Shown here in pieces: positions 1 through 64,000 of a stretch of DNA of 64,000 nucleotides. Source of the DNA: Tubulanus polymorphus (lineage: Eukaryota; Animalia; Nemertea). Made by a program: the position numbers and the translations under genes. The stretch lies in contig NC_134036.1 of NCBI RefSeq assembly GCF_964204645.1, positions 1,488,001-1,552,000 of the forward strand, read 5' to 3'. The notes beneath the pieces were generated by a model that was not told the DNA's origin, did no database searches, and worked only from the letters and a program-made list of their open reading frames with translations. Position 1 is the stretch's first letter. Each line of letters starts with the position of its first letter.

Positions 1-1239
1 TCCTATGGTTAACTTGTTCTTGTAATTTTGTAGTCATGCAGGTAGCCGCCAGATGTCACCGAAACTGATGCAAAGTACAGAATCATTGATTTCTGCCTAT
101 AAAACTTGAAACAAACACTCCCTCCCTCTAGATTCAGTCTCGACGTGGTGACGGTTTCTTTACCCAATCAGAGCTCGATGTTTACAGCAAATAATCAAAT
201 AGATACGTTAATTAGGTTTAGCGGCGCTTTACCCGAAATAGATCCCGTAACAAATAAATCGGTAATGAAATTTTCGATAATCAGTTACCTTAAATTCGTA
301 TCATCATCGTATCCGCTGTGATGGTGAACGATCGATACCAATTCGAAGACGACTTGTCTTTTAAATACTCGTTGCCCGACGACACGATAAAACGGTCGGT
401 ATTGTTGTATATGCCAAATGTCGGCGCGATCTATTTTTAGCGATTCTAACCTTTGTCTCATTATAGTTTGATAAGATAATGTATATGTTTTTTCTTTACC
501 AACGTTTGGAATGTGGACCTTTTTCTTTTTGTCTGAACCGTCGTTTGATATTGATCGTCTGTTCCGAGACTGACGCAGACGACAGTTTTCTGTTGTTGTT
601 GTTCATCGCCGTTTTCTTTCTGTTTCTGTTTGTGACGTGGCGTTTTTCTTACGGCCATTGTTTTTTCGTTTGCGGTTGCGGGGGTTGTCGGAAAATACGA
701 AACGCCGAAGTTTCGAATTTTTTTTTCGGAACAAACATCTTATCTACGAACTGTGTATCGAAAGTTGATCGCCTCGCTTGAATCAAACCCGAATGAGTTG
801 ATTATGTGAATATGACGTCATTGGGGGAACAAATAGGAAAGTTTGTTTTTACTTTACTTTTATACCATCAAATGCTTTTTAAAAATCGTTTCAGTGTTAG
901 TAAGAAGACGCTTAAGATAAGATAATAATATCTTGCATGGAATCCGAACTTTGACCAAGAGTTTAATTCGACGCCACATTGGGGGCAACGAATAAAGGCT
1001 TTCAACTCTAATTTCTTATAGCATCGAACGCTTTTTGAAAATCAGTTCGCAGTTTTTCGAAAGAAGACACTTCGGATTAGAGCATCAAAACTATCGGATA
1101 TTGCATGGAATTATGGTAACTTGACCCATTCAAAAGCTAAATGGATGTATAAAACTTCGAGCAGAGTCGAACGGAGATGGATATTGAAAATACGCAGTAG
1201 ATATTCTCTTGCAAGCATTAAAATGCTACAAATGACACC

Positions 1240-1350
1240 TTGTTTCTCCTAATCGGCCGGGTCATTTTTGTTATCAGCAATAATATTTATAATCAGTTAA
1301 TTTCTATTACCGCCGGGTCTGTTATTGTCAGCTTGATAGTGATTTCAAAA
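1240..1350 (+). repeat. Dispersed repeat, second copy at ~22755-22865
   Basis: Shared ttgtttctcctaatcg...aatcagttaatttctat...gggtc. Confidence 0.7.
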
Positions 1351-4300
1351 AGAGTAATGTACAGGGTAATAAAATGCATCTGGAGAAACAGGTCCTGATG
1401 ACCTTTACTGCACACGCACGCACGCACACACGCACTAACGCACGCACACAAATGACTCTCAGGCAGATGAGGTCCTACTAATAAAGAGACAATAACACCT
1501 AACGACCTATCGACAGACGACAGCCGTTTAAAGGGACTTGACTCGAATCTGTTTGTCTGCAGCGAGAGAGATTGAGCGAGAGGATGCATATAAACACGTG
1601 CGCGTTGTACTTACCGTCGACTCTTTACGTAAACGTTACAAAAAACGCTTCTTCGTAACGTATCCAGCGTTCCGTTGAATTATACAAACGTATATACGTA
1701 ATAATGATATATACATATGATAATATATATAACGTTAATAACGTTGCGCGATAATTCAACAATACGTCATCGCACAGCTGATGCGCTCATTCATTTTTAC
1801 GTCGTTGTTATGCGCATCGTCGTTTTTACGTATCACTGTAAATTTGCGTATATATATACAGAAGCTAATATCGTTACGTTAACGTTTTCGTAGGCCTACG
1901 TTGTAGCGTTTGGTCGTAACGTTGTTGTTCGCGAAATCGTAAACGTTGCTTTATGACGTAATAATCGACGGTATTGTTGCTTATTTGTTGTAACAAGGTG
2001 TTTTTAAATCTTATCATTTCAGTCGTGTGGCAGGTGCCCGTTGTTAGTTGCTTCGTCTGATTCAGGTAGGTAACGGCTTAACTCCGAAACTAATTTACTC
2101 GTGTCAAAACTATTCGCCTGTCATTATCTCTGTCCTTGCGCGCATCAGGTGTGAACGTCACCAGGACGTTGCAACCATAGCTGTAAGGGGTAGGGGAAGT
2201 TATTTGAAGGTAACGCCACTAAGGTGCTGCTCTTTTTCTCGATGTATTTAGAGGTAACGTCACTAAGGTGCTGCTACCATAGCTGTGAGGGGAAGGGTAA
2301 GTTATTTGAAGGTGATCCTCCCGCTATTAGAGGAGGTGCAGATGTTCTAAATGAGTCATTTGATTTCTAATTTTGATCCCGCCATGACGCGCGTAGATTC
2401 TGTCGGACGAGAGTCACTCGGAAATCCTTCCATCAATAGCTTCCCATCCATTGCAAATACCCTAGCTATCCAATAGACAGACGACATCTCTTTTAATTCC
2501 GTCTACTCCAGTTGCAAATACCCTTTTAACAACTCTGTACACCTTATAAATAGTGTGGGTAAAGTTCAAATACCAGCTTCAACAATACCGGTCGTTAATT
2601 ACCGACCATTCCCTCGCGCACCAGATTCAGTAAGTCTCGCGTTTTCTCGCAAACTCACGATGACACCACGCATAGAGTATAATATGACCACGCGTTGGAA
2701 AATCCAATTCAAGTAAAATGATTGGTTCCGCGACAAGTCTCGTGAATTCTATTTGAACCGGAAGTGACCCTGGAGAATGTGGATTAAAGGTCTTAAGCGC
2801 AAATCACGTCTAATAAAGTCTCGCTTGCTCTCGCGAGATTTGAAAGAACTATTCTTATTATCAAATTCAATTCAATGAGTATTTATTCCCGTGGCGAAGA
2901 ACAGAGTCGGGTAGGAATTCGACGCCGGGAATAAAAACCAGAAATAGAACGGAGACAAAACTCATATCCGATTATCAAAGGGTCTTAGAATAGAAATAGT
3001 CTTTCGTTTGGAGATCGTTTTTAGTTTCTACTCGTGTTCCTGTCTATATCTGAGTTGACTTAAGGGCACATCATGTGGCCTAGCTCAGTAATCAGTTTTA
3101 GTATTCAATACCTTATAAAAGTCTTAATGGAACCAGAAATGACTGGCAGTGGACTTAAAACATTGATTCTTTTCAAGCAAAATTTAAATAGACATTAGTA
3201 ATCATTTTATTCGAGTTAATTTTGTCAATTCCAAAATTCCTTCGCGAATAACTCACCAATAAAGGACTGTTATCGTTCTCTCGAGCAAATTCGAAACAGA
3301 CATTAACCGTCGTACCGCGTGTATCGCTATTCATCTTTTCTAACAATGAAAACGGTTGAGTTTAAAAAAGACAACCCGGAAGGAGATCGTTAGAGGACGA
3401 AGTCATAAAAAAAACGGATATCATGTGTTGTAAAGAGATAGTGGGCGATTTTGTCCCGTTTAGGAATTGTTTACCATCGATGGTTTTGACATTGATAAAA
3501 ATAAAACGGTGGAACCTGTTTTCTGGGTCATCGACCTACTTTTTTCATCGTACACAAAAGAAACATTAAAAAAAGAAATAATCTCGTGCAATCGTAGGGT
3601 CAAAAATAATTTCCTGGATTTTCGGTTAATTTTTTTCCCTTTTAGGAAACAAATCTATTATAAATAAAACATAAAGAAATCACATTTTCAATTGTCCCAA
3701 TAAACCCGCTTTAAATAACTTTAAATAACTTTTCTCTCCTTTGAAAACGAAGAAACCATTTGAGAAAAAAGAATAAAAGACCATATCTTGTTACAAAATC
3801 GTTACGGCATTTCCGAGTATATGATATATTTCATTCAGACGATAGACTGCGCACCCGCGAGTATCGGAATTTTACAATTTCGGGTCCAATAAATAATTAA
3901 GCTAATTTCACTAGTCGAAGAACGTCACCGGGTTCTTCTAAAAATAGCTGAACACGACTGATACCGGTGTATCTGCTGCTGCTGCGTAACTGCTGCTGCT
4001 GCTGCTGCTGCTGCTGCTTAATTGTAATTTGCGTAGGCAGCAGATCAGACAGCTCTATAAATCAGAGAAAATATCTTCCTTTGTTATTTTGCTGGCGGTA
4101 ACACGAGAGATTTGTTTTTCTTTTTGTTTATGGAATTCTTTATTTATAACTCTAAATGTCAAGTTAATTATTCTCGTTCTCGGAAATTTCGAGAATTTGA
4201 GGAAGATAAATCAGGATTTCGTTTCCGGTTTCGTATTCAGAGAAAATCTGTTCACGACATTTTGTTGAAGCGTCTTCGGTGGTTCCGACATCGGTATACT

Positions 4301-4369
4301 TTATGATTCCCGTGACGTTCCATTGACACTCACCAGATGGCGTTACAATACACTAAGATTGGTTTTAAA

Positions 4370-4680
4370 ACGAAAATGAGGTTAGACCGGTCTTAACTTG
4401 TTAGATTGATTATAGAACCAAAATGAGCTTAGACCGGTCTTAAGTTGTTAAATTGATTATAGAACCAAAATGAGCTTAGACTGGTGTTAAGTTGTTAGAT
4501 TGGTTATGGAACCAAAATGAGCTTAGACTGATGTTAAGTTGTTAGATTGGTTATAGAACCAAAATGAGCTTAGACTGGTCCTAAATTGTTAGATTGGTTA
4601 AAGAACCAAAATGAGCTGAGATTGGTCTTAATTTGTTAGATTGGTTATAGAACCAAAATGAACTTAGACTGGTCTTGAGT
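4370..4680. repeat. 47-bp tandem repeat x~6.5
   Basis: tagaaccaaaatgagcttagactggtcttaagttgttagattggtta. Confidence 0.9.
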
Positions 4681-5007
4681 TGATGGCCATAGAATCAAAT
4701 ATTTTTTCTGGGATCTGTTAAGGCTGTTGAAAACTATGTCTGTTTTTCCTATATCAAAAACATCGTAGAATTTGATACAACGATAAACAATTAATTCCAC
4801 ACCACGAGCATATCGCCTTATCTCTCCGAGCGTTTCCGGACGTGCCCGAACGGTCCCGAGTGACGCGATACGCAGTGTCTCGGTCACGTGACGGTACCTA
4901 TGAGATAAACGTCGTTAATTGGTCGGAACGTGACCAGAGTGAGATGTGTGGAAAAATACATTATTGTACACTGCCATTCCTGGAACCCGCACAACTCACA
5001 GTTCTTA

Positions 5008-5566
5008 CTGAACACGCGTAAAGTGTGGAAGATCAGTTTTTGAAAATGTGCTGATAAAATGTCTAATGTCTGGTGTTTGTAGTTCATTTTCAATTAGAAA
5101 TGTCTCAGATGAAGCACTGAACACATGTGAAGTGTGGACGATCAGCTTTTGAAAGTGTGCTGATAAAATGTCTAATGTCTGGTGTTTGTAGTTCATTTTC
5201 AATTAGAAATGTCTCAGGTGAAGCACTGAACACATGTGAAGTGTGGACGATCAGCTTTTGAAAGTGTGCTGATAAAATGTCTAATGTCTGGAGTTTGTAG
5301 TTCATTTTCAACTAGAAATGTCTCAGGTGAAGCACTGAACACATGTGAAGTGTGGACGATCAGCTTTTGAAAGTGTGCTGATAAAATGTCTAATGTCTGG
5401 TGTTTGTAGTTCATTTTCAATTAGAAATGTCTCAGGTGAAGCACTGAACACATGTGAAGTGTGGACGATCAGCTTTTGAAAGTGTGCTGATAAAATGTCT
5501 AATGTCTGGTGTTTGTAGTTCATTTTCAATTAGAAATGTCTCAGATGAAGCACTGAACACATGTGA
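5008..5566. repeat. 109-bp tandem repeat x5
   Basis: Near-identical units; explains the repeated MKMNYKHQ ORFs spaced 109 nt apart. Confidence 0.95.
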
Positions 5567-6169
5567 AATTGTAATTAGATAAAGTGTGTCTGACGGTACA
5601 GGGTTTTAGTGGCTGTTTCTTCAAAGAAAAAAATATTTTCAGCTGGTTTAAAATCACGATAAATGAAATTTCATTCTATGGTTCAGAATATCTGTTGTTT
5701 GTGACGTCTATTGTTTCGCTAATATAGATTTGCCTAGCAGCCAAAAAAACGACTGCCATTGTTGTGCGCGATGTCGATAGCGAAATTAATGAATGGAAAA
5801 AAAGAAAACGCTTTGTTTTGAAATTAAACGATTTCGACAATAAACGGTTTAACGATGGCTGATAAATTCTGATTATTGAATCGAGTTTGACAGGTTCAAA
5901 TATTTCGTCTGGTGATCGCCCGCGTTTTGGATAAAAAACAATAGGAGTAAAAGGCACAATATCGCCAATCTGTCACCGGCAGATCGATAAATACACTCGG
6001 GCACGTTTTGTTTAGGAGAATTAGCGCGCGGAATTTATTGGGTGTTAAGCAAGGCAGTTATTTGGCCCACGTTCTATAAACCTAAATTTATATCATTTAT
6101 CAATAGCTTGGAAGAAATTATTGATAAATCTTAATATTCATGATATGATTATACCACTAAACCCAGGTC

Positions 6170-6620
6170 TTGGCTTCTCCCTTCTCTCCCCCTCTCCCCT
6201 CTCCCCTCTCTCACTCTCTTCCTTGTCTTCCTATCTTCCCTTCTTTCTCCTATCTTCCCTTCTTTCTCCTATCTTCCCTTCTTTATCCTATCTTTCCGTC
6301 CTATCTCTCTCCCTTTCCTCTCCCATTCCTCTATTTCCCTCTGTCGGTCTCACTGGCTTTTCTCCCTTTCTCCCTCTCCATTCTCTCACCCCCTCCCTTC
6401 TCTTCCCCTCTCACTTTCTTTCCCCTTCACTCCCCTAGCTTTTCTCTTCTTTCACTCTTACTGTCCGTCCCTGTCTCTCTCACTCCGCCCTTTCTCTTCC
6501 CCTCTCCCTCTCTCTCTCCCTATCTCTTGCATTTATATCTCCTTTCTCCCACTCTTCCCCAGTCTCCGCCCCCTCTCTCCCACTCTCTCCGTCCCCCCCT
6601 CTCTCTCTCTCTCTTACTCA
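6170..6620. repeat. CT-rich low-complexity polypyrimidine tract
   Basis: Almost entirely C/T. Confidence 0.9.
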
Positions 6621-6724
6621 CTCAGTAGTTGGAATAATTTTAATTATTTATATCACGTTCCGTATAGAGTTTTCGATAATCGATAACTTGACCGAATTTA
6701 TATTGAAAAAAACCTAACATTTAC

Positions 6725-6827
6725 CCCAGAATGAACCAACATACACCAACACACACACACACACAGACAAGAGTACCGATAAAACCGGTCTCTTTGTTGC
6801 CGCCGTCGTCGCCGACGCGGTTTCCAT
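6725..6827 (-). CDS. Candidate first coding exon with signal-peptide/anchor-like sequence
   Basis: METASATTAATKRPVLSVLLSVCVCVLVYVGSFW G|GTAAAT (phase 1). Part of the hydrophobic stretch derives from a (TG)n run, and no downstream exon was identified. Confidence 0.3.
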
Positions 6828-8469
6828 AGAATATATAATGCAACAGATATAACCGTTATAGCCCCCCGTTACCTTGTAATTCGCAAAATGATACGCTTTA
6901 AATTTCAAGATAGTATTTCGCGTTAAAGTACGCGAGGCCGATTTCAGAAATACCATATCTTAATATCAGTGATTTTATCCCAAATAGACACAAAACTCGG
7001 TTTGTCGATTTCGAATTCATTCTCAAAAGTTTTCGCTGGGTGAATAATGAATTCAACAATGATCTCGAAATCGAATCTTTCGTAAGGTTTGCATGAATTT
7101 TCTAAATATCGATTGTGTATTTTTTGGAAATTGGGACTGTTGGCATTCGGTTTGTCGATGAACTTTTGCGAACCGACGTAGCATCAACAGAAAGATTACA
7201 GCAGTTTTAATCGAAGTTTCAAAATTTAACGGTAATTTCTTTCTCTTTATCGCGAATCAAAATGAAAAATGAAAAAGATTTATCGTACAATTTCAGGGAC
7301 GATCTGAATCAGGTTTGCAGAAATGACATAAGAAGGGTATTAAGGGTATATAGAAGTGAAGATTAATTTACTGGACAAAACTCAATTAGTAATTCTTTAC
7401 GTAATGAATAAGTTTATACTTTGAAAGAATATACTATTTTACTGTGCGAAATATTATTATTTCATAAATATCATTATTTACTGACCAAAAATATATAAAA
7501 ATATAAATATATAAATTTAGTTAGTCTGATAAATTATTTAGTTAGATATAGTTTGTTTACCTTTCTGTTCTGTACTGTCGTCTGTGCCTCAATTCTCTGT
7601 AATCATAAATCCCGACTAGTTTCAGCAGACGACTCTATGTGTGTCTCCATTGGTGAGAGTTGATACTCGCCTGCCCCGTGCCGCTCGTGCTGCCCGTGCG
7701 CGCGCGCGTGCTCTAGTAGTTAACAGTAACTGACAGCAGCAGCAGCAGTAGCAGCTTGTTGCTCGCTGTACCTGCGACCATCGGAGGAGATAGACTCTCT
7801 CTCTTCGCACCGCGCGCTATCTGCAACTCTACACCGTCAGCAGCATCCAATATCTGAAAATACTCTACATGGCGACACCAGGGGGCGCTGTGTAACCGAT
7901 TATACTCTGCCTAGTGACATCAGGGGATACTGTCTACCACTCTGCCCGATAATTCTCTACTTGGCGACACCAGGGGCGCAGTTTGCCGCTTCCGTATCAC
8001 TGGACGACATTAGATGTCGCTACTCTGCCAGATATTACTATGCCTAGCGACACAAGGGGTCGCTGTCTGCCGCTTTTTTCCATTATTACTATCCTCACCA
8101 TTAATAATGATATCTTAAGTTAGAATAAACTCCAATGAAGACAATCAAGGTTTGGTTGAACTTTTTATTTCATATTTTATAATGACTCTGAATCAAGTAT
8201 GGCTTGATAAGTACGACTCCCGTATCTGTAGTTTATGGCTTAATCTCGGTAATTAGCAGGACAGCCGACAATTCATTTTCGTCATAATTCATCTACATAA
8301 AAAGGATTTCGATGATTTAGTACTTCCGGTGTGGATGAACGAGGTCACGGCTGTTGCTTTTACGTCGGCGTTGTTTAGTTCATTTATACGTCGGCAGATG
8401 GCGAATGATCTACGCCAACTTGCGGCGTGATGATTAAACAAAAAACTTATATCAATAAATTTAGCATTT

Positions 8470-8532
8470 TGTCAGGATTCGAACCCTCAGTCCGTCGTTT
8501 GATAGCCACAAGGTTTAACCAACAAGCCAACA
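8470..8532 (-). mobile_element. tRNA-derived SINE head / tRNA-like relic
   Basis: A box TGGCTTGTTGG and B box GGTTCGAATCC at tRNA spacing; stems do not pair. Confidence 0.5.
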
Positions 8533-10970
8533 GTTATATATTGATAGCTCGACAACTTCTAGTTCATACCATGCCTTGTCATGATTTCACCGTTAGATGG
8601 CGACCTCAGTCCGTCGGTCGAGAAGCCCACTGGGCTAACCAACTGGCCAACGCATCTATGTTGATAGGTCGTAATTAAACTTCTGGTTCATACCATGTTT
8701 TGTCATGATTGTTTGAAACAACATTTCGCCGTTAGATGGCGACCTAGATACCATCATTCTCAGGTTTCACCGTTAGATGGCGACCTAGATACCATCATTA
8801 TCAGGTTTATCCCACGTTCATTCCTTTGGTTTTTCTGAGTAACCACTGTGTCAGACAGTCAAGTTCACCGAGTTCAGTTGTGAGCCATCTTCCTGTATGG
8901 GATTTTTATGACCAGTATAGACTGATATTATTAATCTCGATATTCGGGGTTAACGATCCATCACATGAGATGAATCAATACCGTCTTCCAGATTATTTTA
9001 CAACATCGTTCCGTCTGCCAATCATGAATATCTGAACACTTTGCTCCACGTTATAATAGCAGAAAATTCCACCCTAAAATCTAAATATTATTGCGAGAAT
9101 AGATTCCATTGGCTAAATAGAAATATAATGTGTTTAGAAATGCGTCGGGACATTCAGAAGCTGCAGTTGCTCAAACGTTGGTTGATAACCGGGGGATAAA
9201 TAAGCTTTTCTTTAATTTTCACTATGTCAACTATCCACTGATTTACTCCAACCGTGTATTGAGCAACTGCAGCGCCCCTGACACCAGAATTGAAAGTTAT
9301 CAAAGCTCTTCTGAATTGTGGTAGTTCATTTAACGTATCGATTACGTTCTAAGTCATCTTCAGAAGGACAGCAGAGGTTATATCAGAATCTCCTGATACT
9401 GAACTGATAACTGACTGGGTTCATCATTCGACACAAGTCCGCTAGATGGCGCAAGTGTGAATGAAATCGAGGATGAGAATCAGGCGACACAGAGTGATGC
9501 TTGCTGTACCTTCAGGAACCCTTTAAGAATATTTCTCCCTAGAAATGTCTAGATTAATTTTTGTACTTTGAATTCTAGTAACCGGCATTTTAATTAGTTT
9601 ATCTACAGATAACACTTAAAACTAACTTATAAACTAATCTTTAAACAGAATTGGAATCAATATATACTTTTGAAATCAAAACCTTTCGAAACAAATCTCA
9701 TTGATTGGTAAGTGGTGCCATCTGACGGGATCTAGCCGAACTCCTTCCACAAGTTTTGACGTAATTTTAATGATAAATTGCCGGTCATCATCTCCGCAAA
9801 TAAACCGATCTTATCGCGTGTTTACAGTTGTCACGGAGCCAGTTATACTTAAATCAACAATCGAGTCAGTTCGGTCACAATGGCAACTGTCACCGGAGAT
9901 ACGTAGTGATCATCTAACGGATTAATCTATTGCTGCGGAGAATATCTTCGCACACAGAGAAAATCTATCGACCAAACAGGGCTTCGATACTTAATCTCCA
10001 AACAGTTAATCATTCTGGACCCCATTCTAGAAAATTCGTTCGTTTTTTTGCTGGTGGCAAATGGATTAGTTTTATAATGAAGTTTCTTCCGAACCAGGTC
10101 TCTCCTCAAAAACTCACCAACTCATTATTAGAATCGTCCCGTTTAAGTTTGAAGAGCTTTAAGAGGTTTAATGTTGACCCAGTGTTTGATTCTTCAAAAA
10201 CCAGTGTTTCGTCTTAGAACTGCTTTGGCCCCCAAAATCTGTTGAGCTCGTTTGGAATTGGTCGAAAGCTTTTCTATTTTTGGTTCAGTATTTGGTTCCT
10301 TTAACGTTTCATTCGAAGAATTCAATAGTAAAAGGAACCAATATGGTAAAATGATTAGGTACAAAAATGATGCTTTTTCAGTTTCCGTATTGTAAAAAAA
10401 GAAAAAAACTGCAAGACAAAAACATTCCGTGTAATTCTGTATTTTATTTAGAAACGTGGTTGGTGCTCTGTAGACCACGACCATCAGACGTGACCTTCGT
10501 AAATCTTATATGACCTAGAAAACTTTCGCGCATGCTCAGTTAAAACTATATATAAGTTTATCATAATCTAAAATTCCGATTTTATCGCTTCCTCGATGTG
10601 TTGTCACGCTCTGTTGGTGTTCTCCAACGCCGCTAGGTAGTGCTCACGTTCGTAAGATAAGCGCTACCTGTCGGTGGTTAGTGGTACTATTTGATCGCGA
10701 ACGTTTTAGTAAAGTCGCAGCAGCCAAACTGTAATTATAAAAACAAACATCGTCTTTTAAAAGTAGGATTTGAAATATAAATATAGCCGCAAAGCAGCGA
10801 TAATGGGTTTTCTATGCCACAGTGACATCTATATTGAAATTGAGGGTAATTATTGCTGGGATTCAGACCTGAAGTGCTGACTGGCACTACTTAGGCAATA
10901 AATGCTATGCTACTGCCCCCTGGTGGACCCTCGACTGCCACAGTAGCTTCGCCGAGAATACAGTACTTAC

Positions 10971-11135
10971 TGCATGCCTTCTTACAGGATAGGAAACAGT
11001 CGCTGTCGTCTTCGATGTTGGAGGCGAACATTTTTCCCTGACACTGTCCGTACGGCCAGCTGTCCCCGTGTATACGGGGCAAACACGCGTAACTACACAG
11101 TGAAAACCCGATTGTAGAGGCGCCACCGTTCACTG
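10971..11135 (-). CDS. Orphan Cys-rich coding exon (phase 1-1, 55 codons, 6 Cys) of an unidentified, probably extracellular protein
   Basis: tattttgcag| 165 nt |GTAAGT; VNGGASTIGFSLCSYACLPRIHGDSWPYGQCQGKMFASNIEDDSDCFLSCKKAC; GC-richer than its flanks; lies within ORF 10891..11148. Confidence 0.55.
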
Positions 11136-12289
11136 CTGCAAAATACAATCAATTCAAAATAATTCATTAGTCAATATAGAATATATATAGAAGAAAGCTT
11201 AATATTATCAGTGATAAAGAGGTCAAATTAATAACATAAGGCATTTATTTGGGTATCGGGTATGTCTGCACCCACAGAACCCTGTACCTTCTGTGCTTTC
11301 TACCCTGCACCCCCAGTATCCTGTATCCTGTACATGAAGCGATATCGGTGGAAGAGACTCCAATGTACACTATTGATACATTAATACATCATACACATCA
11401 GAGAAATACATTAATACAGTCAGCACTCAATCCAACAACATGATTACCCTGCACATGTGACATTAAGAGAAAGATGTACAATGTACATGATTATCATGTA
11501 CATATAATATCAATACATTGATATATCATGTACATTAGAGTATTATATTAATACAGTCAGCACTCAATCCAAGAACATGATTTTGGCTCCACCTAGTGGC
11601 GGATAACTAAGAGTAACACTTGTATCTGTTTTCGTGTTAATCAAAATATTGGACATTCAGCTCGTTGAGAAAAACAACCACTTCAATTGTATAAATACAG
11701 AAAGAATATCGCTCCGATATCGATTTCCAATTAACTCGCTATCCGAATTTACTTAGAGCCTCTCGACTGAGGGTTCTTGTAAGTCAAGATACGCAGAAAT
11801 TGATGCATAATTCATATATTTCTGTATACGTATACGAGACTGGTCCTGCGACTCTTTGAAACTCTCGCTGAAATATGGAACTGAATTATAACGACGTTAA
11901 AATCCTTCAACTTCGACAAATGTTTGAAATTACAACTATATACAATTTTTTTTTCATAAAATTCTTGGTATCGATGGAAGCTTGAATAAAACGTTCGTGG
12001 CTGAAAAATGGGTTGATGATGTGGGAAAATTGCGTAACTGCAATGAAACACAAGTGTCCATTACATAATTAAATAGTTTCAGCAGAGACTAATCACATCG
12101 GACTGGTATTTGAAATTAATCCGCCAATATTGGACTGATTAGATTTTGCCTACATTACGCAATACAGCCGTACGGACAAACCGGTTTGCCAGCATGTAGC
12201 ATAGCCGAATTACCCCCTTTTTGATAATGTAACTTTGAGCGGGGCACTACTCCACGCTATGTTGGACTTACAGCACTCAAGAAGACTAA

Positions 12290-12476
12290 AGCCCAACGCA
12301 CACGGCACCGAAAAAACGAGGAAAAAACGTTTTCGATGTTTTTTGTCATGCCGTGTGCGGGGGAGGCAAAACACAAAACGCCGAACTGAAAAACGTTTTT
12401 CACGAGCAAAAAACGTTTTCTGAAAAACGTATTTTCTGTTTCGGCGAAACAAATGTTTTGCCGTGTGCGTTGGGCT
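12290..12476. mobile_element. MITE, PIF/Harbinger-like
   Basis: TIR AGCCCAACGCACACGGCA / TGCCGTGTGCGTTGGGCT flanked by TAA and TTA; partly palindromic interior. Confidence 0.75.
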
Positions 12477-12989
12477 TTAGATTCAAAAATCTATAACGAA
12501 CATTTGCAGTTGTAAAATACTTTTTATCTTTCTCGACACACGCGGAAGAAATTAATTCTCGAATTAAAAATGTCTTCTACAATATGTTCAGTTCAGGTAC
12601 CGTGGGTTCAGTACGTTTTTGTATCTGTTTTGATGAACAGATTCGAATTCAAAAATCTACAACAATATTGTCGGTTGAATTCTTGAATAATTCGTGGTAT
12701 TTTTTTTTCAATCGTACTCATGGATGCGGAACAGAAAATCTAGCGACAGAACGAGTTATCGGCGATGAATTAGAACGATGACGTTTTGTAAAACGATGTC
12801 GTCTGCGCCTTCTGAATATCGTCTGCTTCACCACAGATGAGTTGTTTCTGTTCAGATACTGCGCTTCTCGAGCAGTTATTGCGCTTTCGATTAGAAACAT
12901 TACAAATTCATTCTCTCAACGAAAAAATGAAAATACGCTTCCCATTTGTGAAATTTTGTGACGTAACGAAGGCACCAACATCAGTAGGT

Positions 12990-13290
12990 TGCTGCTACCC
13001 TAGCTGTGAGGGGGAAGTTATTTGAAGGTAACACCACTAGGGTGCTGATACCATAGCTGTGAGGGGAGGGGAAGTTATTTGAAGGTGACACCACTAAGAT
13101 GCTGATACCATAGCTGTTAGGGGGAGGGGAAGTTACTTAAAGTAACCCCACTAGGGTGCTGATACGATAGCTGTGAGGGGAGGTAACCTCACTAGGATAC
13201 TGTGCTACCATTGCTGTGAGGAGAGGGGAAGTTATTTGGAGGTAACTCAGTATGGTGCTGCTAGCAATACCTGTCAGGGGCGGGGAAGAT
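12990..13290. repeat. ~58-bp tandem repeat, also present at 2170-2315
   Basis: ccatagctgtgaggggaggggaagttatttgaaggtaacaccactagggtgctg at both loci. Confidence 0.8.
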
Positions 13291-14174
13291 GTACTCTACA
13301 AAGCTCGCTCTTGAAATAATTTAGGTTATTATTTCTGTTTCACCCCAATCACTTGAATCTCAAATTTCAAATTGCCAGTTAAGTGTTCAGCGCTACTTGT
13401 AAATAATTCATCGGTTGTCGCACAGATACGAGTCTGGAATATTAAATTATAAATTGTTGAGAAGTTTAGAAATTTAGTTTTATGTCTCGAAAAGTTCGCT
13501 TCGATAAATTGCAGACAAATTAGCGAAAAGCTTTGAAATAATTATGTTGTTATGTTGCATCGTCGACGTTTAGCTGAATAATTGATTATGCAAATTACCT
13601 AGAAACAAATAGCTACATATTAAACGCAACAATATGAAAATAATCACCATTGACGACAGTCGCGACGGATATTAAGCGATGGCTATTTGTAAAAATCTAC
13701 CCAAAGGACTGCAAACAATTTTGTCTCAGTAAAGAATAGTTGATCTGATCATGTAGATGGCTTTCTGATATGTCCCACGAGGGCTTTCTGATATGTCTCA
13801 CGAGAGCTTTCTGATATGTCCCAGGAGGGAATGTCCTGGCAGTCATTTTACCGCCATCAATCCGCATTAAACACCCACACGCACCCGACAGGTATACGTC
13901 GCTAGCAGATTTGTAATAATGAGTTTTTTATTTACGAGTATTTGTCGCTCTGCGGAGTATATCTCCCTTCGTCAAATTCTATTCTCACCTCTTCCCTCCA
14001 CCTGCTCTCTCCATCGCAAACAAACGCGCATAAATACTTTATATTTATTTTCAGATTTGAAAAAAGTCTTAAATTTGTTCGTTATTATTATTATCATGGT
14101 TTCTAGTCATTGTTATCATTAGTATATTCGGAATTTGAATACTAATCATGGTCAGAAAATGGCGGTACAGCTTT

Positions 14175-15830
14175 TCATTAGGATGCATTCAACTTCTAAG
14201 GCTTGGCTTCATTCAACTTCTTAGGTTTAGCTGCATTCAACTTCTTAGGTTTAGCTGCATTCAACTTCTAAGGCTTGGCTTCATTCAACTTCTTAGGTTT
14301 AGCTGCATTCAACTTCTTAGGTTTAGCTGCATTCAACTTCTAAGGCTTGGCTGCATTCAACTTCTTAGGCTTGGCTGCATTCAACTTCTTAGGCTAGGCT
14401 TCATTCAACTTCTTAGGCTTTGCCTCATTAAACTTCTTAGGTTTGGCTGCATTCAACTTCTTAAGTTTGGCTACATTCAACTTCTTAGGTTTGGCTGCAT
14501 TCAACTTCTTAAGTTTGGCTACATTCAACTTCTTAAGTTTGGCTACATTCAACTTCTTAGGTTTGGCTGCATTCAACTTCTTAAGTTTGGCTACATTCAA
14601 CTTCTTAGGTTTGGCTGCATTCAACTTCTTAAGTTTGGCTACATTCAACTTCTTAAGTTTGGCTACATTCAACTTCTTAGGTTTGGCTACATTCAACTTC
14701 TTAAGTTTGGCTACATTCAACTTCTTAGGTTTGGCTGCATTCAACTTCTTAGGTTTGGCTGCATTCAACTTCTTAGGTTTGGCTGCATTCAACTTCTTAA
14801 GTTTGGCTACATTCAACTTCTTAAGTTTGGCTACATTCAACTTCTTAGGTTTGGCTGCATTCAACTTCTTAGGTTTGGCTGCATTCAACTTCTTAAGTTT
14901 GGCTACATTCAACTTCTTAAGTTTGGCTGCATTCAACTTCTTAGGTTTGGCTTCATTCAACTTCTTAGGTTTGGCTGCATTCAACTTCTTAAGTTTGGCT
15001 ACATTCAACTTCTTAAGTTTGGCTACATTCAACTTCTTAGGTTTGGCTGCATTCAACTTCTTAAGTTTGGCTGCATTCAACTTCTTAGGTTTGGCTGCAT
15101 TCAACTTCTTAGGTTTGGCTGCATTCAACTTCTTAGGTTTGGCTGCATTCAACTTCTTAGGTTTGGCTGCATTCAACTTCTTAAGTTTGGCTACATTCAA
15201 CTTCTTAAGTTTGGCTACATTCAACTTTTTAGGTTTGGCTGCATTCAACTTCTTAGGTTTGGCTGCATTCAACTTCTTAAGTTTGGCTGCATTCAACTTC
15301 TTAGGTTTGGCTTCATTCAACTTTTTAGGTTTGGCTGCATTCAACTTCTTAAGTTTGGCTACATTCAACTTCTTAAGTTTGGCTTCATTCAACTTCTTAA
15401 GTTTGGCTTCATTCAACTTCTTAAGTTTGGCTTCATTCAACTTTTTAGGTTTGGCTGCATTCAACTTCTTAGGTTTGGCTTCATTCAACTTCTTAGGTTT
15501 GGCTTCATTCAACTTCTTAGGCTTTGCTTCATTCAACTTCTTAGGCTTGGCTTCATTCAACTTCTTAGGTTTGGCTGCATTCAACTTCTTGGGTTTGGCT
15601 GCATTCAACTTCTTAGGTTTGGCTACATTCAACTTCTTAAGTTTGGCTACATTCAACTTCTTAAGTTTGGCTTCATTCAACTTCTTAGGCTTGAATTCAT
15701 TCAACTTCTTAGGTTTGGCTGCATTCAACTTCTTAGGCTTGACTTCATTCAACTTCTTAGGTTTGGCTGCATTCAACTTCTTGGGTTTGGCTGCATTCAA
15801 CTTCTTAGGCTTTGCTTCATTCAACTTTTC
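14175..15830. repeat. 24-bp minisatellite, ~69 copies
   Basis: attcaacttcttaggtttggctgc with a few recurring variants; degenerate copies continue to ~16340. Confidence 0.97.
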
Positions 15831-17494
15831 AGGGATCGAAGCTTCTTAAGTAAGCAGGATTCAGCTTCTTAGGTATGAAGTCCATACCCAAGAAATTTAA
15901 TGCTCGCATCTATGAACCATACTATACGTCCCCATACCTAAGAACCCTACCATACATCCCCGAAGCTGATGCTCCCACATCTTAGAAGCTGAATTATCAC
16001 TCATCTAAGGAGCAAAACGCTGCCGCACTTAAGAAGGTAATGCTTTTATACCATTCCTAAGTAACTAATTAATGTACCTGGAGGATTCAGCTTCTTGGGT
16101 ATGGAGCTATCAGATAGTATTGACTTTTTTTATTCTGGAGCAAACCTGTATTTCATAGGTATGGGGAGCATTAGCTTATTAGACCATCTAATCCACCAAA
16201 TCACTGCTGCCATCGAAGTCGAATCGAATTCCTAAGTAAAGAAGCTGAACGCTACCTGGAGGATTCAGCTTCTTGGGTGTGGAGCTATCAGATAGTATTG
16301 ACTTTTTATATAGGAGCATTAGCTTATTAGATATGGGAACATTTGCCAATGTTGTTCTCCTCTGATAGTTTTTGCAATCTCTCATGCCTTCCTCTGTCTC
16401 TCGCCTCATCATCACCTCTTTAAATACCTCTCCATCTAATCCGTGCACTGCTGCCATAGGAGGAGGTGAGCAGTGATACAAATAACGATGCTGATGTCGA
16501 TGATAGTCCGCGGGGTGAATTTGTCACCGCGACCTGGGACTCCGGTCTATATCAGTATTCGGCCGCGGCAATCAATATTGATATCCACAGCTGAATCTGG
16601 TGCCGATAGAGAGATGTGTATGGATGTATTTAGATGATAGTCTGATGAAGATATATGAAGAATCAGTTAGTGAGGTCCCGAAGGAGGAAGGCGGCAAAAC
16701 AAATGTCGAATATTTATACAGAAATATTATAGATAAGGCCGTTAAAGAAGGCCGATGCATTGCAGATGATAGTTCATGGTCGGCCAGAAAATGTGATCGT
16801 CTAGCTAAGAGGGGAGGGGGATGGGCGCGGGGTACAGACAGCAGATTGATTGCTGCTTTTAAACACTAGGCTAATGTAACGAAGGTTCATTCGGTTTAAA
16901 CAAATTAAGAATTCACGCAATTCTAGTTACATTTTGATATAATCGGAACTGTGCTTAATTATTTATAACTTGTGAGAATATCAAGTTCGGCGTCCTTGAT
17001 CTCCCAGGGTTTGAAAGTCTCGTAAAATCTGGCTTCCATCCAAGACTGAATCGTAGTAAAAAAAGTTGATTAAAGCAATCTTAAAAATCTTATTAAGGAC
17101 GCCGTTTTCAACACTTAATTCTCGTCATGATTTCTGTAACACATAGCAACAAAAGTGTTTTTCAAATTGGCAATAACCGTGGCCGTTGAGATATAAACAT
17201 AGTGTTTTGGCCTTGCCAAGATCTTTTAGAGAAATGGGAGAGATTGGGATGGAGAGAGCGAGAGAGTGAGCGCCAACTAACCATTTTATGGGCTGACTAT
17301 GTACATGAGATCATGTAGATTTGGTCTCAAGACGCAAGAGGCCCATTTTCTTTAAGATAAAATCTTTTTAATTTAAGCCACGCGCAGGCGAGTAAGGCTG
17401 TAGAATTACTTATAGTGTTTTGACTATCTGCAGGACTTGCAGCAAAATTGTGCCTAGGCCTGTAAACAAATCAATACCTAAATGTTGCGATTTA

Positions 17495-17750
17495 TGAGAG
17501 GCCAGTGAATGACTGACTGCTACCACCAGAAGTCGAACCCATGAACCCTGGATTGATGAGAGACCAGTGAAAGACTGACTGACTGCAACCACCAGGATTC
17601 AAACACATGAACCCTGGATTGATGAGAGACCAGTGAAAGACTGACTGACTGATTGCGACCACCAGGATTCAAACACATGAACCCTGGATTGATGAGAGAC
17701 CAGTGAAAGACTGACTGATTGACTGCTACCACCAGGAGTCGAACCCATGT
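17495..17750 (-). repeat. ~66-70 bp tandem repeat x~3.5 carrying B-box-like GGTTCGACTCC
   Basis: Repeated gagagaccagtgaaagactgactgac...ccaccagga(g/t)tc(g/a)aac. Confidence 0.75.
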
Positions 17751-18967
17751 CAAACATTTCGAATAAATCTTGGTGGTGTGGCAGATTTTTGTCAGTGCGC
17801 GCATCAGCTATGAGAACTGATCGGTTGCTACCACACTTCGGTGAAGGACCAACCGACTGTTCTGTTGCGACGATTCGAAATTCATTGAGAATCGTTCCTA
17901 TTGTCGACGGATTGCTACTGATTGCCACCGCCGCCGCAGCCTCAGCTCTGAACGCAAAGTCGGTTAATTGAAAATATCAAATATCAACCAACTTTCGATT
18001 TTCTATTAACCTCATTATAACAGCATAGGTGTTACCGGATAAAAACAGTTCAACAGAACTACGAGATAATTGCAGATGGAAGTTTTTTACACGTGGTTTT
18101 GTATAGTATAAAATGACTGGGCCTCGGGTTCAATTGTGAACAAGTTTCAAAAATGTTAGAATGGCTAAATTTGAAATGAAATAATGTCGAGATTGAACAC
18201 ATGAAGTTATCGTTAACCCAAAAATTTGAGTTTAACTTTTTAACGCGGAACTGGATGGACCCGGATGTATAAACCAGCCTGGAACTGGGTTTAGAGGGTC
18301 AAATGTGAGTGTACATTCCTTCAAGTAGATGTCGCCTCTCAAACGGCTACATATCTCTCCTCTCCGATGTACCTGATGCACCTGTTGTTACATGCGGCAC
18401 CTGTCTAGTATACACAACGAACATGAATACCACGCCGAACCATCTCTCAAAAGACCGTCCACACACGTGGGCTCACTCTCAATACAGCGCCGCGATTCTT
18501 GATAATTACCAATTTGTAACCGCTGGTGCGCGACACCCTCTGTGTGACTTGAGTATCCAACTGAGGAGTGAGTGTCGTTAATAAAAAGAAAAACCACTCG
18601 TGCTGCAATCGGTTGCATTCGGTTCAAGGCTAAAGCCTTCATTTAGAAATTCTACTCAATCAATTCTAACAATTCATGTTTCCCCGGGTTTCCATGCCTA
18701 CTAGAAAGAATGATTTGAAAATAATTTCAGTTTGTAAGCATGGCAACGGAGTTTATTGTTAAATTCCTTCAAGTCAAGTTTTATTGTAGAATTGACAGTG
18801 ACCTCCACCAAAGATTTGTGCGAGCGAAAATATCTGGTATTACATTTTGTGTCATGCAAGACATGCTTCAATGAAAGTAGACCAGACGGCGTGGTCATCA
18901 GGATCGTGGCAACATCGGATGTTATCAAATTCCATCTACTCTCACTTATAATTGCGTTTTTGGATCT

Positions 18968-19325
18968 GGTTCCATAGATACGAGTTGACTTTGCCTTTTA
19001 AGAGTTGAAGTAATTGAAAATGAACTAATTTCAACTCCTAGAAAGCAAAGTCAACTCGTAGATGTGGAACATGAGTCCTGGGTTTCGCGGTTCCAAAGTT
19101 TAGAATTGACTTCGCCTCTTGAGAGTTGAATTCATTGAAAATGAACTAATTTCAACTCCTAGAAAGCAAAGTCAACTCGTAGATGTGGAACATGAGTTCT
19201 GGGCTTCTCGGTTCTATAGTTTAGAGTTGACTTTGCCTCTTGAGAGTTGAAGTAATTGAAAATGAACTAATTTCAGCTCCTAGGATGCAAAGTCAACTCA
19301 TAGCAGAGGAACATTAGTCCTGGGC
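18968..19325. repeat. ~121-bp tandem repeat x3 of a palindromic unit
   Basis: Each unit has gagttgactttgc...gagttgaa...ttcaactc...gcaaagtcaactc. Confidence 0.85.
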
Positions 19326-22195
19326 TTCATTTTTAGAACTTTGACTATGTGCAGGCGAACGAGTTAATTGAGTATGAATGAATGAATGAATTTACTTTGC
19401 AATTCTCGTAGCAGGTAATTGACGGTTTATAGTTTATCACATTGGGGTGATAGTCTTATCGGTCATTGCACTGGGAGGAGCGTGGCGTAAAGATCACGTC
19501 ACCAGTATAAGTATAGGCTTAAGTATAATAATGGGGTATCGACGTCGTGACGAAGAGATTCGATGCGCTAATCCGGATTCTCTTTTTTTCGTATTCCCAT
19601 TTAGGAGCTGGGGTTGATGGCCAGGTTAGGTCAGTGAGAGTGTAAAATTGTGGAAATAAATCGACATCAAAGATTTTCAAGAGTAAATCCCACAACTGGT
19701 AGAATTGAAAAAAAAAGATTTAAACTTTATTGAAACCTCCGTGTAAACCTATGAACAAGTCGAAAGGATAGTAAATAGTAGCATTTATTGGCTGACTTTC
19801 TCTTGACAGCGAGAAACCTGGTTAAGAGATTATTATGGACTAAACTAAAAATCGTTACACTTAGTAAATTGAATTTAAGAACTGAACATTAGGACTCGAA
19901 GGGCAGTAAATATGATGAAAATTGAAAAGTTTTTCGACGTAAAAACATTTCCGGCACTTATTGACTGTTTTCTATCTGTTTCAAGAGTTCTGGTTGAAGA
20001 GGGCGGGGATGGCAGTAAAACTAAGAATATAAATCTCACTGCATTGTGTTTCGGCCACGAACATACAGTTTTCTGCCTAGAGAGGATGGAGATGGATAGG
20101 AATAGAATGAAATCAGTTGTTGCATTGTGTTTCGGCCAACAGCAGACAGTTAGACAGTTTTCTGTCTAGTCGAAGGGGAGGGCGGGGGATGGAGTAATAC
20201 TAAAATTAGAAATCTCACTTTAGTTTCTGTCTAGTTCAGAGAAGAGGACGGGGGGATGGGAGTGATACTAAAATCGGAAATCTCATTGTGTTTCGGTCAC
20301 CAGCAGCCGACAGTTTTCTGTCTAGTTAAAGGGCAGGGTGGAGTTGGATTAGGGAGTAAAATGAACTGCTCATTAGTCGCTTGTAGCATTGTGTAGCCTC
20401 GCACATCAAACCCCGACATTTGATAGATACTTAATTCAGTTAGAGAAGTAGCGGCTGCAAATTGGTCGTGACCTCTTCGTCAACTTCTTAGTAATATAAG
20501 AAAGTGTCGAAAACAGCCTAATTGTCTGTGTGTTTGGGCAATAACGACTGTCGTTTGATGGATGATATCTTGACAACTTTCCGTAATTGGTTTGAAATGT
20601 AATATCGTTCGTCGACGCGTTGACCTCAACATAAACCGTCGTCGTTCAGTATCACTTCTTTCTGATTGGCTTCAATCGTCGGGTTAATCGTCGTCAGTGG
20701 TCAATTTATTTATCTTTGGACATATATCTTTATCAGATTCCAACCGGTGAACTTTCACATTAGTCGAAGAAAACAACCTCGACTGTTAAGCTAATTGAAA
20801 CCAGTCACTGAAGTTGGGAGCTCGACACCTGCCTTTTGATGGTGGGTTGGACAATTTGGAAATGTCGCAGGTGAATTACTTGACACATTGTGAAGTGTGG
20901 TGTGGACGATCACAGATTTGAAGAAAAGCGATGTAACGCATCGGATATCGAGCAGGCTAACATGGTCCAGGGTCCCAGCTGACGAGGTGCAGGGTCCAGG
21001 CTGTCCAGGGTCCAAGCCGCAGATTACTATAGATCATACGCGTTGGCGTCGTTACTTTTCAAATTTTGCCGTTAATGACATTTCGCCATGACGAGTACCA
21101 CTGTGGTTGCTGTTGCTACTGGTGAATATAAAGACAATTAACGTATTGAAGTGTTGCAATTTAACTGTATATAACTTCAAACTACTCGAACCCCCGTCGG
21201 TTCCCAGAGGGCCAATTATTGAGGAGCGTATGCTCTTTTCCTGGCGTTACAAGCTTCCCAAACATACTCGACATGTTTGACGACAGAATTTATGAAGCTA
21301 TCTATAATTATTGCTTGCCAAAACAACCCTCTCGATTGTATTAATTGACAACGGGGCGTATGAACTTTACCGGGAGCTGCGCGCGCTATCCCAGCCGAGG
21401 CGGCGTATTCCGGAAGTGACATCAAATGTCATCTTACCGGATGTGAATATTTGACTGGTAACATCGACCGGAAGTGGATCAGATTAAGGCCGAACGAAAG
21501 ATCACCACGTTGATAAGTGCAACAATAAGTGCCGTTTGTATTTATCATTATTGTTATTATTAATTCAAAATACCATTAGCAACGTTCAAAATATCGATCG
21601 TGCGCTAATTATGAAATATGCTCGGAGCACAAGGATCGAGGCCCCGAGTACGCAACTCGCCAGAGGACAAAATCGAATTTAACGCCGAGTTTTATGGCCA
21701 GCAGTGGTACATTTATAACACAAATGATTTCAACGATCCAGTGAAATTATGATTAATTATTAATGGCGACCTTCGTATCCCGAATGACGTCAATAGAATT
21801 ATGGTTACTTATTAATGGTGACCTTTTCATTCTTGATTACTTCAACGATAGGCAAATCAATGAGTTCAAGCATTGTTTTTACTATTGGAATTGCTGCAAT
21901 GTCATCCACTCGTAGGGTTCAGGATTGCAGTATGAGCCTATACTTTCCAAAACAAATCGTATTGTTCTGTTGCTAAGCGATGTTTAAATTATCCATAACA
22001 GGTGCGATTGTTGCAACGGCTGTACGAATTGGAGTTTTATTGGCCCCATTAATGAAACATCGCCATACGTTGTTCTACAATGTTCTACAATGTGTTCTCA
22101 CAGCAGAAATCGTTGCCTTCTTCGGAATAATGAAACCGATATCATCATTCACGGTGTCGTATGTAAAGCAAATCTCAAATAAACAAATATTCGGA

Positions 22196-22225
22196 TGGTG
22201 CTGCTGCTGCTGCTGTTGCTGCTGC

Positions 22226-22256
<31 letters not shown>

Positions 22257-22262
22257 GGTGCT
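22196..22262. repeat. (TGC)n(TGG)n microsatellite
   Basis: Direct reading. Confidence 0.95.
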
Positions 22263-24825
22263 AGGTAAACTTTATCAATAAGATATGGATGAGTTGCACA
22301 ATCACGTGGGGTGGACTATGAGGGAGTTATTCAATATGGCATAGTTCATGACTTTTGGGCAAATCTCAAATAAACAAGCATTGAGATTGGCTGTAGTGAA
22401 ACCATATCAATAATATATTTGACTAGTTTAGCACCATCGAACACAGAGCGGGGCGAAGGGCGGAATTTGTGTGGGGAGGGGGAATGGGAAGGCGTAACGG
22501 ATATGGAATCATAAACTTTGTAAATAAAGCATTATCCACGAAGTGTTGTCTGACCACAAACACAACTGCATGGTCATATATTATTCAAATGTTTTGATTT
22601 CGTCCTGTTATAAACTGAGACCGGAAGTACGCAAACCCGTTCATACACATCCGGTCAGTGTATTTGGCTGTTCGTATTTATAAACATCCGGTCAGTGCGT
22701 TCTAGTAAATTGCTTCAAGACCTAGTAATTCGGCCAAGGTATAAAATGGCGCCTTTGTTTCTCCTAATCGTCCGGGGATCACTTTTGTAAACTGCAATAA
22801 CATTTTCAATCAGTTAATTTCTATAACTGTTGGGTCAGTTAATGTTAGGATGATCATGATTTTTTAAGGAGGGTAGACAGGCGGTCGGCCGGGTCAACTT
22901 TTAAACTCAACAGAAACAATTTAGGTAATCATTTTTTAGTCATCTCTTAAGGGATGGTGTTCAGTTGAATTTTAGTTCGACACCAAATTCGTAGGTTTTA
23001 GCTACTGAAAATCATTTATTCTCAACTATTTACAACTTTGACTTGAATTCGTCGACCCAAAATTATCCGGTTCGGGTGTCAACTATAACCCATTCTACAT
23101 GAGGAGGCTGTTGTCATATTTTTTTTTCGTGAATGACGGACATTTTTTCAATTAAAGGAAATCGTTACTGTGTGAGCGCCGATCCCGAGGGCATCTTCCG
23201 TTTCCGCCTCACCCGAAACCTGCCCTGAATACTAATTTGCTGTTGTATCAGTTGGGTCTGGATCTGTATCGTTTTAATTAAGGTATGAGTCAGCGTCTTG
23301 TTCGTTATACGTATGGTCTAGGTATGGACTAAATCCCAATCGGCCGAGACTGCTTCCGGTTTCGAGTTTGGTATCCTATATAAGGTAATCGGCTACGATA
23401 TACAATTCGTATGTATATAACATAGACATTTATGACCTTGGTGCAAGTTTATGACCTTGGTGCAAGTTTTACTCAAAGATTTATGAAGTGAGCGTTTAAT
23501 AGAGTGAGAGTAGAGAGAGAGAGAGAGAGGGAGAGAGAGAGAGGGGGGAGCGTAGAGTGACAGTAAGATACGGTGAATAAAATATTATTGAATGAATTAT
23601 TCATAAAAAAAACTAGAACATACTCAGGCATGCGAGTAATCAATCGTAGGACCCGAAGAGTAATAAAAGTGCTACTACACATCTAGGTACAAAGCACTTT
23701 ACTGATTTATATATCCTAAACAACCGTATGTAGGGCATCCCCCTATCCCCCCCCCTTTCACCCATAGCTCCACCTTCCCATGGTGTCTGTAAGGATGTAA
23801 GGATATATATCTTCAGATTTCAAGACAATCAATGATTTGAATTAAAACTTAGATATTCGTCGACTTTACAAAATCGTTCGATACTATTGCACGAATAATA
23901 ACGTAAAAGTACTTTTATTCGCGGCGTCGATGTCAAATGTTTGACAGTTCATTCCGTTTGAATCGATCGAGATTCGAATTTCAAATTTCCGCCGCTTGTA
24001 TTGTTGAAATAAAACGACGTGTATAGTAGTGTATGGCCATTATGCTTTACATCCGGCAACAACGAAGAAACATTTCTTATCTTGATTCTTAAAGTCTGGC
24101 ATCGTTCGACTTGTTAAAAAATGAACGGTTGTACAGTATTAGTAACAGTCGAATGTTGGTTAAGTTGTAATTTGAATAAGTCGTCACATTAGCGAAATCG
24201 TCTATATTCTCAATTCTAAATTTTGTATTTCTTGTTCTACCAATGTTTAATGGATAAGTCGTCACATCACTTCAAACTAACAACATTTTTATATCCATAA
24301 CTTGTTCATTGTAACAGTGTATGTGACAGTGTAAAGGGGACCCAAATGATGTTACGTGGGCACCTATTGGACATTGGCCGCGGAAATTTAGGATCGTCCC
24401 TCGCGGAATATAAAGTGCCCTTCGAAATCTGGAATTAGTGAAAAATGAGTGCAGTATCTGCTGCCCGGAGATTCGACGAGATTCTACGGGATTCGGCGAG
24501 ATATCACGCAAGAGAGACGAACTAATCATCCTCGCACGTCAAGCTGCGTTGTTGCCTTTTTTTTCGGGAAAAAAGATACATTCATCAAAGAAGATGCATA
24601 TGCTTGCATCATTTCAGTAGCCGCAGTAGCCGCAGCAGCAGCAGCAGCGTCCTCCAGTTTCATTTGATCATTCAATTAATTCAGCCAATTAGCGTTGTAC
24701 GTTTCTAACCCCCCACGATGATTTATTTTACGAAAATAAATCAAGTTAAGGGTTCAACTCCAGAATAGGTCAATATAGTTCCATCGTGGAGGATTTTCTT
24801 TAATGAAGTGAGTGGTTCGGTTTCT

Positions 24826-25045
24826 AATTGCCGACCTATTTTACTCGTCGACAATTCCGACGATTTAGAATTGCCGACCTATTTTACTCGTCGACAATTC
24901 CGACGATTTAGAATTGCCGACCTATTTTACTCGTCGACAATTCCGACGATTTAGAATTGCCGACCTATTTTACTCGTCGACAATTCCGACGATTTTAAAT
25001 TGCCGACCTATTTTACTCGTAGACAATTCCGACGATTTAGAATTG
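24826..25045 (+). repeat. 43-bp tandem repeat x5 (left subterminal array)
   Basis: aattgccgacctattttactcgtcgacaattccgacgatttag. Confidence 0.95.
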
Positions 25046-25114
25046 TTGAAGGGAAGATAAATTTTCAAGCAACGACACGGCCACTTGATGCCGATTGCAG
25101 TTTGTATCTATAAA

Positions 25115-25810
25115 GGGTAATCTACACACGGTCCTTCATTCCAGCCATTTTATATCAGGGTAATCCACACAAACACCCAGCCCCTCGATCCCAGCCACCT
25201 TATTCAAGGGTAATCCACGCAAACACACAGCCCCTCGATCCCAGCCACCTTATTCAAGGGTAAACCACGCAAACACACAACCCCTCGATCCCAGCCACTT
25301 TATATCAGGGTAATCCGCGCACACACACAGCCCCTCGATCCCAGCCACTTTATGTCAGGGGTAATCCACGCAAAAACACAGCCCCTCAATCCCAGCCACC
25401 TTATTCAAGGGTAATCCACGCAAACACGCAGCCCCTCGATCCCAGCCACTTATTCAAGGGTAATCCACGCAAACACACAGCCCTCGATCCCAGCCACATT
25501 ATATCAGGGTAATCCACGCACACACACAGCCCCTCGATCCCAGCCACATTATATCAGGGTAATCCACGCACACACGCAGCCCCTCGATCCCAGCCACATT
25601 ATATCAGGGTAATCCACGCACACACGCAGCCCCTCGATCCCAGCCACATTATATCAGGGTAATCCACGCACACACGCAGCCCCTCGATCCCAGCCACATT
25701 ATATCAGGGTAATCCACGCAAACACACAGCCCCTCGATCCCAGCCACTTTATGTCAGGGTAATCCGCGCAAACACGCAGCCCCTCGATCCCAGCCACTTT
25801 ATATCAGGGG
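25115..25810. repeat. ~50-bp tandem repeat x~13-14 (core of foldback element)
   Basis: gggtaatccacgcaaacacacagcccctcgatcccagccacattatatca. Confidence 0.95.
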
Positions 25811-25832
25811 ATATTATTATATAAAAGATATT

Positions 25833-26092
25833 GCAATTCTAAATCGTCGGAATTGTCGACGAGTAAAATAGGTCGGCAATTCTAAATCGTCGGAATTGTC
25901 GACGAGTAAAATAGGTCGGCAATTTAAAATCGTCGGAATTGTCGACGAGTAAAATAGGTCGGCAATTCTAAATCGTCGGAATTGTCTACGAGTAATATAG
26001 GTTGGCAATTCTAAATCGTCGGAATTATCGACGAGTATAATAGGTGGGCAATTCTAAATCGTCGGAATTGTCGACGAGTAAAACAGGTCGGC
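25833..26092 (-). repeat. 43-bp tandem repeat x6 (right subterminal array, inverted)
   Basis: Reverse complement of the unit at 24826-25045. Confidence 0.95.
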
Positions 26093-27959
26093 TACCTGGC
26101 TCGCGGAAGAATACGTGCTATGTACTCAGCCTGGGCAGATCTACTTTTACCTGTTCTGGAGTTGAGCCAAGTTAAGTATAGAAAAATTACGTAAATGCAA
26201 ACGTTGTATTCGATGGCGGCATCAGCGGCAGCGTTAACGTAACGTTAAAAAACGTCAATTGACGTTAATCAATAACGTGTTTCAGATGACGTAGACTTGA
26301 TTACGCCAACGCTTGCGGATATTAACAACGGCGTTTATCAACGTTTTGGAGAGCGTTAATTAGTTAATTTGTCGTCAGTTTATGGGAGAAAAAAAACGAT
26401 AAATTTCAGAAACTTTAGGAACTGTAATGAAAGTCCGTTATAACGTTATAACCCGTATCGCATGTTTACATTGTAATTACAATACAATTTACACTGAAAA
26501 ATGCAGCTACTGTCTAAGTCAGTTATAAAACTACCATCCTTTTTAATGCCACTATTCCGAGAAGAATTTAAAACCCTGGAAAATGCAAATACTGACAAAG
26601 TACGTCATAACACTGCTAAATTGTTGTTAAATCTTAACGCCTCAATTCTTTAACTCTCTTAACATTTTTCAGGAAACACAATTCAACTCTTCCATACGAC
26701 CATTCTTTATAACGCGGCCAAATTTGCCACGTTTTTTGTTTTTCACTTATTCCTGCACAGAGGACAGTATAGGTAACTTTTAGTGTGAATGAGAAAAAAA
26801 TAATTCGGATGACCAGTTGCGTTTTAAACTACTTTAACATTATCTAAAAGAGCAAACGTAATTAGTAATTATGTTAAAAACTTGGAAACAGATTTAAAAT
26901 AGGTTATGCAAAATGGTGAAAGGTGAACACCGCTTTTTAAAATGTGCCAACAATAAGCGACCGTTGTTGCTGGTTGTTTAGGCTACGAACATTTTTCGCG
27001 GCAATATAAATATTTCAGACGTCAAAAATATCGATATCATTTGTAGAGAGAGAGACGATTTTATGAAATATATGTTTGCACAGTAAACGATGCATTACAC
27101 ACTGTATGAATATATCTGCAATGTCATAAATCACGATTTAACTAATAATGCGCCTGTCGTCTGCGACGTGTTATAAATAGGCCTCGAACTGTCGCGCATA
27201 AAGCTTGAAATAGATATCTGTTTGTATCGTAGGAACATAAGGAAAAATTTAAAAAAAAACAGGGTCGGTCTTATAGACCGGTATAACCTTTTATCGAGGG
27301 GCTAACTTAATTGAAAATGAATTGAGTTAGCCCCGGGGTTAAAGGTAATACCAGTCTGTAAAACCAGTCCCAGTGGCTGCAGTTTCTGGCATTCAGCCCG
27401 CGGTTCTCTGTCTGGTCCATTCCCGTAAAACTGTGGAACATCCAATAATTGTTACATGGATGGGTTTTTATTGGCGTAAATCTTTTGCGGAACGATAAAA
27501 CTGTATCGTACAAACATATCGTAGATCTTGTATTAAACGTCGTGTTATCGTCTGCTGACATGCGCTTTCTATAATTCATGAGTCGCGCAGCCCTGGTAAA
27601 TATTTTCGCCCGAACGACGACGGTGACAACGTTCTCTAATCGACGTTGCAGTAACAAGTAAGGTGCCAATAGCGTACCTGCTGAAACTGGTACCGACATA
27701 ACCGCTGGTCCCAGGTGCGTTTGTAAACTCTGGTTTATTGTCTCGTGTCGTCTATTATGCGATGTTTGACACTGTTAAAGACGGATATACTCGCAGCATT
27801 ATTTTAACAACTCGCAGGTTTAACGCATGCAAGCGTGTCTGGATGCACTAGGTTACGTTTGGTAAGGTGGCCCATCAAAATTTGCATTCATTGTTGCACG
27901 AGTGGATGGAGATTCATGTGCAGTTTGACTTTTAGTAGAAAGAAGGAGATTTGAGACGT

Positions 27960-28260
27960 AGATGAGAGGAAGAGGGGAGGGGGAGAAAAGAAGAGATAAG
28001 AAAGGAAAAAGAGGGGGAGGAGAAGACAGGGAACAGCAGAGAAAGAGAGAGGGAGAGATGACAGATGATAGAGAGCGGAGGAGAGAGGAGGAGAGGGAAA
28101 TGGTGGATGGGTTAAAGTGAATGATGAAGAATGATGTTGGAAGAACTTGGAGATATGTAAAGAGGGAGAGAGTGGAGGAGACAAAGGGGAAGAGGGAGGA
28201 GGCGAGGAGAGAGAGGGGGAGGGAAAGAGAGAAGGATGCATGAGGAGGAGAGAAGGATTT
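27960..28260. repeat. GA-rich low-complexity tract
   Basis: Polypurine. Confidence 0.85.
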
Positions 28261-30384
28261 TGATGGATGACGCCATTATAACATTTATACAAAACCCATT
28301 CTGTTTCAGTTGGGTTTTTTTCTAACATTGCTCTCGACACGTTTCTAAGCCTAACGAATTATATCGTATCATCAACAACCAGTGACGATGCATTAATAAT
28401 TACAACAACAACAAAAACCAACGCGGAAACATTTTACCGGCGATATTTTTACTTGTCATTGTCACAAAGTGAGTAATCAATTTCATGATCTGAACACCGA
28501 TATTTTTAGTCGTCCTGATTAGGATTGATTTATTAATACATCTCATCGCGAGGGATGATTTCGAATTAGCGGACAATAATTTTGACGTCGATGTTCGGAG
28601 AATTTATCGGATGCGGAATTACGAAGGACAACAACAGTTCGTCTGCACTTCAAGTGCTCGCTATGCTAAAAACACGGCGTGAAATATGGGATTTTTTTTG
28701 GTATTTTGTTAAAAGCGTATATTCTCTTCATGAAAAAGATGAACATTGTCAAATTGAGAAGAAAATATTTGAAATCTCAAAAATGGGCATCCGTACTTGT
28801 AACCTGCGGTGTTCCGATGAACTTTTCAAGAAAAAAACGTTTTTCGTATGAAATAAATTAGATATTTCTAATATAGTTTTTATAGAAAAACAAAACTGCT
28901 GAAGAATCCAAAAAAATTCAGGCACGATTTCGGACAGGCTTAAGGCCAAGTAAAGGTTGAGTAGTTAACTTAAATATAATCTATTTAATTTCCATAAGAC
29001 TCAATCTTAAGGTAGGTCAATCTATAATCCTTAAACGATATACAAAAGCCTGTAGTTATTGAGATTATCAATTCTAAAGTGATAAATAATTCACAAGGAA
29101 TTTGATCCCATTTTGGTAGAATCGATCTGGTTCCCATTTTCTATTTACATGCTTTATCAAATGTAATAAGTAATATTACATTTTCAGATTTTTCACTGAG
29201 ACTTAAAGGCAGTTTCTTTGAGTGTTCAGCATCTTTTTAACTCCATCGACCAGCGACATGAATAAGTTTATTCAAAACAATGAAGTACGAATTTGTGTCC
29301 CATTCAAAACGTCAAGTTCAAACAATAGCAATAAAACCAAAAGCCATAGATTAAGTCGTGAAGTTCCTTTCTAAATCGATGATATCCAAGTTAAGGTTAC
29401 ATAAACTTTATGATAAAACAGTTTCGAGAAAATGAAAAAATAGGCTACCAAAAAAGAAGTTATTTTGCAGAAAAATTTACGACGTGGATGAAACCCAATA
29501 TGATTTTATTATTTCACAACACCATCCAACTTACCAAAAGCCAACAAGGCCAAAGCGACAATGGCGAATTTAACTCCTTGTCTCATGTTCGCTGCGAAAT
29601 TCCTGAATAAATTCTAAGATGACGAAAATATACGACAGTTTTCGAATTATCAAACTTCTCTTCGCTTCAACGGTCGTGATTGTTGAGAGTTGGTTACTGA
29701 GGATACGGAGCGCGTGCGTTTGTGCGTGGGCGACGGAATCTACCGAGTATATATAGGCGGAAATTGCCGAAGTGTTTGTAGTCTGCGTCTCGAGTCGAGT
29801 CTGTTTCGGAATCGATCTAACTTTCTCCTGAAATACGCGCCAACCCGTCACACGTCCACGTAACGCGTCACGGTCGCGTAGTCATCGTTACCGAGCGACA
29901 AGTCACTGACCACACAATCCGCGACTTCATTTGCATACATTGTTGATTCGTTCGGCCAATCGACGGTCTTCTTCGTTTCAAGGCTTGCCGACAATCAAGG
30001 GTCGAATTTTGATTGGAATTTGTGAACTGGTGGCTACGTCGAAATAACCACTTCGTTTGGCCACACTGAATATAAGCTACACAATTAAGGCTTAATAAGA
30101 CTTTTATTTTAGGCTAACGTTCGCTGAGATTGGGAAATAAATTCACTTGTATTAATTAGTGACTTGCTAATGAACTAATTAACCATGTAGATTAAAAGTA
30201 ATTAGTTGGAGAATTGCCACTATCAGAGAGAAATAGCTGAGAGGGGAATGCATTAATCACTGAAGATTGTTTGAGGTGTCAAAATTAAAATGCGACACAA
30301 ATCTGTTGATACATTTTTAGCTTATAGGAACTTTCCCTGAATTCTCGACTGTGCAATATACCATGGCTTAAGGGTGCAGAAAAT

Positions 30385-30710
30385 TGGGAGGATAGAGAAT
30401 GAGAGAGAATGGAGGCTAGAGAAGGGAAGAGAAGGGAGGATAGAGAAGGGAAGAGAAGGGAGGATAGAGAAGGGAAGAGAAGGGAGGATAGAGAAGGAAG
30501 GGGGTGGAGTGGGATAGAGATTGTAGCCTGTGTAGAAAAGATGAGGAGATAGTGTAAGAGGGTGGAAAGAGGGATTGGGAGAGGGAGAGGCAGAGGGAGA
30601 GGGAGAGGCAGAGGGAGATGGAGAGGCGGGAGTGGAAAAGGGTGAGGCAGAGGCGGGAGTGGGAGAGGCAGAGGCAGAGGCAGAGGCAGAGGCAGAGGCA
30701 GAGGCAGATA
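30385..30710. repeat. GA-rich tract ending in (GGCAGA)n
   Basis: Direct reading. Confidence 0.9.
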
Positions 30711-31061
30711 CTATGATGAATATATATTGTAAAGACAGTTGACGTTTACGAACTGTGATAAAAATGTTACTAAATTACATTTACTACTAGATGAGCGACA
30801 GCATAAGGTCGTTTATTCCGTTCTCCGGGCGCTACTACTGCCGGCAACACCACACACACCGAGCTCTGATACTCGCATACTCGAGTCATCTGCCTTAATT
30901 AGCTTTAATAAGCTTTAGTTACTGGGCTGTAATTGCCCTCACACAAACCATTCACTACTCTACTTCCCTTTAATGTCACTATTAGCGAAATTATTATTTG
31001 CTTCATCACAAGTTTGACAGATGCGCCATATCTAAATGAATTACAACAAATAAACTCCACT

Positions 31062-31480
31062 CACAAGTCGGATCTTTTGACTTGAGAGTGATATCTGAGT
31101 TGGATGATAGAGTAGACTCCGCTCAAGTTGGATCTTCTGACTTGAGAGTGATATCTGAGTTGGATGATACAGTAGACTCCGCTCAAGTCGGATCTTTCGA
31201 CTTGAGAGTGATATCTGAGTTGGATGATACAGTAGACTCCGCTCAAGTTGGATCTACTGACTTGAGAGTGATATCTGAGTTGGATGGTACAGTAGACTCC
31301 GCTCAAGTCGGACTTTTTTTACTTACGAGTGATATCTGAGTTGGATGGTACAGTAGACTCAGCTCAAGTCTGATCTTTTGACTTGAGAGTGATATCTGAG
31401 TTGGATGGTACAGTAGACTCCACTCAAGTCGGACTTTTTTACTTACGAGTGATATCTGAGTTGGATGGTACAGTAGACTA
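31062..31480. repeat. 60-bp tandem repeat x7 with internal hairpin
   Basis: ctcaagtcggatcttttgacttgagagtgatatctgagttggatgatacagtagactccg. Confidence 0.92.
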
Positions 31481-32240
31481 CTTTTTATGTGTTTGTGATT
31501 ATTCATTTATTTAGCCTGATGACGGGGCGACGGCCTTTATTGCCCGCACTGTAGGCAGCCGGTAGGACTCGAACCCAGTTATCTCAGCGCGGACTTGTGA
31601 ATGTTACACATCGAGCTTTATACAACTAAAAATCCTACACTGGCAACATTCCATTCCAGTCGGATCTTTCGATTTTAGAACAAAAAATACCAGTTCAATA
31701 TCGACATCGCATCATTAGCGTGAAACTAGTGGCAAAAAATCGAGAAAAGAGGTGGCAGCACTGTATGGAAAACATATTCAATGCAAATACACTATATTGA
31801 AAACGACAGCGGTTGATAATTCGCTATAGTTGCTGGAAAGCCTAAGGATGTTGAATAGTTGATGGATATTTATTGGGTATCACCAATGCCTGGGATGTCG
31901 GGGATGCATGCCTAGTCTGGAAGAGCCTATTGGGGTTGCAAAAAAGTAATTGATAAGTCTTTTTGAGATCTCATTTACTGGAAATATCTGATATGTTTAT
32001 ATCATACTGTCGAATTTGGAACTATAAAACAGGTCAGATAGATATTATCTCACTTACTATAGTTTTGTCACTGTCCGTTGAAAATGGCTAAAGCATTGAA
32101 CCGATTTATACGGTAACACATTGTCCTCGGTGTTTGTAGGGAATAATCAATAATACACCGATTTGAATTGAACCCTCTCTAGCCGAAGACTATCTCTTGC
32201 TAATAGGTTGAAATAAATGTTTTAATTGTTTTATTTTCAG

Positions 32241-32421
32241 ATGGTCCCCTTCAGCATTGAACTCATCAGTACCTAATTGCAGCCAGCACGCGCTGACTAA
32301 ACTAAAACATCGACAGTAGCTTCAACAGACCTTCTAACGATGAATGGAGCCCATCATCAAGATGTGCGTTACTGCTGTATGGACCTCCCAAATAACTTAT
32401 TGCAGCTGCAAACACGAATTG
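32241..32421 (+). other. 181-nt exon-like island in left arm of inverted duplication (lncRNA or 5' UTR/start exon)
   Basis: ttattttcag| ... G|GTAAGT; only 3 differences seen from the copy at 48345-48525; no frame is open end to end. Confidence 0.5.
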
Positions 32422-33149
32422 GTAAGTAGATGTTTTAGTAAGTTTTGTATGTGAAACTTAAGTTAGGTCGGGTTTTACCTAATCTGATTCATGAAACAGA
32501 AAACCAAGTCTTCATTAGCATTTGTACTTGAAATATAAATAGCCTCTGGTTGAGTGAATTTGATGGTGAGGTTAAATGGTTGTGATCACCTTTTTTTCAG
32601 GTGAGCACTTTTTCCCCAGGACCTCGGCTGTTTCCTATTTGTTGAACCAACATTTGGTAGATTCCTGATCTTCCTCGTCTCATCAGGACCTGATATCCAA
32701 TGGGTGCTGACTAAACCAACCTGGCCCGATCGATGGTTACTGTGAGCGGACTGCTGTAGTTTGGATGTGACTTTTCTCGACAAGGAAAATATAAACCAAG
32801 AAGATGCACAAACAAACACATCAATTTGTAAGTTGAGATTTTATATTTTTGATGGTCAGGAAGGATAGGTCTCGTTAGGCAAGGTGAGAGGTGAGGCGTG
32901 TGGTGTGGATAAGGTTAGGTTCGGTAAAAACTCAATGGTTTAAATATTCTCAATTCTAATTCAGAAACTTAGATTCGAACGCAAACTTTTTCTTTTCGGT
33001 TCAGATCAGAAACGACCGCCAGACGTTTTTTTTTACAATTGAGCTTTGAGCTATTGAGACCCTGACATAAAGAGCAACTCCAAAGTGTCTAGTGCTGGAA
33101 TTATTTTTGTGGGTTAAAATTAAAAAATGAGTCATAGATAAGTCATTTT

Positions 33150-34732
33150 CTAATCATTGTTTAGGCTTTGAATCTATGAATTTAGTTATTATCTTCAATT
33201 AGACTCATTGTTTAAGCTTTGGATCTATGAAATTAGTGATTGTCTTCAATTAAACTCATTGTTTAGGCTTTGGATCTATGAAATTAGTTATTATCTTCAA
33301 TTAAACTCATTGTTTAGGCTTTGGATCTATGAATTTAGTTATTATCTTCAATTAAACCCATTGTTGAGGTTTGGAACCTTTGAAATAAGTTATTGTCTTT
33401 AATCAAACTCATTGTTTAGGCTTTGAATCTATGAATTTAGTTATTATCTTCAATTAAACTCATTGTTTAGGCTTTGAATCTATGAATTTAGTTATTATCT
33501 TCAATTAAACTCATTGTTGAGGTTTGGAACCTTTGAAATTAGTTATTGTCTTTAATCAAACTCATTGTTTAGGCTTTGGATCTATGAAATTAGTTATTGT
33601 CTACAATTAAACTCATTGTTTAGGCTTTGGATCTATGAAATTAGTGATTGTCTTCAATTAAACCCATTGTTGAGGTTTGGAACCTTTGAAATTAGTTATT
33701 GTCTTTAATCAAACTCATTGTTTAGGCTTTGGATCTATGAAATTAGTTATTGTCTACAATTAAACACATTGTTTAGGTTTGGAACCTTTAAAATTAGTTA
33801 TTGTCTTTAATCAAACTCATTGTTTAGGCTTTAGCTCTTTGAAATTAGTTATTGTCTGCAATCAGACTCATTGTTTGGGCTTTGAATCTTTGAAATTAGT
33901 TATTGTCTTCAATCAGACTCATTGTTTAGGCTTTGAATCTTTGAAATTAATTATTGTCTTCAATTAGACTCATTGTTTAGGCTTTGAATCTTTGAAATTA
34001 GTTATTGTCTTCAATCAGACTCATTGTTTAGGCTTTGAATCTTTGAAATTAGTTATTGTCTTCAATCAGACTCATTGTTTAGGCTTTGAATCTTTGAAAT
34101 TTTTTATTATCTTCAATTAAACTCATTGTTTGGGCTTTGGCTCTTTGAAATAAGTTATTGTCTTCAATCAGACTCATTGTTAAGGCTTTGAATATTTGAA
34201 ATTAATTATTGTCTTCAATTAGACTAGGCTTTGAATCTTTGAAATTAGTTATTGTCTTCAATCAGACTCATTGTTTAGGGTTTGAATCTTTGAAATTAAT
34301 TATTGTCTTCAATGAGACTCATTTTTTAGGCTTTGAATCTTTGATATTAGCTATTGTCTTCAATCAGACTCATTGTTTAGGCTTTGAATCTTTGAAATTA
34401 GTTATTTTCTTCAATTAAACTCATTGTTTAGGCTTTGAATCTTTGAAATTAGTTATTTTCTTCAATTAAACCCATTGTTTAGGCTTTTAATCTTTGAAAT
34501 TTGTTATTATCTTCAATTAAACTCATTGTTTGGGCTTTGGCTCTTTGAAATTAGTTATTGTCTTCAATCAGACACATTGTTTAGGCTTTGGCTCTTTGAA
34601 ATTAGTTATTGTCTTCAATCAGACACATTGTTTAGGCTTTGAATCTTTGAAATTAGTTATTGTCTTCAATCAGACTCATTGTTTAGGCTTTGAATCTTTG
34701 AAATTAGTTATTGTCTTCAATTAAACTCATTG
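33150..34732. repeat. 51-bp satellite, ~31 copies
   Basis: Unit ctcattgtttaggctttgaatctttgaaattagttattgtcttcaatcaga; 17-aa periodicity in the ORF track. Confidence 0.95.
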
Positions 34733-35167
34733 AACGTCAGTTTTTTGCGGGTTCAGTTTAGAAACGACTGTGACAGGAAATATCGTTATTTCCAATTGAT
34801 GTCTTAATTGTGTCTTAACGTATTAAAGATTGCTAGGAAAAATATCATTATCATTTAATCAATGAAGAAATTAAATGCCTGGTTGCGTGTTTGTCAAACT
34901 CTACATTACACCATAAAAACCACTTCTCCGCTGGAATAATCGGGACTCGAACCCAATGGCGTTTATATCAACTCGTCGATCCAAATTGGTGTATGTGTTA
35001 ACAGTAAAAGTGTATTTTTTGGTGAATTTATTTCCTAATCACGGTTTGTCTTTCTAAATATTTTTTCAGTTTCCTAACGTCTCCTTGATACCATGAAAAC
35101 TCCTTCCAAAATGGAAAATGCTTTCGAAGGTGATTGAAACTCCTTTGATTTGAGCAAAAACGTTTTA

Positions 35168-35985
35168 ACTATATCCTAATGACATCTTACAGGAATATTG
35201 TATTCCTTGAGCTACTGTAGTTTATTCAACGTTTCGACTATATCCTAATAGTCATCTTCAGGAATACTGTATTCCTTGAGCTAGTGTAGTTTATTCAACG
35301 ATTAGACTATATCCTAATAGTTATCTTCAGGAATACTGTATTCCTTGAGCTAGTGTAGTTTATTCAACGATTAGACTATATCCTAATAGTTATCTTCAGG
35401 AATACTTCCTTGAGCTAGTGTAGTTTATTCAACGTTTCGACTATATCCTAATAGTCATCTTCAGGAATACTGTATTCCTTTAGCTAGTGTAGTTTATTCA
35501 ACGATTAGACTATATCCTAATAGTTATCTTCAGGAATACTGTATTCCTTGAGCTAGTGTAGTTTATTCAACGATTAGACTATATCCTAATAGTTATCTTC
35601 AGGAATACTGTATTCCTTGAGCTAGTGTAGTTTATTCAACGATTAGACTATATCCTAATAGTTATCTTCAGGAATACTTCCTTGAGCTAGTGTAGTTTAT
35701 TCAACGATTAGACTATATCCTAATAGTTATCTTCAGGAATACTTCCTTGAGCTAGTGTAGTTTATTCAACGATTAGACTTTATCCTAATAGTTATCTTCA
35801 GGAATACTTCCTTGAGCTTGTGTAGTTTATTCAACGATTAGCCTTTATCCTAATAGATTTCTTCAGGAATACTTCGTTGAGCTAGTGTAGTTTATTCAAC
35901 GATTAGACCATATCCTAATAGTTATCTTCAGGAATACTTCCTTGAGCTAGTGTAGTTTATTCAACGATTAGACCATCCTAATCGT
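35168..35985. repeat. 69-bp (64-bp deletion variant) tandem repeat x~12
   Basis: ctatatcctaatagttatcttcaggaatac(tgtat)tccttgagctagtgtagtttattcaacgattaga. Confidence 0.95.
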
Positions 35986-36379
35986 CATCTCCAAGAATAG
36001 TGATGTCTTCATTATAACCACTGATGAAACGCTCTGAGTCCATGTTGTAAAGATAATGTAAATCCCTGTACATCAAAAGAAATGGAAAAAACAAAAAGAG
36101 TCTGAAATGTTTCCTTGAATTATAAGATAGTAATCTTCAGGAATACTCTATTCATTGGGCTAGTGTAGTGTTTAGTATCATAATAGTCAATTGAGGAGGC
36201 GGTGCTCGGGCCCACTGACAGTGTTTAATTTTACTGACTCGTTGTGAAGTTACTGAAAATGAGAATTTTAAGTCGACTTTCATTGCTGTTCATTGCCTTT
36301 CACAACCGTGACGTCACGGTCTTTTGTCCGAATGTGAATTGTCGGCGAATTTGTGCGAATGTTTACCGGCTACAATCGG

Positions 36380-36450
36380 GCGGACCGGATGGCTTAGTCG
36401 GTCGGCGACTAGCGTGTCACCGCTGTGGCCCAGGTTCGAGTCTCGGAGGA
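36380..36450 (+). mobile_element. tRNA-derived SINE head
   Basis: A box TGGCTTAGTCGG and B box GGTTCGAGTCT; no acceptor stem. Confidence 0.55.
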
Positions 36451-38202
36451 GGCGGGTCAGGATGTGGCAAATGATCTCCGGTAAGCGGGCGAGTCGAGAG
36501 TACTGTCCTCCCTGGAATGAGGTTGCTAATGCGTGAGTCCTACAGAATATCTGGCGTGGGGTAAATTATGTTTAATTCAGTCGTTTCTGGCTGAATTATT
36601 TATTTATCCCACAATGCCGGTCCAGGTTGCGGAGTAATTCCCCCAGGGACCTTCGACTTTTTTACAATATTAGTTTGTTATTTTAAGTTGAGTGGTGAGG
36701 GTTTGGGAAATTTTTATATATTTATTTAATTCCTCGAACTGAAGAAATCCAAGCGAGAATTCGGTGGTATCTGCATGCAACGCGGACGGTGATCAATCAC
36801 AGGTCTTTCTCAACTGATGACAAAATTTCGATGATTTTTTAACGTCAGCAAATTCCAATCAGAGTAGATGTGCACGCGGCAATGTTTGGTGAACGTGTGT
36901 ATAAATTCGGCTTCAAAACGACTCAATAGAGAATAACTCACTGGAGACCTGGCATACGCTCTACTACACAATAGTGCCGCATGACTGCACAAACCCTTAA
37001 GCAAACTTCAATATCCTAAAGCAAAACTCGAAAATAGTAAAATTGAGCCGGTATTATAGTTCAAAACCAGACGTAAATAGAAGGGAAATCTACACTAAAG
37101 TTTGTTGGATAGTTTAGATAAAATGTCAGCATACAATTTTAGGCTAAAATCGTAGCATTCGATATTTCTATCTTTAACAATATGTGTCTCTATGAATAGT
37201 CGAATTAAACTCGATGACCTGTAAGCCCCATTGAAAACGTTTGGCACGAATTGAATGGTTCTCGAGGATTAGCGTCACGGACTCGGGTCTGTCACAGGAA
37301 TGCGCGATCGAGCTTTCTGATTGATCCATTCCGGTCGCATCGATGATGCACCGTCGCTGATTGGTCGACGTAGGTATTAGAAGCGCGGTTCGAGCCTCTC
37401 GACGCCAGTCCGAGAACCGATGTCCAGTGATGAAGGTCAACCTATAAGAGCTCTGCAACAAGGCGTGAAGAACGTGTGGCTTCAAGCAAACAACCTACTA
37501 ATTAGCGGCTGATGATGTTAGGAGAGACTGGAACGTGAAGGAATTTGTGACGCCTAGCGATTGAGAACACAATTTGGTGGCTGTTGGAGCTGATGATTGC
37601 AGAGGAGATCCCGATCTGCTGCTGCTGCTGTTGACGGTTCAACTACAAACAGATGACGGCTCACTTGCTGATGAGGACGAGTTGCTGTTGTTGCCGATTT
37701 CCGATGTTCTATTTAAAGTTACACACATTTTGATCAGGTTAGATATTTCATATAGAATTCAAATCTCGGAATCGAATCTTTCGAAAATTATCGCGTTTTG
37801 ATTGTTGAACCCAATTCGGCTTAATTTGAATCGTAATTGTATTTTGCAATTCAACGCTTTTGATTTTTTGATCTCAAATTCTAGTTCAGTTTTGGTTTTT
37901 GTCATAGATTTATTTCTGGAATTCCTCTGGGTTATTTTAGTCGCATTTTTATACGTTATGAATATTATGTCTTTTTAGGGTTAAACCGAAACCAGTTCGC
38001 TACTACTGACAACTACATGTACACGACTCGTTTGTCGCAACGTCCTGAACTAGTTTGCTGCTGCTGCATCAGGAACCGCATCAACCCACATCTTGCTGTT
38101 TCGGTATCTTTACATTAAGAGAAGGTAATTATATTAAACTACACCCATCCGGAATCGTTTTTCAGTTCATCCGATTTCTTTTTCAGCCGGCAAAATTTGA
38201 GT

Positions 38203-38804
38203 TACAAACCTCGAGACGCACACTCTACTCCTACTACAGCACCATCTTCAAACTCCGAGACGCAGACTCTACTCCGACTACAGCACCATCTTCAAACCCC
38301 GAGATGCAGACTCTACTCCGACTACAGAACCGTCTTCAAACCCCGAGACGCAGACTCTACTCCGACTACAGAACCGTCTTCAAACCTCGAGACGCGGACT
38401 CTACTCCGACTCCAGCACCATCTTCAAACCTCGAGACGCGGACTCTACTCCGACTACAGCACCATCTTCAAACCTCGAGACGCAGACTACTCCGACTACA
38501 GCACCATCTTCAAACCTCGAGACGCGGACTCTACTCCGACTACAGCACCATCTTCAAACCTCGAGACGCGGACTCTACTCCGACTACAGCACCATCTTCA
38601 AACCTCGAGACGCGGACTCTACTCCGACTACAGCACCATCTTCAAACCTCGAGACGCGGACTCTACTCCGACTACAGCACCATCTTCAAACCTCGAGACG
38701 CGGACTCTACTCCGACTACAGCACCATCTTCAAACCTCGAGACGCAGACTCTACTCCGACTACAGCACCATCTTCAAACCTCGAGACGCAGACTCTACTC
38801 CGAC
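38203..38804. repeat. 44-bp tandem repeat x~13.5
   Basis: ttcaaacctcgagacgcggactctactccgactacagcaccatc. Confidence 0.95.
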
Positions 38805-39139
38805 ATTTTTCGTTTTGCCGCATGTTATAAAGTAACGTAAATAAATAAACGTCCATCTATATATAAAATGCTCGTCTTCAATAAAATCTCTGTCTCTGGC
38901 ACTTTGCCCCGGAAAGGACTCTTCCCCTCACAACTCCATACTCGGAAAAGGACTCATTGAAAGGACAGGACTCTTCCACTTCCGCTTACAACTTCTCACG
39001 TTTAAGGAAAGGACAAAGTCGGAAAGGAAAGGACAAACGCAAAGTACAAATCAAAGCATTTATTCCAAATTCAAAGTAGGAATTTCTTACAGCTTGTTTG
39101 CAAAAGTAAAATTCAACATAAAAATTCAACAACCAATAA

Positions 39140-39204
39140 ATGGGATTTGAACCACCAACCATTCGGCTAGCAGTCCAGCACCCTACCAACTACGCTATAG
39201 GGGA
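39140..39204 (-). mobile_element. tRNA-derived SINE head / tRNA pseudogene
   Basis: TAGCGTAGTTGGTAG...GGTTCAAATCC; acceptor and anticodon stems broken. Confidence 0.5.
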
Positions 39205-40029
39205 CGTACTGACAGCACACAGAGGAACTCCTATTTATCCATTGCTTAAGCAAAATTTATCAAAAAAATAATGCCATCTACCGGGTGAGACAGGAACTAG
39301 AGTTCCTATCTCAACCCGGTAGATGGTAGAATGAGAGACAAAGTAAGGAGAGAGGAGAGAGAAGGATAGGTAGAGGGTAGAATGAGACAGAGTAAGGAGA
39401 GAGGAGAATGAGAGTGTAAGGAGAATGAGGAGAATGAGAGAGGATAGAAAGAGATGATGACATATCACCTGAACTTCTATGTTCCTCGCTGTTTTCTATC
39501 TAGGTGATGCGGTGATGCGGTAGATGGTATGACAAGAGTGAGTGAGAGATGAGAATGAGAGAGTAAGGAGAGAGATGAGAATGAACAAAGTGAGATGAGA
39601 GATAAGGACGAAAGAGGATAGAAAGAGATAGAGAGAGGATAGGATGGCATATCACCTGAACTTCTATGTTCCTCTTGTTTTCTATTTAGGATGCTGTCAG
39701 CAGTTTTACAGTTTCTAGTTCAAACAGATATTTATCCCATCAGTAGCAATGTTATTATTTCGTCCTCGTGGACTTAAGAGTTCACTGTAACTGAAGTCAA
39801 GTTCTCCCAATATTTGTTCGTTTGTTTGTTTATCCTCTCGGTGAGTTCGAACACTGCCACACGTATTTATCCAGTTCATCTGATCAACAAACACAAACGT
39901 CAATGGTTCCACCGCATCGATGACAAATGTCCTAAAATTATACATGAAACTTCATAGATTTAACGCCCTCAATCAAACATACAGAGTTAAGGTTAAGTCT
40001 AGTTACCGTTGTATCAGAGAAATGGCAAT

Positions 40030-40700
40030 CTAAGGTACCCCCAAAATGAGGGACAGGGGTCAAATATTTTTGTCTCCGATTTCGATGAAATTTAGTATAG
40101 ACCTGTATTCTGGGGTGCCAATCAGAAATCTGAAATAATTTTTCGGATCCGAGGCCCAGAAAATGAGAAATTCGAACTTTTTGGGGCACCCCCTAAATTT
40201 TCAAAAGGCCTTGGACCCCAGGATTTTTGAGATATTCAAAATCTGATTGCAGATTTGGAATCAGCACCCCTGAAAATAGTAAGGACTAAAATCTTAAGCA
40301 AATCGAAGAGATTCGATTTTTTGGCCAAAAACGGCAAAAATCTAAGGTGTCCAGGAGTTTTTTTTCGGCGAAAAATTTTTTTTCTCTGATTCCTTTGAAA
40401 CTTAGTAGGAACATGTATTCTGAGGTGTAGATTCCGGATCTGCAATTAGATTTTGAATCCGAATTCATCTTCATAGGTAAATAAGGGTTCTAAAGCCCAA
40501 AATATGCACCCCAAAAATGGGGTACAAAGTCAAAATTTTTTTTTGGCCCAATTATAATAAAATTTAGTACACACATGTTTTTTATGGTGCTGAACACGAA
40601 TATGAAGTTAGTTTTTGGATCGAAAGCCCCGAAAATGAGATTTCAGGATTTTGTGTTTTGACCCCTAATTTTTGTCACTAATTTTGAAGAAATTTGGTCC
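40030..40700. mobile_element. Probable non-autonomous DNA transposon fragment with degenerate internal repeats
   Basis: Three related modules gaaa(t/c)ttagta...gtattctg(g/a)ggtg... at ~40087, 40397 and 40560. Confidence 0.4.
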
Positions 40701-41884
40701 AGAAATACGTTTTTTATTTAACCGGAAGATGGCATAGAACAAACATGGAGAAGGAGAGTGAGAAACGCTAATGTGTCAAATCTGGTACCTGGCTACAGGT
40801 AATATAATACTGTATTATCAAATAAGGTATGATCAAGGTCCAATGTTTACACATTCAATACAATAAGGAGAAGGATATATTCACCTGTCACTGTTTGGCT
40901 GAATCCGAATTAGGTGCCGGAAATCTTCCAATGTTTTTGTTGTAAATCCATTAATGCTTTCAGGTTTTAGTTTATAGTTCCAACACATTTTACATAATCT
41001 GTTGACAGCATCGCGCAACTATTTAAGTCCATATTATTGGACGGTATGGTGAATCCTCGAGAGAGTTTTTAACGTTATGATGCATTCCTTTGGTCACCGA
41101 GTGTTCCGTGAATGTCATGTCATGATAGGTCGTTTAGCGTGAGACTGCTGGTAAATTCTAGAATTCGCCGGTTGAAGTTCCGTGTAGAGACGAAATCAAT
41201 GAAATGATATTCACGATGTCACCAATGATTCTGAAATTAAAAATCAGTAAAGAATGAAGCAGTGCCAGTGGCAATAAAACCTCGTAGTAGGCAGGGCACA
41301 GTTGAACTATTGTAACTCAAGTCAAAAAAAGAAGTTTTAGAATCTTTAATACAGGTTTTTCCTGAATAGATTTAATGTATTTTCCTTTTCAACATTTTGG
41401 CTTAAATCAAAACAGTTTCAAGCACTTTCAAAAGTTTTTAAGGTATCAAGGAGTCGTAAGGAAACTGATAAATATCTAGAATATTCCCTGATTAAAGAAA
41501 TAGATTCACCAAAACACACTGTTACTTTATGGGTACATTGACAATTGTGCTATAAACCGGTGAGCGACAATGTAAGATCAACGAACCGAATCTAAAACGA
41601 ACTTGGGTAGAACTCTTTCGATATCAATACATACAACAGTTTAGATCAACGAGTTGATATAGATGCCATTGGGTTCGAGCCCCAATTATTCCAGTGGTTC
41701 AGAGGTTTCATGGTGTAATGTAAAATTGGTCAAACTTACAACGAAGCATTTACTTTCTCCATTGATTAAACGATTATGATTTAATATCATTAAGACACCC
41801 GATTAAGAATACAGATATTTTCCTTAGTTAACATAATTGATTTCACATAGTCGTTTCTAAACTGAACCTGCAAAAACTGACGTT

Positions 41885-44800
41885 CAATGAGCAACAATTA
41901 ATTTCAAAGATTCAAAGCCTAAAGAAAGGGTCTAATTGAAGACAATAACTAATTTCATAGATTCAAAGCCTAAACAATGAGTTTGATTGGAAACAATAAC
42001 TAGTTTCATAGATTAAAATCGTAAACAATGAGTGAGACTGAAAATAATAACTAATTTCATAGATTCAACGCCTAAACAATGAGTTTAATTCGAAACAATA
42101 ACTAATTTCATAGATTCAAAGCCTAAACAATGAGTCTAATTGAAAACAATAACTTATTTCATAGATTCAAAGCCTAAACAATGAGTCTAATTGAAGACAA
42201 TAACTTTTTTCATAGATTCAAAGCCTAAACAAAGAGTCTAATTGGAAACAATAACTAATTTCATAGATTCAAAGCCCAAACAATGAGTTTAATTCGAAAC
42301 AATAACTAATTTCATAGATTCAAAGCCCAAACAATGAGTTTAATTCGAAACAATAACTAATTTCATAGATTCAATGCCTAAACAATGAGTGTAACTGAAG
42401 ATAATAACTAATTTCATAGATTCAAAGCCTAAACAATGAGTTTGATTGGAAACAATAACTAGTTTCATAGATTAAAATCCAAAAAAATGAGTGTAACTGA
42501 AGATAATAACTAATTTCATAGATTCAACGCCAAAATAATGAGTTTAATTGAAGACAATAACTAATTTCATGCGTTCAAAGCCTAAACAATGAGTCTTATT
42601 GCAGACAATAACTTATTTCATAGATTCAAAGCCTAAACAATAAGTTTAATTCGAAACAATAACTAATTTCATAGATTCAAAGCCTAACAATGAGTCTAAT
42701 TGAAGACAATAACTAATTTCAAAGATTAAAAGCCTAAACAATGAGTCTAATTGGAAACAATAACTAATTTCATAGATTCAACGCCTAAACAATGAGTTTA
42801 ATTCGAAACAATAACTAATTTCATAGATTCAAAGCCTAAACAATGAGTCTAAGTGAAGACAATAACTTATTTCATAGATTCAAAGCCTAAACAATGAGTT
42901 TGATTGGAAACAATAACTAGTTTCATAGATTAAAATCCTAAACAATGAGTGAGACTGAAAATAATAACTAATTTCATAGATTCAACGCCTAAACAATGAG
43001 TTTAATTCGAAACAATAACTAATTTCATAGATTCAAAGCCTAAACAATGAGTCTAATTGAAAACAATAACTTATTTCATAGATTCAAAGCCTAAACAAAG
43101 AGTCTAATTGGAAACAATAACTAATTTCATAGATTCAAAGCCCAAACAATGAGTTTAATTCGAAACAATAACTAATTTCATAGATTCAAAGCCCAAACAA
43201 TGAGTTTAATTCGAAACAATAACTAATTTCATAGATTCAATGCCTAAACAATGAGTGTAACTGAAGATAATAACTAATTTCATAGATTCAAAGCCTAAAC
43301 AATGAGTTTGATTGGAAACAATAACTAGTTTCATAGATTAAAATCCTAAACAATGAGTGTAACTGAAGATAATAACTAATTTTATAGATTCAACGCCAAA
43401 ATAATGAGTTTAATTGAAGACAATAACTAATTTCATGCGTTCAAAGCCTAAACAATGAGTCTTATTGAAGACAATAACTTATTTCATAGATTCAAAGCCT
43501 AAACAATGAGTCTAATTGGAAAAAATAACTAATTTCATAGATTCAAAGCCTAAACAATGAGTCTAATTGGAAACAATAACTAATTTCATAGATTCAAAGC
43601 CCAAACAATGAGTTTAATTGAAGACAATAACTTATTTCATAGATTCATAGCCTAAACAATGAGTTTAATTGAAGACAATAACTTATTTCATAGATTCAAA
43701 GCCTAAACAATGAGTTTAATTCGTAACAATAACTAATTTCATAGATTCAAAGCCGAAACAATGAGTCTAATTGAAGACAATAACTAATTTCATAGATCCA
43801 AAGCCTAAACAATGAGTCTAATTGAAGACAATAACTAATTTCATAGATTCAAAGCCTAAACAATGAGTCTAATTGAAGACAATAACTTATTTCATAGATT
43901 CAAAGCCTAAACAATGAGTCTAATTGGAAACAATAAGTAATTTCATAGATTCAAAGCCCAAACAATGAGTTTAATTCGAAACAATAACTAATTTCATAGA
44001 TTCAAAGCCTAAACAATGAGTCTAATTGAAGACAATAACTTATTTCATAGATTCAAAGCCTAAACAATGAGTTTAATTCGAAACAATAACTAATTTCATA
44101 GATTCAATGCCTAAACAATGAGTCTAATTGAAGACAATAACTTATTTCATCGATTCAAAGCCTAAACAATGAGTCTAATTGGAAACAATAACTAATTTCA
44201 TAGATTCAAAGCCCAAACAATGAGTTTAATTCGAAACAATAACTAATTTCATAGATTCAATGCCTAAACAATGAGTGTAACTGAAGATAATAACTAATTT
44301 CATAGATTCAAAGCCTAAACAATGAGTCTAATTGAAGACAATAACTTATTTCATAGATTCAAAGCCTAAACAATGAGTCTAATTGAAGACAATAACTTAT
44401 TTCATAGATTCAAAGCCTAAACAATGAGTTTAATTCGAAACAATAACTAATTTCATAGATTCAAAGCCTAAACAATGAGTCTAATTGAAGACAATAACTT
44501 ATTTCATAGATTCAAAGCCTAAACAATGAGTTTAATTGGAAACAATAACTGATTTCATAGATTCAAAGCCCAAACAATGAGTTTAATTCGAAACAATAAC
44601 TAATTTCAAAGATTAAAAGCCTAAACAATGAGTCTAATTGAAGACAATAACTTATTTCATAGATTCAAAGCCTAAACAATGAGTCTAATTGAAGATAATA
44701 ACTAACTTCATAGATTCAAAGCCTAAACAATGAGTCTAATTGAAGACAATAACTTATTTCATAGATTCAAAGCCTAAACAATGAGTTTAATCGAAGACAA

Positions 44801-47800
44801 TAACTTATTTCATAGATTCAAAGCCTAAACAATGAGTCTAATTGGAAACAATAACTAATTTCATAGATTCAACGCCTAAACAATGAGTTTAATTCGAAAC
44901 AATAACTAATTTCATAGATTCAAAGCCTAAACAATGAGTCTAAGTGAAGACAATAACTAATTTCATAGATTCAAAGTCTAAGCAATGAGTCTAATTGAAG
45001 ACAATAACTTTTTTCATAGATTCAAAGCCTAAACAATGAGTTTAATCGAAGACAATAACTTATTTCATAGATTCAAAGCCTAAACAATGAGTCTAATTGG
45101 AAACAATAACTAATTTCATAGATTCAACGCCTAAACAATGAGTTTAATTCGAAACAATAACTAATTTCATAGATTCAAAGCCTAAACAATGAGTCTAAGT
45201 GAAGACAATAACTTATTTCATAGATTCAAAGCCTAAACAATGAGTTTGATTGGAAACAATAACTAGTTTCATAGATTAAAATCCTAAACAATGAGTGAGA
45301 CTGAAAATAATAACTAATTTCATAGATTCAACGCCTAAACAATGAGTTTAATTCGAAACAATAACTAATTTCATAGATTCAAAGCCTAAACAATGAGTCT
45401 AATTGAAAACAATAACTTATTTCATAGATTCAAAGCCTAAACAAAGAGTCTAATTGGAAACAATAACTAATTTCATAGATTCAAAGCCCAAACAATGAGT
45501 TTAATTCGAAACAATAACTAATTTCATAGATTCAAAGCCCAAACAATGAGTTTAATTCGAAACAATAACTAATTTCATAGATTCAATGCCTAAACAATGA
45601 GTGTAACTGAAGATAATAACTAATTTCATAGATTCAAAGCCTAAACAATGAGTTTGATTGGAAACAATAATTAGTTTCATAGATTAAAATCCTAAACAAT
45701 GAGTGTAACTGAAGATAATAACTAATTTCATAGATTCAACGCCAAAATAATGAGTTTAATTGAAGACAATAACTAATTTCATGCGTTCAAAGCCTAAACA
45801 ATGAGTCTTATTGAAGACAATAACTTATTTCATAGATTCAAAGCCTAAACAATGAGTCTAATTGGAAACAATAACTAATTTCATAGATTCAAAGCCTAAA
45901 CAATGAGTCTAATTGGAAACAATAACTAATTTCATAGATTCAAAGCCCAAACAATGAGTTTAATTGAAGACAATAACTTATTTCATAGATTCATAGCCTA
46001 AACAATGAGTTTAATTGAAGACAATAACTTATTTCATAGATTCAAAGCCTAAACAATGAGTTTAATTCGAAACAATAACTAATTTCATAGATTCAAAGCC
46101 TAAACAATGAGTCTAATTGAAGACAATAACTAATTTCATAGATCCAAAGCCTAAACAATGAGTCTAATTGAAGACAATAACTAATTTCATAGATTCAAAG
46201 CCTAAACAATGAGTTTAATTCAAAACAATAACTAATTTCATAGATTCATAGCCTAAACAATGAGTTTAATTGAAGACAATAACTTATTTCATAGATTCAA
46301 AGCCTAAACAATGAGTTTAATTCGAAACAATAACTAATTTCATAGATTCAAAGCCGAAACAATGAGTCTAATTGAAGACAATAACTAATTTCATAGATCC
46401 AAAGCCTAAACAATGAGTCTAATTGAAGACAATAACTAATTTCATAGATTCAAAGCCTAAACAATGAGTCTAATTGAAGACAATAACTTATTTCATAGAT
46501 TCAAAGCCTAAACAATGAGTCTAATTGAAGACAATAACTTATTCAATAGATTCAAAGCCTAAACAATGAGTCTAATTGAAGACAATAACTTATTTCATAG
46601 ATTCAAAGCCTAAACAATGAGTTTAATTCGAAACAATAACTAATTTCATAGATTCAAAGCCTAAACAATGAGTCTAATTGAAGACAATAACTTATTTCAT
46701 AGATTCAAAGCCTAAACAATGAGTTTAATTGGAAACAATAACTGATTTCATAGATTCAAAGCCCAAACAATCAGTTTAATTCGAAACAATAACTAATTTC
46801 AAAGTTTAAAAGCCTAAACAATGAGTCTAATTGAAGACAATAACTTATTTCATAGATTCAAAGCCTAAACAATGAGTCTAATTGAAGATAATAACTAATT
46901 TCATAGATTCAAAGCCTAAACAATGAGTCTAATTGAAGACAATAACTTATTTCATAGATTCAAAGTCTAAGCAATGAGTCTAATTGAAGACAATAACTTA
47001 TTTCATAGATTCAAAGCCTAAACAATGAGTTTAATCGAAGACAATAACTTATTTCATAGATTCAAAGCCTAAACAATGAGTTTAATTCGAAACAATAACT
47101 AATTTCATAGAATCAATGCCTAAACAATGAGTTTAATTGAAGACAATTACTTATTTCATAGATTCAAAGCCTAAACAATGAGTTTAATTGGAAACAATAA
47201 CTAATTTCATAGATTCAATGCCTAAACAATGAGTCTAATTGAAGACAATAACTTATTTCATAGATTCAAAGCCTAAACAATGAGTTTAATTGGAAACAAT
47301 AACTAATTTTATAGATTCAAAGCCTAAACAATGAGTCTAATTGAAGACAATAACTTATTTCATAGATTCAAAGCCTAAACAATGAGTCTAATTGAAGACA
47401 ATAACTTATTTCATAGATTCAAAGCCCAAACAATGAGTTTAATTCGAAACAATAACTAATTTTATAGATTCAAAGCCTAAACAATGAGTCTAATTGAAGA
47501 CAATAACTTATTTCATAGATTCAAAGCCTAAACAATGAGTCTAAATGATGACAATAACTAATTTCATAGAGTTAAAGCCCAAACAATGAGTCTAATTGAA
47601 AACAATAACTAATTTGATAGATTCAAAGCTTGAACAATGAGTTTAATTGAAGACAATAACTCATTTCATAGATTCCAAGCCTAAACGATGAGTCTGATTG
47701 AAGACATAACCAATCATAAAGATTTAAAGCCTGAACAATGAGTTTAATTGAAACAATAACTCATTCATAGACTCCAAGCCTAAACAAAGAGTCTGATTGA

Positions 47801-47925
47801 AGACAATAACTCATTGCATAGATTCAAAGCCTAAACAATGAATTTAATTGAAGACAAAAACTAATTTCAGAGATTCAAAGCCTAAACAATGAGTTTAATT
47901 GGAAACATTAACTAATTTCATAGAA
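41885..47925. repeat. 51-bp satellite, ~118 copies, inverted relative to 33150-34732, with higher-order structure
   Basis: Unit ttcaaagcctaaacaatgagtctaattgaagacaataactaatttcataga. Confidence 0.97.
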
Positions 47926-48344
47926 CCTATGTTTCCTAAACAACAAGAAAAATAAAATCTCAACTTACGAATTTAGTGTGTGTGTCTGTGAGCATTTTCT
48001 TGGTTTATATTTTTCTTGTTGAGAGAAGTGACATCCAAACTACAGCAGACAGCTCAGAGAGCAGGTTGGTTTAGTCAGCACCCATTGGAAATCAGGTCCT
48101 GTTGAGACGAAGGTCCGGAATCTACCAAATGTTGGTTCAACAAACTCGCATCAGCCGAGGTCCTGGGGAAAAAGTGCTCACCTGAAAAAATTGATAACCT
48201 CACCATCAAATTCACTCAACCAGAGGCTATTTATATTTTGAAGTAAAAATGCTAATGAGGACTTTTCTGTTTCATGACTCAGATTAGCTAAATCCCACCC
48301 TAACATAAGTTTCACATACGAAACTTGCTTAAACATCTACTTAC

Positions 48345-48525
48345 CAATTCGTGTTTGCAGCTGCAATAAGTTATTTGGGAGGTCCATACAGTAGTAACGT
48401 ACATCTTGATGATGGGCTCCATTCATCGTTAGAAGGTCTGTTGAAGCTACTGTCGATGTTTTAGTTTAGTCAGCGCGTGCTGGCTGCAATTAGGTACTGA
48501 TGAGTTCAATGCTGAAGGGCACCAT
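48345..48525 (-). other. 181-nt exon-like island in right arm of inverted duplication
   Basis: Reverse-complement copy of 32241-32421 with the same splice signals. Confidence 0.5.
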
Positions 48526-49857
48526 CTGAAAATAAAACCATCAAAACATTTAATTCAACCTATTAGCAAGAGATAGTCTTCAGCTAGAAAGGGTTCAATT
48601 CAAATCGATGTATTATTGATTACTCCCTTCAAACACCGAGGACAATGTGTTACCGTATAAACCGGTTTATCACAAAGCTTTGAACATTTTCAACGGACAG
48701 TGACAATGCGGGTCACCGTCGTACTACAGTTAGATAATATCTATCTGACCTTGAAAGCAGTTTATACTTCAAAATTCTACAGTATGATATAGATATATCA
48801 GATATTTTTACAACTCCCAGTAAAATGAGATTTAAATATCGTCGACGTTTCCTAATTTGAAATTCCTTTAGTCGAATTAAGACTTGAACACAAATATCAA
48901 AACCGTTTCGATAGAATATCAATTTCATTTCCATTTTGTAAAACCTGACATGTTCTCCATGTTTGTACCTCAGCTAGGACTTGTAAAATTACACAAAATT
49001 CAGCCGATTGAATGACTAATTCAACGTTTAAAACCCTAATATTTCAAATTGGGATTCTTAATAGAATAGAATAGCCCGACGTATCAGGACTATTTTCTAG
49101 CCCCGAATTCCTAAGTTTATTAAGCAGTATTTCTAAATGAATTCCTCAGTGAGGGAGCCTTGTTGCACGTCCATGTTTAGTAACGTTAATAGCAAAAGGT
49201 GTCGGGGGAATTGAAATGACTTACTGCAGAAAAGCTCGAGAGCAAATTTCTCAACCGCCATCACTCGCTGCCATGTTCAATATAGTGTATTCGCGTTGAA
49301 TTTTATTTACCATACTGTGCTGCCACCTGTTTTTCTTATAGATTTTTTGCAGCACGATTATTACGAAAATGATGCAATGCCCCATCATTGAAATGATACT
49401 TTTTTCTGTCAGGTCGAAAGATTCGACTTGAATCAGTCTTAATGTATTCAGAGGATTAAGATGATGTGACATTCGCTAGCAATGCTGGGTGAGAGACTAG
49501 CGGGTTCGAGTCCTGCTGGATGAATTACTGCGCGCGCGGGAAACCCTTCAAAGGCCGTGGCTCCGTCGTGAGATTAGATGAACAATACTTTTGATTGGAA
49601 AATTATATGATCAGACCAAATATACCATTTGGGCTTCCAATGAATCCGTATTACATTATCTGGATTTTGGTGGTGGTGGTATCAGATAAACCATAATTCA
49701 TAATTAATTTATATTTTCGACTATTACAAATAAAATGAATTAATTAAAACAAAATGAATTAATCAAAAACAAATGAATCAATCAAATACACAATAAACGT
49801 TATGAACACTTTCAATATATTTTTCAATTTTCGTCAAACGAATTGATATAACATTGT

Positions 49858-50137
49858 TTGGAGGCACCAAACACAATCATCAGGAGGCACCAAACACAAT
49901 TATCAGGAGGTACCAAATACAATCTTCAGCAGGCACCAAACACAATCATCAGGAGGCACCAAATACAATCATCAGGAGGCACCAAACACAATCATCAGGA
50001 GGCATCAAACACAATCATCAGGAGGCACCAAACGCGATCCTGGGGAGGCACAAAACACAATCCTCAGGAGGCACCAATCACAATCATCAGGAGGCACCAA
50101 ACATACTCCTCAGGAGGTACCAAACACAATCCTCAAG
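49858..50137. repeat. 23-bp tandem repeat x~12
   Basis: gaggcaccaaacacaatcatcag. Confidence 0.92.
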
Positions 50138-51465
50138 AACCTCATGACGTTCAATGAAACTACTTCTACGTTCTATAATTGCTATCGTGCAGGTTTTCAT
50201 ATAACTACACGTGCTATATTTACTGGACTAATCCCTCGGTTTGGGTCGGGTTGATGAGATGCAGCAGAACTCGGGTAGAAATACATCCAGAATGATTGAT
50301 GTAGAATTGTGTTAGAGGAGTTTCATCCAGGAAGATCAAGGTTAGAACAAAATCAACCAAAAGAAATAAAACAAAAACTGAAATAATTCTTATGCATTTA
50401 ATTAAGCGATTACTATTACTCTATAAAATGAATCTAAACATTTCAAATAAAACGAAACAAAACAATTTTAATAAAGATTATTTCAATCAATTGATTATTG
50501 TAATTAAGAAAATTAAAAAAGAAAAAAGATTATAATTTAGACAAAATGAAAGACATATGAAATAAAGCGCTGGTAACAATAATGTATGTAAATCTATTGA
50601 AATCTGAGCCTATGCAAAACTGAATTTAAAAAAAATTGAAATAAGAAAGTCAAACATGTCAAAATTAGTTACATTTACGCAATAAAATTGAATTGATTGC
50701 ATTCGAATCATAATTTTAAACAAATCAAATAAACGACAATGTAATCTTTAAAGCAAACTCAACTGGGCCTGAGTTACTTTTGATAACTGAAAAAGAAAAT
50801 ACTCGTTCGATAGAATGATATTCGCTGCCGTGCACGTAAGCATCTAATGTGAAGCTCGAATCGGAACAGAATCTAAAGCAATCAATATTTAGCACTATGG
50901 ATGATTGGAAATTCATAAATTTTTTAAGCATGAAAACAAATTGATTAAATATTTCTAGAATGAAATTCTTTGCCGTGTACGTAATAAGTATCTAATATGA
51001 AACTCGAATCAGACAGATTCTAAAGCTATCAATATTTACTTCTAAGATGAAAAACAATCTTCCAAAATATAAATCCGATCATTAATTTAATCATTCGTTT
51101 AACACTAAGCCTAAAAAGCAAAATATGTTTCAAATTCCGGTAGGGGGCGTGTGAGTCGAATTAACAGAATCGATTATTTAAACAAAATGAAATAAGAGAA
51201 AAGCAGAGAACCGCGGAGTAAATCATTGTATTCATCCTTAAGTAAAGAAATCAATTTTAGTCCTAAAATGAGAAAAAAATCTTCTAAAAAATATAAATCA
51301 GATCATTAATTCAATCATATTAGTCTTAAGATGAAAAAACACGAATCATCTAAAATCCGCATTTGGTTTGAAATATTAATTAAATCATTCGTTTAAAGTG
51401 AGATGAAATTCAGATATATGAGATATAATCTCCGGTAGGTGGCGTGCGAGTCGAATTTAAAAGAA

Positions 51466-51669
51466 TCATCCAAAACGGAATAACAGAAAAACCGCGGAGT
51501 AAATCATCAGGTTCATCCTGTAGGTGGCAGCACTGTTGCACATTTTGTCTTCGTTACAGCACAGCACATTGATCCTGTCTTTGCCATTTATCGACCACTC
51601 GCCTTGACATTTATCAGGATTCTCGGGCATACAACCTCGAATAACCGCCACTTTTTTGTACTTGAATTC
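51466..51669 (-). CDS. Paralog 1 exon 4
   Basis: ttattcag|EFKYKK...FRFG*, 204 nt; matches ORF 51466..51708. Confidence 0.85.
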   Translation of the reverse strand, partial: EFKYKKVAVIRGCMPENPDKCQGEWSINGKDRINVLCCNEDKMCNSAATYRMNLMIYSAVFLLFRFG

Positions 51670-53657
51670 CTGAATAAGAACGAAAAAATACAAATTAGCC
51701 AAAACCAATGAATGTCAGCTATATGTTTTCATCTAAAAGCATGGATGATTTTTCCAGTTGGGATATGGAGTATTCTGAAAACACACAGTCTCACATGCCA
51801 CAGGCGGTGTCGTCGAGAAAACTTAATTCAGTATGATCGTACCTGAGGTCGAGGAAATAATGAAAACGGTTTGCGATGGAGATTTAAAATACGTCCCGAT
51901 ATCCTTCCCAGGACAGAGGGAGAGGGAGAGCCAGGAGAGGGAGAGCAAGGAGAGGGAGAGGGAGAGCCAGGAGAGGGAGAGGGAGAGGGAGAGGGAGAGG
52001 GAGAGGGAGGAGAGGGAGAGTTAGGAGAGGGAGAGGGAGAGCCAGGAGAGGGAGAGGGAGAGGGAGAGGGAGAGGGAGAGGGAGAGGGAGAGGGAGAGGG
52101 AGAGGGAGAGGGAGAGTTAGAGAGAGAGCCCCTTGTGTTTGGTCCTACACTTACCACGCATTCGTGTTTTTCGGGGCAATCGATACCGATAATGTTTTCC
52201 AGGTAGAACTGATAATCTTCATCAACGCGTACCAATGGTCCATTGTCACCCTTGATAACCAATACACGGCGCATGCATTCCTTGGTGAAATAAGGCAGTT
52301 TACCAGTTCCGTTTGCGGTATTCGGATCAAGCATTCCAACTGAAGTTAAGTGAAATAAAGTTGTTAGACCCGTGCAGGGGGACTAGTAGGGGACTCGTGC
52401 TGGGGAGTAGGAGGGGGCTTATGCTGGGGACTAGTGATGGTTGAGTCTCGTGATGGTCGTGTTCTGTAAGGGAGTATGACCACTGGATGCGGTCTCGTGG
52501 CAATGGCGTGGTCCCGCGTGATAGTTCGGATCTCGTGGAGGTGGCACTAGGGGGCGTTCTCTGACACAGGATCCCTGCCAACACGCGATCATTATTATAA
52601 CTAGAGTAGGGTTGCGTGTGAATTTCAAAGCTATAAATCCAACCATCGATGTGGAATGAAAAGAGGTTCTTCTTCTTTATCTATGACATCGCCAACGCCG
52701 CTGCGTCACGATGTGATGTACAAGGCACCTCCAATTATTACGGTCTACAGTAAATTCCTCCAGGAAAGTTAACGTTTCGCTTGGTGATGTGAATCAATAA
52801 CTGATAACATTAAACAGGCCTCATCCTTGGCCTTGAATTGCGATTTACTTAATACAAATTCAACTTACGTTTATCGGCAAAGTTTTTCATATCATCATAG
52901 ATAGCCTTATCACCATAGTGCGCACAACTGGCACAAGTCAAACTCGTAACGACTGTGACTAAAAATAAGATTCCAAGGTATCAGAATTGATGATAGCTGA
53001 TCCCTTTCTAAATTAGTAAGTCATCGAATCGTTGCAGTTGTCGCTTTTTGTGAGTCACAATTTTAATTTACAATTCAATTTCAAGTCGTCATTTCAATAA
53101 ATCGTTTAAGGCTGGCTGTCGACAAGCAACGCGACGCCTTCCGACTCCTTCCGACGCAACTGAGAGCAACCGCGATCGCAGCCCAGCTTATGTCGACTGC
53201 GCTCCGATTCGCAGCAACTGAGGTCCTCGATCCTCCTAGTTGCTTCCCTGCTTAATGTCGGTTACGATTACTGACAACTGCAACGGCTCAGATGGTCACG
53301 TGATAAGCATTTTGAGGATAAATTTACATGAACCTGTCCCGGCAAAGTTTTTCAGATCATCATAGATAGCCTTATCTCCGCCATGGCAAGCACACATGGC
53401 ACAAATCAGTTTATCAGGACGAGCTGCAGTGCCTGAAGAGACAGCCACACTGCCAGGACTGGGTGGACATTTCAATAAATCGTTAACGTCCTCGCTATGA
53501 TGACTTGAACGAAGTCAACTGTATGTATTGATTACACAAATCATAAATAGAAGCTTTGATAAAACTTTTTTGAGAACTTTTTATAAAATAGAAACTTACC
53601 CTGAACTAACAGAACCAGCAGAACTGTTGTAACAGAAATAAACTGTATCAGTTTCAT
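51466..53657 (-). CDS. Ly6/uPAR three-finger GPI-anchored protein, paralog 1 (178 aa with exon 2b, 181 aa with exon 2a)
   Basis: Exons 53657-53600 ([19 protein letters not shown]), 53432-53334 (2a) and/or 52958-52869 (2b), 52339-52155 and 51669-51466. All are in frame with GT-AG boundaries. The protein ends in IRGC...[32 protein letters not shown]. Confidence 0.85.
51915..52128. repeat. (GAGAGG)n in intron 3 of paralog 1
   Basis: Direct reading; source of the GE/SP/ER pseudo-ORFs. Confidence 0.95.
52155..52339 (-). CDS. Paralog 1 exon 3
   Basis: acttcag| 185 nt |gtaagt; [21 protein letters not shown]...[11 protein letters not shown]. Confidence 0.85.
52869..52958 (-). CDS. Paralog 1 exon 2b
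   Basis: tatttttag| 90 nt ([30 protein letters not shown]) |gtaagt. Confidence 0.75.
53334..53432 (-). CDS. Paralog 1 exon 2a (candidate alternative exon)
   Basis: ctcttcag| 99 nt ([33 protein letters not shown]) |gttcat; weaker donor. Confidence 0.5.
53600..53657 (-). CDS. Paralog 1 exon 1 (signal peptide)
   Basis: 58 nt, ends CAG G|GTAAGT. Confidence 0.85.
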
Positions 53658-53745
53658 TCTGTCGTCTTTTGAAGTTTCAGCAATTCCACTGACGATTGGT
53701 TGGGTAATCTTTGTAGCGACTGTTACCACGAGAGTTTGAACCACA

Positions 53746-53775
53746 AACTGATCAGTCGGACTGGAGATTTATATA
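53746..53775 (-). promoter_or_regulatory. TATA box + initiator of paralog 1
   Basis: TATATAAA followed about 26 nt later by TCAGTT (Inr-like); conserved in all three paralogs. Confidence 0.6.
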
Positions 53776-55283
53776 TTTTGACTGAAGATACCGTTTAGGC
53801 TTCTAAAGAATTTATCAGGACACTGGCGGTAACGGCTTCACGAGATAAAGAATTCATTTACATTTGTTAAATCAGTATGATCAGCCGGTCCAGTTACTGT
53901 TTGGGCTTCCGAAGAATTCGTGTTTTATCTGAATCGGTACAGGTTTGTCATGAAATGATTCATTTATTTGTATCCAAAACAATAAAGGTTATGGTTACTT
54001 TCCTTATATTTTTTCCAGTCTCGTAGGCGTTGAAAAAAAGAAAACTTTCGATTCGAAATAATTCAAATTAACGGACAAAAATTGAAATTCTCAGAGCGAT
54101 GACGCTACAATTGTTGTGAGTTAACGGTAACGGTTTGTCGAGATAAAGAATTTCATTAATAACAGCAAGACGTATATTGGAGATTGACGAAAAGTTGTTT
54201 TTTTTAAACTGATAGAAACGCTGAAATTAACGGACATTTTTTTATCATAAGTTGGATAACAGATTTGACGGAGTTCAAAATGATTGCCGAGGTGGGAAAA
54301 ATATTTTTCGAAAATAATTTTTTTCCTCAAAACATAGTAATTCAGTGAACGAGGAATTCAAAAGATAAATGAACAACTTGTCTTGGAGGTTGTTTCGGGA
54401 TAGTTATATCCGAATGTAGTCTATTTACTGCTTACAGTCAACTGACGCCGCCATTTTTGCAAGTGACGCTATTTACCGAACGAAACCGACAAATAAATCA
54501 TCCTGATAGTCCATGCTCATTTCGATCAAAAAAGTTATGCTGTTTTACTTCTACAATTGCTATCGTGCAGGTTTTCATATAACTACACGTGCTATATTTA
54601 CTGGACTAATCCCTCGGTTTGGGTCGGGTTGATGAGATGCAGCACTCGGGTAGAAATACATCGAGAATGGAGAATTTTGTTGGAGAAGTTTCATCCAGGA
54701 AGGTCAAGGTTAGAACAAAATCAACAAAAAGAAATAAAAGAAAAACTGAAATAATTCTCGTGCATTTAAGCGATTACTTTTACTTTATCGCGTAAAAATG
54801 AATTTAAAAATTTCAAATAAAACGAAACAAAACATAAAATTTGAATAGAAATATTAATTAATTGATAAATATAATTGAGAAAATTACAAGATTATGATTT
54901 GTACATTGAAAAATGAAACGAAATTCTTGAAATATTAAATATGAATTAAAATCGATTAATATGAATTATTTAGATAAAAAAAATCGCTAATCAAGATAAA
55001 TTCGACATAGAATGAAAGTGATATGAAATAAAGCGCTGGTAACAATAGTGTGTGTAAATCTATTGAAATCTGAGCATATGCAAAACTGAATGGCACAAAA
55101 ACTGAAATGAGAAAGTCAAACATGTCGATTTTGTCAGAATTTTCAACAAGTGAAATAAACGACAATGTTATCTATAGCAAACTCGGGTTGAGTTACTTTT
55201 GATAACCTAAAACTAAGCCTAAAAAGCAAAATATATGTTTCAATTTCCGGTAGGCGGCGTGCGAGTCGAATTTACAGAATCGA

Positions 55284-55496
55284 TTATATAAACAAAATGA
55301 AATAACAGAAAAACAGAGAAACCGCGGAGTAAATCATCATATTCATCGTAAAGGTGGCAGCACTGTTACACATGTTGAAATCTTCACAGCAGAGCACCTT
55401 GACCTTCTTGTCACCGACCAGCCACTCCTCTTGGCATTTACCAGGATTCTGAGGCATACAACCTTTGATAACCAGACTTTTTTTGTACATGAATTC
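55284..55496 (-). CDS. Paralog 2 exon 4 (open frame, LU C-terminus + GPI signal)
   Basis: ttttcag|EFMYKKSLVIKGC...LCCEDFNMCNSAATFTMNMMIYSAVSLFFCYFILFI*. Confidence 0.75.
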   Translation of the reverse strand, partial: EFMYKKSLVIKGCMPQNPGKCQEEWLVGDKKVKVLCCEDFNMCNSAATFTMNMMIYSAVSLFFCYFILFI

Positions 55497-56024
55497 CTGA
55501 AAATTGAAAACAAACCAAATCTGTAAAAAAAACATAGTTATAATAGCGATGTGAGTTATGAATCTTTAAGTGCATTTTCTCTCATGATTCTGTTGAGGAC
55601 CACATGGGCCACATGGGCAAAACGCAGTGAGACTTGGTCCAAACCATTTGACAATGCTGGAAGTCACCATTTTGATAGGATAACATTTTTCGGTATGGCC
55701 GTTTTTTATCATTAATTTTCTCATATATCTATGAGGCTTATTTCGACATATTTCACCGGTCCATGGAATTCTGCTTGATTCTTGGAGATTTGTCTCATCT
55801 CGGACACTCCTCTCAGGAGAGAGGCCTTCACCCTAGATACCCCTCTCAGGAGAGAGGCCTCCACCCCGACACGCCTCTCAGGAGAGGGGCCTCACTCCGG
55901 ATACCCCTCTCAGGAGAGGGGCTCCAACCGGGACACACTTTTCCTGGAGAGGGGCCTCACCCCGGAATCCCTTCCCTGGCGAGACACGACCCTCCCAGAC
56001 GGAACCGTAATGCTCTACACTTAC

Positions 56025-56212
56025 CACGCATTCATGTTTTTTGGGGCAATCGATCCCGATTATGTTATCCATAAAGAACTGGTACCTATCATTGTTAAGT
56101 TCCATGGAGTCAGACTTTCGATCATCATCGTCCCATATAGTGCGCGTGCATTCCTTGGTGAAATATGGCTGTTTACCAGTTCCGTTTGCGGTTTTCGGAT
56201 CAAGCATTCCAA
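56025..56212 (-). CDS. Paralog 2 exon 3 (open frame)
   Basis: cctcag| 188 nt |gtaagt; GMLDPKTANGTGKQPYFTKEC...GIDCPKKHECV. Confidence 0.7.
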
Positions 56213-57062
56213 CTGAGGTAAAAATAAATAAATTGGTTAGACTCGTACTAGGGAGTATAAAGGGACTAGTAGGGGACTCGTGATGAGTAGTATAAAGGGA
56301 CCAGTAGGGGACTCGTGATGAGTAGTATAAAGGGACTAGTAGGGGACTCGTGATGAGTAGTATAAAGGAACTAGTAGGGGACTCGTGCTTGGGACTAGTA
56401 GGAGACTCGTGATAGGAGTATGACCTCTGGGCACGGTTCTGCGGCAGTGTCCCGCGTGATGGTTCTAATCCCCGTAAGGCTGTGGGGCAGGGGATCTTCA
56501 CTGACACAGGATCTTTGCTATCACGCGCGATCCTAACTAAGTGCGGGATTTCCTATAAAAACTAATCCCATTATCGACATGGAATAAGAAGATGTTGAAT
56601 TTCTCGCTGCTGACCGACACAATGAATAAATAATCAAAATATAGTAAAAACAACTTACGTCCATTTGCAAATGTGTCCATAAGATCATAGAATGCCTCAT
56701 ATTTTCTGTCACTAAATCTGTCAGTAAATACAAGCGGCACAGGTGAGATTAGCAGGACGACCTGCAGTGCCTGAAAATTAGATTACAACGTTGTATCAGA
56801 ATTGAGGGAATGTGATTTTCCTGATCGAAACCTCTTAGGGTTAATTAAATTACGAACAATTGCTTCGATAAAATGTTTTGTAAGGGACTGCAAAATATGT
56901 AAAATACAAACTTACCCTGAGCTAACAGAACCAACAGAACTGCTGTAACCGTAATAAACTGTATCAGTTCCATCCTGTCGTCTTTTGAAGTTTCAGCAAT
57001 TCCACTGCTTTGATAGCTTTGATAAAACCTTTTTGAGAACTGTTTATAAAATACAAACTTAC

Positions 57063-57120
57063 CCTGAGCTAACAGAACCAACAGAACTGCTGTAACCATA
57101 ATAAACTGTATCAGTTCCAC
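57063..57120 (-). other. Second (upstream) copy of paralog 2 exon 1 with ATG changed to GTG
   Basis: GTG GAA CTG ATA CAG TTT ATT ATG GTT...CAG G|GTAAGT, near-identical to 56916-56973. Confidence 0.8.
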
Positions 57121-57200
57121 CCCCTCGTCTTCCTAAGTTCAGTGACAAAACCGTTTAGATGATCTCTGTAGCGACTGTTACCACAAGAGTTTGAACCACA

Positions 57201-57230
57201 AACTGATCAGTCGGATTGGAGATTTATATA
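57201..57230 (-). promoter_or_regulatory. TATA box + initiator of paralog 2
   Basis: TATATAAATCTCCAATCCGACTGATCAGTT. Confidence 0.6.
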
Positions 57231-59874
57231 GTTAGACCGAGGATACCGTTTAGGCTGCTAACGAATTTATCAGGACACTGGCGGTAACGGCTTCACGAGA
57301 TAAAGAATTCATTTACATTTGTTAAATCAATAGATCAGCTGGTCCAGTTACTGTTTTGGCTTCCGAAGAATTCGTGTTCTATCTGAACCGGTACAGGTTT
57401 GTCATGAAATAATTCATTTATTTATATCCAAAACAATAAACGTTATGGTTACTTGCCTTAGATTTTTCCAGTCTCGAAAGCGATGCTAAAAGAAAACGTT
57501 CGATTCAAAATTCAAATTAACGGTAACAGTTTGTCGAGATAAAGAATTCATTTATATAATTTATATATTTTACAGATATTTAAAAGGAAGCTTCGTATAC
57601 TAAAGATATCTTGACATTAGTGACACAAAAATAGTTAACCTAATGTTTAAGTTTAGATGCGACAGTCACAATCTTAGGATTGAAACAGGTAGATGGAAAC
57701 GCCGAGAGAAAACCGCACTTGTACAACTTGCTCCACTGACGAAATTGAGGACTAACATCACGTTCTCACGTCCTGCCCCTCATACAACTCGCTTCGAAGT
57801 AATCTCGTTATTTTAGAACGCATCCTAGCATGGCAAAATTCATTCAACTTCTAACTACTAATTCGATATGAAAACTTAGAGATATGCTTAAGAGATATTT
57901 AAAGAGATATGTTGGAAGATATTTGATTTCAATGCTCAGAAGACGGAGAACGCTTCGAGGCGACGAAACCGAGTAAATACAGCTACCCAATCAACTTGAT
58001 ATTTCCGTTTTTTTTCAACATGTAATTTTGTATTAAATTATTTTGTTGAAATTTGTAATTTTGATTATCCGTCATACAAGTGTACACACTTTGATGAAGA
58101 ATAAACTATATTAAATATAAAAAGACGTGAAATTCCGTTATTGGAGATTGACAAAAAAGTTGCTTTTTCAACTGATGAAAACGTTGTAATAAACGGACAT
58201 TTTTTATCATAAGTTGGATAACAGATTTGATGGAGTTTGAAATGATTGCCGAGGTGGGAAAGATAGTTCCCACCGCCATTTTTGCAAGTGACGCTATTTT
58301 CTGAACGGAACCGACAAATATATCCAGTAGAACAGCCATTGGCCACCGCAAGTTTTTGTTAGTGAAGTCGCAGTGGAAAATATGCTTTAATCACCATGTA
58401 TCTGAACTTAAAAATAAGAGGGCGGCGGGATTATTGATGGAGAATTTCGGGTAGGGGTTCATCCAGGAAGGTCAAGGTTTGAACAAAATCAACTAAAAGG
58501 AATTAAACAAAAACAGGAAATAATTTTCGTGCATTTAATTAAGCAATAACTTTTACTCTATCGCGTGAAAATGGATTTAAACGCTTTATTCATAACGAAA
58601 CACTTCAAAACAAAAAATCTGAACTAAAAATTGATTAATTTGAATGAAAAATATTAATCTGAATCAATAGAATTGAGACGATTACAAGATTGAGGAATAA
58701 ACACATTCAAAATGAAACTCAAATCTTCAAAACTTTAATATTTGTTTTAGAAATTTAATTATTTGAATCTCTTAACACAAAATAAATCAATAATCAAGAT
58801 ATAATTTTACATTGAAATGAAAGAGATATGAAATAAAGAGCTTATAACAATAATGTGTGTTCATCTATTGATATCTGAGCATATGCAAAACTGAATTAAA
58901 CAAAAATCGAAATGAGCAAGTCAAACATGTTTGAATGTGTTGAAATATCTATGTAAAATCCCAAAGAATGAATCATAATTTTCTTTTAACGAGTTTGAAT
59001 ATATAAAACATTAACAGACTCTAATTAATTGAATTAGAATCAGAATTTTAACGCATACAGAATAAACGACAATTGATCTATCGCAAACACATTGCGAGCT
59101 GATTCACTTTTGATATTTGTAAACAGATTTAAAATGTTGTACTTGTACTTCAACAAACAGATTGTCAGAACAAATTCAAAAATTAAGACAATTACAAGAT
59201 TAACACTACGTGCAATATTAAATATAGAGAGATATTAAATAAAATGCCTGCAACAATAATGTGTGTAAATCGATTGATATCTGAACAAATGCAAAACTGA
59301 ATTAAACAAAAATCAAACATGTCAACATAAATTAAATTTGCGAAACAAAATCATATTTGATTGAATTCGAATCGGAATTTTTACCCTATGAAATAAACGA
59401 AAATGTAATCTGTAACAAACCCAACTCGGGCTGAGTTACTTTTGATAACTGAAAAAGAAAATACTCAACAGATTTGAACCGTCAGTCAGAACGAATTCGT
59501 TCGATATTTCTAGAATGGCATTCTTTGCCGTGTACGTAAGAATCTAATGTGAAACTCGAATCAGAACAGAATCTAAAGCAATCAATATTTAGCACTATGG
59601 ATGATTATAAATTCGTAAATTTCTAAGCATGAAAACAAATTGATTAAATATTTCTAGAATGACATTCTTTGCCGTGTATATAATAAGTATATAATATGAA
59701 ACTCGAATCGGAACAGAATCTAAAGCAATAAATATTTACTTCTAAGATTAAAAAAATCTTCCAAAATATAAATCCGATCATTAATTTAATCATTCGTTTT
59801 ACACTAAGCCTAAAAAGCGAAATATATGTTTCAATTTCCGGTAGGGGGCGTGCGAGTCGAATTTACAGAATCAA

Positions 59875-60087
59875 TTATGTAAACAAAATGAAATAACAGA
59901 AAAACAGAGAAACCGCGGAGTAAATCATCATATTCATCCTAAAGGTGGCAGCACTGTTGCACATGTTGATTTCGTCACAGCAGAGCACCTTGAAGTCCCT
60001 GCCATTGATCTCCACAGTAGATTGACATTTACCAGATAGCTCGGGCATACAACCTCGAATGACCGCATCATTTCTGTACTGGATTTC
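59875..60087 (-). CDS. Paralog 3 exon 4 (RGC...CC...CN + GPI signal)
   Basis: ttttcag|GAA ATC...ACA TAA, 213 nt. Confidence 0.88.
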   Translation of the reverse strand, partial: EIQYRNDAVIRGCMPELSGKCQSTVEINGRDFKVLCCDEINMCNSAATFRMNMMIYSAVSLFFCYFILFT

Positions 60088-61625
60088 CTGAAAATAGTAA
60101 AGAAAACTTACAAATTAGCTTAAAGCCTCAGCCCGGACCCCCCTCCCAGTAGAGATGCGAATTGTACACCTTTCAGTGATGTTTTTCATACGATTATTTG
60201 TGGAGGGTCACGTGAGAATTTTATGCAAAACAAGTTGAAAGTTGCAAGACGCCATTTTGTTCGGCTCATTTTACCCGGTATCGTCGTATTTTCCAATTCC
60301 ATTTTCCAGAGGCTGATTTTATCATATTATATATATTATGCTCATTCGATCATGGATATCTTAAATCCGTTCTCCTAGAAGAGAGAGGCCTCATCCCGGG
60401 AAACCCCAGGAGATTGGTTTCACCGCAACACTCTTCCCAGGAGGGGATTTTCCATCCCGGAAACCCCAGGGCCTGGTTTCATAGACTGAGTATCAAAGTT
60501 ATCCCCAGGGGTAAATCCTCAATCTGGGTGACAACCACCATGGTTACAATGAGAAACCATGGTAATAACTGACAAATTTCAAAATGTTCCCAGGGACTAT
60601 TTTTCTTCCACATCTATGAAACCCAGCCCAGGAGATTGGTTTCACCGCAACACTCTTCCCAGGAGGGGATTTCCCATCCCGAGCACCCCAGGAGATTGGT
60701 ATCACCGCAACACCCTCCCCAGGAGAGAGGTCTCACTACAGACACCCCCTCCAGGGTCAGAAATAGACCCTCCGCGGAGTTGCTATGTATTGTCCTATAC
60801 TCACCATGCATTCGTGGTTTACGGGGCAATCGATACCGGTTATGTTATTCAAGAAGAACTGATACTCTTTTTCAACGCGTTCCAGATCGTCTTGATCTTT
60901 AGGGTCATTCCACATATTTCGCATGCATTCCTTTGTGTTATAAGGCGTTTTAGCAGTCGTCCAGTCAATAACATCCTGATCAAGCATTCCAACTGTAACA
61001 AGAAAACCGACTTGAAAGTTTATTGACGCCTTGATAAACTAACATACATATACCGCTTAATATCGTCGACAATAAATGTCATAATATAATGAAATGATAT
61101 TAAGGATCGACAAATTTAATGTGGATTTGAATTACACATTAGTTCAGTGAGACAAGGCGCGATGCTGTATCATCCACTAACAGCGCTGAGTGTGACAAGT
61201 GGGTTCGAGTCCTGCTGGCTACCTACAGCGCGCGGGCAGCACTTTCAAAGGTCGAGGTCCCGTCGTATCAGGCGCGGATCCAGAGGGGGGTTTCAGGGGT
61301 CGTCACCCCCCCCCCCCTGCTCAGCTACCAAAAAAAATTTTGTAATCATTTTCTTGAAGGAATGTACGCATGTCCTCTGAGACAAAGCGAACAGTATCAC
61401 ATAATCGATACCATATCATCTTATGTTTGGCCAAACAATATGCCGTAGGCCCCCCCCTATCAGAGATTTTTAGTCGGCGGATTTACATTAACATTTTGTT
61501 TGGCCAAACAATATGCCGTAGGCCCCCCCTATCAGAGATTTTTAGTCGGCGGTTTAACATTAACATTTTGTTTGGCCAAACAATATGCCGTATAATAATA
61601 ATGATAAAAATAATAATAATAATAA

Positions 61626-61656
<31 letters not shown>

Positions 61657-62382
61657 AATAATAGGCATTTAAAGAACGCACTACATTACGCATCTCAGTG
61701 CGATTTACAATAAGAAAAGGGAGTAAAAAAACAAGTAAAAATGCAAAAAAAATGTTCTTTATGTTTTATGTTTAGATTTAAAATCAATGTTATTACAGTA
61801 ATTCCGAAGATTAAGAGTCGTATTATTGTCGACAGTTAAGGTGAACGGGGCGCGGGGTTTCCGCTGACACAGGAACCTTGTTATAGTCTCACGATCTTTA
61901 TACTTCTATTTTAACTAAAAAAGGGTTTCGTATTAATTTCATAGAAACCTAGAAACAACTTACGTTCATTGGCAAAGTCTCTCATATCATCATAGATAGC
62001 CTTATCTCCATCATAGTAAATACAAATGGCACAAATCAGTTTATCGGGACGCACTGCATTGCCTGAAAATTAGATTACAACCTATCACAGAATTGAAGAT
62101 GATTGATCCCTGTTAAAATTAGTAAGTCATCGAATTGTTGCAGTTGTCACAATTTTTGAGTCACAAATTTGTAAGTCGTCATTTTAATAAGTCGTTTCAA
62201 CTCGATCCCGGCCTCGCTATGAGACTTGACCGAATTCGAATTTATATATGTAATAAACAAATGATAAATAGCTTTGATAGCTTTGATAAAGTTTTTGAGA
62301 ACTATTTATAAAATACAAACTTACCCTGAGCTACCAAAACCAACAGAACTGCTGTAACCGTAATAAACTGTATCAGTTCCAT
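59875..62382 (-). CDS. Ly6/uPAR (three-finger, LU-domain) GPI-anchored protein, paralog 3, intact, 185 aa, 4 exons
   Basis: Exons 62382-62325, 62062-61964, 60992-60805 and 60087-59875 have GT-AG boundaries, phases 1,1,0, and total 558 nt. Protein: [185 protein letters not shown]. It has a signal peptide, LxCxxC, RGC, CCx5CN and a hydrophobic GPI-type tail. Confidence 0.88.
60805..60992 (-). CDS. Paralog 3 exon 3
   Basis: ttacag| 188 nt |gtgagt; overlaps ORF 60757..60987. Confidence 0.85.
61180..61272 (+). mobile_element. SINE-like dispersed repeat (other copies at 49485-49575 on + and 31515-31590 on -)
   Basis: Shared gggttcgagtcctgctgg...cagcgcgcggg...aaaggcc/tcg...ccgtcgt. Confidence 0.5.
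61590..61712 (-). mobile_element. 3' tail of an L2/CR1-type LINE or partner SINE with (AAT)n
   Basis: (AAT)n followed by gcatttaaagaacgcac...ctcagtgcgatttacaa resembles the reverse-complemented stem-loop tail of L2-clade elements. Confidence 0.4.
61964..62062 (-). CDS. Paralog 3 exon 2 (LICAIC)
   Basis: attttcag| 99 nt |gtaagt, phase 1-1, open frame. Confidence 0.85.
62325..62382 (-). CDS. Paralog 3 exon 1 (signal peptide)
   Basis: ATG...CAG G|GTAAGT, 58 nt, same length in all paralogs. Confidence 0.85.
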
Positions 62383-62462
62383 CCTGTCGTCTTCCTAAGT
62401 CCAGTGACGAAACCGTTTAGATGATCTCTGTAGCGACTGTTACCACAAGAGTTCGAACCACA

Positions 62463-62492
62463 AACTGATCAGTCGGATTGGAGATTTATATA
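62463..62492 (-). promoter_or_regulatory. TATA box + initiator of paralog 3
   Basis: Identical TATATAAA...TCAGTT block about 85-110 nt upstream of the ATG. Confidence 0.6.
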
Positions 62493-64000
62493 GTTAGACC
62501 GAGGATACCGTTTAGGCTGATGAAGAATTCGTATTATATTATCTGGATATTGGTGGTAACGGCTTCGCGAGATAAAGAATTCATTTATGCATCTGATTAT
62601 TACAAATAAAATGAATTAATCAAGAACACAATAAACTTTATGATAATTTTCGATATATTTCTCAACTTTCATCACACGAATTGAGTGATATTACATAGTT
62701 TGGAGATTGGTAACGGTTTTAACGAGATTATGACTTAAATTTATATCCATTATTACAATTAAAATGAATTAATGGAAAATTCAATTCTAGTCTAGATAAC
62801 TTTTATTATATTTTCAATTTTCTTTGTTGCATTCTGTTTGTAGGATAAAAGGCGTTGCTAACGGAAAAAAAACCCAAATTAACGGACAAAAATTAAAATT
62901 TTCAGAGCGAAGGAGCTGTAATTGTTGAGAGTCAACGGTTACAATTCGTCGAGTTAAAGAATTCATTTTTATAAGCAACAAGACTTAAAATCCTATGAAT
63001 CGACATTGAATCGACATTGCCTGAGTGTAGGGGGCGTATGTTATAGAGATATATTGTGAAATATTGGAATTCGTTTTAAATCTGTTTGTGTCGGCGGCAC
63101 TAGTCGTTTTCTCAATCCGGTGCTTGTCCATCGCGGGTTGTGCGAATATAAAAAAAAAACAAATTTAGCCAAAACCCAGCTATAGCGATGTGAGTTATGA
63201 ATCTGTAAGTGCATTTGCTGTCATGATTCTGTTGAAGACCACATGGGCCACATGGACACCACGCAGTGAGACTTGGTCCAAAACTATTTGACAATAGTCT
63301 ATGCTGCTCACTGATAATTGACGCCGCCATTTTTGCAAGTGACACTATTTACATCGGTTAGAACACCCATTGTCTACCACGAGATTTTCTTTTTTTTTTG
63401 ATGTTGCAGTGGAAAAAAATGTTTTAATCATCATTTGTATCTATTGTTAAACCGGTCACAATCATCTCCTTATCGGTCCCTGGCGAGAGAACAAGTCCGC
63501 GCACAAACCCAAATAATTAACTATAAATACCGGAATTCTGATTGATGATGATAATATAAATGAAGTTTATTTACCTTAAACGGTTTGTTATGATCGTCCA
63601 GCCAAAAAATACTATCCATGACTAAGAGTAAGAAATATTAAAAAGATACGTCTTAAGTTGAGATCTAAAAGAATCTAGACCTGGACTAAAATGTAAATAT
63701 GGTGGTAATTTATTCCAAAGATATGGAGCACAGTAATAAGAGGCCCTATGACCAGCGGATAAAAGTTATAAAAAGATTCTGAATGTTTGCCAGATAATGC
63801 AGCAGAAGAACCGAGAAAGGATTATTCTTACACCAGGCTGATTTATGGTCAGCGCCGATAGATTAAATCATCAAACAACAACTTGCTTACTACCATCGTT
63901 TGTTGTATGACACCCATTAATAACCACCAACGCATACAGGAAATTAACATTATTACAAACATTTTTAGTTCCTACGAAATCTTGCTGCGGATCACTGCTT

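Follow-up and report, generated by a model that had tools for sequence, protein, structure and literature searches.

The minus strand of positions 51466–62382 of the window (the whole 64,000-nt stretch of Tubulanus polymorphus DNA analysed here) carries three paralogous genes of four exons each, copies C, B and A, of which two are intact and one is broken (Table 1). The original prediction had described three paralogs with the same exon phases, and both the coordinates and the intron phases 1/1/0 were reproduced in all copies; the phases are identical because of the exon lengths, which are 58 nt for exon 1, 99 nt for exon 2 (90 nt for exon 2b of copy A, 112 nt in copy B), 188 or 185 nt for exon 3 and 213 or 204 nt for exon 4. 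Splice sites are AG acceptors and GT donors throughout, the donors mostly reading GTAAGT or GTGAGT. Copies A and C are open, with predicted products of 185 aa (C) and 181 or 178 aa (A, depending on the version of exon 2). The spliced model of copy C is identical throughout to XP_074661538.1 (P0002), annotated as “uncharacterized protein” of Tubulanus polymorphus, and in comparisons with the paralog P0001 the window exons gave E values from 1e-12 to 1e-37; we regard the gene structures as established, with splice junctions as predicted from the sequence. The TATA-like 13-mer found upstream of copy C recurs at 57218–57230 (copy B) and 53763–53775 (copy A), lies within an upstream block conserved in all three copies and may act as a promoter.

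Table 1. Exons and upstream element of the three-gene array (positions within the window)
Feature	Position	Strand	Description
TATA-like motif TATATAAATCTCC	62480..62492	-	Precedes the ATG of copy C by ~100 nt
Copy C exon 1	62325..62382	-	ATG and signal peptide; 58 nt, phase 1 end; N-terminal hydrophobic peak 3.26
Copy C exon 2	61964..62062	-	C-x2-C, first helix motif (AIYDDM..FA); 99 nt, phase 1 to 1
Copy C exon 3	60805..60992	-	Remaining finger 1 insert, Cys3, second helix motif (YQF...NI.GI.CP), Cys4, Cys5; 188 nt, phase 0 end
Copy C exon 4	59875..60087	-	Fingers 2 and 3 (Cys6 to CC-x5-CN), GPI-type tail, stop
Copy B exon 1a	57063..57120	-	Degenerate exon 1 duplicate; GTG replaces the ATG of the other copies
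Copy B exon 1b	56916..56973	-	Exon 1, ATG intact
Copy B exon 2	56659..56770	-	112 nt, out of frame; in-frame TGA right after C-x2-C
Copy B exon 3	56025..56212	-	Open; DNA 97% identical to the P0001 exon of the second cluster
Copy B exon 4	55284..55496	-	Open; DNA 94% identical to P0001 exon 4
Copy A exon 1	53600..53657	-	Signal peptide
Copy A exon 2a	53334..53432	-	Alternative exon 2; 99 nt, weak GTTCAT donor, eleventh Cys
Copy A exon 2b	52869..52958	-	Alternative exon 2; 90 nt, consensus donor, 10-Cys form
Copy A exon 3	52155..52339	-	Gene model
Copy A exon 4	51466..51669	-	Fingers 2 and 3, CC-x5-CN, GPI-type tail, stop codon

The earlier wording “intact copies” had implied that one copy is not intact, and this is copy B, in which the out-of-frame exon 2 with its in-frame stop disables the gene. 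A DNA contig from a second sample's run, which spans 56618–56785, reads the same with zero differences. The degenerate exon 1a of the same copy belongs to a tandem duplication of ~154 bp.

Among the 1.84 and 5.8 billion proteins searched, only six relatives were found, all of them annotated Tubulanus polymorphus proteins, and no full-length homolog from any described family. The family had been proposed to be lineage-specific, with full-length homologs in a described family named as one finding that would speak against it; with relatives from this one species alone in these searches, the proposal is supported. Within the genome, about 25 last-exon loci are located on C12, C9, C4, C2 and C1, and an inverted duplicate of the window cluster lies ~440 kb away. 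In its gene A', exon 2a is 100% identical to that of copy A, and exon 2b is retained with an in-frame 6-nt difference. Copies A and A' differ by 12 non-synonymous and 4 synonymous substitutions, corresponding to a pN/pS of ~0.8 (from small numbers), and recent constraint on these young duplicates is therefore weak. This value, together with one broken gene of three in each cluster (B in the window, C' in the other), could mean that most of the array is decaying, i.e., that young duplicates, scarcely expressed or silent, drift neutrally and that the frames of A and C are open merely through recency. Two null results fit the same picture: the only run that is possibly RNA from this species contained nothing of the locus, and copy A is missing from the protein collections searched whereas its neighbour C is present. 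We consider such decay very improbable, as copies A, C and B' share just 54–58% pairwise identity and nevertheless retain all ten cysteines, splice sites, phases, signal peptide, tail and insert motifs, which means long-term purifying selection on the family. Distant paralogs, at 28–31% identity, share the same framework, and length differences in exon 2 are multiples of three in every copy but B.

In copy C the ten cysteines are separated by 2, 41, 32, 5, 13, 7, 14, 0 and 5 residues and followed by N; in copy A, in the exon 2b form, the gaps are 2, 39, 32, 5, 13, 7, 15, 0 and 5, again followed by N. The predicted pattern C-x2-C-x39/41-C-x32-C-x5-C-x13-C-x7-C-x14/15-CC-x5-CN is exact in both. 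Across the six annotated members, eight of the ten cysteines, the N, an S and one Gly are invariant; Cys1 and Cys2 are absent only from P0004, which is N-terminally truncated. The signal peptide and hydrophobic tail of the original prediction appear in the hydrophobicity profile as peaks at both termini, with no polar extension beyond the C-terminal one. After the last Cys follow the small residues N-S-A-A and then the hydrophobic tail, and each family member has a small-residue site succeeded by a hydrophobic tail of 15–20 residues that lacks a polar extension. By rule of thumb rather than by a predictor, we infer GPI anchoring from this arrangement.

Canonical Ly6/uPAR (LU) genes of the same genome encode C-x2-C-x7-C-x13-C-x5-C ... 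C-x8-C-x14-CxC-x5-CN within ~84 aa. The window proteins have the canonical spacing from Cys4 to the final CN, and their extra length (~60 residues) lies entirely between Cys2 and Cys4, i.e., in finger 1, where ~74 residues stand against ~12 in an ordinary finger 1. The term “greatly enlarged” is apt for finger 1, but the whole domain, at 130 aa, exceeds the about 100 residues of Ly6 domains (PMC3058042) by only ~30%. No relatives of the insert were found. Its first part is 50–59% identical among A, B' and C, compared with 50–60% for the LU core, so that the first helix segment is as conserved as the core among the local paralogs. Two motifs had been called helix-looking; in the structure that AlphaFold predicts for copy C, both fall within helices (residues 37–52 and 93–102, respectively; block pLDDT 50–77), and the first insert helix is predicted in the models of both copy C and P0005.

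Searches of Pfam with the window's own proteins and exons yielded no family, LU or other, at E 0.01; a match of copy C exon 4 to the ET module (E 0.019) stayed below threshold. Standard domain models fail to recognise proteins as divergent as those of the window, and the expected LU assignment emerged only below threshold and in paralogs: P0005 (residues 85–160) matched UPAR_LY6 at E 0.0011 (profile 26–82 of 82) and Toxin_TOLIP at E 0.054, P0003 (residues 90–160) matched QVR at E 0.0091 (profile 24–86 of 86) and P0004 matched QVR at E 0.39. These matches are in register and each reaches the end of the profile; the best family member scored 17.4 bits against a QVR cut-off of 27.3 bits. With hhalign, the family's last exon aligned to the last exons of this genome's canonical LU genes likewise in register (P 0.017). 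The ESM Atlas feature neighbours listed for copy C were all of LU families, in Quiver, QVR, Toxin_TOLIP and Activin_recp clusters, with scores of 0.91–0.92 and 171–175 shared features, although scores of 0.9 are also reached by 4–10% of shuffled proteins. In the structure ranking, LU-clan families made up at least 8 of the 10 rows (TM 0.34–0.43 by query), and one unnamed arthropod cluster reached 0.49.

The structural comparison that had been suggested as a check on the three-finger fold gave a divided answer. For copy C, AlphaFold gave a low-confidence model (pLDDT 62.5) that had no match with Z ≥ 2 in the PDB by VIA-align and no clear match in the Atlas; about 10 of the ~40 matches listed for it were three-finger ectodomains (TbRII, BMPRII, GPIHBP1, C4.4A), each at E ~1. 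For P0005, whose model is weaker still (pLDDT 56), the best 50 Foldseek matches listed against the PDB were all three-finger proteins, at E 0.4–2.5, and VIA gave Z 3.0–4.4 with rmsd 2.8–3.6 Å over 55–63 of 60–65 residues, i.e., nearly whole toxins. These matches are weak, but they are three-finger throughout.

The failure of every LU Pfam model to reach threshold, the copy C model and a helical or unassigned insert that makes up nearly half of the domain and lacks relatives would suit a lineage-specific Cys-rich alpha/beta fold outside the LU clan, with CC-x5-CN and the Cys spacing resembling LU by convergence. We regard this as unlikely. Three separate paralogs match as many distinct LU-clan profiles, all in one register, the P0005 and ESM neighbours listed are of the LU type, and both the consecutive spacings 5, 13, 7, 14, 0, 5 plus N and the combination of a signal peptide with a GPI-type architecture agree with LU. 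The LU reading of the original prediction is carried by the Cys4–CN spacing, the Pfam matches of the paralogs, the ESM neighbours and the P0005 model, and finds no backing in the Pfam results of the window proteins or the copy C model. The domain of ~130 aa is probably a very divergent LU (three-finger) domain.

Among known systems, the Quiver/Sleepless-type invertebrate GPI-anchored Ly6 proteins (QVR, PF17064; Drosophila Boudin, Coiled and Bero) are nearest by language-model features and provide the best Pfam match of P0003 and P0004. They too are built of a signal peptide, one 10-Cys domain with CN at its end and a tail of the GPI type, and their sequence beyond the cysteines is extremely variable (PMC3058042), as in the window family. 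In contrast, the local QVR-type genes have CxC where the window family has adjacent Cys8 and Cys9 (CC), and ~21 residues from Cys2 to Cys4 instead of a segment with predicted helices. Vertebrate Ly6/uPAR proteins (UPAR_LY6, PF00021; CD59, Lynx1, PSCA, GPIHBP1, Bouncer) share the CC-x4/5-CN end, the Cys4–Cys10 spacing and GPI anchoring (predicted for the window proteins), and PSCA, SLURP-1, GPIHBP1, Prod1 and uPAR were among the matches of the P0005 model; their domains have 70–100 residues and no counterpart of the finger 1 insert, and the matches are sub-threshold. The ectodomains of TGF-beta/activin type II receptors (Activin_recp, ecTbetaR2), three-finger domains with extended loops, were weak neighbours of the copy C models. 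The likeness is at the fold level only. These are the N-terminal parts of transmembrane kinases, whereas the window proteins have no kinase part and a GPI-type C-terminus.

Snake three-finger toxins (Toxin_TOLIP, PF00087) gave the best structural matches of the P0005 model (Z up to 4.4) and most of its neighbours. Nemerteans are toxic, and their toxin families are described as evolving through duplication and under positive selection (PMC10674772). Secreted toxin-like or defence proteins of the epidermis or proboscis, in which the hydrophobic C-terminus is removed or does not anchor, would also correspond to a species-restricted, tandemly duplicated family with gene death and to the pN/pS of A and A'. 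However, snake toxins are secreted, comprise 60–75 residues and carry neither a GPI signal nor a finger 1 insert; the matches reflect a shared fold, not function, and imply no toxic activity of the window proteins. The small-residue site and tail in every member represent the architecture of GPI-anchored Ly6 proteins, unlike secreted toxins, and the one possible RNA run, which contained nothing of the locus, speaks against a toxin as well. We therefore hold this explanation to be improbable.

Altogether, with a probability of roughly three in four, the locus is a tandem array of divergent LU genes with an enlarged finger 1, encoding GPI-type cell-surface proteins, a variant so far known, from the sequences searched, only in Tubulanus polymorphus. 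Each precursor of ~180 aa would consist of a signal peptide, one Cys-rich domain and a C-terminal signal of the GPI-attachment type. Canonical finger 2 and 3 spacing would be retained from Cys4 to CC-x5-CN, and finger 1 would be expanded around two predicted helices. By analogy to other GPI-anchored invertebrate Ly6 proteins, the products may act as GPI-tethered binding proteins at the cell surface, in which the LU core would provide a scaffold and partners would bind to the surface of the enlarged finger 1. Roles as ion-channel modulators, recognition molecules or relatives of toxins, as originally proposed, are suggested by analogy only.

Reading of positions 51000-64000 of the window (C12:1488001-1552000 of the 268-Mb assembly) and scripted exon assembly yielded three paralogous minus-strand genes of four exons each, copies A, B and C (see table). 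Every intron runs from GT to AG, with near-consensus donors except at exon 2a of copy A, and each copy carries a TATA-like 13-nt motif, set in a conserved block, ~100 nt upstream of its first exon. The outer limits of the original prediction coincide with the copy A stop codon and the copy C start codon, and its cysteine gaps for the intact copies agree exactly with the rebuilt models. Copy C is intact, and joining its exons gives a 185-aa protein that equals the annotated P0002 (XP_074661538.1), so the NCBI annotation reached the same splice model independently.

Coordinates and properties of the features discussed (bare numbers are window positions; C12, C4 and C61 denote contigs of the assembly)
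Feature	Position	Strand	Length	Remarks
Exon 1		minus	58 nt	ATG and signal peptide; ends in phase 1
Exon 2		minus	~99 nt	phase 1 to 1; C-x2-C and motif AIYDDM..FA
Exon 3		minus	185-188 nt	ends in phase 0; remaining long segment with Cys3, YQF...NI.GI.CP, Cys4 and Cys5
Exon 4		minus	204-213 nt	Cys6 through CC-x5-CN, hydrophobic tail, stop codon
Copy A stop codon	51466	minus		
Copy C ATG	62382	minus		
Copy A exon 2a	53334-53432	minus		weak donor; extra Cys
Copy A exon 2b	53334-53432	minus		consensus donor; 10 Cys
Copy B tandem duplication	56916-57120		~154 bp	spans exon 1 and start of intron 1
Minisatellite, intron 3 of copy A	51915-52128			unit (AGAGGG)n
Minisatellite, intron 3 of copy B	55803-55964			unit 31-32 bp
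Minisatellite, intron 3 of copy C	60627-60755			unit 31-32 bp
Copy C intron repeat	60480-60678			word depth ~35,000
Copy C intron repeat	61077-61474			word depth ~2,000; tRNA-like B-box (GGTTCGAGTCC)
AT-rich block	42000-48000		6 kb	27% GC; steady AT skew +0.2; GC skew -0.13
Open frames	14148-15872	both	468-574 aa	three frames; AT skew -0.3
Second cluster	C12:1,985,228-1,997,981	plus		order C'-B'-A'
Compact copies	C4:19887158-20641412		750 kb	related subfamily
Compact copies	C61:38107-39124			one copy, on an unplaced contig

Copy A is likewise intact and has two versions of exon 2, with 375 bp between them, either of which keeps the frame. Since both are in phase and both are retained in A', its counterpart in a second cluster (2a 100% identical, 2b with an in-frame 6-nt difference), the two are candidate mutually exclusive exons. 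In copy B, which is disabled, exon 2 has 112 nt, the only exon 2 length in the family not divisible by three, with an in-frame TGA directly after C-x2-C; as the same letters occur in a contig from a second sample's run (X3), an error private to the assembly is unlikely. Furthermore, the promoter-proximal duplicate of copy B exon 1, adjoining the TATA-like motif, begins with GTG instead of ATG.

Of the four sequencing runs found, three are DNA-like; the fourth, from 2015 and possibly RNA, contained nothing of the locus. Across 56500-62450, the runs compared gave colinear genomic contigs only, with exon-exon joints absent. One joint, 57007 to 57162 in X3, was considered as an allele and rejected: 15 of its letters match the promoter region of copy A, so it represents a cross-mapped paralog. 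A look-up of gene calls around the locus returned no encoding-contig record for P0002.

Several repeats lie in and around these genes. A minisatellite rich in purines or pyrimidines closely follows the exon 3 donor of each copy and gives rise to long spurious ORFs that continue exon 3. Two stretches of copy C introns consist of very high-copy repeats, with word depths in DNA run X1 far above the ~30 of their flanks; the one carrying the B-box is probably a SINE-type element, and ARAGORN called no tRNA in copy C intron 2. Elsewhere in the window, the AT-rich block is unlike the remaining sequence, and the open frames at 14148-15872, for which Pfam gave only a sub-threshold DUF match, were read as repetitive or low-complexity sequence and not as a gene.

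The encoded domain can be assigned with a probability of about 85% to the LU (Ly6/uPAR, three-finger) superfamily. Members of this superfamily (Pfam clan CL0117) have 8-10 cysteines in a stereotyped order and end in CC or CxC-x4/5-C-N. The intact copies have ten, separated by 2, 39-41, 32, 5, 13, 7, 14-15, 0 and 5 residues and followed by N; the order is that of the superfamily, with CC-x5-CN at the end. All ten are invariant among the six annotated proteins of the family (P0001-P0006), apart from the first two in the N-terminally truncated P0004. From Cys4 onward the pattern C-x5-C-x13-C-x7-C-x14-CC-x5-CN matches C-x5-C ... C-x8-C-x14-CxC-x5-CN of canonical LU genes, which a QVR search identified in this genome, and in a profile-profile comparison the last exon of the family aligned in register with the canonical last exons (P 0.017). 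Ly6 genes have a signal-peptide exon ending in phase 1 and an intron that divides the LU domain between Cys5 and Cys6. In the window genes the last intron lies one residue past Cys5; an intron falls in the same interval in two of the genome's canonical LU genes, where its exact place and phase differ (phase 1 in one) or can be given only tentatively, and as a sign of homology the intron position is at most suggestive.

Profile searches with UPAR_LY6, QVR and Toxin_TOLIP, as the original prediction had proposed, gave a divided answer. The window exons, P0001 and P0002 had no LU match at E up to 10, and a genome-wide QVR search that matched other loci had no matches in the window. Three paralogs, on the other hand, gave sub-threshold matches that all reach the end of the profile: P0005 to UPAR_LY6 (E 0.0011, 19.8 bits vs a cut-off of 24.8) and, as the only family member, to Toxin_TOLIP (E 0.054, 14.7 bits vs 21.2); residues 90-160 of P0003 to QVR (PF17064; E 0.0091, 17.4 bits vs 27.3), which is the best QVR score of the family; and P0004 to QVR (E 0.39). 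Thus, no family member tested with Pfam profile HMMs reached a curated LU-clan cut-off; such a cut-off is a criterion of detection, and missing it is still compatible with a three-finger fold. Matches of the window exons, P0001 and P0002 to other families were at chance level (ET module E 0.019, ZF-HD_dimer 0.03, Tfb2_C 0.05, DUF7622 0.11). When the family profile was searched against PDB sequences, PRDM9 zinc fingers came out best (E 3e-5), which we consider spurious because T-G-K-x-P-Y-x-x-x-E-C repeatedly matches the zinc-finger linker; in P0001-P0006, the stretch between Cys2 and Cys3 (copy C ~60-76) contains T-G-K-x-P-Y-F-T-K-E-C, resembling the C2H2 linker TGEKPY..C. Alpha-cobratoxin, at E 6 in the same search, was not significant.

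Structure comparison was split in a similar way between two AlphaFold models, both of low confidence because their alignments drew on only six full-length sequences. For the model of P0005 (residues 40-158, pLDDT 56), the best 50 Foldseek matches listed were all three-finger proteins (E 0.4-2.5), and VIA-align superposed 55-63 of 60-65 toxin residues (Z 3.0-4.4, rmsd 2.8-3.6 A) while skipping the insert of ~60 extra residues in finger 1. In the copy C model (pLDDT 62.5, pTM 0.55), the region from Cys4 to Cys10 forms four strands. Searched against the PDB with Foldseek, this model matched nothing at E <= 0.001, with three-finger ectodomains making up about a quarter of the weak matches listed; VIA-align, in a wide search and a second look, gave no match with Z >= 2, and an ESM Atlas search with the model returned unrelated bacterial families at TM ~0.3. 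Evidence for a new fold was one way to take these copy C searches; we set it aside and read them as the product of a poor model. The Atlas feature neighbours of copy C were Quiver, QVR and Toxin_TOLIP clusters (0.91-0.92, 171-175 shared features). The structure rows for the Atlas's own ESM model of copy C comprised the LU clan (UPAR_LY6, QVR, Activin_recp, ecTbetaR2), at TM 0.34-0.43 by query, and one unnamed arthropod cluster, which scored highest (0.49); TM by target reached 0.60.

Set against the genome's canonical LU genes, the added length is confined to finger 1: Cys2-x33/41-Cys3-x10/32-Cys4 vs Cys2-x7-Cys3-x13-Cys4. From Cys1 to the final N, copy C spans 130 residues vs ~84 in these genes, which upholds the enlarged first finger of the original prediction. 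Compact LU domains have ~70-100 residues, a size outside which the copy C domain falls; for the Ly6 domain, "about 100 residues" has been given (PMC3058042). The motifs that had been described as helix-looking were modelled as such: the AIYDDM..FA segment forms a 16-residue helix in both AlphaFold models, and the YQFF segment a second helix in that of copy C. The first part of the insert, from Cys2 to Cys3, occurs in every full-length member, and its identity among A, C and B' (the second-cluster counterpart of B) is 50-59% vs 50-60% for the core; the second part, from Cys3 to Cys4, is less conserved and shorter in P0005 and P0006. For the insert alone (residues 34-107), a search of the ESM Atlas gave no relatives (scores <0.8, structure rows unrelated).

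Hydropathy peaks at the N-terminus (2.9-3.4) and the C-terminus (2.4-2.7) bear out the signal peptide and hydrophobic tail that had been predicted, both called by rule. The products are precursors for the secretory pathway, in which a cysteine-rich domain is followed by a hydrophobic tail at the C-terminus. After the last Cys comes N-S-A-A, and the tail extends to the stop codon, so that by rule the architecture is that of GPI-anchored Ly6 proteins, i.e., signal peptide, small-residue site, spacer and a tail without cytoplasmic extension; a signal peptide, a single domain and a GPI-type tail are the known layout of Ly6 proteins (PMC3058042). Judging from this architecture, the tail would be removed and a GPI anchor added near the N-S-A-A site, which would leave the domain on the extracellular side of the plasma membrane. 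If other GPI-anchored Ly6 proteins (PMC3058042, PMC10264074, PMC6502960) are a guide, the fingers, most plausibly the enlarged finger 1, might then bind a receptor, channel or ligand. The hydrophobic tail of every member makes a role as secreted toxins less likely; none has the form of the secreted Toxin_TOLIP type (PF00087), with 60-75 residues and no GPI signal.

Full-length searches were run with P0002 and with P0001 (XP LOC141914093, 182 aa), which was found by a word search seeded with exon 3 of copy A; the script-built copy A products, with either exon 2, and the copy B read-through were kept out of searching and folding and served for description only. Neither P0001 nor a six-member profile retrieved relatives outside T. 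polymorphus, and HMMER, run exhaustively against 1.84 billion representatives, gave four clusters, all from this species. This corresponds to the lineage-specific subfamily of the original prediction, and the species restriction may partly be a sampling effect, as T. polymorphus is perhaps the sole annotated palaeonemertean in the collections. The annotated family proteins total six; six-frame genome searches found ~25 last-exon matches on C12, C9, C4, C2 and C1. A related subfamily has five or six nearly identical, compact copies, spread along C4 except for one on C61; their introns are short and their last exons score identically.

The second cluster on C12, ~440 kb away, duplicates the entire three-gene segment of the window in inverted orientation, with long blocks of 94-97% identity. 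Here, B' (= P0001) is intact and exon 3 of C' is frame-breaking; with B lost in the window, the two clusters thus lack different members. Between A and A' there are 12 non-synonymous and 4 synonymous changes (pN/pS ~0.8). A, B' and C share only 54-58% identity with each other and keep the entire framework. The reciprocal gene loss between the inverted clusters, together with the duplicated exon 2, provides tidy examples of birth-and-death evolution, and such fast birth and death of copies is compatible with a role in recognition or defence.

LU domains are present in all metazoan phyla and are highly adaptable small extracellular scaffolds, serving as toxins, channel modulators, complement inhibitors, fertilisation factors and junction organisers; lineage-specific expansions are common and extreme sequence divergence is normal in the superfamily. 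In the CD59-type LU domain, the disulfide pairing is C1-C5, C2-C3, C4-C6, C7-C8 and C9-C10. What is new here is a subfamily that escapes the clan models, figures in databases solely as "uncharacterized LOC" entries and has a large, partly helical, conserved addition to finger 1. A census with Pfam-clan HMMs counted 58 LU proteins in one nemertean genome (PMC13719153); as a family of ~25 loci was missed by the same clan models, such censuses undercount divergent LU members. A far-reaching joint reading, which we regard as improbable, would make the insert a novel two-helix subdomain that folds on its own, is stapled by the Cys2-Cys3 disulfide and was born in the Tubulanus lineage as a new kind of binding surface; exons 2a and 2b would swap its first helix to give isoforms of different specificity, and the turnover of ~25 copies would reflect recognition (self/non-self, gamete, prey or pathogen) rather than housekeeping. 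If the insert is a real subdomain, the LU scaffold can accommodate a large non-beta addition and put it to use, which would inform both the evolution of the three-finger fold and the engineering of binders.
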